Program-made: the position numbers and the translations under genes | NCBI GenBank assembly: GCA_965206845.1 | Contig: OZ242221.1 | Span: 1,322,679-1,354,678 of the forward strand | Direction: 5' to 3' | DNA length: 32,000 nt | Source of the DNA: Cenarchaeum sp. | GTDB taxonomy: Archaea > Thermoproteota > Nitrososphaeria > Nitrososphaerales > Nitrosopumilaceae | The notes under the pieces: model-generated | What the model saw: the letters and a program-made list of their open reading frames with translations, nothing else | Told to the model about the DNA's origin: nothing | The model's database searches: none | Part shown: positions 1 through 32,000 of the stretch, one piece after another | Position numbering within the stretch: position 1 is the stretch's first letter | How the letters are laid out: each line of letters starts with the position of its first letter

Positions 1-1355
1 GCCGGCTCACCGTCGGTGAGCGTCAGAAAAACACGCGGCCGCTTTGACTGCAGCGTCTCGTACATCTTGTCGTAGACCTCGGCCAGGGGGGTGGAGCCGT
101 TGGCGGCAATCTGGGTCAGCCGCTTTGCGCATATGTTATTCCACCTCTGGGTGTCGGGCTTTACCATCCAACACACCACCGCCCGATCCACGGTGCTAAA
201 CGCGTACACGGAGAACTTTACCTTCAGGTACGCCAGCACCTCGCACAGGGCCAGGGTGGCCTTCTTGTACCGGAGCTGCTCGGGCGATATGCTTGAGGAG
301 TGGTCCAGCATGATCATGATCTCGGTCCTGATGGACTTTTTGACGTCGGTGAAGAACGGCCGGTGCCCCTCGATGTACGACTCGTCGTCAAACTCGTCTC
401 CGGCGTCGAGGTGTTCCTCCTTCCACCCAAACCGCCAGTTCCGAAACTTTATCCTGAGGCGGCTGATCAGATCCATATCGTATATCGCGGTCTCGTCCAC
501 GCCTGTCTCCGGAGGTACCCGGACGCCTATGGACTCGTCCCCCAGCCCGCGGTTCTCACTCCTCCTGCTCTCATCCACCAGCGACTTGTATTCGTCCATG
601 ACGTTTCCGCCCCTAATTACGGCGGCGGGATCCACCTTCCCAAAGTCGCCGTCCCTGTTGCGGGCCACCCTGGCCATGGCCTTTAGCAGCTCCTCCTGGG
701 AGAGGGCCATGCCCGGCCTCATCCACGGCAGGGCGACAGGAATCGTAATCAGCGAGTCTATGTCCAGAATCCTGATGATCTTCGGAACCTTCTTCTCGAG
801 CCATGCGGTGTTGTGGCTCTTTTGTGCCGCCTCCCGGAGAGACTCCCTGGCAAAGGCCACGGCCCTTTTGACCCTCTCAAAGAGGGAGGCTGGAATCTCT
901 CCCTTGATGTCTCCAAAGAGCAGGTGCTGGTAGAACGCCTCGACTATCCTGGCCCTTCCGTACACGCTGCTCAGCAGTGGTCTGTAATTCCACTGAAAGG
1001 AGTAGTGCAGTATCATCTCCGAGTCCATGCCCCGCCAGATCCTCCTTCCCAGCAGCTCCACCCTTCTAGTCTCCAGCGCGTTGAGGATAAAACCGTAGGC
1101 GTGATCGCTGCTAAGAATCTTCGGGCACAGCCTCAGTCGCATGGACTCGTACCACAGCGATGCCCGGAACTGCCTGTACCTCTGGAAGCTGTCCCCTGCC
1201 AGCTTCTCTGCGGGAACAAGGACGATCCTCCGATCCCTTATCCTGGTTCTGTTCTCGCCGTTACCGGCAAACTCCAGAGTTACGTCGTCCATGCCGGACC
1301 AGCGCCTTGCAAGGAAGGTTCCTATCTCGATCAGCACGTCGCTGTTGAACTGCAT
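1..1355 (-). CDS. VWA (von Willebrand factor A) domain protein, CbbO/NorD-like partner of the adjacent AAA+ ATPase; 3' end truncated by the window edge
   Basis: My own minus-strand translation from the ATG at 1355-1353 (MQFNSDVLIEIGTFLARRWSGMDD...) stays open to position 1. It is absent from the ORF track because it runs off the window. It has a MIDAS-type DxSxS motif (MLDHSSSIS) near the window edge. Its start codon directly abuts the stop (1356-1358) of the upstream ATPase gene. Confidence 0.8.
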   Translation of the reverse strand, partial: MQFNSDVLIEIGTFLARRWSGMDDVTLEFAGNGENRTRIRDRRIVLVPAEKLAGDSFQRYRQFRASLWYESMRLRLCPKILSSDHAYGFILNALETRRVELLGRRIWRGMDSEMILHYSFQWNYRPLLSSVYGRARIVEAFYQHLLFGDIKGEIPASLFERVKRAVAFARESLREAAQKSHNTAWLEKKVPKIIRILDIDSLITIPVALPWMRPGMALSQEELLKAMARVARNRDGDFGKVDPAAVIRGGNVMDEYKSLVDESRRSENRGLGDESIGVRVPPETGVDETAIYDMDLISRLRIKFRNWRFGWKEEHLDAGDEFDDESYIEGHRPFFTDVKKSIRTEIMIMLDHSSSISPEQLRYKKATLALCEVLAYLKVKFSVYAFSTVDRAVVCWMVKPDTQRWNNICAKRLTQIAANGSTPLAEVYDKMYETLQSKRPRVFLTLTDGEP

Positions 1356-2153
1356 CTACGCACCAAACATCGATGTGATGATGTCGCCTACCTTCTGGTA
1401 CTCCACGCTTCCCCACTGCGAGTATACGTTTCCAAATACGATGCCTGCCGCCTCCAGGGGGCCCATCCCCGAGTCCAGCATCCTTCCGTAGGCGATGGTC
1501 TCGCGTATGCTGGGGGAGTAGTCCAGCTCCTCCACTGCCGCTGCCTGCCGTAGCACATTTGCCAGCTTGACTCCGTGTCTCAGCTGCCCGCCGTGATCCC
1601 CCGAGACATACTTTGCGATGATCTGCATCTCGACATCCTCAGGTGGGTACTCTAGCCTGATCCTGATGGGAAACCTGCTTAGCAGCTGTGGCGGAAGCTC
1701 CTTGGTGCCGACATGTGTCAGCGGATTGATGGTGGCCACCACGAACCAGTCTTGTGCCGCCCTGATCGTATCTCCTGCAGACTCCTTGAGCACGATCTGC
1801 CTCCGGTCGTCCAGCGCCTCGTCCAGCCTCAGCAGCACATCGGCCTCGGCCGCGTTAAGCTCGTCTAGGTACAGCATGCCCCCGCTCCTCATGGATCTTA
1901 TCAGGATGCCCTCATCAAAGCTCACAGTGCCATCGTTCAGGGTCTTGGTGCCCACCAGGTGGCTCTCCCTGGTTCTGAGGCTAAAGTTTACCGACTCGAG
2001 GTTCCGGGATTTGCCTGCCGCAAACTCCCTTACCAGCGATGTCTTGCCAGTTCCCTTGGGGCCTATGATCAGGACAAAGATGCTAGCCTCGTAGGCCCGG
2101 TTGAGTATATCTATGGAGTTGTTCCAGTCCAGGTACGAGGTTCCCTGCAGCAA
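1356..2153 (-). CDS. AAA+ ATPase of the MoxR/CbbQ/NorQ (AAA_5) family
   Basis: 265 aa ORF. Walker A is GPKGTGKTS and Walker B is LYLDELN. The size and overall pattern match CbbQ/NorQ-type ATPases. It is translationally abutted to the downstream VWA gene. Confidence 0.85.
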   Translation of the reverse strand: MLQGTSYLDWNNSIDILNRAYEASIFVLIIGPKGTGKTSLVREFAAGKSRNLESVNFSLRTRESHLVGTKTLNDGTVSFDEGILIRSMRSGGMLYLDELNAAEADVLLRLDEALDDRRQIVLKESAGDTIRAAQDWFVVATINPLTHVGTKELPPQLLSRFPIRIRLEYPPEDVEMQIIAKYVSGDHGGQLRHGVKLANVLRQAAAVEELDYSPSIRETIAYGRMLDSGMGPLEAAGIVFGNVYSQWGSVEYQKVGDIITSMFGA

Positions 2154-2186
2154 TATGTCTCATGATTGCGTGTTTGCAAATAAATC

Positions 2187-3645
2187 TTAGTTTTGGTATT
2201 GGGCCAGCTTTGTGTTTGACTCGTCTAGGATCTTGTGTAGTGTGTCCCTCCAGACCTCAAATCCCTGGGGGGAGTCGGGGTAGTTGTAGTAGTGCTCAGT
2301 CAGCCTCCTGTTCTGGCTAGTGGTGAACCGAAGGCCGCCGGCAAGTCGCTTGTTTAGCGCTCCGCGGATTATCATTCCCAGCCTTCCCAGTGAGCTGAAG
2401 TCGGGGTGCTCGCCCTTTGAGATCGCCTCCACGCTCAGGTTTCCAAGAAAGTGCTTCATGCCGTAGCTTAACTGCTCGTTGGAGAGCGTCTGTATGAGCC
2501 TGCGGAATATCTCAAGGCCTGCCGTCTTGTAACCGTACTCGTTGATGAACCGCTTGTTGTACCTCCACAGGCCGCTCTCTGTCACGTTGTTCTCCTGTAT
2601 GGCCTCCACGACGCACTCGCCCACTATGGTTCCCGCCACCAGCGCAGGGCCGATTCCCCCGGCGTCCAGCGGCTTTGGCATCCATGCCGAGTCACCCACC
2701 AGGATAAACCCGCCTGCGACCATACAATCATTCTGCCTCCGGACCGAGACCTGAAAGTTTCCCACTGCGTTGTTGCTGTCCTCCGGATCCTCAGACACCC
2801 TGGGCCTCTTTATCGCGCGGTTCCTGTTTATGTACTCCTCGATGAGCGTGGATACGTTGTCCTTCCTTCCCAGCCTGGCGTTTCGCCTCTCTAGGAGCGT
2901 CTTCTCGACGCCGAGGCCGATGTTTACCTTGTCCTTTCCCTTGGGAAAGACCCAGCCATACCCTCCTGGGGCTATGTCCTGATCCAGGTGGATTATGCAG
3001 TAGTCGGGATCAAACTCGGAGAGATCGGCTTCCCCCTGCTCAAAGTACATGATCTTTCTGCCGGTGGACTCGACATCTTGGCGGTCCACCTTCCTCTCCA
3101 TTCTGGTGGTGTTGGATATCTGGTTTCGCAGCATCGAGGTTACGCCGGTGGCGTCGATCACCACCTTTGCGGTTCTCTTGTATGGCTGTTTCTTGCTGTC
3201 TATGCCCCGGACTCCCACCACCTGGGAGTCGTCGTACAGCAGTCCGGTCAGGTTCACCTCATAATCAAAGTCGACTCCCATATTCAGCGTTCTCTCGTTC
3301 TGCTTCTCGGGAAGAAGCTGCCTGTTGAGCATGTATCCGTCGCCGTCAAATGGGATCGATGTCTTCCTGTCCGGAGAGAATGCCATGACGCCCTTGACCT
3401 TGTGCTCGATCTCCGGCTCGCTCCAGGACACGCCGATCCTGTCACTCATGTAGTCCACGGCCTCCTTGCTTACCGCGTCGCCGCAGATCCACCCGCTGAT
3501 GCTCTTCCTTCCAGGCACGATGGCTGAGTTCCTGTCGATCACAAGAATCTTCAGTCCCTGCTTGGAGTATCTTGATACCGACTGGGCCGCCACGGTTCCG
3601 GCCAGCCCACCCCCTGCCACGATGACGTCATAATCTGACAACAAG
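2187..3645 (-). CDS. Geranylgeranyl reductase family FAD-dependent oxidoreductase
   Basis: It has an N-terminal dinucleotide-binding motif, YDVIVAGGGLAGTVAA. The track ORF extends to 3737, but an AT-rich TATA box (3661-3677) lies inside that extension. TTG codons at 3645/3642 sit about 20 nt downstream of the TATA and just before SDYDVIVAGGG, so a leaderless TTG start is more plausible. ATG alternatives are at 3716 and 3737. Confidence 0.75.
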
Positions 3646-3660
3646 ATACTCCGCAGCTCA

Positions 3661-3677
3661 TAGATATTTAAAATAAT
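3661..3677 (-). promoter_or_regulatory. TATA-box-like promoter element of the reductase gene
   Basis: The minus strand reads ATTATTTTAAATATCTA, about 20 nt upstream of the TTG TTG TCA GAT TAT GAC codons. Confidence 0.5.
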
Positions 3678-3685
3678 GCAGTCGC

Positions 3686-3817
3686 GAACTTTGTTTCCCA
3701 ATTTCGATAAACGCATCTGAGTTGCCACAAAGAGCACGATTCTCGTGTGACTTGACGCTGTTTACGGACTAAATTAATCGTAAAAGTGCGAAATGTTTGG
3801 ATTGGGAAACAAAGTTC
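3686..3817. repeat. Perfect 17 bp inverted repeat (GAACTTTGTTTCCCAAT / ATTGGGAAACAAAGTTC) with a 98 bp spacer, just upstream of the reductase promoter
   Basis: The arms at 3686-3702 and 3801-3817 are exact reverse complements. I read this directly from the sequence. Confidence 0.9.
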
Positions 3818-4276
3818 AGTCGCGGCGTGAGTGGGATCGCCGGGCCGGACGTGGGGACTTGTCCGGGCGTATGGGCCCGTGCCGGATTGAAGACGGATAC
3901 GGCCCCGTGTATTTCTAGCGAGCTGGTTCCGGCGCTGCTGTTGTCTGCGGGCCGATCCGCGCCAGCGGCTCGTATTTTAAACTGGGTCGGATCGTCGCGG
4001 GGTCTTCAACGCTTGCGCTCAGACTGGAACGGCTGTTATTTCCTCATTCCCGGTTATGCTTGGGGGTTCGTTCTATTTATTGCTGTGTTTGCGGCTGCGT
4101 CCTACAGGCATAACCACCTATGTTAAAACATCCGGTCATAGTCAAGCGTTGATTCCGTCTGACTTCTGATCCACGCCTAGGTTACGCGCGTACAACTTTA
4201 AAGCTATCGCTAGGAATTGGATTGCAGAAAATGTACTGGTGCGGGCCAGCCTAGCTGGCCAGTCCGCCCCGTGCAC

Positions 4277-5356
4277 CTACTGCAGAATCTTCTTCATCCG
4301 TTTCAGCTTTCTGGCATATCTGCTTGCGTCATGGGGCTCGTATGGTTCCTTGGCAGTCAGCATCTTCCAGATGATCCTCACCATCTTGTTTGCCACGTGT
4401 GTTATGGCAATCGGGTGGTTGCCACCGTGCCTTGTCTTGGCATTTTGATAGAACCACTTTAGTCTGTCATCATGGCGCACCGCCACGTTGGCTGCTTGGA
4501 TCATTATCCAGTTTACCCTTCGGTTTGACGCCTTTTTCATGCGGCCGTGGTGCGTCACGTTGCCGGACTGGCAGACTCGCGGACACATCCCGGTCCATGA
4601 GACCAGTCTGTCTGCGGTCTTGAACCTGGTGATGTCGCCAACCTCAGATACCAGCAGCATCGCGGCAAACGCCTCTATGCCAGTCATGCTCATCAGCAGT
4701 TTCGCATCCTCGTTGACTGCGGCCTGCCTGTCTATCTCTGCCTCGATGCCAGATATCTCCTCTGTGGCATGTGCAATCCTTTTGACGCAGTTTTGCAGGA
4801 TCATGTTGTCATTTGGTTTCTTAAGGCGTATCTGCGAAAGCAGCCTGATGGCCTTTTTGCTGTGCATCCTTGAGACATCTGGCATCACGTCGTACTTGTC
4901 AAGCAAGCCGTGCGTGTAGTTGATCAGGGCAGTCCTTGCCTGAACCATGCTTATCCTGTACCTGAGCAGTTCCCTGACATCGCGCAAATCCGATGGTGCC
5001 ACGTAGCATTCTGGGATAATCCCCACGCGCAGCGCGTTTGCAATCTTTTGCGCGTCGATGGGATCCGTCTTGACATCGGTGTCCGATATTATCTTCATCT
5101 TGTACGTGTTGGCAAGCTTTACCGGTATCCCGCACCCCTCGAAGGCCTCAAACGTCTTGAGCCACATGTTTCCAGTCGACTCGCACGCGGCCCTGCACCG
5201 TCCCTTCCCGCTGTATTCTTTTTTCATCCTGCGTGCAAACTCTTTTGCGTCTTCCAGCGTGTTCACGTATGATGTCCTCTCCAGCACGTTTCCCTTGCCG
5301 TCCACTACGCATACCATGCATTTTCCCTTACCAATGTCTATTCCTATGTTTCTCAT
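4277..5356 (-). CDS. IS110-family (DEDD) transposase/recombinase
   Basis: It has the N-terminal IGIDIGKGK DEDD motif region and the C-terminal Transposase_20-like pattern (LMSMTGIEAFAAMLLVSEVGDITRF..., SGNVTHHGRMKKASNRRVN). The ATG at 5356 is preceded by GGAGGTGA about 10 nt upstream. The track ORF extends to 5410. Confidence 0.85.
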   Translation of the reverse strand: MRNIGIDIGKGKCMVCVVDGKGNVLERTSYVNTLEDAKEFARRMKKEYSGKGRCRAACESTGNMWLKTFEAFEGCGIPVKLANTYKMKIISDTDVKTDPIDAQKIANALRVGIIPECYVAPSDLRDVRELLRYRISMVQARTALINYTHGLLDKYDVMPDVSRMHSKKAIRLLSQIRLKKPNDNMILQNCVKRIAHATEEISGIEAEIDRQAAVNEDAKLLMSMTGIEAFAAMLLVSEVGDITRFKTADRLVSWTGMCPRVCQSGNVTHHGRMKKASNRRVNWIMIQAANVAVRHDDRLKWFYQNAKTRHGGNHPIAITHVANKMVRIIWKMLTAKEPYEPHDASRYARKLKRMKKILQ

Positions 5357-5726
5357 CCTTTCTCTCACCTCCTTGCGGATTGTTTTTGATGGATCGGAAG
5401 CTGCAATCACCTATCAGTGCGCGAAGCACAGGAACACAGCAGCTCGGATTGCCCCATTCAAATGAAAGTGCGCGGAGCACATGGTTATCAAGGGGTCGAT
5501 CCACTGCCACGACTACGACGAGGATGTTTTTCCAAATGAATCAAATCTACAGAACCGATTCCAGTTCATATGTGCTTGTAGGACACAGTTTGTGTTTGCA
5601 GGGCGCGCATGCGGCAGGCTTCTGCTCCATTCGGGCGCAGGTCTGCGCACCCGGTCACGCCTTCGCGCTTGGCGCTACGGCAGACGATTCCTGCGTTGCT
5701 TACGTGCCCGGACTGAAGGTTCGGGC

Positions 5727-8700
5727 CTACACGGCTTTTGCGTCGCATATGCTCCGATAGTCGCACCAGTTGCAGACGCCGTAGCTGGGAGTGGGCTCAA
5801 AGTTCTCACTGAGAATCTGTGCGATCATCTCCTCGATGGACTCCATGGACGCATCGACCGACCCTTTGGTGACCGCATACTCGACAACCTTGCCTCTCTC
5901 AAGATAGAACAGCGACGCCTTTGCTGGCAGCTCGCCCTTGAGCTTCTCGACTGCCTTTGCGTAGATGTTCAGCTGCGGATCCGCCGCCGCCTTTGGCCTG
6001 CTCAATACGCTCTTTCCGGATTTAAAGTCCACCACCTCGTATCTGCCGCCGGGGTTTCTCTCCAACCTGTCAATCCTTCCGTTGAACCTGACGTCGCCAA
6101 TCAGTATGCTGAAGGGAATCTCGGTGTCCACCAGCTCGTTTTCCGAGCGTTCCTCCCACTCCAGATATGCCCGTATCATGGCGTCTGCCCGATCCGTGAT
6201 CCTCTTCTCACCGGCCCTGCTCTGAATGCCCGGGCTCCACATCTTTGTGAACTTCTTCATGCTGTCCTCTGGTGTGACGCCTCGGCCCTGCGATCTCGCC
6301 TTTGCGGCCTCCTCGACCACTGCATGGATCACCCTGCCAAGATTGGCAGGGATGCTTGGCGGGCGGGGGACCCGGTCGATCTTCTCGAACTTGAATTGTA
6401 GCGGACACTTCTCATACGCCTTGATGCCGCTGGCAGACAGGGTCAGCTCATCGTGGTTGAACAGCGGCCGGCTCATGTCTGCCACCTCCGCAGACAGGTC
6501 CACGTCACCCATGTCGACATCTAGTATGCTCCGGGGGTCAAAGCCGTCAAGGTTGCCGAACCGCTCGTAGTGCTGGATGCGCGACAGCTCGACGATCTTG
6601 TGGATCGCAGTCTTGAGACTCGATTGGCCAATCGCTGTATATGCCTGCTTCTGCTTGTCTGACTTTGTGCGCTCTACCCGGCTTACGGGCTGTGCATCAA
6701 AGTCCTCCGACTCGTCAAAGTCAGTTACCTCGATCAGCGGGTTTCTCCTGTAGTCCAGCTCGACTAGGAACCGGGACGGGTCCGTGTCCCTGACGTTCTC
6801 GCCGTACCGTATTGGCTGGATCATGTACAGTCTCTTCATGGCCCTGGTTATGGCCACGTAGAACAGCCTGCGCTCTTCCGCGTCGTGCATCTCTTTTGTG
6901 TCCTCCCTCCTGTTGTCTCCCTGCAGCAGCCCCAGGGGAATGCGGAACGGTTTCTCCCGATACCTGAGGGGAAACCGGTTCTTGGCCATGTCAGTGACAA
7001 AGACGACGGGAAACTCCTTTCCCTTGCTCTTGTGCATGGTCAGGACGTTGACGGCATCAGCAGGCGCGGCATCCTCCAGCTCGACACTCCACCCGTCCAG
7101 TGCCGAGACGGACTCGAGAAAGCCGCCAAGCGAGCGATCAGCAAAGATCTCATCGTACTCTTCTGCGATCCTGTGGATCTTGCTCAGCAGCAGGGCGCTT
7201 GTCTTGTCCTGGTGGCCTGACTGCAGCGCCCGCTTGTACAGCCCTGACTGCTTCATCATTACATGGTACACGAGATCGCTTACGGAAGAGCCAGCCGCCA
7301 GCCTGATTATGTCCTCAAGGAGGGCCACAAGCTCTGAGATCTCCTGCTTTTGTGTGATCGCGAGCTTGTCACAATCCCTTACCGTCTCCCAGACAAGGTC
7401 TCGGGACCCGTCTCCTGCACCCCTCGCCTCCTTGTGCGCCTGGCTCATCAGCACCATGATGTTCCTCTCTGTGATACCACGTTTCCTTAGCAGATCAAAT
7501 ATCATCATTCCGGCAGTCCCCTGGGAATGCGCAATTTTGAGGTAAGCCACGAGCTCGGCGACGGCCGGGTTGCGGCGAATGTCCGGCTCCATCTCGACGG
7601 AGGCAGGTATCCCAAAGGACTCCAGAGCCTGGGCGAACCTGCGACCCTCTTCCTTGCGCCTTGACAGGATTGCTATGTCCCGATAGCGCATGCCATCCTT
7701 GATCATCTGGCGTATGGTCTGGACGACAAACTCCGTCTGCCCGTTCCCGGTCGGCGTGCATACCACGGCTATCTTGTCCCCATCCGGGTTCGGGTGCTGA
7801 CACCCCTCTGTGTCCCGCCCGAGAACTTGGTTTGCGATGCGTATGATGTTTCCGGTGCTGCGGTAGTTTTTTACGAGTCTCACCTCCTTCAGTTCGGGAT
7901 ACGTCTTCTTGTACTCCTGGAATATCCCGGAGTGCGATCCCTGAAACCCCATGATGGACTGGTCCTCGTCTCCCACCACGCCGATGTTCCTGTGGCTGGC
8001 AAGGAGCTTGGCCAGCTCCAGCTGCGCATAGTTGTTGTCCTGGAACTCGTCGATCATGACATACCGGTATCTCTCCTGGTACTTGGCCAGCAGGGCCGCA
8101 TTCCCTCTGAGTACCTCGACTGTCTTGGACACCATGTCGCCAAAGTCGACTAGGTTCCTCTCGGTTCTGTACTCCTCGTAGGCCCGGTACATCTTGCCAA
8201 GCTCGCCGAGCTTGTGGATGAGCTCCGGGTTCTGCGGCTCTGGGGAGCCCAGCTGCTCGTCGACGTACCCCTGCAGTCTCTGCGGCGAGATCATCTCATC
8301 CTTGAGGCTTCTCACTGCCTCGAGCATTCCGGCGTAGATCTCCCTCGTGCTCCCTCCGATGTCTACGTACTCTGGGTTAAAGCCAAACCTGTCAGTGTTC
8401 CTGAGGCACCAGATCAGCTGCGCCCACTTCTCGAAGATTCTGGTCTCCCGGCCCACCCCGGACTCGGCAAGGTTCTCCAGCAGAATCTCCCTTGCAAACG
8501 CATGAAACGTGCTGACCTTTACATCGAGCTTGCCGCGCTCCTCCAGCCTCTCCTGCATCTCGCCTGTGGCCTTGTTGGTAAATGTGAGGCAGAGAATGGA
8601 CGACTGCGCAACGCCAGCCTCTATCAGGCTGAGTGCCCTGCTGACGATCACGCGGGTCTTGCCGCTTCCGGGGCCTGCGATGATCATCAGCGGCCCCTGT

Positions 8701-8867
8701 CTGTGGTCTGCTGCCTGCTGCTGCTCTGGGTTCAGGCCGTCACTCAACGCATGCCGCCTCCGCATCCCTGCATGTGCTGGTACCTGCGCCCGAGACACGA
8801 TTCCATGCCGTGGTGCCGCATGCACGGTGCACGCCTGCCGCCCATTTGAGTCCTCCCACATCCACAC
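5727..8867 (-). CDS. UvrD/PcrA-type superfamily 1 helicase fused to a C-terminal PD-(D/E)xK (Cas4/AddB-like) nuclease with a 4-Cys cluster
   Basis: The helicase part shows Walker A AGPGSGKT, LNPEQQQA, and DEFQD. The C-terminus shows GRIDRLE, VVDFKSGK, QLNIYA, and the cysteines EKCP ... CNWCDYRSIC (C-x2-C-x5-C). The start is uncertain: GTG at 8867, ATG at 8861, or ATG at 8765 (MRRRHALSDGLNPEQ). Confidence 0.85.
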   Translation of the reverse strand: MWMWEDSNGRQACTVHAAPRHGIVSRAQVPAHAGMRRRHALSDGLNPEQQQAADHRQGPLMIIAGPGSGKTRVIVSRALSLIEAGVAQSSILCLTFTNKATGEMQERLEERGKLDVKVSTFHAFAREILLENLAESGVGRETRIFEKWAQLIWCLRNTDRFGFNPEYVDIGGSTREIYAGMLEAVRSLKDEMISPQRLQGYVDEQLGSPEPQNPELIHKLGELGKMYRAYEEYRTERNLVDFGDMVSKTVEVLRGNAALLAKYQERYRYVMIDEFQDNNYAQLELAKLLASHRNIGVVGDEDQSIMGFQGSHSGIFQEYKKTYPELKEVRLVKNYRSTGNIIRIANQVLGRDTEGCQHPNPDGDKIAVVCTPTGNGQTEFVVQTIRQMIKDGMRYRDIAILSRRKEEGRRFAQALESFGIPASVEMEPDIRRNPAVAELVAYLKIAHSQGTAGMMIFDLLRKRGITERNIMVLMSQAHKEARGAGDGSRDLVWETVRDCDKLAITQKQEISELVALLEDIIRLAAGSSVSDLVYHVMMKQSGLYKRALQSGHQDKTSALLLSKIHRIAEEYDEIFADRSLGGFLESVSALDGWSVELEDAAPADAVNVLTMHKSKGKEFPVVFVTDMAKNRFPLRYREKPFRIPLGLLQGDNRREDTKEMHDAEERRLFYVAITRAMKRLYMIQPIRYGENVRDTDPSRFLVELDYRRNPLIEVTDFDESEDFDAQPVSRVERTKSDKQKQAYTAIGQSSLKTAIHKIVELSRIQHYERFGNLDGFDPRSILDVDMGDVDLSAEVADMSRPLFNHDELTLSASGIKAYEKCPLQFKFEKIDRVPRPPSIPANLGRVIHAVVEEAAKARSQGRGVTPEDSMKKFTKMWSPGIQSRAGEKRITDRADAMIRAYLEWEERSENELVDTEIPFSILIGDVRFNGRIDRLERNPGGRYEVVDFKSGKSVLSRPKAAADPQLNIYAKAVEKLKGELPAKASLFYLERGKVVEYAVTKGSVDASMESIEEMIAQILSENFEPTPSYGVCNWCDYRSICDAKAV

Positions 8868-8871
8868 CGCA

Positions 8872-9306
8872 TCATCCGTCCCGGCGGAGCGACTCGAGCA
8901 GCTCCCTGTAGGTGCTCTGCAGATCTACCTTGCGGTACACCGGCGTGAATATCTTGATCCTGACGGGACTCTGCTGGAGCAGCTTCAGTCTGCCCTGGAC
9001 AAACTCCTGCCTGTCAAAGCGCAGGTATATTCCGGAACCCGAGACAAAGAGATCCATGTCCTCCAGTATCTCCTGAAACTGCCCATTCTTCATGCGCCGC
9101 ACCATCCTGCCGACAAACCTGCTGGCCTGCCTTCTGGCAATCTTGGCGCTCAGAACCGTGATGGGGTTCTCAAAGTGCCCGGTCTGGTGCGACACGGCAA
9201 AGTCGTCCTTGTGCAGGTCGTATATCTCAAAGGCATCAAAGAATTTTGTGGAATCCTCTGTGGCGTGAAGTATGACATCAATGCTAACTTCCAGCCTGTT
9301 TGCCAT
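8872..9306 (-). CDS. Small conserved archaeal protein, possibly a DUF54/COG1931-type RNA-binding protein
   Basis: 144 aa ORF with an N-terminal VSIDVILHATEDSTK pattern that resembles the DUF54 family. A TATA-like TTTGTATATAAC lies about 22 nt upstream of the ATG. The family assignment is from memory of the motif only. Confidence 0.6.
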   Translation of the reverse strand: MANRLEVSIDVILHATEDSTKFFDAFEIYDLHKDDFAVSHQTGHFENPITVLSAKIARRQASRFVGRMVRRMKNGQFQEILEDMDLFVSGSGIYLRFDRQEFVQGRLKLLQQSPVRIKIFTPVYRKVDLQSTYRELLESLRRDG

Positions 9307-9323
9307 CTTGTGACTAGGCTATG

Positions 9324-11172
9324 GGGAGTTATATACAAAAGTTACCAGAACCCTTGCCTTTTTTTGGCGCTCTGGCGATCCCTCCCATGCTTGCCTCTCG
9401 CATGTTGTTCGCGGAGCGCGCGAGAGCAATCCCGCGCTGGAATCTCGCGCCTTGGGACGACGTTCCCCGCCGCTCTGCCGTCGCCTTGACGGCAATGTTG
9501 TACGCGACATTGATGTCCGCGTTGATGTCGTTCTTACACCTGTGGTTCGTGCAGTGAAACTCCCCCTGCGATATCCGGGAGTCCTTGTCCCTGCGGCTGC
9601 AGACGTGGCATGTTGTGCTGGTGCCTCTGGGGTCGACCGTTATGATCATCACGCCGGCGTTCGCGCATGCGCCCTCAATCCGCATTTGGAACGTCCTGGG
9701 ACGCGAGTACGCCATCTCTCGGTTGAGGCCGGTCTTGGCCGAGCTGCCTTTGCCTTTGGCAGTCATGTTCTTGACTTTCAGATCCTCGATGACCACCGTG
9801 CCGGCGCCCTCCGCCACCTTCTTTGACGCGTGCCTCTCCCAGTTGGTCTGCCTGTTGGCGACCTTTTCCCTCTTCTTCTGGATTCTTCTTTGGAGCTCCT
9901 TGTAGCCTCTTGACTTTGGCTTCCTTGGCCTGTCGCGCCTGGCATTCCTGTTGATGCTGCTAGCATTGTCCTGCTTGCCGTTCGCGTTGCCATCGTGGCC
10001 GCCGCCCTTGCCGTTCTGCCTGATGCGCCTGTTTCCGCTCCCGCCGCGCTTCCGCGAGAGCTCCGAGTACATCTTCGATATCTCATCACCCTTCGTCCTC
10101 CTGCAGCCGTCCGGAATGTCGTGGAACGTATGATGACCTGTATCCAAGTCGACCGTCGTTGCGCCGTGGACTATGCCCATGTCGACTCCCCTGATGACCG
10201 CATATTCTGATGGCTTGGGCGCCTTTATCCCGACCTGGATGTGGAGGCGGTACGTCCTGTGGCGGTCCTTTGTGAGTCTGGTTGTCTTCTTGGTCGTCTC
10301 CACCAGCTGGAATGAACGCATGTCAAGCCCATCCACGTCACCATGCACCTTCACGGTGCTTATGCCGGGAAGATGCAGCAGGCCGCCGCCCTTGGACACG
10401 GGACTCTGAAAACACAGAGAGCTTGCCTTCCGTCCTTCCTCCTGAGCAGGTCGCCCTTGTGGCTCCACCTATTCCTCTTGTTGCTCCACTTGTTAGGCGG
10501 CAGGTTTGCCGCAGTGCCGATGTCTGGAATTCCCTCCTTTTCCCTGTCGTGCCTGGCTAGGTTTTTCCACATTATTTTGTTGTAGCGCTTGGTGGCGTTT
10601 GACTCCATGAACCTTTTCACGGCGTCCAGCCCCTGCCGGAGGCCGGTCCTCTGCACCCTGCTGTCACAGGCCTGCCGGAGTCCGACCGCCTGAGCGTCGT
10701 CATCACGGACAAGCCATGTGTTCGCGTTCCTCCATTTGGTGAGCATGCCGTCAAGGTCAAATTTGGTTATTCTCGGGTCGCCCAGAACCTTCCGGACGGG
10801 CATGTTGTACGCCCACCTCTGCTGGTCCATGTGGCGCGATATCAGCTTTGACAGATCCCCGGACTGGTCAAAGTCCACTTTTATCGTGCGGACCATGATG
10901 CCCTTCCTTGCGCGCCTTGGCCCCTTTTTTGGCGCCGGCGCGGTTACGGTTGCCATGATGGGTTTCATTACCGCATGCAAATGTCAAATGTGTATAAAAA
11001 CACCGCGACTATACCATGCAGACCGTCCGCACCGGCATGGGCATCAATGCCATTATGCCTGCCCATGCGGTTCCCGCCGTCCAGATTGCCGCGCCGGTAT
11101 CGCGCAAAGGCAGCGCGTGAAAAGGAGCGCCAAAAAAGGCAGGGGTTTTGGTTACTTTTGTATGTAATTCCC
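9324..11172 (-). mobile_element. TnpB-only (IS1341-like, IS200/IS605 superfamily) element bounded by about 48 bp imperfect terminal inverted repeats
   Basis: 9324-9372 (GGGAGTTATATACAAAAGTTACCAGAACCCTTGCCTTTTTTTGGCGCTC) matches the reverse complement of 11125-11172 (GGGAATTACATACAAAAGTAACCAAAACCCCTGCCTTTTTTGGCGCTC). The pair brackets the tnpB reading frames exactly. The element fills the rps3ae / DUF54-like intergenic space. Confidence 0.65.
9329..10968 (-). pseudogene. tnpB: tnpB (RuvC-like RNA-guided endonuclease family) split by one frameshift near 10405-10430
   Basis: The N-terminal frame (10360-10968, MKPIMATV...MVRTIKVDF...) and the C-terminal frame (9329-10468) overlap. The C-terminal frame keeps RuvC D (GVDMGI), E (VVIEDL), D (DINADINVAYNI), and the zinc finger CHVC...CTNHRC. 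The TATA TTTTTATACA (10991-11000) lies 23 nt upstream of the ATG at 10968. The frameshift could be real decay or a sequencing or assembly error. Confidence 0.7.
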
Positions 11173-11175
11173 GGG

Positions 11176-11787
11176 TTATGCCTCAAGGAGTGTGATCTGC
11201 TGTTGCGCCGTCTGCACCAGCTTTACCTTCTCCAGCCCAACATGCCTCAGCCGGACCAGCTTCTTGCCTGCCGCCATTATGTCCGAGTTGATCTTGCCGT
11301 AGCATGTGGCCTGCACGAACTGCGCGATGGTCATCTCCGGCACGGACTTCTCTATGACCTCCTTGGCGATCAGCCTGAGGGCGCGCATTCTTGACGTGTT
11401 GAGCTGGCGGTGCGTCAGTACGAGCACCTTGATTCTAAAGGTATACTCGTCCTTTGTCCTGACGTCCATGATTAAGTTGATCCGGGACGAGCCGCGCCGC
11501 ACTAGGCTGCGCAGGTACTCCTTGGCGTACTCGTATCGCTTGAAGATGCTTGTGGCCCGATCCCCGTCAATGTCGTCGATCTGAAAGTAAATCTTGTACT
11601 GGTTTTGGGAGGGATCCCCCTTTAGGATATCGTGCAGGGTTACCTCGATTACTCTGCCTTTGGCACCCTCCTCGCTGGTAACGGGAATGTATGCCACAAA
11701 GACGTTTCTGAACGAGTCGGGAGCGTATACGGTAATCCATTTCTTCTCCCGCCACTTGTCCTTCACTCGTGTCTTTCGGCGCGCCAA
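11176..11787 (-). CDS. rps3ae: 30S ribosomal protein S3Ae (eS1)
   Basis: 203 aa. It starts MARRKTRVKDKWREKKWITVYAP and is S3Ae-like over its whole length. Confidence 0.9.
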   Translation of the reverse strand: MARRKTRVKDKWREKKWITVYAPDSFRNVFVAYIPVTSEEGAKGRVIEVTLHDILKGDPSQNQYKIYFQIDDIDGDRATSIFKRYEYAKEYLRSLVRRGSSRINLIMDVRTKDEYTFRIKVLVLTHRQLNTSRMRALRLIAKEVIEKSVPEMTIAQFVQATCYGKINSDIMAAGKKLVRLRHVGLEKVKLVQTAQQQITLLEA

Positions 11788-11843
11788 TTACTCAAGACCT
11801 TCGAGCCCAAAATATAAGGGTATGTTACAGGTGTGTGGGTCAG

Positions 11844-13106
11844 TCATATCTCGTCCTTTGGGATGTACCCCCGAAGCACCTTGGGAACCGATATGTGCCC
11901 GTCTGCTGTCTGCATGTTCTCCATTATGGATACCATGACCCGGGATGTTGCGATCAGGGTGCCGTTGAGGGTGTGCAGGTATGACGTGTCCTCGTTGGTC
12001 TTGTCCCGGAACCTTATCTTGAGTCTTCTTGCCTGGAACTCGAGGCAGTTGGAGCACGAGACGATCTCCCGGAAGGCGCCCTGGCCTGCCATCCATGCCT
12101 CTATGTCATACGTCTTTGCCGAGACCTTGCCCATGTCACCGCTGGAGAGCAGCACCACCCTGTGGGGTATCCCAAGACTCTGGTAGAACTCCTCGGATGC
12201 GGCGATCATCCTCTCGTGCTCTTTCTCTGACTCCTCCGGTTTGGAGAAGACAAACTGCTCTATCTTCTCAAACTGGTGCACCCGGAAGATTCCCTTCTGA
12301 TCCCTGCCGTGGGCGCCAGCCTCCTTCCTGAAACAGGGGCTGACTCCCGCGTACCTCAGGGGAAGGCTCCCGCCGTCTATGATCTCGTCTGAGTGCATGG
12401 CGGCCAGGGCGTGCTCTGATGTGCCTATGAGGTACAGGTCGTCATCTGCTATCTTGTATATCACGCCCTCAAAGTCCTCTGCAATGACGGCGCCCTCCAT
12501 GGCATCCCTGTTTATCATGTAGGGCGGCTGCACCAGCACATAACCTCTTGCCGCAGCAAAGTCCAGCGCGTAGGATATCAGCGCCTGGTTCAGCCTTACC
12601 AGATCATTCTTCAGGTAGTAGAACCTAGCGCCAGAAACCTTGGCTGCGCGCTCGAGATCCAGCAGATCCCGTTGCAGCGCAATATCTATGTGATCCCTGA
12701 CATCGAACCCAAAGGTGGGGGCATCTCCCCACCTCCGCATCTCCTTGTTTGCCGATCCATCGGGACCGCGGGGTACCGACGGGTCGATCACATTTGGAAT
12801 TGCGCAGGCAAGCTCGGCGTACCTCCGCTCTGTCTTGCGTTGTTTATCCTCAAACGCAGCGAGATCAGCAGAGATGGCTTTCATGTCCTCCAGCAGCGGG
12901 GCGGCATCTTGGCCTGCCCTCTTCATGCCGGCTATCGCCTTTCCGGTCTGGTTCCTCCTCTGGCGCAGCTCGTCTGTTTTTGCAATGAGGTGCCTCCGCT
13001 TCGCATCGGCCTCCCTCAGTCCGTCCAGATCAAAGCTTACGGCCCGATCCTGCAGCATCTTCCGTATCGTGTCGGGCCTCTCCCTGATTATCCTGGGATC
13101 CAGCAT
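11844..13106 (-). CDS. serS: Seryl-tRNA synthetase
   Basis: 420 aa with an N-terminal coiled-coil arm and class II motifs (FRKEAGAHGRDQKGIFRVHQFEKIEQF). Its ATG shares one nucleotide with the upstream gene's stop (TAATG). Confidence 0.92.
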   Translation of the reverse strand: MLDPRIIRERPDTIRKMLQDRAVSFDLDGLREADAKRRHLIAKTDELRQRRNQTGKAIAGMKRAGQDAAPLLEDMKAISADLAAFEDKQRKTERRYAELACAIPNVIDPSVPRGPDGSANKEMRRWGDAPTFGFDVRDHIDIALQRDLLDLERAAKVSGARFYYLKNDLVRLNQALISYALDFAAARGYVLVQPPYMINRDAMEGAVIAEDFEGVIYKIADDDLYLIGTSEHALAAMHSDEIIDGGSLPLRYAGVSPCFRKEAGAHGRDQKGIFRVHQFEKIEQFVFSKPEESEKEHERMIAASEEFYQSLGIPHRVVLLSSGDMGKVSAKTYDIEAWMAGQGAFREIVSCSNCLEFQARRLKIRFRDKTNEDTSYLHTLNGTLIATSRVMVSIMENMQTADGHISVPKVLRGYIPKDEI

Positions 13107-13321
13107 TACGTCATCACCCTCAGGGATATGGTGATGTGCTCTAGCACCTCGTCTATGCTGGATATCAGCGCCCCCATGTTGCCCCGCGCCTCAAAGTCTA
13201 CCACAAGCCTGTTATCGGTACTCTTGATGCTCAGAGTCAGGCCCGGCGGAAAATCCACATTGTCGGGAGCCAGCGCCATCCTGATGGTGTCGGCCTTTGC
13301 GTCCGATATCTCATTTATCAC
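13106..13321 (-). CDS. Small protein, possibly the KEOPS subunit Pcc1
   Basis: 71 aa with a GTG start. The pattern AKADTIRMALAPDN...LTLSIKSTDNRLVVDFEARGNMGALISSIDEVLEHI resembles Pcc1/CTAG family proteins. It is translationally coupled on both sides. Confidence 0.55.
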   Translation of the reverse strand: MINEISDAKADTIRMALAPDNVDFPPGLTLSIKSTDNRLVVDFEARGNMGALISSIDEVLEHITISLRVMT

Positions 13322-14732
13322 TATCTGAACCCTGCAGTTTATCGATACTCCCCTCCAGAAAATCCAGAAACTTGTCCACGTTGTCCTTGCTTATGGTGGC
13401 GCCGGCCGCCGCATCGTGGCCTCCTCCGATCCCTGAAAACTTTGCCGCACCGGTGCGCATCAGCATGCTGAGGTTTACATCGGATCTGCAGCCAAAGGAC
13501 TTGCGCGATGAGAACTTGATGCCACCGTCATCCCCATCAGCCCTGAGTATTACGATCTTGGTTGCGTACTTTGGCGAGCCTGCAAGAAGGGAACAGATGG
13601 TGCCGGTCATGGTCTCGGGGACTATGCCCTCTGCATTTACCATCACGTACGCGCTGCCCTCTGCTATGCGCCACCTCTCGCCTGTCAGCACGTTCATGCA
13701 GTTTCTGATCTTTTTTCTGTACTCGGCTAGTATGTTCTCTCCTTCCAGCGGCATCGTATTTCTGTCGCCCATGCAGATCGCCACCCCGACGCCGGATCTG
13801 CCGATGCGGCCACAGGAGTTCAGCATGGTAGCAAACTCCCGGCCGTCCCGGAGAAAGCTCCTCTGATCCTCCCTGGGAAACGTGTAGGTGTATCCTATGA
13901 GCTCATCCATTATATCCGTGGCATTGCTGCCGGTGGTAAACTTTGCTATGGCCTCCGTGACGCCGATCTTCTCCTCTTTGGAGAGCTCCGCGGGAACCCG
14001 CCATCGGCTTCCTTCCTTGAGCCGCACCCCGGCAGTCTTTAGCAGCTTGATGCACATGTCCCGGTTCCACGTGAGGCCGTCGATGAAGGGCTGTGATGTA
14101 AACGCCAGAGCATCGGCCACCGGCTTTGTCTCCCGGCCCGCCAGAAGAAGGTCAAGATCAATCTCCACAAGCCCGCGATCCCGTGCCGTGCCGGCGATCT
14201 CGTGGTTCTTGCCCGTGAATGACTTCTTCTCCCCCCGATCCTGCCGGTCGCCCAGCGCGGAGACCACTGCCATCGCGGAGAGATCCTCGTTTTTGTCATC
14301 CAGGTGCCTTGCAGCAAGATACGCCATGCCTCCGGAGCAGATCTGGGTTCCACCGTCCATGCCGTACTTCCACGCGTTGATTACCCTGGGGTTGTCGTGC
14401 TCGTCCTCGGGAATCTGGTGGTGATCCAGAACAAACCAGTTCTCCCCCAGTATGCGATCGAGATCCTTGGCAAACCCCCCGCCTAGATCGGTTATGATGT
14501 GCATGTCCCTGTGGCTGCCTTGCATCTTGATGATCTGGCTTGGACTCATGTCCTTTGCGGTGCTGACGGTGCATTTTGCGTTGGATCTTATGAGCGCCTT
14601 TGCCATGATGGCGCCCGACGTCAATCCGTCGCAGTCGATGTGGGTAGTTACCAAGATGGACTTGTTTGACTTAATGCAGTCCAGTAGGGTATCGCGAAAC
14701 AGGGACAGGGAGCCGTCAATGTTTTGACTCAT
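13311..14732 (-). CDS. DHH/DHHA1 phosphoesterase, archaeal RecJ/GAN-like nuclease
   Basis: Motifs are HIDCDGLTSG, ITDLGGG, VLDHHQ (DHH), and C-terminal GGGHDAAAG (DHHA1). The ATG at 14732 shares one nucleotide with the rps15 stop (TGATG). A GTG at 14735 is an alternative start. Confidence 0.85.
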   Translation of the reverse strand: MSQNIDGSLSLFRDTLLDCIKSNKSILVTTHIDCDGLTSGAIMAKALIRSNAKCTVSTAKDMSPSQIIKMQGSHRDMHIITDLGGGFAKDLDRILGENWFVLDHHQIPEDEHDNPRVINAWKYGMDGGTQICSGGMAYLAARHLDDKNEDLSAMAVVSALGDRQDRGEKKSFTGKNHEIAGTARDRGLVEIDLDLLLAGRETKPVADALAFTSQPFIDGLTWNRDMCIKLLKTAGVRLKEGSRWRVPAELSKEEKIGVTEAIAKFTTGSNATDIMDELIGYTYTFPREDQRSFLRDGREFATMLNSCGRIGRSGVGVAICMGDRNTMPLEGENILAEYRKKIRNCMNVLTGERWRIAEGSAYVMVNAEGIVPETMTGTICSLLAGSPKYATKIVILRADGDDGGIKFSSRKSFGCRSDVNLSMLMRTGAAKFSGIGGGHDAAAGATISKDNVDKFLDFLEGSIDKLQGSDSDK

Positions 14733-15181
14733 CACTCGAGTTGCGCCACTACTGACTTATATTTCCAATTTTGAGGTATGCGCTCGATTCTCTTATAGTA
14801 CACGGTCAGTCTGTGCACTTTGGCCTCCACCAGCTCCAGAGAGCGTACGTTTCTTCTGTCTCCCTTGTTTGCCCGAAGGTGCCTCTGCAGGCCCACTGCC
14901 TTCCTGACCATGCTCTCAAGATCCTCCGGAAGATCTGGCGTCATGTCGTTCTCCTGTAGAATCTGTGAGATCTTCTTCTTTGTGACGGACTTGGCCAGGG
15001 GTATGGCGTGCTGGTCGCGGAGCTTTATTCCGATCTGGCTAGGCGTGAGGCCATCCTTTGCATACTTGACCACTAGTCCCTCTATCTGCTCTGTGCTGAG
15101 AGTTACCCATGACGGAACCGTGAGGGTAACAGGTCTTATGGAGTGCGATCTGCCATGCCTGTGACTGTGTAGCCTTCCCAT
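14732..15181 (-). CDS. rps15: 30S ribosomal protein S15 (uS15, S13e type)
   Basis: It starts at MGRLHSHRHGRSHSIRP. The TATA-like TTTAATTT lies about 22 nt upstream of the ATG at 15181. The track ORF's 49 aa N-terminal extension is not S15-like. Confidence 0.9.
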   Translation of the reverse strand: MGRLHSHRHGRSHSIRPVTLTVPSWVTLSTEQIEGLVVKYAKDGLTPSQIGIKLRDQHAIPLAKSVTKKKISQILQENDMTPDLPEDLESMVRKAVGLQRHLRANKGDRRNVRSLELVEAKVHRLTVYYKRIERIPQNWKYKSVVAQLE

Positions 15182-15449
15182 GCGGTATGTCAAATCTGAA
15201 ACGAAATTAAACGTTGCTTTATGATCCCCGGGTGTCGGTTTGCGGTTCCCGGTAACTACTTGAACGGCTCTCCTGTACTGCCAGAGCTCCCCACACGCCG
15301 CTGTGCCATGCCACGGATTCGGGCGCATCTGCAGAACCTAGGTGTAGTGCCGCTCCCTACGCCTGATCCGGCGCGGCGGGCAAATTCATGTCGACTGAAA
15401 AAATAAAGATTAAATACCTATGAGAAGATAGGGGTTTTAGGTAGATATA

Positions 15450-15779
15450 ATGACCAGTAAAATATTACTAGCAGGCATGTTGGCTGTCGTAGCCATGGGA
15501 AGCCTTGGTTTTATCGGCGTTGCCTACGCACAGTATCTGGGCAATGTGGGCGATGCGGGTGAAACAGGACAGCAGACACTGGAAGAGACTCTGGAGCTGG
15601 CACGCAGAAAGGTCGCCGCGGCAGAAGCTAATCCGGCAGCCGGTTCGGGAACCCCAATTCTTGACGCCAGTAGCATACTCGGTGCGTCAATCATATCAGG
15701 TGCAGTCTTTGGCGGCGTCGCAGGGGCCCTCTTCTTCAAATCAAAGTCCGGCAAATACGCTGCACAGGGCAGAGGCTAA
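15450..15779 (+). CDS. Small membrane or secreted protein with an N-terminal signal/anchor and a C-terminal transmembrane segment; function unknown
   Basis: 109 aa. It has the N-terminal hydrophobic MTSKILLAGMLAVVAMGSLGFIGVAYA and the C-terminal ILGASIISGAVFGGVAGALFF. It is followed by a T-rich terminator that shares CTTTTCTATTTT with the amoA terminator. Confidence 0.7.
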   Translation: MTSKILLAGMLAVVAMGSLGFIGVAYAQYLGNVGDAGETGQQTLEETLELARRKVAAAEANPAAGSGTPILDASSILGASIISGAVFGGVAGALFFKSKSGKYAAQGRG

Positions 15780-15784
15780 AAAAC

Positions 15785-15808
15785 CTCTTCTTTTCTATTT
15801 TATTTTAT
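15785..15808 (+). terminator. Oligo-T archaeal terminator
   Basis: The sequence CTCTTCTTTTCTATTTTATTTTAT begins a few nt after the stop codon. Confidence 0.5.
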
Positions 15809-15904
15809 ACCGTGACAATGTGTTGCGCGGCATGTTTTGACGTCACGCGGTTCCGAGTCATGCTGATCCCGGCACGGCTATCTGTTGTGATCCGTACCCC
15901 GAAC

Positions 15905-16918
15905 CTACCGTCCCGGCGGCAGGTCTGATGCTTGTGCATCTGCGCTTGTCCAGCGATCGAGGTTTGTGTCTTGGGGCCGGCTTGACTTTCTTGCGTTTCC
16001 GGACAGCCCGTCAATCTCCCTTATCGTCGAGTAGGATGTCTTGATGAACCACGGCCAAGGCTGCCCGGATCCCTTCCAGGCGAGGAGCCACTTTGTTGTT
16101 CTCTCATCTGCCGGGCTTCCAGAGCCTATGGACAGACCGTTGATCTGAAACTCTGCGTTGATTCCTGCCATGATTCTGCCCCGTTCCGCCTTTGCGAGTG
16201 CCGCCGCCAGCTTGGCCTCAAGGAACCTGTCGTCGGCCCTGTTTGTGACTATGACTTCTGTTCCTGCCTCCTCCAAGCCGCGAAGGTAGCTCCTCAGGCC
16301 GTCTCCTATGTTATAGTCGTCAAGAACGATGCTTGTCCTGCCCGGGGAACCCTCGTGCGTCAGATGCGATATGATCCCTTTGTATGCTTCATCCATGAGC
16401 CTGTTTATGTTGTATTTGTCTACGTCCTGCGGGGAAATCCTCTCTATGTAAAAGTCAAGTCCCCTGGATGCCAGCTGGCCGATCCGGGAGGATAGTGCAT
16501 CCCAGTACTTTGACGTGTGGCGGGACTTTGTGTCTGTTGCCCCGACCATCTTTGCGATCTCTCTGTAGAGTTCCGACGGAAAGCACACCCCACACAGCAC
16601 CTCATCGCCGGCAACCTCGCCCTTTCCGGTCTCATCGAGGCCTATCATGATCTCCCTGCCCGTCCTCTCAAACCCGGGTGTGCACAGTGCGGAGATCCTC
16701 TCCCTCAGCTCCAGCATCTGTCCGCCTGCCATCTGGTCGCTGTACAGGGTTCCGGTTTTGTACAGTGTGAAGATCGATCTGTCTATGCGCAGGCGCCAGA
16801 TCTCGGCATCTGGCTTTAAGGTGCCGTCCTCGATCGCTCCGTATGATCTGATCAGATCCTTGATCTCGTCAGCGCGCCCGTCCAGTATGGTCCACTTCTG
16901 TCCACTCTGCGGCAACAT
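15905..16918 (-). CDS. Type 2 RNase H-like protein (RNase HII/HIII fold) with an N-terminal extra domain
   Basis: It has IGLDETGKGE (compare the DEAGRG catalytic motif) and RADDRFLEAKLAAALAKAERGR (compare ADSKY..VAAASI.AK.xRD). The N-terminal FTLYKTGTLY resembles the RNase HIII substrate-binding domain. Confidence 0.6.
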   Translation of the reverse strand: MLPQSGQKWTILDGRADEIKDLIRSYGAIEDGTLKPDAEIWRLRIDRSIFTLYKTGTLYSDQMAGGQMLELRERISALCTPGFERTGREIMIGLDETGKGEVAGDEVLCGVCFPSELYREIAKMVGATDTKSRHTSKYWDALSSRIGQLASRGLDFYIERISPQDVDKYNINRLMDEAYKGIISHLTHEGSPGRTSIVLDDYNIGDGLRSYLRGLEEAGTEVIVTNRADDRFLEAKLAAALAKAERGRIMAGINAEFQINGLSIGSGSPADERTTKWLLAWKGSGQPWPWFIKTSYSTIREIDGLSGNARKSSRPQDTNLDRWTSADAQASDLPPGR

Positions 16919-17165
16919 GCTCTGGCAGAGCCAGCTCTATTTAAGCCGGGACTGCGGATGCCGGTACGGGGTTGCCTACCGCACGGGCAGGGATAAGACT
17001 CGGCCGAGCGTGCAGGCCGGCGCCTACCTGGTCCCGCCTGTGGGATCCTCCGGATGCCTCACGCCTGCCTGCATGTCCCTGTTGCATATCGGATGGCCTC
17101 GCGCATCCTGGACGAGGAGGGTTTACACTGGAGGATTTTTAAAAATAATGAAAAAGTAAAGGGTT

Positions 17166-17435
17166 TTACCAGTACTTGCCGTTGTCGGGAATTAGACCAA
17201 TCCCCTCGCGCTCGAAGTGTCTGTCAAGCTCGTCAACCCATCTCTCGCGGTTGTCCTTGTAAGACCATCCGTGGACACGCAACCAGAATGCAATGATCCC
17301 CAAGAGGAACACTGTAAACATTATGGTCCCGAAGATGTAGATCATGACGTCGAAGAACAGCGGATCGTAGTTTGGGCCCAGCTGCCCTGATATGACTGAC
17401 AGGATGTTTAGGAGTATTTCCGATATAGGAGCCAT
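17166..17435 (-). CDS. Small membrane protein (89 aa), function unknown
   Basis: It has one strong transmembrane segment (FFDVMIYIFGTIMFTVFLLGIIAFWL). The TATA TGTATATAAC (17459-17468) lies 24 nt upstream of the ATG at 17435. A T-rich terminator lies at about 17127-17160 on the minus strand. The track start at 17444 is a TTG. Confidence 0.7.
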   Translation of the reverse strand: MAPISEILLNILSVISGQLGPNYDPLFFDVMIYIFGTIMFTVFLLGIIAFWLRVHGWSYKDNRERWVDELDRHFEREGIGLIPDNGKYW

Positions 17436-17510
17436 AGTTATCAAAAAAGGGTATGTATGTTATATACATTTCCTTGATCCGGGCCGCACGGCGCCATACT
17501 TACTCCTTGC

Positions 17511-17660
17511 TCAGGCACGAAAACATGCACTCGGAAATTCGCACTTCTGGCACGTGCAGCAGGTGACCTTGTACATTCTGGTGAATTCCTCTGTCTGGAA
17601 GCCGTACCACACGCACGGATCGCTGGTCTTCGTACGTAGCGGTTGCCACCGTTCGGGCAT
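17511..17660 (-). CDS. Possible 49 aa cysteine-rich small protein
   Basis: My own translation gives MPERWQPLRTKTSDPCVWYGFQTEEFTRMYKVTCCTCQKCEFPSACFRA. It is below the ORF-track size cutoff. By hand count about two thirds of third codon positions are G/C. No obvious TATA lies upstream. Confidence 0.3.
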   Translation of the reverse strand: MPERWQPLRTKTSDPCVWYGFQTEEFTRMYKVTCCTCQKCEFPSACFRA

Positions 17661-17821
17661 GCGCGTCTCAGATGTTCCCTGCTCCCGGTCTGGTGGGTAG
17701 CGGGCTGGCCGTGGGGCTCACGCGGCAGTCCCTGCCAGCCGGCCTGGGCGATCCAGGCAGGGCTGTGAGGCCAGCCGCCCCAACAGAAAGGGCTTTAAGG
17801 AATTTGGTGGCACACTAGAGT

Positions 17822-18346
17822 ATGTTCTGGCCCGGAATGGGGGATCCCACAAAACGAAGAAAGACCTTAAAGTTTCTGCTGATGACTGCCGTAATCGCAA
17901 TATCCGTGGGGGCTGCCAGCAGCCTGATCCAGGGCCAGATCTTCAAGGACGATCCCCTCAAGGTGTGCATTAACGACAGGGATACGCCGTACAAGATCTC
18001 TGCGGTTCTGGAGCTCTACGTTGATGGTCAGCGGGCGGTCATTCCTGCAAATGTTGGAGCCGGAGAGAACGAGTGCCAGCGTTCCTTGTATACCACGACA
18101 GATGACGGGACCATATATGCCGAGTGGGAGAACCGGTACCCGTTTGAGATAGGTCACTTTCTCTGGATGTGGGAGTTTCCGCTAAGGGACATGGACGAGA
18201 CCAAGTCTAGAGTTCTGCTGAACGGGGAGGAGTCGCCCCAGTTCATCAACACGCCACTGATCGATGGGGCAACGTACCGGGCCGAGTTCACTACAAAGGC
18301 ACACGACGAGACAAAGGACACGGACTTTCTGCCTCCAGAATCCTGA
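17822..18346 (+). CDS. Membrane-anchored extracytoplasmic protein, conserved hypothetical
   Basis: 174 aa with the N-terminal anchor LKFLLMTAVIAISVGAASSL. The TATA-like CTTTAAGG lies about 24 nt upstream of the ATG. Confidence 0.75.
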   Translation: MFWPGMGDPTKRRKTLKFLLMTAVIAISVGAASSLIQGQIFKDDPLKVCINDRDTPYKISAVLELYVDGQRAVIPANVGAGENECQRSLYTTTDDGTIYAEWENRYPFEIGHFLWMWEFPLRDMDETKSRVLLNGEESPQFINTPLIDGATYRAEFTTKAHDETKDTDFLPPES

Positions 18347-18435
18347 TCCCGGCATGTCCTACAGGCACCTCCATCACCGTGATCAGAATACCTGCGTGTG
18401 CCTACATCCGGAGGCTACCTGAAAAAACCACCGGC

Positions 18436-18750
18436 TCAGTCGTCCATGATCTCAATGGTGTCGAACTGATCCTGCCTGTCTGCCAGAAAGTACGTGATCT
18501 CATCCGAATCTATCTCTACCCACTCAGACTCGCCGCGGTACGGCAGGAGATCCTCCACGAATATGTCTCCGGGGCCTGTCAGCCTGACTATTGCCCTCGG
18601 CCTTGCGAGGATCATGCCAGGGGGCAGCTTGAGCACCTTGCCTCTTCTCTGGTTCTGGATGTTGATCGAGTACACCTCGTCTCCCAGCTGGATCTTTCCA
18701 AAGAAGTAGCTCTGGAAGATATCGATCCTGTTTATCTTGAAACTGATCAT
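18436..18750 (-). CDS. Hypothetical cytoplasmic protein (104 aa)
   Basis: By hand count, the minus-strand frame has about three quarters G/C at third codon positions. The overlapping plus-strand ORF 18379-18771 looks like an R/L-rich antisense shadow. Confidence 0.65.
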   Translation of the reverse strand: MISFKINRIDIFQSYFFGKIQLGDEVYSINIQNQRRGKVLKLPPGMILARPRAIVRLTGPGDIFVEDLLPYRGESEWVEIDSDEITYFLADRQDQFDTIEIMDD

Positions 18751-18810
18751 GCCTGTACTGTGTCGTACTGAGAAAAAACATTGATGGGTATGGTGTCCAA
18801 TGGACGACTT

Positions 18811-18834
18811 TAAGATAAAAGGAAAAGGTTTGGG
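18811..18834 (-). terminator. T-rich terminator of amoB, sharing a motif with the amoA terminator
   Basis: After the stop, the minus strand reads CCTCCCAAACCTTTTCCTTTTATCTTA. After the amoA stop the sequence is ATCCCCAACCTTTTCCTTTTCTATTTT. Confidence 0.5.
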
Positions 18835-18837
18835 AGG

Positions 18838-19407
18838 TTAGATTACTTGCCAGGGTCGTGTTGCGAACGTGATAACGTAGCCCACACCAATCAGAATTGA
18901 CTGATACATGATGTTGGTATACGGAATCTCCTTGAGGATGTATTCGCCTGTTACGACTACTGTCTGTCCTGGACCAAGTCCTGGACCTACTGTCGCGACG
19001 TTAAGCTGTGTGTGCACGTGGTATACTCCTGGCTCTAAGGCCATTGCGCAAACTCTGTATGGTACGATGCTGTTTCCGTCGATGTCAAATACGTTTCCTG
19101 GCGGATCTCTCTCCTGAATCTCCCATCTGTTACCTGCGTTGGTTGACTCTGAGAATATGGATGTCCATCCTCTCAGATCCCTCTCTACTAGGCTGTTCAG
19201 ATTGCCAGTTATGCAGAGCGTTTCACCGGTCTGCATAGATCCGCTGTTGAATGACTCATCTTCGATTCTGATGAAGCGACTCTGGAGTTGTGCCTGGACA
19301 CCGTGCGCCTCTGCCGATGGTAAGATGGTTTCAACCCAGTTGAAGCCAACTGTACCTAGGGTCAGTATTACGCCCAGTCCCAATACGATTAGTTTTTTAT
19401 TGATCAT
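18838..19407 (-). CDS. amoB: Ammonia monooxygenase subunit B (archaeal type)
   Basis: It has a signal peptide followed by AHGVQAQLQSRF. Other matches are RDLRGWTSIFSESTNAGNRWE, EPGVYHVHTQLNVATVGPGLGPGQ, and the C-terminal TFATRPWQVI. The ATG at 19407 lies 27 nt downstream of the TATA at 19434-19443. The track start at 19416 is a GTG. Confidence 0.93.
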   Translation of the reverse strand: MINKKLIVLGLGVILTLGTVGFNWVETILPSAEAHGVQAQLQSRFIRIEDESFNSGSMQTGETLCITGNLNSLVERDLRGWTSIFSESTNAGNRWEIQERDPPGNVFDIDGNSIVPYRVCAMALEPGVYHVHTQLNVATVGPGLGPGQTVVVTGEYILKEIPYTNIMYQSILIGVGYVITFATRPWQVI

Positions 19408-19433
19408 AGTTCCCACTTCTTAACAAACTGTGT

Positions 19434-19443
19434 GGATATAGAA
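19434..19443 (-). promoter_or_regulatory. amoB TATA box
   Basis: The minus strand reads TTCTATATCC, 27 nt upstream of the ATG at 19407. Confidence 0.5.
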
Positions 19444-19481
19444 CGTTATATGTTTTACCTTGATATCGGTAGATTTTGTAG

Positions 19482-19945
19482 TATGGGACGGATACTGGCG
19501 GGTACATCCTTCCCCACGCCGCATGATGCCCCTCCATTGTCTGCAGATCTGCAGCAGCTCCGCCACTTGGGCCGTACCTTGGACACAAGCGCCTGGCAGG
19601 CACCCGCACACCCTCCCGGTATGGCGACATGCGCGCTCCCGCAGTTGTACCGCCACGTGAGCAGATCTGCGAGATCGCTTCTGCGCATCAGCACCGTCTC
19701 GGACCCTAGCAGTACACACTGAATCCTTCTGTGTGGCCTCTGTTCTGCTGCTGGCTTGGGAATGTCTCGCGCATGCCGGAGTCCGGTGAACTCTCGACTC
19801 GATCGGCCACCCCTCAAGTTCTAATGCCTGCTCTTCCTTGCTTCTGACGTGCTGGTGCAGATCTGTGAACCGTGGTTGGTCGTCACTGAAGCCAGCCTCT
19901 TGTGGTTCTTATGGACTCTTCAGGATCCGATGTCTGTTTGTTGTC
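19482..19945 (-). pseudogene. Decayed 3' fragment of an IS481-like element related to the copy at 21117-22250
   Basis: DNA and peptide similarity to the intact copy:
- Terminus: TATGGGA... versus TGTGGGA...
- Shared CACGCCGCATGAT at 19515-19527 and 21145-21157
- Peptide LMRRSDLADLLTWRYNCGSAH versus LMRKSDPIDLFMQWYNHDRPH
- Peptide MSPYREGVRVPARRLCPRYGPSGGAAADLQTMEGHHAA versus MSLNRDERETPAQAFVRKMPPKGEAVIDEQTGEEYHAA
- DNA GACCAACCACGGTTCACAGATCTGCACC versus GACCGACCACGGCTCCCAGTTCTATGCC
Several frameshifts and stops are present. Confidence 0.75.
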
Positions 19946-20082
19946 GATGTTTAACAGCGGACAGAACGAAGTTTGTGTTGTAATTCCTTTGCCAATATAC
20001 GGGTATTTTTGTAAATTGTGGCATGTGTTATTGCGCATCTTGTAATAACATGGCACCAGATCTCATCCGTGGCTGACACCTG

Positions 20083-20092
20083 CTTTATATTC
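20083..20092 (+). promoter_or_regulatory. amoC TATA box
   Basis: CTTTATATTC lies 22 nt upstream of the ATG at 20114. Confidence 0.5.
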
Positions 20093-20113
20093 GAACCGCG
20101 GCGTACATATCAC

Positions 20114-20677
20114 ATGGCACAAATGCCCGCTCTAATCCCAAAAGAGGTCGAGATCCAGAGACTCAAGAAGATCTGGCTCATCGTCATCGCAATGGGATCA
20201 ACTGCAGCGTCGGTCGAGGTAGACAACTTTGTCGACGGTTCCCTGCACCAGACATCCATAAGAGACAGCGCGTTTACTCCTGCACACTGGTGGCTATACT
20301 CCCACTTTGTAGCACTGCCACTGGGCTGGGGCTCGGTCGCAATCTACGATAGAAGGGTGCCAGTACTCAGAGGCCCGAACAACTCGATGAACACGGGACT
20401 GAAGATGACCATCCTTGGTTATCTTGCGACCATGTTCACCATAGGCATCAATGAGATGTGGCACTTTTGGTTCGTGGAAGAGATCTTCGCGGTACCAAAC
20501 CACTGGATGTTCAACATGGGTGTAGTCGTGGCCTTTATGGGCGCACTCGCGTACGTCGTAAGGGTGTATGCGAGACTGGTCGAACTTGGCGCAGAGACAC
20601 CCGGTGAGAACCCGTACGTTGCAGAGATGTACAAGATGGCCCTTGAAGGCAAGCTGTACAGCCGCGCAATACCCTAA
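20114..20677 (+). CDS. amoC: Ammonia monooxygenase subunit C (archaeal type)
   Basis: It starts MAQMPALIPKEVEIQRLKK and is archaeal AmoC over its full length (VDNFVDGSLHQTSIRDSAFTP, NHWMFNMGVVVAFMGALAYVVRVYARLVELG). The track ORF starts 32 codons earlier at a GTG, which is unlikely. Confidence 0.93.
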   Translation: MAQMPALIPKEVEIQRLKKIWLIVIAMGSTAASVEVDNFVDGSLHQTSIRDSAFTPAHWWLYSHFVALPLGWGSVAIYDRRVPVLRGPNNSMNTGLKMTILGYLATMFTIGINEMWHFWFVEEIFAVPNHWMFNMGVVVAFMGALAYVVRVYARLVELGAETPGENPYVAEMYKMALEGKLYSRAIP

Positions 20678-20688
20678 ATGCGTAAGCA

Positions 20689-20705
20689 TTTTCTTTTATT
20701 TTTTC
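20689..20705 (+). terminator. Oligo-T terminator after amoC
   Basis: TTTTCTTTTATTTTTTC lies 12 nt after the stop codon. Confidence 0.45.
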
Positions 20706-21116
20706 ATGCAATGCCACGCGTACTGCGGCACGATCTCAGATCTTCTCCTGCCTAGATGCGGGTTTGCTTCGAGAGGCATAGGCTCAGGAGTGGATCACTT
20801 GCATCCTCCGGCAGTAGCGTGGTGGCAGTAACCGAACCCCAAATTCGCTCTGCTAGGCAGTGACTGGCATGCCAGGACTGGAAAAAGCAGTCGGCGCGTA
20901 GTGGATAGAACGCAGGGATCGAATCCAGATGGCCTTACTGGGGCAGCAGTGGCCGGGAGCACGACCTGCTGTCCCGGAACCGGCAGGCACAGGAACCAGA
21001 CTGCGTGGCCATGTCAGTATGGGATCAAATCCTACTCCATTCAGACACAAAAGCACATCTCGGAAGAATCTTTACGCCTGGCCAGTGCAACACGAGGTCT
21101 CGTGCCCATACGACTA

Positions 21117-22250
21117 TGTGGGATCCAGAAAGTAGTTCCCCCCTCACGCCGCATGATACTCCTCCCCCGTCTGCTCGTCAATAACGGCCTCTCCCTTTGG
21201 AGGCATCTTGCGCACAAACGCCTGGGCTGGCGTCTCCCGCTCGTCCCTGTTCAGTGACATGTGCGGCCTGTCATGATTGTACCACTGCATGAACAGATCT
21301 ATGGGATCGCTCTTGCGCATCAGCATTGCCTCAAACTCGGGCAGCTTGCGCCGGATCTTCCCGTACAGCCTCTCCAGCTTGCCGTTGGTCTGCGGGTGCT
21401 TGACGCGCGCCAGAATCTGGTGGATTCCCAGCCCGACCAGCCTCTTCTCGAAATCAGACGCCCCCTTCCTCTTTGCCTCTGACGCGTTGGCATAGAACTG
21501 GGAGCCGTGGTCGGTCATTATCGAAGCCGGCTTGCCGTGGTTCTTTATGGCCTCCTCCAGCACGGCCAGCGCGTTCTCCGTAGTGGCATGCTCAAGCGCC
21601 CCGTACCCGGTGACAAACCGCGAGGCGTCGTCCCCGTAGCACAGGAACCACCTGCCGTCGTCTGACAGCTTGAAGTCCGTGTGCCACATGGAGTTGGAGT
21701 AGGTGCGCTCGTAGCGGATCCACTTCCGTCTCTGGCTCTTCTTTGGCTGCCTGGATGCCAGATGCTCGTCCCTCAATATCTTGTGGTGGTGCTGTGGGGG
21801 ATATTTATTCCGGTGCTGTCCCTTATGCCGTCCTGCATGCCTGCAGCCCCCAGGTGCTCCCTGTAGCGGACAGAGAGCACTGCAGAGTGCTCCCGGCGGC
21901 CCGGGAGGCCGTTCTCGGGCCTGCCCATGCGTGCAGGATGGAGTATCTTGCCGGCATCCGCGTGCTTGTACCGGACCCAGAGCTTCTTGACCCAGCGCGT
22001 GGATACGTCCATGGTCTGGGCAACGTGGTTGGCGGTGGCCCCCTTTCGCTTCTGGGCTATGATCCACCTGACCTTGGATTCATCTAGTTTTTTCATTACA
22101 CGAACCCTTCGGCCGCCTATGTGTCTCCACAGCCTGGCGCATTCTGGCCGGATCCGAGCGCCTTCATTCCCGGTAAGGGAAACGCTCGCACTGTCTTTCA
22201 GACGTTTTGCTCCTTCCGACAGGGGGTGAACTACTTTTCGGACTACAGAC
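21117..22250 (-). mobile_element. IS481-like insertion sequence (about 1.13 kb) flanked by a 13 bp direct repeat
   Basis: The direct repeat GCCCATACGACTA occurs at 21104-21116 and 22251-22263. The imperfect terminal inverted repeats are TGTGGGATCCAGAAAGTAGTTCCCCCC (21117-21143) and the reverse complement of 22222-22247, TGTAGTCCGAAAAGTAGTTCACCCCC. Both begin with TGT. The element encloses an rve-type transposase. Confidence 0.8.
21144..22096 (-). pseudogene. HTH + rve (DDE integrase-core) transposase, IS481-like, interrupted by one frameshift near 21781-21795
   Basis: The N-terminal frame (21773-22096, MKKLDESKVRWIIAQKRKGATANHVAQTMDVSTRWVKK...) joins the C-terminal frame, which carries WHTDF, MTDHGSQF, and TNGKLERLYGKI. 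The frames switch inside CACAGCACCACCACAAG (..GINIPHST / HKILRDE..). Confidence 0.75.
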
Positions 22251-22301
22251 GCCCATACGACTAAGAAAGACTTAAAAGGATTCTGGATATTACAAATTCA
22301 A

Positions 22302-22664
22302 ATGACTCTTCCAAAAGGATTTGGCTCAGGTGGCGCTGGCGGAGCTGGACAAGCAGATGTAGAAAAGATGATCGGCAAGCGTGTCGAAAACATGACTGGT
22401 CTGATCACCATCTCATACATTGCAGCTTGGCTGGCTACCTTTGGCGGTACCGCAGCAGGATACTTCTACTATCCGTGGGCATACCCCACACCAAGCGGTC
22501 ACTATGCCTTCATTGTCCTAACAATAATTGAGGCGATTGGCTATCTGTTCTGCGTTAAAGTAATGCAGGAAGGATCCAACAAGAACAGTAATGGTGTTAT
22601 AGCGGTAACCCTCGCAGCAACTGCGGTGGGTACCGTGCTTATCTCACTGTTCGTAGGAAACTAG
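22302..22664 (+). CDS. amoX: AmoX, the small membrane protein encoded between amoC and amoA in AOA
   Basis: 120 aa with multiple hydrophobic segments. It occupies the conserved position immediately upstream of amoA, as in Nitrosopumilales amo clusters. Confidence 0.8.
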   Translation: MTLPKGFGSGGAGGAGQADVEKMIGKRVENMTGLITISYIAAWLATFGGTAAGYFYYPWAYPTPSGHYAFIVLTIIEAIGYLFCVKVMQEGSNKNSNGVIAVTLAATAVGTVLISLFVGN

Positions 22665-22674
22665 AGGGCTCAAT

Positions 22675-22694
22675 CTTCTGTTTTTCTCTTTTTC
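22675..22694 (+). terminator. Oligo-T terminator after amoX
   Basis: CTTCTGTTTTTCTCTTTTTC lies about 10 nt after the stop codon. Confidence 0.45.
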
Positions 22695-22706
22695 GTGTCA
22701 CAAGCT

Positions 22707-22934
22707 AGCTTCAGTAATCCCAGATGTGCCAGATCTAGCACCTGTGAGAGTTTAGATCACCTCCATCATGCCCATGAAGAGTTCAATTTGGCATGGGTCA
22801 AACCCTCGTATTCTGTCGTATGCGTCGTCATTTGTGTCTAAACCTACATGAAATGGCCAAAAATATCTGAGTGGGACCAGCCCCTCACTCAGTCAAATGG
22901 TGGCGACTTAACCTCTTACTGGCACATCTGGGAT
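22707..22934. repeat. MITE-like 228 bp element with near-perfect 25/26 bp terminal inverted repeats in the amoX-amoA spacer
   Basis: 22712-22732 (CAGTAATCCCAGATGTGCCAG) is the exact reverse complement of 22910-22930. AGCT extends both arms, with a 1 nt indel. An internal 9 bp hairpin is CTGAGTGGG...CCTCACTCAG. No coding capacity is evident. Confidence 0.6.
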
Positions 22935-23103
22935 TACTGAGCTTACATGCTGGGCTTGCTGTGGCCAGAACCGTGCTCCGGCCTGTTCTAGGACGTCTCT
23001 GCCCGGCAGAAGACTACCGATCTGGGGTATGGCGACCCTGCCGTATGGCAACACCTGATGCGCCGAGTCAGGCGTGGATTCCCATGCGACTCTCGCGCAG
23101 GCG

Positions 23104-23119
23104 TATAAAATTTTATATA
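23104..23119 (+). promoter_or_regulatory. amoA TATA box region
   Basis: TATAAAATTTTATATA ends 23 nt upstream of the ATG at 23142, consistent with a leaderless or very short-leader transcript. Confidence 0.55.
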
Positions 23120-23141
23120 CCAACCGTTCAGTCTACTAGTA

Positions 23142-23792
23142 ATGGTCTGGCTAAGACGTTGTACACACTACTTGTTCATAATAGTAGTTGCAGTAAACTC
23201 TACTCTGTTGACGATTAACGCAGGTGACTACATCTTCTACACTGACTGGGCATGGACTTCGTTTGTAATATTCTCTATATCGCAGACGTTGATGCTCGCT
23301 GTTGGTGCTACATACTACCTCACATTCACAGGCGTTCCAGGAACAGCTACGTACTACGCTCTGATAATGACGGTATACACGTGGATCGCAAAGGGTGCAT
23401 GGTTTGCACTGGGTTATCCATACGACTTTATCGTCACTCCAGTTTGGCTGCCATCGGCAATGCTGTTGGATTTGGCTTACTGGGCTACGAAGAGAAACAA
23501 ACACTCGCTGATCCTGTTTGGCGGGGTACTGGTAGGAATGTCATTGCCCCTGTTCAACATGGTAAACCTACTGACAGTTGCAGACCCACTAGAAACGGCG
23601 TTCAAATACCCGAGGCCAACACTGCCTCCGTACATGACCCCGATAGAACCCCAGGTGGGTAAGTTCTATAACAGCCCAGTAGCGTTGGGCGCGGGAGCTG
23701 GCGCAGTGTTGTCGGTGACGTTTACGGCGTTGGGTTGTAAGCTAACTACGTGGACGTATAGATGGATGGCCGCATGGTCAAAGTGGGACTAA
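23142..23792 (+). CDS. amoA: Ammonia monooxygenase subunit A (archaeal type)
   Basis: 216 aa. MVWLRRCTHYLFIIVVAVNSTLLTINAGDYIFYTDWAWTSF...RWMAAWSKWD is unmistakably archaeal (group I.1a-like) AmoA. Confidence 0.97.
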   Translation: MVWLRRCTHYLFIIVVAVNSTLLTINAGDYIFYTDWAWTSFVIFSISQTLMLAVGATYYLTFTGVPGTATYYALIMTVYTWIAKGAWFALGYPYDFIVTPVWLPSAMLLDLAYWATKRNKHSLILFGGVLVGMSLPLFNMVNLLTVADPLETAFKYPRPTLPPYMTPIEPQVGKFYNSPVALGAGAGAVLSVTFTALGCKLTTWTYRWMAAWSKWD

Positions 23793-23796
23793 ATCC

Positions 23797-23820
23797 CCAA
23801 CCTTTTCCTTTTCTATTTTG
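23797..23820 (+). terminator. T-rich terminator after amoA
   Basis: CCAACCTTTTCCTTTTCTATTTTG starts 5 nt after the stop codon. Confidence 0.5.
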
Positions 23821-23997
23821 TATCGTCTGAGGCTGTGCCTTGATGCAGCTTTTTGTTTGGATCCGTTCCCGCGCATGACTGCCCCGGGCGTATGATCCGG
23901 CCTGGACATCCCAGTTACCCCTAATCCAAAAAAAGTCAGTTTGGGATCAAGTTTTTTTTACATCCGGGATCATAACAAACTCTGACACTACTCTACA

Positions 23998-24852
23998 TTG
24001 ACGCAGCAGGTAGGGCAGCTGGATTCCCCAAAGCCGTTCGTAAAGTGGGCCGGCGGGAAGAGGCAACTGATCTCCGTAATCAACGCAAACATACCGCTCT
24101 CCTTTGGTACGTACTTTGAGCCCTTTCTGGGCGGCGGGGCGGTTCTGTTTCACCTGCTGTCCGCCAGGCAGTCTGTCGCTTGTCGAGTCTCGGATCTCAA
24201 CCCGGATCTGGTGCTGGCGTACGTGGCCATCCGGGACAGAGTGAATGCAGTAGTCTCTTCACTCAAGCGCCATGCAAAAGGGTACATGTCGGATCCGCGC
24301 GCGTACTATTACGGCGTGCGCAGCTCCGTGCCTGATGGCGGAGTCGAGAAGGCATCCCGCCTCATCTTCCTCAACCGCACCTGCTTTAACGGCCTGTACC
24401 GAGTAAACAGCCGTGGCATGTTCAACGTTCCGCTGGGAAAGTACGTAAACCCCAACATTGTAAACGAGGAGAACCTCCGTGCGGTGAGCAGATCCCTGCA
24501 GTCAGAGAGGGTGCAGATCTCCTGCGGGGACTTTGAGATTGCATGCAGCTCCATGCGACGTGGCGACTTTGTCTACTTTGACCCTCCATACCAGCCAGTC
24601 AGCAGGACTGCCAGCTTTACCGGCTACACCCGCCAAGACTTTGGCGCAACAGATCTCAAGCGCCTAGTCGATCTCTGTCATGCCTTGGACTCCCGGGGAT
24701 GCCACGTACTACTGTCAAACTCCAACTTGCAGGAGATTGCAGATCACTTTGACGGGGACTGGGAGGTGACAACAGTCAGCGCCAACCGTTGCATCAACTC
24801 ATCTGGAGCAGGGAGAGCCGGGCATACCGAGCTCATGATAAGAAACTATTGA
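23998..24852 (+). CDS. Dam-family (D12 class) N6-adenine DNA methyltransferase
   Basis: Motifs are FVKWAGGKRQL, EPFLGGGAV (SAM binding), and FDPPY (catalytic). It apparently uses a TTG start at 23998, with no in-frame ATG before KWAGGK. Its stop codon directly abuts the 3' end of tRNA-Thr. Confidence 0.85.
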   Translation: MTQQVGQLDSPKPFVKWAGGKRQLISVINANIPLSFGTYFEPFLGGGAVLFHLLSARQSVACRVSDLNPDLVLAYVAIRDRVNAVVSSLKRHAKGYMSDPRAYYYGVRSSVPDGGVEKASRLIFLNRTCFNGLYRVNSRGMFNVPLGKYVNPNIVNEENLRAVSRSLQSERVQISCGDFEIACSSMRRGDFVYFDPPYQPVSRTASFTGYTRQDFGATDLKRLVDLCHALDSRGCHVLLSNSNLQEIADHFDGDWEVTTVSANRCINSSGAGRAGHTELMIRNY

Positions 24853-24925
24853 AGCCCCGAACGGGATTTGAACCCGCGGCCTTTACCTTACCAAGGTAAC
24901 GCTCTACCGGCTGAGCTATCAGGGC
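24853..24925 (-). tRNA. tRNA-Thr (anticodon GGU)
   Basis: Hand-folded cloverleaf: acceptor GCCCTGA/TCGGGGC, D arm GCTC-AGCCGGTA-GAGC, anticodon arm TTACC-TTGGTAA-GGTAA, T arm GCGGG-TTCAAAT-CCCGT. The TATA AATTATAAGG lies about 30 nt upstream. Confidence 0.9.
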
Positions 24926-25031
24926 ACCTCTCTACTTGGACTGTCCAAATCCTTATAATTCTTGATTATTTCCCGGCGCATGCGATCACCCGCACCACGT
25001 AATGTGTGAAAACCCGACCGGCACCCTAAAT

Positions 25032-26018
25032 CTAGAGGTGCATCCTGACCCTTTCAAGCAGTATGACGGGAATCATTGCAATTATCCCAATCATCATGAT
25101 ATGCGAAAACTCCGGTACTACCGCGATGCCGCCAAAGCAGGCAGCCTCGTCCTCCAGATTGCCGTTTAGGAACATTGAGCACCCTGCGCCGTCTGTCTGG
25201 ATGATGATGTCCCCGGTATGTGTCCTAAGAAGATGGTCCGCGCCGGCATACCTGTTGACTGCATCTTGGTGCGGATGTCCGTACTGGTTGTTCTCGTTTG
25301 CCGAGAATATTACGGTTCTTGGCGTGGTGGCATCTACGAATGCCGGCGTGCTTGCATGCTTTGAGCCATGGTGCGGCGCGTTGAGAATGTCCACATCTAG
25401 GACGTCTGCGGCATATCTGTTGACAAGCCACGACTCTGTGGTAAAGGTGGCGTCGGCCGTAAACAGGAACTCAATGTCGCCATACTCCAAGAGCATGATC
25501 ACGGAATTTGAGTTTTCGAGCGACGCGTTTCGCCTTTCACTGATCAGTGATTCTGGCGGACTGAGAACCCTGACAGATACCGAATCATCAAGATTTATGG
25601 TGTCGCCCGTATGTGCGATGGACCTGCCTTCTGCCAGGCTAAGGAATCTTTGATATGTCCGGGTCTCCTTCTCCGTGGGGCCTGTTATGATCCCCTTTAC
25701 CTCGATCGATCCGTCCTGCAACAAAGCGTTGAGTCCCCCTATGTGATCCTGATCCGGATGTGTTGCAACAACTGCGTCTATTGTGCTGATGTCAAATGAC
25801 TGTAACACCTCCTTGATATTCGGGTATGCTGATGATAGCCCGCCATCAATGAGCATGGTCTTCTCGTTTGGGAAGATGACAAGTGTCGAGTCACCCTTTG
25901 TCTCAAGATCAATGAACACAACCGTCAGCCCATCAAAGTCGTATGCGTCATGGTCTGCATATGCAAACGGGGCGGATGCCGCCGGCAATAACAACAACAG
26001 AATGTACGTTACCTTCAC
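25032..26018 (-). CDS. Secreted metallo-beta-lactamase-fold hydrolase (ComEC/Rec2-type MBL domain) with a C-terminal PEF-type membrane anchor
   Basis: It uses a GTG start and has the signal peptide MKVTYILLLLLPAASAPFAYA. MBL motifs are ATHPDQDHIGG and APHHGSKH. The C-terminus is VVPEFSHIMMIGIIAMIPVILLERVR (motif + TM + basic tail). Confidence 0.8.
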   Translation of the reverse strand: MKVTYILLLLLPAASAPFAYADHDAYDFDGLTVVFIDLETKGDSTLVIFPNEKTMLIDGGLSSAYPNIKEVLQSFDISTIDAVVATHPDQDHIGGLNALLQDGSIEVKGIITGPTEKETRTYQRFLSLAEGRSIAHTGDTINLDDSVSVRVLSPPESLISERRNASLENSNSVIMLLEYGDIEFLFTADATFTTESWLVNRYAADVLDVDILNAPHHGSKHASTPAFVDATTPRTVIFSANENNQYGHPHQDAVNRYAGADHLLRTHTGDIIIQTDGAGCSMFLNGNLEDEAACFGGIAVVPEFSHIMMIGIIAMIPVILLERVRMHL

Positions 26019-26178
26019 TCAGTCAAACCAAGCCGCGAGCGGTATTTGAACATGCTTGCACCGGCGATATCTGCTTCCCGTGGCGGAGTGCAACGAGATG
26101 GAAGCGAATGAGTGGCCAAGCTTGCGGCGCATTAAAAAGAGTAGAGAGCTCTGCTGTATGACACCTGCGTAGATTCAG

Positions 26179-26252
26179 TGGACTGGAGGGGATTTGAACC
26201 CCTGACCCCCCGCGTGCAAGGCGGGTATACTACCAGGCTATACTACCAGCCC
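26179..26252 (-). tRNA. tRNA-Ala (anticodon UGC)
   Basis: Hand-folded: acceptor GGGCTGG/CCAGTCC with the G3:U70 alanine identity pair, anticodon arm CCCGC-CTTGCAC-GCGGG, T arm AGGGG-TTCAAAT-CCCCT. The TATA AGTTAAAATC lies about 27 nt upstream. Confidence 0.9.
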
Positions 26253-26486
26253 ACAGGCTTGATGGCAGTGCTAGAGATTTTAACTGTTGCTTGGTATCTG
26301 ACCGCATCGGCCCGTGGGCAGGGTTGTCTAAAGAACCGATCCTCCACCAACTGCCTCACCTGCTCTTCCAACTGAACCCAAAACCTCGGGCGGCATGTTT
26401 TGGCACCTGTGTCCACGGTAGCGGACTCTGAGCGATCTGACTAACCGAAGGGAAAGAATTTATTTGAAAAACTGACAATCAGGGTC

Positions 26487-27041
26487 ATGGTTCTGCTCGA
26501 GTCTGCAAAGATGCTAAAGAAGGGGGATGTCGCCCCGAACTTTGATCTGTTTGGAACCGATGGCAGAAGACACTCCGCTGACAGCTATGGGGACTATGAG
26601 GGACTGCTGGTGATCTTCATGTGCAACCACTGCCCGTATGTCAAGGCCAAACTGGGCGCCATCAAGGAGATACACAGCAGGTTCAGGGATCGCGTAGCGA
26701 TTGTAGGCATCAACAGCAACGACTCGACTCGATACCCCGACGACAGCTTTGAGAACATGAAGGCCGTGGCCAAGGAGAAGGGCCTGGAGTTTGACTACCT
26801 GGCAGATGAGACTCAGGAGGTGGCAAGAGAATACGGTGCTGCATGCACGCCGGACCCATTCCTCTTTGACAGGAAGCGGCGGCTTGTATTTCACGGCAGG
26901 CTTGATGACGCGCTCAAGCTCGATGACACGGCCACGGAGAAGACCACGATGAACAACATAGAAAAGATGCTGGCAGGGCAGGAGATAGAGAAGGACTTTG
27001 ATCCATCCATCGGATGCTCGATCAAGTGGAAGCAGAATTAG
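26487..27041 (+). CDS. Thioredoxin-fold redoxin (AhpC/TSA-like thiol-disulfide oxidoreductase)
   Basis: 184 aa with the CxxC motif CNHCPY inside a redoxin-like fold pattern (GDVAPNFDL...LLVIFMCNHCPYV). The TATA AATTTATTTG lies about 20 nt upstream of the ATG at 26487. Confidence 0.8.
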   Translation: MVLLESAKMLKKGDVAPNFDLFGTDGRRHSADSYGDYEGLLVIFMCNHCPYVKAKLGAIKEIHSRFRDRVAIVGINSNDSTRYPDDSFENMKAVAKEKGLEFDYLADETQEVAREYGAACTPDPFLFDRKRRLVFHGRLDDALKLDDTATEKTTMNNIEKMLAGQEIEKDFDPSIGCSIKWKQN

Positions 27042-27072
27042 ACTTAAATGGCTGCGGGCTGCAAAAATTTCA

Positions 27073-27159
27073 GGGCCGGTAGCTCAGCTTGGCTGGAGCG
27101 TTCGACTGATAAACCATTTGGATATCGAAAGGTCGTGAGTTCGAATCTCACTCGGCCCA
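27073..27159 (+). tRNA. tRNA-Ile (anticodon GAU) with a 12 nt intron at the canonical 37/38 position
   Basis: Acceptor GGGCCGG/TCGGCCC, D arm GCTC...GAGC, anticodon stem TTCGA/TCGAA, loop CTGATA[AACCATTTGGAT]A, T arm GTGAG-TTCGAAT-CTCAC. The intron is at 27112-27123. Confidence 0.85.
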
Positions 27160-27161
27160 TC

Positions 27162-28058
27162 TCACTCCTTGTATCTCTCAAAGGTCGTCTCTGACCACTG
27201 TAGTATCTTATCCATGTCGTGGGACAGAATGTCTGACTCCGCCTCGGCATCTTCGCTCATACTGCCGCACAGGGCCAGGGAGAGGTTGCCACGCTTGCGG
27301 ATTCCTGCAGAGCTCACGGCGTCTGCAAAAAAGCTGAGGCCCTCTTCTGTCTGGGAGAAGACCACGATTATCATGATCCCGCGCCTAGACTTCCAGACCC
27401 GGGAGAGAAACTTTGGCAGGTCGATGTCAAACAAGACGTTTACCGATGAGGACATGTCGCCCAGATTGTACACCTGCCATCCCATGGAGCGGTACGACGC
27501 CTCGGCGCAGTAGCACTGCAAGAGGCTCTGGCCGTCTGCGGCGATCAGGGTGACATTTCTGTCGTCTTCGGCATCAGGCGCGTGCGCCTGCGCCAGCTTG
27601 ACGCAGTTGAGGATCGAGCTCTCAAACATGCCCATCTCCGAGTTGCCTATTTTGGCCTCATCGTACATCAGGCGGACAGAGGAGATGGATGGGAGCATCA
27701 CGTCGATCATGAGGCGCGGTACGGATGCACCGGAGTTGATGCTGCTTTGAATCAGCGTGCGCGCGCGTAGGTCATGCCCCCCGATCAGGCTGTCCAGAAA
27801 CCGGGCCTTTACCTTAAAGTAGTCGTCGGGAAACCGGAACAGCTCGGCTCCCTCCAGTGCAGTCCAGAGCGTAATGTTTCCTATGTCCCTGCGGCGGACC
27901 ATCTCTTGGGCGGCAAACATGCTGAGGTACTTGGTTGTGGTAATCCTGTTGACGCCCAGCTCTGCAGATATCTCCACGCCGGACATCCCGATCTTTGATC
28001 CGGCCAGGATGTTCAGGATCTTTTCTCCGATCTCCAGCGTGGAGTAGCTCCTTGCCAT
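27162..28058 (-). CDS. Winged-HTH transcriptional regulator with a C-terminal cobalamin-binding-like (B12-binding_2 + Rossmann) module lacking the canonical His ligand
   Basis: The N-terminus ILNILAGSKIGMSGVEISAELGVNRITTTKYLSMF is a wHTH. The middle LMIDVMLPSISSVRLMYDEAKIGNSEMGMFESS resembles the B12-binding_2 helical cap. VTLIAADGQSLLQCY sits where DxHxxG would be, with H replaced by Q. The assignment is by pattern only. Confidence 0.55.
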   Translation of the reverse strand: MARSYSTLEIGEKILNILAGSKIGMSGVEISAELGVNRITTTKYLSMFAAQEMVRRRDIGNITLWTALEGAELFRFPDDYFKVKARFLDSLIGGHDLRARTLIQSSINSGASVPRLMIDVMLPSISSVRLMYDEAKIGNSEMGMFESSILNCVKLAQAHAPDAEDDRNVTLIAADGQSLLQCYCAEASYRSMGWQVYNLGDMSSSVNVLFDIDLPKFLSRVWKSRRGIMIIVVFSQTEEGLSFFADAVSSAGIRKRGNLSLALCGSMSEDAEAESDILSHDMDKILQWSETTFERYKE

Positions 28059-28318
28059 ATGTGGTTATGGCTACTGGTATCGTATAAAGAATGACTGCAT
28101 GCGGTGGATAGAGGTCCGGTAGCCTGTCCGCAACGCCGGTTCCCATCCGGCTATGCGACAGCGCCGGTTGCACTTCGGGAAGGGGCGAGATCACCTACCG
28201 TACTGGCTCTGCCATGGGAACTTGGTCTTGGCGCATGCGCTGGCGCCAAGATGAACAGGGACTCGGGCCTCGAAATCTCGTAAACTGTTAAATTTTGCGC
28301 AGTCGAGGGTACTGTGTT

Positions 28319-28439
28319 GGAGGAGTAATCAAGCCTGGCCAAAGCAAGCCGTTTGGCTTTTGGACATGCAGGACTTAAGATCAAACAATGGGTGATCCTG
28401 TCTCCTAGGAGTTCGTGGGTTCGAATCCCACCTCCTCCA
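28319..28439 (+). tRNA. tRNA-Leu (anticodon UAA) with two introns: a non-canonical one in the D arm (28345-28365) and a canonical one at 37/38 (28380-28394)
   Basis: Acceptor GGAGGAG/CTCCTCC. Removing CAAGCCGTTTGGCTTTTGGAC restores the D arm ATCA-AGCCTGGCCAA-AGAT. The anticodon stem is CAGGA/TCCTG with loop CTTAAG[ATCAAACAATGGGTG]A. It has a long variable arm TCTCCTAGGAGTTC and T arm GTGGG-TTCGAAT-CCCAC. The mature length of 85 nt fits tRNA-Leu. Confidence 0.8.
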
Positions 28440-28513
28440 TCCTCGTCACATGCCATACGGAGGCCCACAGGCCGCGCCACAGATCTGCAGATCCTGCCAA
28501 ACCTTGGTACATT

Positions 28514-28539
28514 AAAAAAATAGAACGCAATTTTTTTTT
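28514..28539. terminator. Bidirectional A7/T9 terminator between tRNA-Leu and the convergent 131 aa gene
   Basis: AAAAAAATAGAACGCAATTTTTTTTT gives a T run on both strands. Confidence 0.5.
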
Positions 28540-28543
28540 GCAG

Positions 28544-28939
28544 TTATTTTTCAAAGTATGGGTTTTTGATTCCCCGGGAGTCTAGCTTCTCATAGACTGT
28601 GGGGATTGAGAAGACATACCCTACATGAATGCAGTCCTTCTCCTCACACAGATGGCAGTACAGCTCCCCGTTCTGGATGGTAATCTCGGCAATTCTGTTC
28701 TTGATGTTGTCCTTGAGAATTACGCGATCTCCCTCCACTGCGAGCTCTTGGAACTTTGGAGCATGCGCTGCAAAGGTTTTATCCCTCTGCATCATCTCCT
28801 CTAGCATGGACGTAACATATCCAGCAAAGCTGTTTACGCCCTTGGAGGCCAGCTGTTCCTTGTTACTCTGGTATACCTCGTAGAACCTGTCGTACACGTA
28901 CTGTGAGAGTGTTATTGACTTGAAACCGGCTTTTGGCAA
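28544..28939 (-). CDS. Hypothetical protein with an N-terminal ribbon-helix-helix-like segment and a C-terminal Cys/His motif
   Basis: 131 aa with a TTG start. KSITLSQYVYDRFYEVY is RHH-like. YCHLCEEKDCIH is a possible zinc knuckle. The gene is AT-richer than its neighbours. Confidence 0.65.
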   Translation of the reverse strand: MPKAGFKSITLSQYVYDRFYEVYQSNKEQLASKGVNSFAGYVTSMLEEMMQRDKTFAAHAPKFQELAVEGDRVILKDNIKNRIAEITIQNGELYCHLCEEKDCIHVGYVFSIPTVYEKLDSRGIKNPYFEK

Positions 28940-29265
28940 ATTACTTTCACTTTACCGTACCATAAAGTATACTGGTATATAAAATTTTAGAGCGATCCGG
29001 AGCGCGGATTCCACTTCCACCTCCCATTCAGGCACAAAGGTACACACCGTGTGAAGTCCCTGCATCCGGTTCGACACGGCCGATGATCCCATGCATCCCC
29101 TGACTGCCATGGGTATGCGCGCAAAACCGGCAGATCTTCAGGCAGATCACGACCGCACAGAGCAGCCGGCGCGCATTAGCTGCACCATCTTTCATTCGGG
29201 CATTGGGATATACACCTAGACGAATCCCTGCGCTCGGTTCTGTGCGGCAGGCGACGCCGGATCAA

Positions 29266-30492
29266 CGGCTGCCGGGGGTTGGTGCGTAATTCTCCGAACC
29301 GCCTAGACCAGTCCGATACGTTCAATGATCCGCGATCTCCCGCACGCGGCAATGAGCGAACACAACAGACGGGAAGGATACTGGCAGTACTATGAACTGG
29401 CAAAGGAAGTCGAGGCACCTAGTCTGAAGAGGACGCTGATCGAGATAATCCGGGAGAACCCTTGCCCGCGCCGAGAAAACGGCAACAGGGGCCGTCCCCC
29501 GGTTCACTCCAAGGAGAAACTGGACTTTGCCTGTCTGCTGATGATGGCAGGCAACAACACCTATCGCGGAGTCGAATCGGACCTGCGAGGCATGCGGACA
29601 CCATGGGACAACGAGCCCGTCCCGGACCATACCACACTGGTCAGGCACCTCCAGACGATACCGGCAGACTGGCTCGATCTGATCGTGGCCGAGACGGCCC
29701 GCCGTTGCATCAAGGAGGCGGACGAGGCGACGGGCCCGCTGGGAGCCGACAGCAGCGCGGCGGAGACCACTAGGTACGAATACGTCGAGAGGCCAAGCAG
29801 GAAGGAGCGCGACTTCGTCGAGACACGCCAAAAGACCTACTGGAAATACCACATAACGGCCATCTTGGGCCTGCAGATCGTGCTGGCGGCGTTCACCACG
29901 CCCAGCAACATCAACGACACGACCATGCTTCCAGTCATGCTGGCTGAGATCAGGCGTCGCGGGTTTGACTTTGCGGGGAACTTCTTTGACGGGGACAAGG
30001 GGTACGACTCTGACTACAACTGCGAGCTGCTGTTCTGGATGGGCATGATCCCCAACATCAAGCAACGGAAGGATGCCGTCAACCGTGGCAAGTCGCACAG
30101 GAGGAAGGCAGCTGGCATGTTCAGCGATAGCGAGTACAGAAAGAGGGCCCTGATAGAGGGCATCTTCGGGGCCGAGGAGACCCGGCGGCACCAGCTGCAC
30201 TGCCGGTTCGTCCGGAAGGACAACCGGCGCCTGTTCGCCAAGGGAAGGGCGATCGCCTGGAACATCCGGGTCCTCAACCGGTTCGAGTGCGCCAACCGGC
30301 TAAACATACCAATACCCTCCTACGGTGGCATGGCGCACGTGGAGTGCGCCTGATGATCCGACCCGTCAGTAGCTGATCACGGCGTGCGGGCAACAAAAGC
30401 CCGACACGCACCAAAGCACCGCCGGTGAAGATGCGGTGGGAGACACACATGAGCAGGACGGAGCAGAATTACGCACCAACCCCCGGCTGCCG
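29266..30492 (+). mobile_element. IS5-family insertion sequence (about 1.23 kb) with 28 bp terminal inverted repeats (1 mismatch)
   Basis: 29266-29293 is CGGCTGCCGGGGGTTGGTGCGTAATTCT. The reverse complement of 30465-30492 is CGGCAGCCGGGGGTTGGTGCGTAATTCT. The pair encloses a DDE transposase. I found no clear target duplication. Confidence 0.8.
29325..30353 (+). CDS. IS5/IS4-type DDE transposase (DDE_Tnp_1)
   Basis: 342 aa. GADSSAAET, FDGDKGYDS, and RALIEGIFG match the D, D, E regions typical of IS5-family transposases. The 292 aa antisense ORF at 29322-30200 is a shadow. Confidence 0.88.
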   Translation: MIRDLPHAAMSEHNRREGYWQYYELAKEVEAPSLKRTLIEIIRENPCPRRENGNRGRPPVHSKEKLDFACLLMMAGNNTYRGVESDLRGMRTPWDNEPVPDHTTLVRHLQTIPADWLDLIVAETARRCIKEADEATGPLGADSSAAETTRYEYVERPSRKERDFVETRQKTYWKYHITAILGLQIVLAAFTTPSNINDTTMLPVMLAEIRRRGFDFAGNFFDGDKGYDSDYNCELLFWMGMIPNIKQRKDAVNRGKSHRRKAAGMFSDSEYRKRALIEGIFGAEETRRHQLHCRFVRKDNRRLFAKGRAIAWNIRVLNRFECANRLNIPIPSYGGMAHVECA

Positions 30493-30528
30493 GATGGATT
30501 TAAATAGGATTAGTTCTGTTCCATTAGC

Positions 30529-30636
30529 ATGGCAAATCCAGCAGACGGTTGGCCGGTATGGATACCTCTTATTGTGGGATTAGCTCCAGGATTAGTTTAC
30601 TGGTTCGCTATCACAGCAAGACGATCTAGAAGGTAG
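30529..30636 (+). CDS. Possible 35 aa single-pass membrane peptide
   Basis: My own translation gives MANPADGWPVWIPLIVGLAPGLVYWFAITARRSRR. A strong TATA ATTTAAATAGG (30498-30508) lies 21 nt upstream of the ATG. It is below the ORF-track cutoff, and its third-position GC is low. Confidence 0.35.
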   Translation: MANPADGWPVWIPLIVGLAPGLVYWFAITARRSRR

Positions 30637-30773
30637 AAACGCACGGTTTCCAATCTTTTTCTTCTTTATCCAAATTGAACCCCGTCGGGCATCACATTCC
30701 ACATTCAGGTGTGTTCTGGTGCTTGATGTGGCTTTACTGCAAGACAAATTAATCACCTCTATACAAGCACTGT

Positions 30774-31814
30774 GTGAAGATCCTTCTGATAGTAGTCTTG
30801 GCAGCAATCCTGATTCCTGCAGGCATCAGCGCAGCCCCGCCCATAGACACTTTGCCCTCGCTGAGCGTCAGGCCTACCAGCGATGCCCCGTTCTTTTATC
30901 GGGCAGGCGACAACTCCACCGTGCTTGTCGGCGAGGTTCGTAACGACAACGCCTTTCCTGTGACTGACGTGCAGGTCATTGCAGCATTCTACGACGACGC
31001 AAGCCCCCTGCCTGAGCAGGTTGTGTCTGGATATTCGTTGCTTGAGGTAATTCCGCCAGGCGGGATCTCGCCATACGTCCTCAGAACCACGAACACGGAT
31101 GTCGCCATCAGGCAGGCCACGATGGCCGTGGTCGGATTCACCTCCTCTGCTACAAAACAGCAGGTGCTGGATGTCTCGCTTGATCTATCGGGATTTGCAG
31201 AAAGGATGTATCTTGCTGGCATGGTCACAAACGGAGCCAGCGTCCCATCTGAGAACACCAGGGTGCATGTGGCAGTCTATGATCCATTCATACCGCCTAG
31301 GCTGCTGGACGTGCATACCATATATCTGGACAGCATCGGTGCAAACTCCGCACTGGAGTTTGTCCTTGACGAGCAGCGCAGCCACATGGCATACAGCGTA
31401 GCCATATTTGCCGAGTCAGGCAACTTTGGAGCAAATGTGCTCGAGCTTGACATGCCCCCGCTTGTGCCCCCTGCACACCGGGCAACCATACACGATACCG
31501 CAGCGTCCGGCACACCGGGCAGGACGGCGCCTTCTGCTGGCTCTCCTGTTCTCGTAGAGAGCGTAATATCAGTGCAGGGTGAGCCGCTTCCGGCAGGCTA
31601 CACCTACTATGTCCAGATCCGGGAGTCGGAGCAGTCCCCCGCGGAGTTTGTTGGCGTGTACGAGTCTGGGCTTGACGAACCTGGATTTCAGAATCCCGGA
31701 GTGGAGTGGATCCCGCCTAGGCCAGGTGTTTACCACGTGGAGACGTTTGTGTGGTCCTCGTATGGAGGCGCGCTGGCGGCCCCCGGCCCCATCGTCACAG
31801 TGGAGGTCATCTGA
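30774..31814 (+). CDS. Secreted hypothetical protein
   Basis: 346 aa with a GTG start and the signal peptide MKILLIVVLAAILIPAGISAAPP. I recognised no family. Confidence 0.75.
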   Translation: MKILLIVVLAAILIPAGISAAPPIDTLPSLSVRPTSDAPFFYRAGDNSTVLVGEVRNDNAFPVTDVQVIAAFYDDASPLPEQVVSGYSLLEVIPPGGISPYVLRTTNTDVAIRQATMAVVGFTSSATKQQVLDVSLDLSGFAERMYLAGMVTNGASVPSENTRVHVAVYDPFIPPRLLDVHTIYLDSIGANSALEFVLDEQRSHMAYSVAIFAESGNFGANVLELDMPPLVPPAHRATIHDTAASGTPGRTAPSAGSPVLVESVISVQGEPLPAGYTYYVQIRESEQSPAEFVGVYESGLDEPGFQNPGVEWIPPRPGVYHVETFVWSSYGGALAAPGPIVTVEVI

Positions 31815-31843
31815 GGCGTGCAGCTTGGTTTATCTTTTCGATC

Positions 31844-32000
31844 ATGGCATCTTCTGCAGTGAAGAGGTACGGCCTTGTCGCCACCGGTGGCACCTTTGAT
31901 ATCATACACAGGGGACACCGCGCCCTGCTGTCTGAGGCATTCTCGGTATCGGAGCGCGTGATCATCGGCCTCACAGGCGACGGCCTTGCCAAGAGGAGGG
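31844..32000 (+). CDS. Cytidylyltransferase-fold protein, probably archaeal phosphopantetheine adenylyltransferase; 3' end truncated by the window edge
   Basis: My own translation from the ATG at 31844 gives MASSAVKRYGLVATGGTFDIIHRGHRALLSEAFSVSERVIIGLTGDGLAKRR. It carries the GGTFDxxHxGH nucleotidyltransferase signature. Confidence 0.7.
   Translation, partial: MASSAVKRYGLVATGGTFDIIHRGHRALLSEAFSVSERVIIGLTGDGLAKRR

Follow-up and report, generated by a model that had tools for sequence, protein, structure and literature searches.

A tnpB gene between IS1595-type terminal inverted repeats, inserted beside the ribosomal protein gene rps3ae in a thaumarchaeal genome

The window, i.e. the whole stretch of 32,000 nucleotides of thaumarchaeal DNA which was analysed, contains a tnpB gene on its minus strand which is enclosed by a long inverted repeat and set between two host genes, the ribosomal protein gene rps3ae and a gene for a PF01877 RNA-binding protein. 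The features which define the element and its insertion site are the following.

9324–11172, minus strand: whole element, 1849 bp, delimited by the tips of its terminal inverted repeats (TIRs), an 8-bp duplication, and the empty site or uninterrupted junction in relatives
11125–11172, minus strand: left-end TIR, upstream of tnpB, 48 nucleotides, inward sequence GGGAATTACATACAAAAGTAACCAAAACCCCTGCCTTTTTTGGCGCTC, from repeat search and alignment
9324–9372, plus strand: right-end TIR, 49 nucleotides, inward sequence GGGAGTTATATACAAAAGTTACCAGAACCCTTGCCTTTTTTTGGCGCTC, from repeat search and alignment
11176–11787, minus strand: rps3ae (ribosomal protein S3Ae), host gene flanking the element upstream, Pfam Ribosomal_S3Ae, E = 3e-60
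8872–9306, minus strand: gene for a PF01877 RNA-binding protein, host gene flanking the element downstream, Pfam RNA_binding, E = 2e-20
11173–11180, minus strand: left copy of the 8-bp target-site duplication, CATAACCC, which includes the rps3ae stop codon
9316–9323, minus strand: right copy of the target-site duplication, CATAGCCT
11181–11182, minus strand: GG adjoining the left duplication copy on its 5' side, putative target-adjacent motif of TnpB

An inverted-repeat search returned two arms of 41 nucleotides (9324–9364 and 11132–11172) with 88% complementarity, and a gapped alignment extended them to 9324–9372 versus 11125–11172, with 43 matches, five mismatches, and one insertion or deletion in a T-run. 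The long inverted repeat with a few substitutions and one T-run difference, as claimed in an earlier note on this DNA, is thus real. The window contains exactly two copies each of its 19-nucleotide core ACAAAAGTWACCARAACCC and its 13-nucleotide tip GGGAATTATATAC, all of them at the TIRs, and in a control for this motif count two or more core or tip matches were obtained in none of 100 shuffles. The cargo between the arms is tnpB alone, and there is no transposase gene; the minus strand of the right TIR encodes the final TnpB residues and the TAA stop codon (9329–9331). The note had further described a TnpB-only unit fitted closely between rps3ae and the next gene. Pfam assignment of the flanking genes agrees with this, and so do the distances, the rps3ae stop codon lying 3 nucleotides from one end of the element and the next ATG 17–18 nucleotides from the other. 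To this description are now added the 8-bp duplication, a genuine frameshift lesion in tnpB, and the location of the tnpB stop codon within the right TIR.

The duplication in the window is decayed, six of eight positions being identical between CATAACCC and CATAGCCT as compared to seven of eight in L082. The insertion at rps3ae recurs in four further assemblies, the left copy of the duplication reading CATAGCCC in L082 and L145 and CATAGTCC in L081. An empty site and a target duplication, by which the earlier note had proposed to define the true ends, were both found: in L139–L144, which show the empty site of a related species, rps3ae is followed by 14 nucleotides and the PF01877 gene, with no element, repeat, or tnpB, and in L138, from a strain with a 98% identical S3Ae, GAGGCATAGCCTAG is uninterrupted, i.e. 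present as a single copy. As a separate observation, a sequence well suited as an archaeal TATA box, TTATATA, lies in the TIR tip and in the window is centred 26 nucleotides upstream of the ATG of the downstream gene. A general role of this outward-facing box of the right TIR as a downstream promoter was considered and rejected, as the spacing fits the window and roughly L085 and no other copies.

The tnpB gene of the window consists of two open reading frames, 10360–10980 and 9329–10468, the latter of which matches Pfam OrfB_IS605 and Cas12f1-like_TNB. Its parts are listed below.

10408–10968, minus strand: N-terminal part of tnpB (WED/REC region), the ATG at 10968 corresponding to the MKPIM start of intact homologues
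9329–10407, minus strand: C-terminal part of tnpB with RuvC-I/II/III (GVDMG, EDL, NADIN), a CxxC...CxxxxC zinc finger, and the C-terminal tail
10403–10413, minus strand: site of a 1-nucleotide deletion which shifts the tnpB frame, from alignment to an intact relative
10992–11000, minus strand: TATA-like box TTTTTATAC, candidate tnpB promoter (leaderless mRNA), about 24–32 nucleotides upstream of the tnpB ATG

Alignment with P0411 located the frameshift between ALCVF and KSPV; an intact relative reads ALCVFKSPVSKG at this position, and the window has TTCAGAGT in place of the expected TTCAAGAGT. The identical lesion is found in L081 and L082, which are independent short-read and long-read assemblies. 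As the 1-nucleotide deletion splits the gene, the window copy cannot make the full-length protein. The split tnpB, the five differences and one indel between the TIR arms, and a duplication with only six of eight identical positions mark this copy as an old, fixed, dead insertion. The TATA-like block is conserved among the window, L084, and L091 elements in an alignment of the upstream regions and may act as the promoter of the gene. The TnpB family comprises more than 199 homologues of 550–600 amino acids, in which the D/E/D catalytic residues and the zinc finger are conserved, the C-terminal reading frame of the window included, and intact homologues pass the NCBIfam model NF040570 with 141 bits at a cut-off of 100. 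Judged from these residues, the family appears catalytically intact. Its paralogues have diverged to 58–75% protein identity. A scan of genome contigs with the repaired TnpB yielded only distant bacterial TnpBs with 27–40% identity and none of the close family, and no TnpB relative was found in a scan of viral contigs.

Nine further elements occur at other sites in related thaumarchaeal genomes (L084, L085, L091, L134, L135, L137, L138, L154, and L155), and all nine carry the terminal GGGAATTATATAC at both ends. True TIRs of 23–80 nucleotides are present in all ten elements; those of the sub-lineage to which the window copy belongs have grown to 48–80 nucleotides. Counting the window, nine of the ten have 8-bp duplications: exact ones are TGATTCAA, TTTGATAT, TAATAATC, TTAACTTA, CTCCAAAG, and CAATCTAG, and seven of eight positions agree in TTCGACAA/TTCGGCAA and CCATATGC/CCATATGT. 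The exception is L155, which is nested inside a TIR remnant and has no matching duplication. The L154 copy is an intact member of the family; its 45 perfect TIR nucleotides and its exact duplication indicate a young copy.

All other copies examined, i.e. the nine elements and the rps3ae insertion in four assemblies, thus have the repeat at their ends, as expected for a mobile element. It might instead be a promoter or terminator module of the host which brackets tnpB by chance, as the earlier note had conceived as a counter-case, and the TATA box at a suitable distance from the downstream ATG of the window would suit such a module. We regard this as next to impossible, because the TIR tip was found in the window and the scanned archaeal loci only at the ends of tnpB units, invariably as two inverted copies with a duplication on the outside, because no occurrence away from tnpB units was found in the archaeal DNA examined, because the empty site is free of the motif, and because bacterial transposons, described below, end in the same sequence.

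Another finding concerns the flanks of the insertion sites. A G precedes the left duplication copy at position −1 in ten of ten elements and GG in eight of ten, on the left side only, the mirror-image CC on the right being absent. For the first eight sites the probability of at least seven GG is 2.6e-7 (uncorrected); the motif is based on ten sites in all. This G/GG resembles the target-adjacent motif of a nuclease, which is suggestive of such a function.

TnpB is the hallmark cargo of IS200/IS605 and IS607 elements, the usual annotation of thaumarchaeal tnpB genes is 'IS200/IS605 ssgr IS1341' (PMC6563490 supplement), and the G/GG on the target side is reminiscent of IS607 with its GG core site (PMC13565253). 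The element could therefore be an ordinary IS200/IS605 (IS1341-group) or IS607 element which owes its mobility to a Y1 or serine TnpA, the inverted repeat representing subterminal hairpins or a coincidence. Elements of these groups, however, have neither TIRs nor target duplications (PMC13565253, PMC6188088, PMC3119063), and terminal inverted repeats in all copies together with 8-bp duplications in nine of ten contradict this reading; in addition no TnpA gene adjoins any copy, nor does a serine recombinase appear in the Pfam lists of neighbouring genes. It is accordingly considered very improbable. With its TIRs and 8-bp duplications the element cannot have moved in the manner of IS200/IS605 or IS607, and a DDE transposase supplied in trans is indicated.

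The region at the 3' end of tnpB seems to have a second function as RNA. Two features were assigned to it.

9324–9569, minus strand: structured RNA region, putative omega RNA scaffold, which overlaps the 3' end of tnpB and reaches the tip of the element
9300–9323, minus strand: predicted guide segment of the omega RNA, CATAGCCTAGTCACAAGATGGCAA, made up of the right duplication copy and the downstream flank

The RNAalifold consensus of eight elements has 63 base pairs, 14 of them with compensatory changes. In it 96% of cells are paired, as compared to 34–51% with the partners slid, and its covariation score was reached by no shuffle, the structure being derived from the same alignment of only eight sequences on which covariation was scored. 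Folding z-scores were −2.3 for the sense and −1.3 for the antisense strand, and no Rfam family matched, either at the gathering threshold or at E <= 1. Strong conservation at the DNA level was rejected as an argument for the RNA, as the full-element profile shows only a modest excess of identity in the last 200 nucleotides (0.82–0.86 versus about 0.75 in the rest of tnpB); the RNA claim hence rests on covariation among the eight sequences. On the strength of this covariation, the last 250 or so nucleotides form a structured RNA, probably a guide (omega) RNA, which runs into the right TIR. From the canonical geometry of TnpB systems, the guide is predicted to be transcribed from the DNA directly 3' of the right end.

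The origin of the ends is indicated by their sequence. The terminal GGGAATTAYATA is common to the ten archaeal tnpB elements and to IS1595-family transposons, and with bacterial members of this family 19–25 terminal nucleotides are shared. The archaeal right end GGGAATTATATACATGAGTGTACAGT and the bacterial end GGGAATTATATACATGAGTACAGTT differ solely by a 2-nucleotide indel, with up to 24 nucleotides otherwise identical. A metagenome scan with a 21-nucleotide pattern built from archaeal TIRs only recovered inverted TIR pairs 1.5–2.6 kb apart which enclose an IS1595-type transposase, identified by Pfam DDE_Tnp_IS1595 and Zn_ribbon_IS1595 and by NCBIfam transpos_IS1595 with 196 bits. The transposase (PF12762 and PF12760) is present in the TIR-sharing L129, L125, L126, L131, and L133. 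Exact 8-bp duplications flank four of the bacterial elements (L133, L126, L108, and L107), two of which, L108 and the 454-bp L107, are transposase-less derivatives; the cargo includes methyltransferases, an EcoRI-like restriction-modification pair, and a PAPS-reductase-like gene. These TIR-sharing IS1595 elements are bacterial, one cluster being named Bryobacteraceae and L129 having a DnaB neighbour, and they contain no relative of the window TnpB, locus L124 carrying an unrelated TnpB N-terminal remnant. Eight low-GC matches to the pattern (L101–L104, L112, L117, L120, and L130) were discarded as chance, as they lie inside bacterial genes and have no second arm. A scan of viral contigs with the TIR pattern gave only the same bacterial prophage-like contigs.

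The IS1595 subgroup with passenger genes (ISNwi1-like in ISfinder) presumably has ends of the form ggnnatTAT and 8-bp direct repeats. The window element resembles the family in its terminal GGGAATTAT..., TIRs of 23–31 nucleotides or more, the 8-bp duplication, cargo genes, and the existence of transposase-less derivatives. It differs in having no DDE_Tnp_IS1595 gene, which makes it a non-autonomous derivative only, and in its cargo of an RNA-guided nuclease with a guide-RNA scaffold overlapping the right TIR. An IS1595 transposase is absent from the window and from all ten archaeal tnpB elements. None was detected in the thaumarchaeal sequence sampled, about 100–150 kb (tblastn on part of the loci and Pfam lists), where the Pfam lists contained only IS110, IS66, DDE_Tnp_1, and rve transposases. 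Used as a protein query, the L129 transposase matched only close relatives from bacteria, on contigs no longer than 84 kb, and no element carrying both an IS1595 transposase and tnpB was seen. Remnants of IS1595-family elements are on record in Thaumarchaeota, namely in N. viennensis (PMC6563490 supplement).

The most fitting account of 9324–11172 is that of a cut-and-paste transposon of 1.85 kb, now decayed, which has IS1595-type ends and tnpB as its sole cargo. With a high degree of confidence we consider the element a non-autonomous IS1595-type transposon which carries tnpB and a structured RNA and is mobilised in trans. Mobilisation by a different type of transposase had been proposed in the earlier note; the TIRs, the 8-bp duplications, and the match to IS1595 TIRs speak in favour of it, and since no partner transposase turned up in the archaeal sequence sampled, action in trans is what we infer. 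The transposase could also belong to another family producing 8-bp duplications, for example IS4, IS256, ISH6, or an IS66-like one, with the likeness to IS1595 tips being convergent or ancestral. No IS1595 transposase was seen in the archaeal loci, where IS66, DDE_Tnp_1, rve, and IS110 are common. Such a partner is nevertheless unlikely, as the match to IS1595 ends spans 19–25 nucleotides and came out of an unbiased pattern scan, and as the candidates at hand end differently: the DDE_Tnp_1 element of the window has unrelated 28-bp TIRs, and the IS66-like insertion beside rps3ae in L081, delimited to 905–2580 there and rejected as the partner, has the unrelated ends CTCAGGTCC and a duplication of about 12 bp.

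A further alternative holds that the family is now immobile, having arrived horizontally or lost its partner, and spreads only by TnpB-driven re-copying through homologous recombination, TIRs and duplications being relics. The divergence of the paralogues, the fixed locus of each copy across assemblies, two independent inactivating lesions in the same rps3ae insertion, and the missing partner transposase would fit. L154, with its perfect TIR stretch, exact duplication, and unique site, argues for recent true transposition, and we rate immobility of the whole family as improbable. For the origin of the copies it is compatible with mobilisation of an IS1595-type element in trans.

The earlier note's alternative of an undescribed architecture went too far, as tnpB between TIRs is a rare organisation of a kind already reported: Altae-Tran et al. 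(PNAS 2023, PMC10691335) described TnpBs in TIR-bounded DDE transposons, with the DDE-associated branches DDE-1 to DDE-6 and solo TnpBs with the same ends. These share with the window element the position of tnpB in an inverted-terminal-repeat transposon with its 3' end within 250 bp of the transposon end, and for the solo copies, as for the window element, mobilisation in trans is presumed; IS630 is the one DDE partner which the text of that paper names. ISL2, IS630, and IS1031 are the partners given in a review of 2026 (PMC13565253). The present family differs from the reported ones in its IS1595-type ends, 8-bp duplications, thaumarchaeal host, and the lack of any copy seen with a transposase in cis; it may belong to one of the branches DDE-1 to DDE-6. 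No paper connecting TnpB with IS1595 came up in a search of the literature. The IS1341 group of IS200/IS605 resembles the window element in its TnpB with RuvC and zinc finger and a structured RNA overlapping the 3' end of the gene, but its members have subterminal hairpins, do not duplicate the target, and insert 3' of a motif of 4–5 nucleotides where the window element has TIRs and 8-bp duplications. With IS607, which has a serine-recombinase TnpA, GG ends, and no TIR or duplication, it shares only the G/GG 5' of the target. As in OMEGA systems, the scaffold overlaps the 3' end of tnpB and ends at the right end of the transposon. Fanzor1, which occurs in eukaryotic TIR transposons (Bao and Jurka 2013, PMC3627910; Saito 2023; Jiang 2023, PMC10530073), is likewise a TnpB-type nuclease carried by cut-and-paste DDE transposons with TIRs and duplications, whereas the window family has a prokaryotic host and a protein of about 550 amino acids.

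A mechanism can be proposed from these data. The TIRs of about 48 bp with the tips GGGAATTAYATAC would be bound by an IS1595-family DDE transposase supplied in trans, which would excise the element and insert it at a staggered 8-bp cut. In the window the cut would have fallen on CATAGCCT, spanning the rps3ae stop codon, and since the duplication rebuilt this codon both flanking genes would have survived. In intact relatives, TnpB and its omega RNA would take the guide from the right-hand flank, i.e. the duplication copy and downstream DNA. Cleavage by TnpB would then hit the unoccupied allele, in which G/GG stands before the target; in the occupied allele this place is taken by the element tip ...TTCCC. 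Such cutting would promote the re-copying of the element or its retention. As no partner transposase is evident, spread in these archaea may now possibly occur mainly by TnpB-driven re-copying.

TnpB is thought to aid the scarlessly excising IS605 and IS607 elements by cutting the emptied donor site, upon which the element is copied back, and its benefit to cut-and-paste DDE transposons which leave target duplications is under discussion (PMC13565253). Tentatively, and with less confidence than is placed in the IS1595-type assignment itself, it can be imagined that this thaumarchaeal TnpB family of more than 199 members switched from an IS605/IS607 to an IS1595 shell, with a guide RNA that reads through the TIR and a G/GG outside the duplication, so that the nuclease would recognise only the unoccupied allele. 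If this is true, the G/GG outside the duplication would be a natural solution for RNA-guided homing of a transposon which makes duplications. The current label 'IS200/IS605 ssgr IS1341' misdescribes the ends and the likely mobilisation of these genes. With defined TIRs and duplications, a scaffold supported by covariation and ending in a TIR, and an oriented G/GG, this TnpB family constitutes a compact natural test case in multiple copies.

The longest inverted pair returned by a repeat search of the region consists of two 41-nt arms (9324-9364 and 11132-11172, 88% complementary), which gapped alignment lengthened to 9324-9372 and 11125-11172 with 43 matches, five substitutions and one indel in a T run. 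These terminal inverted repeats (TIRs) enclose tnpB, which is broken into two reading frames, the longer matching Pfam OrfB_IS605 and Cas12f1-like_TNB.

Features of the element and its flanks (window positions)
8872-9306, minus strand: PF01877 RNA-binding gene, flanking gene on one side (Pfam)
9329-10468 and 10360-10980, minus strand: tnpB, two broken reading frames between the TIR arms
11176-11787, minus strand: rps3ae, flanking gene on the other side (Pfam)

A 19-nt core and a 13-nt tip of the TIR each occur twice in the 32-kb window, at the element ends alone, and two TIR matches were reached in none of 100 dinucleotide-preserving shuffles. The arm alignment and the shuffles confirm the claim of an earlier note that tnpB is bracketed by a long inverted repeat.

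A search with the repaired TnpB gave more than 199 homologues, 550-600 amino acids long, with multiple copies on contigs of 1.6-2.5 Mb. Their hosts are Thaumarchaeota, as S3Ae shares 75-80% identity with proteins named Nitrosopumilaceae or Nitrosopumilales, and genes for TFIIB, PCNA and blue copper proteins are found among the neighbours of the elements. The repeat marks the ends of other copies as well: all nine further elements compared, at distinct loci (L084, L085, L091, L134, L135, L137, L138, L154 and L155), carry GGGAATTAYATA inverted at start and end. They form two sub-lineages, one with TIRs of 23-26 nt in elements of 1.9-2.1 kb and one, including the window copy, with TIRs of 48-80 nt in elements of 1.84-1.92 kb. 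Direct repeats of 8 bp flank eight of the nine as well as the window copy. Six pairs are exact (TGATTCAA, TTTGATAT, TAATAATC, TTAACTTA, CTCCAAAG, CAATCTAG), two agree at seven of eight positions (TTCGACAA/TTCGGCAA and CCATATGC/CCATATGT), and the window pair, CATAACCC/CATAGCCT, agrees at six; in other assemblies of the same locus the left copy reads CATAGCCC (L082, L145) or CATAGTCC (L081). The element in L155 (951-2901) is without a matching repeat and is nested, at a depth of 30 nt, in a solo TIR left over from a different member of the family. At the left its junction, AGG|CATAACCA|GGGAATTAC, is similar to that of the window, GAGG|CATAACCC|GGGAATTAC, a likeness which chance, a weak preference for the target or recombination could explain.

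Empty sites are available for the window insertion. In L139-L144, from a species whose S3Ae is 90% identical, 14 nt separate the rps3ae stop from the PF01877 gene, and neither TIR nor tnpB is found at this site. In L138, from a strain with 98% identical S3Ae, GAGGCATAGCCTAG, which is the left flank plus one duplication copy, is unbroken. From the ends of the other copies, the 8-bp repeats and the empty sites the limits of the element are exactly 9324-11172. The insertion target would have been CATAGCCT, spanning the rps3ae stop codon, which the duplication would have rebuilt. Directly after the rps3ae stop of L138 the DNA is replaced by another segment (2880-5000, contig coverage 2x only), which may be an integrated mobile element and which contains a primase-like gene (D5_N/DUF5906) as well as a further tnpB element.

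Read outward, the right TIR contains TATATAA (9329-9335). The start codon (ATG, 9304-9306) of the PF01877 gene lies 26 nt downstream of its centre, the canonical archaeal spacing between TATA box and start for a leaderless mRNA. As this gene lay 12-14 nt behind rps3ae before the insertion, the right TIR may now serve as its putative promoter. The spacing is like that of the window in L085 and different in the other copies.

Elements of the IS200/IS605 and IS607 types have neither TIRs nor target duplications (PMC13565253, PMC6188088, PMC3119063); since window-type elements have both, these identities are ruled out. A 21-nt pattern derived from the archaeal TIRs only was used to scan a metagenome collection and gave 36 matches, none of which encodes a relative of the window TnpB. 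Eight low-GC matches, inside bacterial genes, were rejected as chance. Many high-GC matches are transposon ends, forming inverted pairs 1.5-2.6 kb apart which enclose a protein of about 310 amino acids (Pfam DDE_Tnp_IS1595, E = 2e-40, and Zn_ribbon_IS1595; NCBIfam transpos_IS1595, 196 bits). Four of these IS1595-type elements have exact 8-bp duplications (AAAAAAAG, CAATTTAG, CAATTAAA, ATAGTTAG). Their cargo comprises N6 and C5 DNA methyltransferases, an EcoRI-like restriction-modification pair and a PAPS-reductase-like gene, and transposase-less derivatives occur in L108 and, as a 454-bp miniature, in L107. This miniature (2098-2551, duplication ATAGTTAG) is inserted in the TIR of a second element of that family. 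Bacterial IS1595 elements and archaeal tnpB elements are alike in TIR tip and 8-bp duplication, a 2-nt indel being the sole difference between the IS1595-type TIR GGGAATTATATACATGAGTACAGTT and the archaeal right end GGGAATTATATACATGAGTGTACAGT. The ISNwi1 subgroup of IS1595 in ISfinder has ends of the form ggnnatTAT, 8-bp repeats and frequent passenger genes, traits which fit the window-type elements. The transposase-bearing elements are bacterial, with one cluster named Bryobacteraceae and a DnaB neighbour in L129; an IS1595 transposase was not found in the window or the retrieved archaeal sequence (about 100-150 kb). Fragments of IS1595-family elements are known from Nitrososphaera viennensis (supplement of PMC6563490). 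Because TIR, duplication, cargo and transposase-less forms are common to the bacterial and the archaeal elements, the window element is probably a non-autonomous IS1595-type transposon carrying tnpB as cargo. Mobilisation in trans by a different transposase type, as claimed earlier, is thereby supported and narrowed by the pattern scan to IS1595 as the likely type.

An IS66-like neighbour element in L081, a sister assembly, was rejected as the partner, its ends being unrelated. This IS66-family transposase insertion (L081 905-2580, corresponding to window 11826-11837) lies between serS and rps3ae with a duplicated junction of about 12 bp and CTCAGGTCC-type inverted ends; it is missing from the window and is a strain-level insertion polymorphism. 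In L124 (5362-6358), a probably bacterial metagenome contig, a reading frame lies 64 nt beyond an IS1595-type TIR. Its N-terminus gives a match to HTH_OrfB_IS605, the remnant of a TnpB N-terminus, which is fused to part of an N6 methyltransferase, a hint of TnpB cargo in IS1595-type transposons also outside archaea.

In the TnpB family the RuvC D/E/D residues (GVDMG, EDL, NADIN) and a CxxC...CxxxxC zinc finger are conserved. The family passes NCBIfam NF040570 and has Cas12f and TnpB-type proteins as its nearest solved structures. The reading frame ends inside the right TIR, and all copies have the TAA stop at a distance of 5 nt from the tip. The last ~250 nt of the tnpB strand have a conserved multi-helix fold of 63 pairs, 14 with compensatory changes (RNAalifold, 8 elements), the last helix lying within the TIR. 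Paired cells amount to 96%, as compared to 34-51% with partners slid, and the observed covariation score and double-change count were reached in none of 500 shuffles. Conserved G-U pairs and the better z-score of the sense strand (-2.3 versus -1.3 for the antisense strand) point to the tnpB strand as the RNA strand. DNA identity in this stretch exceeds that of the rest of tnpB only modestly, so the case for an RNA rests on covariation in a small sequence set. Rfam contains no family matching the region. The predicted structure has the position and form expected of a putative omega RNA scaffold.

When the ten insertion sites were aligned in tnpB orientation, the base directly 5' of the left duplication copy was G in all ten and GG was present in eight; for the first eight sites the probability of at least seven GG is 2.6e-7, uncorrected. 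On the right, at the mirrored position beyond the duplication copy (3'), the ten sites show no enrichment of CC. A target preference of the transposase is expected to be symmetric, whereas the signal is one-sided and linked to orientation, which fits a candidate target-adjacent motif of TnpB. The omega RNA would carry a guide consisting of the duplication and the right flank. On the empty allele the matching sequence would stand directly behind the G/GG motif; on the occupied allele it would be preceded by ...TTCCC instead. We infer this model of guide, motif and homing tentatively, giving it slightly less than an even chance.

The window tnpB has a 1-nt deletion near 10407, with TTCAGAGT in place of the expected TTCAAGAGT, as seen by alignment with intact relatives and the protein P0411 (at least 90% identical), which reads ...ALCVFKSPVSKG.... 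The identical lesion is present in independent short-read and long-read assemblies, which rules out a sequencing error. In another population (L145, L146) the rps3ae insertion is intact at the deletion site and tnpB is broken near the N-terminus by an 83-bp miniature element (L145 4925-5007), whose 17-nt TIRs (TAGTTAGTTGCATAACC) are perfect and which has an 8-bp duplication (GGGATCTG). Judged by its tnpB lesion, the divergence of its TIR arms and its imperfect duplication, the window copy is an old, fixed, decaying insertion and its tnpB a pseudogene. The copy in L154, whose TIRs match perfectly over 45 nt and whose duplication is exact, indicates more recent mobility of the family.

At least four transposon types occur within the 32-kb window. 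A 28-nt inverted repeat (96% complementary) surrounds a 1.2-kb unit (29266-30492) with a DDE_Tnp_1 transposase (29325-30353, plus strand), a complete-looking insertion sequence. A 230-bp unit (22711-22940), formed by a perfect inverted repeat of 22 nt whose arms are separated by 186 nt, resembles a miniature inverted-repeat element and lies near an rve-type integrase/transposase gene (21144-22067, minus strand). There are also an IS110-family (DEDD) transposase gene (4277-5410) and a 24-nt inverted repeat (18812-18835 and 23794-23817, 88% complementary) with arms 5 kb apart.

The suggestion that the architecture might be undescribed proved too strong. In the text of Altae-Tran et al. 2023 (PMC10691335) six TnpB branches are tied to DDE transposases, all with inverted terminal repeats and with the tnpB 3' end less than 250 bp from the transposon end, and solo TnpBs with the ends of transposase-bearing elements imply mobilisation in trans. 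With such branches and solo TnpBs reported in 2023, a TnpB in a TIR-bounded DDE-type element is a known kind of architecture. The DDE partner named in that text is IS630, whereas the window element has IS1595-type ends, a comparison made with the text of the paper; a 2026 review lists ISL2, IS630 and IS1031 as partners (PMC13565253). A literature search for TnpB together with IS1595 gave no paper linking the two. The family is a clean, testable case of an RNA-guided nuclease on a transposon that duplicates its target.

Follow-up and report, generated by a model that had tools for sequence, protein, structure and literature searches.

Mobile-element DNA is present in all three spacers of this amo locus; none of the genes has been disrupted, nor has the conserved promoter that each of them possesses. 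The most convincing explanation, held with high confidence, is a canonical Nitrosopumilaceae amo cluster whose three spacers were enlarged by successive transposition, the insertions being tolerated as the genes are ancestral single-gene units. Gene order along the window (the whole stretch of 32,000 nucleotides analysed) is amoB on the minus strand followed by amoC, amoX and amoA on the plus strand, as an earlier note on this DNA had proposed; Pfam backs A, B and C, while amoX is supported by synteny. The B-C, C-X and X-A spacers measure 706, 1624 and 477 bp. Across 58 other collinear Nitrosopumilaceae species the corresponding medians are 258, 113 and 107 bp, and the B-C spacer there is at most 280 bp long. 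Since the orthologous spacers are much shorter and unrelated in sequence, the claim of invaded spacers stands in this comparison. The genome of this population is of high GC content (about 55%) and rich in insertion sequences; we infer a host, with which the population is probably associated.

All four genes are intact. The amoB gene (18838-19407, minus strand; 189 aa from the ATG at 19407, with a GTG at 19416 as the alternative start) gives a Pfam Monooxygenase_B match and shares 67-84% identity with the syntenic AmoB of other species. The amoC gene (20114-20677, plus strand; Pfam AmoC, E 2.6e-14) is 90-99% identical to that of relatives. The product of amoX (22302-22664, plus strand; 120 aa), described as a subunit of AMO (PMC10030591), has syntenic homologues with 72-91% identity in most other loci examined, and amoA (23142-23792, plus strand; 216 aa) matches Pfam Archaeal_AmoA at E 9e-118. 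Strain diversity amounts to 0 differences per kb in amoA and amoC, 2.4 in amoB and 4.9 in amoX, with 9.4 in the B-C spacer and 12.3 in the IS481-like copy of the C-X spacer. Zero differences in amoC were found across 8 strains, and the nucleotide sequence of amoA does not vary across 9 strains, the strain loci having been picked by exact AmoA protein match, which makes AmoA protein identity a matter of construction.

The amoC-amoX spacer contains an IS481-like insertion sequence of ~1.13 kb (21117 to about 22249/22250, minus strand) with the Pfam domains rve and rve_3. Its top NCBIfam match is transpos_IS481, over the full length (E 5e-51; 174 bits vs the cutoff of 224), and its terminal inverted repeats are imperfect (TGTGGGATCCAGAAAGTAGTTC and TCTGTAGTCCGAAAAGTAGTTC). 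The element is bounded by a perfect 13-bp direct repeat, GCCCATACGACTA, representing the target-site duplication; the left copy (21104-21116, plus strand) is flush with the IS end and the right copy (22251-22263, plus strand) shares its last 2 nt with the beginning of the conserved amoX promoter block. A copy at another genomic site (locus L091), 95.9% identical, has the same ends and so corroborates them. Relative to that copy, a 1-nt deletion at about 21785/21786 breaks the 317-aa transposase into a 107-aa N-terminal fragment, presumed to be DNA-binding (21773-22096, minus strand), and a 210-aa catalytic fragment (21144-21776, minus strand; Pfam rve and rve_3). Intact homologues are single ORFs of 317 aa (P0001 being 92% identical), and the strains have transposase ORFs of 210, 203, 181, 141+66 or 139+160 aa, so that the gene is broken differently among them. 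The earlier description of a nearly intact IS481-like copy with a target duplication is correct as to the element and its repeats, and 'nearly intact' has to be qualified by the split transposase. Part of the higher diversity of this copy among strains could stem from gene conversion by other copies rather than from neutral decay.

The size of about 1.1 kb, the single DDE (rve) transposase ORF of intact relatives, the long 13-bp target duplication, the imperfect terminal inverted repeats starting with TGT or T.TG and the best HMM match all agree with the IS481 family; nevertheless, the element scores below the NCBIfam equivalog cutoff, is frameshifted and falls in an archaeal subgroup. As an IS481-empty allele was found in no strain and not in the metagenome scan, the pre-insertion state is reconstructed rather than observed. 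The remainder of the spacer includes about 400 bp of lineage-specific DNA (20705-21103) with low strain diversity (2.3 differences per kb). Neither the window nor the 90 loci compared contain a repeat copy of it; blastn and tblastx gave no match among relatives, there is no Rfam or tRNA match, and its folding z-scores are -0.4 and 0.0.

The amoB-amoC spacer carries an older, decayed and 5'-truncated IS481-like relic (19487-19921, minus strand), which retains one terminal end and the C-terminal ~130 transposase codons. The interval 19502-19921 is collinear with, and in the same orientation as, the IS copy at 21132-21557 (65% identity; blastn E 9e-44); it still aligns to transposase residues 175-307 (tblastn E 7e-8) and matches 87 IS481-like homologues at ~32% amino-acid identity. 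The decayed fragment read from the letters at 19482-19945 is thereby borne out. Every strain has the relic (B-C spacer 705-706 bp) and it is missing from the 58 other species (247-280 bp); upon removal of the recognised element, the spacer returns to a canonical 262 bp.

In the amoX-amoA spacer, a 228-bp MITE lies at 22712-22939, with a 5-bp target duplication, AGCTT, on each side (whole span 22707-22944); the MITE-like element had been recognised before, with its limits (22707-22934) set 5 nt too far to the left. Its ends are perfect inverted repeats of 21-22 nt, with 0 expected by chance, and folding yields a long hairpin (z = -7.6). Four strains (L006, L008, L009 and L010) have the site in its exact unoccupied form (...CAAGCTAGCTTACATGC...), while in strain L002 a second, 94% identical copy with the target duplication CAATC occupies a position without an insertion in the window (25088-25092); the element has therefore moved. 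None of its ORFs has a family match, and the DNA examined contained no autonomous element whose ends match those of the MITE. Archaeal MITEs are exemplified by the SM elements of Sulfolobus; like archaeal and bacterial MITEs, the present element is small and does not code for protein, has perfect inverted repeats at its termini and a short target duplication, can form a hairpin, occurs in more than one copy and is present in some strains but not in others. Without the MITE the spacer is still 244 bp long vs a median of 107 bp elsewhere, the extra DNA of about 140 bp (22945-23095) showing no repeats and no matches except the promoter in the window, the 90 loci and relatives. Altogether, no link to a mobile element was seen for about 360 bp of the C-X spacer and about 140 bp of the X-A spacer.

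Core promoters are conserved at each gene. The amoB block, GGTAAAACATATAACG (19444-19459, minus strand; -52 to -37), is followed by a GGGA leader and is conserved across Nitrosopumilaceae loci. The TATA box of amoC, TTTATATT (20084-20091, plus strand; -30 to -23), belongs to a block, CTTTATAT, conserved across species. The amoX block, TAAGAAAGACTTAAAAGGATTCT (22262-22284, plus strand), is nearly invariant across aligned loci, has a TATA-like CTTAAAAG at 22271-22278 (-31 to -24) and is abutted at its 5' edge by the IS481 target duplication. For amoA, the block TATAAAATTTTATATAC (23104-23120, plus strand) includes a TATA box at 23112-23119 (-30 to -23), and the promoter, CTAAAATTTTATATAC, is likewise nearly invariant across aligned loci. 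A TATA box 22-27 nt upstream of every start had been claimed; the boxes of amoA, amoX and amoC are at -31/-30 to -24/-23, and the claim fails for amoB, in which the conserved box is at -52 to -37. Earlier work placed the amoC ATG 24 nt downstream of the TATA box and described the GGGAT motif of amoB as well as the core promoter of amoA (PMC3379541). T-rich tracts, putative terminators, follow all four genes as the earlier note had stated: CCTTTTCCTTTTATCTT after amoB (18812-18835, minus strand), and tracts of repeat family D1 on the plus strand after amoC (20684-20704), amoX (22672-22692) and amoA (23799-23819). The tract after amoB is 88% complementary to that after amoA, with which it forms the inverted repeat I4.

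Each insertion sits between a terminator T-tract and the core promoter of the next gene, i.e., between transcription units, as had been suggested. On the evidence of these signals, amo transcription would stay independent and functional despite the insertions. The further suggestion, that the insertions account for the behaviour of the genes as separate units, does not hold, as the same BRE/TATA blocks stand upstream of each amo gene in unexpanded genomes, and independent per-gene promoters were already inferred for archaeal amo genes by Bartossek et al. 2012 (PMC3379541). The causality is the opposite: separate ancestral promoters make insertions tolerable.

The succession of events was probably as follows. 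An IS481-like element that had entered the interval separating the divergent promoters of amoB and amoC long ago decayed to the truncated relic; a younger one directly upstream of the amoX promoter generated the 13-bp target duplication, its transposase gene being disabled later by the 1-nt deletion; and the MITE, still polymorphic, arrived recently in the stretch from the terminator of amoX to the promoter of amoA. With a compact BRE/TATA promoter predicted within about 40-55 nt of each start codon and a terminator for each gene, insertions that lie beyond one terminator but short of the following core promoter probably persist because no coding sequence, core promoter or operon is broken, and because the target-site duplication also restores the original bases beside the promoter. 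A resident element would then be neutral DNA gathering further nested elements, as in other strains, and selection would purge insertions in genes and core promoters, leaving only those in spacers visible.

Within the locus, additional elements occur in other strains (an IS110, an IS4-like element and two small MITEs), and their distribution bears on a targeting hotspot, in which elements prefer sites beside the promoters of highly transcribed amo genes, for instance open or AT-rich DNA. Three unrelated elements have struck the same 15 bp upstream of the amoX block (22251-22265), namely the IS481-like copy and, at 22256-22265 in other strains, an IS4-like element (target duplication TACGACTAAG) or a DDE_Tnp_1 IS; moreover, a 91-bp element in strain L008 (23092-23100) is separated from the amoA block downstream of it by about 5-10 bp. 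Polymorphic insertions number about 1.2-1.6 per kb at the locus vs about 0.7 per kb in the flanks, but this enrichment is just 2-3 fold and was ascertained post hoc, and the flanks are heavily struck too; the window also carries an IS110, a TnpB/IS605-type gene and a DDE_Tnp_1 IS, and the presence of 3/6 window elements in 15% of its sequence gives a binomial P of about 0.05. The strain-specific IS110 clearly selects its target by sequence, having used the identical CACTCAG|TCAAA twice, yet this target sits in the MITE, not in amo DNA, and nested insertions of this kind, like the strain-specific one of a 136-bp MITE in the IS481 copy, are expected anyway as earlier elements enlarge the neutral target. 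Targeting is thus possible, though rather unlikely, and the pattern was probably shaped by tolerance under selection. The invasion of a central locus, regarded earlier as unusual, appears less so, since insertion sequences abound throughout the genome and the amo locus is a modest hotspot only.

An adaptive role, with insertions kept for uncoupling amo promoters from upstream control or for adding outward promoters, thereby altering AMO expression or stoichiometry in the host environment, is improbable. The idea of the earlier note that subunit stoichiometry could be affected is compatible with it, and the IS481 copy now parts the amoX promoter from its former upstream DNA. Furthermore, in relatives a GATC precedes amoA (67/78), amoX (60/76) and amoB (54/63) at a constant spacing, and none occurs within 100 nt of these genes in the window, so that regulation may not be unaffected. 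Nevertheless, the function of the motif is only putative and amoA retains a GATC at -123; in addition, the transposase gene is decaying, and near-identical strains differ in whether they carry the MITE, the IS110 or the IS4-like element, as expected of neutral or slightly deleterious insertions.

IS elements lie beside archaeal amo genes on the soil-group fosmid 19c08, and transposition was proposed to shape amo gene order (PMC3379541). Shared with the present locus are the transposases adjoining amo genes and, in the account of the same work, a TATA/BRE of its own about 23-24 nt upstream of the ATG for each amo gene and a GGGAT leader at amoB (PMC3379541). By analogy with its IS-flanked amoAB (PMC3379541), the relic and the IS481-like copy, which flank amoC in direct orientation, could be remnants of a composite transposon that once mobilised this gene, but such an origin is very improbable and largely refuted by synteny and by the element's own target duplication, which marks a separate simple insertion. 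Further, amoC keeps its canonical position and promoter, the residual B-C spacer is of canonical size, the two copies are just 65% identical and the relic lacks its outer end. Fosmid 19c08 comes from the Nitrososphaera lineage and its amoAB lies between identical IS copies, a possible composite transposon, whereas simple insertions in all three spacers, intact gene order and filled as well as empty alleles among strains are seen here in Nitrosopumilaceae. An assembly chimera or collapsed repeat has practically no likelihood: IS elements often cause misassemblies and strain locus L003 has an unresolved junction with a partly duplicated IS481 end, but the same architecture recurs at >99% identity in 9-10 independent assemblies from different samples, and precise target duplications with exact empty sites are signatures of real transposition. 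The supporting contigs include some of 0.3-2.5 Mb with up to 1162x coverage (names and lengths suggest long reads) as well as short SPAdes-style ones.

Sponge-associated AOA, such as Cenarchaeum symbiosum and Ca. Nitrosospongia ianthellae, are enriched in transposases (PMC6790972, PMC7848895), and the present high-GC, IS-rich Nitrosopumilaceae genome with its many IS families is similar. C. symbiosum is a noted exception to amo synteny (PMC10030591), and amoB and amoC are missing from the cluster in three Cenarchaeum sp. loci (L051, L065 and L076), while Ca. N. ianthellae has the canonical order amoA-amoX-amoC-amoB. Whereas the reports on sponge AOA provide genome-wide counts (PMC6790972, PMC7848895), here the insertions are mapped inside the amo cluster. 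Successive transposition into the spacers of single-gene amo units makes this locus a well-documented example of a known process rather than a new mechanism.

Mobile-element DNA is present in all three spacers of the amo cluster, as the earlier note had claimed, with small corrections to its coordinates. The genes stand in the order amoB(-) / amoC(+) amoX(+) amoA(+) that the note had described and that is the same in 58 collinear species. The ORF listing and Pfam matches place amoB at 18838-19416/19407 (minus strand), amoC at 20114-20677 (plus) and amoA at 23142-23792 (plus), while amoX, a 120-aa ORF, is assigned by syntenic homologues (72-91% identical, at the same position) in most other Nitrosopumilaceae loci examined. 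AmoX is now counted as an AMO subunit (PMC10030591).

The spacers themselves are greatly enlarged. Of the 80 loci obtained from a genome scan with AmoA, the 58 with collinear order supplied the spacer medians. The spacer between amoB and amoC (B-C) measures 706 bp in the window against 247-280 bp (median 258) in these loci, that between amoC and amoX (C-X) 1624 bp against a median of 113 bp, and that between amoX and amoA (X-A) 477 bp against a median of 107 bp. Expanded spacers also occur in a few other lineages (L011, L037 and L068), with no recognisable transposase ORFs in them, and the spacers of other loci share no sequence with the window beyond promoter blocks. Both refuting conditions named in the earlier note come out for real insertions: orthologous spacers are much shorter and, except for these blocks, unrelated, and the structure recurs in 9-10 independent assemblies, which excludes an assembly chimera. 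The supporting assemblies include contigs of 0.3-2.5 Mb, at up to 1162x, whose names and lengths suggest long-read assembly.

The C-X spacer carries a minus-strand pair of ORFs with rve and rve_3 matches (ORF listing and Pfam), lying between amoC and the 120-aa ORF. The element is 1133-1134 bp long, within the ~1-1.3 kb of repeat-ended IS481 members, and has imperfect terminal inverted repeats (arms 21124-21143 and 22223-22242, 85% complementary; ends TGTGGG... and TCTGTAG...). A perfect 13-bp direct repeat, GCCCATACGACTA, brackets this 1.13-kb element at 21104-21116 and 22251-22263, flush with one element end and 1 nt from the other. Target-site duplications in the IS481 family span 4-15 bp, a range that includes the 13 bp found here. 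The best NCBIfam match of the transposase is transpos_IS481 (NF033577; 2-284 of 284, E 5e-51) at 174 bits against a curated cutoff of 224 bits, followed by ISNCY (82 bits) and IS3 (67 bits). Intact homologues, among them the 92% identical P0001, are single ORFs of ~317 aa and lack the programmed orfA/orfB frameshift of IS3. The IS481-like copy with its target duplication is as the earlier note had it, but the description "nearly intact" needs qualifying: a 1-nt deletion at ~21785, relative to the copy in L091, splits the transposase into ORFs of 107 and 210 aa and has pseudogenised the element. Further truncations differ from strain to strain, and an exact look-up of the 107-aa ORF returned the amo-locus copy as its sole match.

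A 95.9% identical copy in L091, at an unrelated site by acetyl-CoA carboxylase genes, agrees in its ends within a few bases and therefore fixes the element ends independently; such a copy at another locus shows that the family was, in all probability, mobile in the past. The L091 copy (5852-6981, 317-aa ORF) is the closest uninterrupted relative of the amo-locus element. In that related assembly, with its low coverage of 6x, it directly adjoins the acetyl-CoA/propionyl-CoA carboxylase genes of carbon fixation, and no target duplication is visible around it.

The B-C spacer contains a decayed relative of the same element (19487-19921), in accord with the earlier note. Its segment 19502-19921 is collinear with 21132-21557 of the complete copy, in the same orientation and at 65% identity (E 9e-44); its translation still aligns with transposase residues 175-307 (E 7e-8) and matches 87 IS481-like homologues at ~32% identity. 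The fragment is best described as an old, 5'-truncated IS481-like remnant, and the spacer without it is ~262 bp, the canonical size. A composite transposon carrying amo genes would call for two functional, near-identical IS copies around the cargo and a target duplication outside the whole unit; it is rejected, the copies being only 65% identical, one of them truncated and the complete one provided with its own target duplication. Both the IS481-like copy and the remnant are common to all strains examined. An IS481-empty allele was not found in related strains, the reconstructed empty junction CTCGTGCCCATACGACTAAGAAAG had 0 matches in a metagenome scan, and in the comparison of the left flank of the element with the region upstream of amoX in relatives, the stretch from GATC to the promoter was too variable to align convincingly.

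For the X-A spacer, the MITE-like element reported by the earlier note is borne out, with slightly corrected coordinates (22712-22939). The element is 228 bp long with perfect inverted ends of 21-22 nt (0 expected by chance), folds into a long hairpin (z = -7.6) and is non-coding in that the one overlapping ORF tested (22871-23218) has no Pfam match. Four of the near-identical strain loci (L006, L008, L009 and L010) have an exact empty site, ...CAAGCT-AGCTT-ACATGC..., and in the filled allele the MITE is bracketed by AGCTT; the two alleles differ exactly by the element and one duplicated copy. A second, 94% identical copy in L002 has the target duplication CAATC at a site that is empty in the window (25088-25092). 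Since exact empty sites and a second copy with its own target duplication are available, the element can be regarded as a genuine, recently mobile MITE. A search of the 90 loci for an autonomous partner IS with its terminal repeats gave no other repeat match, and in a metagenome scan the MITE end occurred only singly on a contig (45 matches), as chance could produce; just one 26-nt partial MITE match was obtained, and no autonomous partner.

Strain comparison provides a further view of insertion at this locus. An identical AmoA protein is encoded on 19 contigs from several samples; the ten loci retrieved (among them strains L001-L003 and L005-L010) are >99% identical to the window and differ by insertions. 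In L003, L005 and L007, a 1656-bp IS110 is nested in the MITE at 22891/22892. L008, L009 and L010 have an IS4-like element at 22256-22265 with ends GGCTGTGTCC and target duplication TACGACTAAG, and at this junction L003 carries another IS, of the DDE_Tnp_1 type. In L008, the IS481 copy itself contains a 136-bp MITE, and a multi-kb nest of other IS elements and a 91-bp insertion (23092-23100) are also present. The same 1656-bp IS110 is also found in L003, L005 and L007 at 26021/26022; both targets read CACTCAG|TCAAA, and its targeting is sequence-specific, as IS110 elements are expected to be. The 136-bp MITE represents a second family (ends GAGACATGATCCGCAATTAAG ... CTAATTACGAATCACATCTC) that occupies four sites in different strains, at window-equivalent positions 15269-15275 (L005, L007), 21184-21186 (L008), 26052-26054 (L002) and 27033-27036 (L007), and is therefore considered recently active. 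A DDE_Tnp_1 IS in the window (29266-30492; element 29275-30483, 342-aa ORF, terminal repeats GGGGGTTGGTGCGTAATTCT, 9-bp target duplication CGGCTGCCG) is missing from L001 and L006, and its 85% identical relative lies at the L003 junction upstream of amoX, where the IS481 end is apparently duplicated in part.

The window also encodes an IS110-family transposase (DEDD_Tnp_IS110 and Transposase_20; 4277-5410, minus strand) and a TnpB/OrfB_IS605 (Cas12f-like) protein (9329-10468, minus strand). The 5-kb locus has six to eight polymorphic insertions and 14 kb of its flanks about ten, so that the amo locus is enriched only 2-3 fold, and nested insertions explain part of this. The insertions reported by the earlier note are thus real, but its view of the invasion as unusual is weakened by this modest enrichment in a window and flanks that are rich in IS elements.

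Among nine strains, differences per kb amount to 0 in amoA, 0 in amoC, 2.4 in amoB and 4.9 in amoX against 12.3 in the IS481-like copy and 9.4 in the B-C spacer with its remnant, figures for which the loci were selected by identical AmoA and in which IS diversity is possibly inflated by gene conversion among IS copies. The contrast fits amo genes that are conserved and presumably functional beside decaying elements.

The recognised elements do not account for all the additional DNA: after their subtraction, 477 bp remain of the C-X spacer and about 245 bp of the X-A spacer. Comparison of 20678-21116 and 22940-23141 with the window and the 90 loci, and by tblastx with the expanded-spacer relatives, returned only orthologous positions and promoter blocks, and the extra spacer DNA had no match to IS481-like proteins. 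For 20705-21103 and 22945-23095, no repeat copy, homologue, RNA-family match or unusual folding was found, and 20705-21103 is oddly conserved among strains (2.3 differences per kb). Two T-arm-like strings within 20705-21103, GGGATCGAATCC and GGGATCAAATCC, have no support as tRNA remnants, because an Rfam scan of 18000-24500 (E<=1) gave no match and ARAGORN found only tRNA-Thr and tRNA-Ala, both outside the locus.

Conserved BRE/TATA promoter blocks are kept upstream of all four amo genes, as revealed by a cross-species alignment of the 70 nt preceding each gene. The amoA block CTAAAATTTTATATAC (23104-23120, TATA at -30 to -23) is nearly invariant; amoX has TAAGAAAGACTTAAAAGGATTCT at 22262-22284, amoC has CTTTATAT with its TATA at 20084-20091, and amoB has GGTAAAACATATAACG at 19444-19459 (-52 to -37), with a GGGA(T) leader after it. 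The TATA distance of 22-27 nt in the earlier note therefore holds for amoA, amoC and amoX, with amoB as the exception. The T-rich terminators of the note correspond to T-tracts, putative terminators, after all four genes. Each insertion lies between such a tract and the next core promoter, as the note had proposed, and the target duplication of the IS481 copy reaches two bases into the start of the amoX block, thus preserving native promoter-adjacent sequence. Near-identical T-rich motifs directly downstream of amoB (18812-18835, CCCAAACCTTTTCCTTTTATCTT) and amoA (23794-23817, CCCAACCTTTTCCTTTTCTATTTT), with similar tracts after amoC, amoX and the gene ending near 15781, may constitute a shared terminator motif.

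These promoter features agree with those of Bartossek et al. 2012 (PMC3379541), whose conclusion was that each archaeal amo gene has a TATA/BRE promoter of its own, and who reported IS elements beside amo genes on a soil fosmid. The proposal that the insertions made the genes separate units fails on this point, since individual promoters pre-exist and are already published (PMC3379541). The mechanism should be inverted: judging from the sequence comparisons, pre-existing single-gene transcription units would have permitted transposon insertions to build up in a genome rich in IS elements.

Sequence farther upstream differs as well. In other Nitrosopumilaceae (L011-L090), GATC stands at a fixed distance upstream of the TATA box of amoA (67/78 loci, -51 to -54), amoX (60/76, -61 to -63) and amoB (54/63, -61 to -65), and of amoC in only 9/64. 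The window lineage lacks GATC in the 100 nt ahead of amoA, amoX and amoB, and the closest one stands at -123 of amoA (23019-23022); the observation also takes in window positions 21090-21100. Nearly all loci examined share a conserved neighbour downstream of amoA, a gene for a D12-class N6-adenine methyltransferase (23998-24852 in the window). A joint reading, which we hold to be improbable as a whole, is that amo promoters are preferred landing sites of several unrelated transposons, that insertions sever core promoters from a conserved upstream control element containing GATC, and that this element may be linked to the Dam-like methyltransferase gene adjoining amoA in nearly all relatives examined. 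If it were true, AMO subunits would be expressed constitutively or in altered ratios, and the locus would be an intermediate stage of the transposon-driven amo break-up seen in Cenarchaeum genomes.

The gene neighbourhood is rearranged at 15450-18750, where the canonical order is S15(-) Z109(+) Y89(+) o174(-) o104(-) amoB(-). In the window, the gene for an 89-aa membrane protein (17169-17435), AmoY-like by synteny and size, is flipped, as is the 174-aa gene (17822-18346), and the AmoZ-like (15450-15776) and AmoY-like genes are separated by a gene for RNase HII (15905-16918). In the Cenarchaeum sp. loci L051, L065 and L076, o174 stands directly beside amoX, with o104, amoB and amoC gone from the cluster, and L076 has an rve-type IS between amoX and amoA. 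Loci L050, L073 and L077 are rearranged by inversions of amoB-amoC or larger blocks. Taken jointly, the Cenarchaeum and inverted loci suggest that in some lineages the amo cluster is being broken up progressively.

The locus adds a well-supported case to a phenomenon already known, with no new kind of element or mechanism. Sponge-associated ammonia-oxidising archaea (AOA) are transposase-rich (PMC6790972, PMC7848895), and C. symbiosum is a known exception to amo synteny (PMC10030591). The present population is probably host-associated, in view of its G+C content (~55% in the window), IS load and contig naming. An early step of IS-driven erosion of amo synteny is documented here at base-pair resolution in an IS-rich, probably host-associated AOA. 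The main use of the locus is as a natural insertion experiment on the regulation of key enzyme genes of archaeal nitrification, in which the amoC-amoX-amoA region of near-identical strains carries no such insertion, the MITE, the MITE with a nested IS110, the IS4-like element or multi-kb IS nests. Since these strain insertions are defined, metatranscriptomes of the same samples could test the four genes as independent leaderless units and any role of DNA upstream of BRE/TATA in expression or subunit balance.
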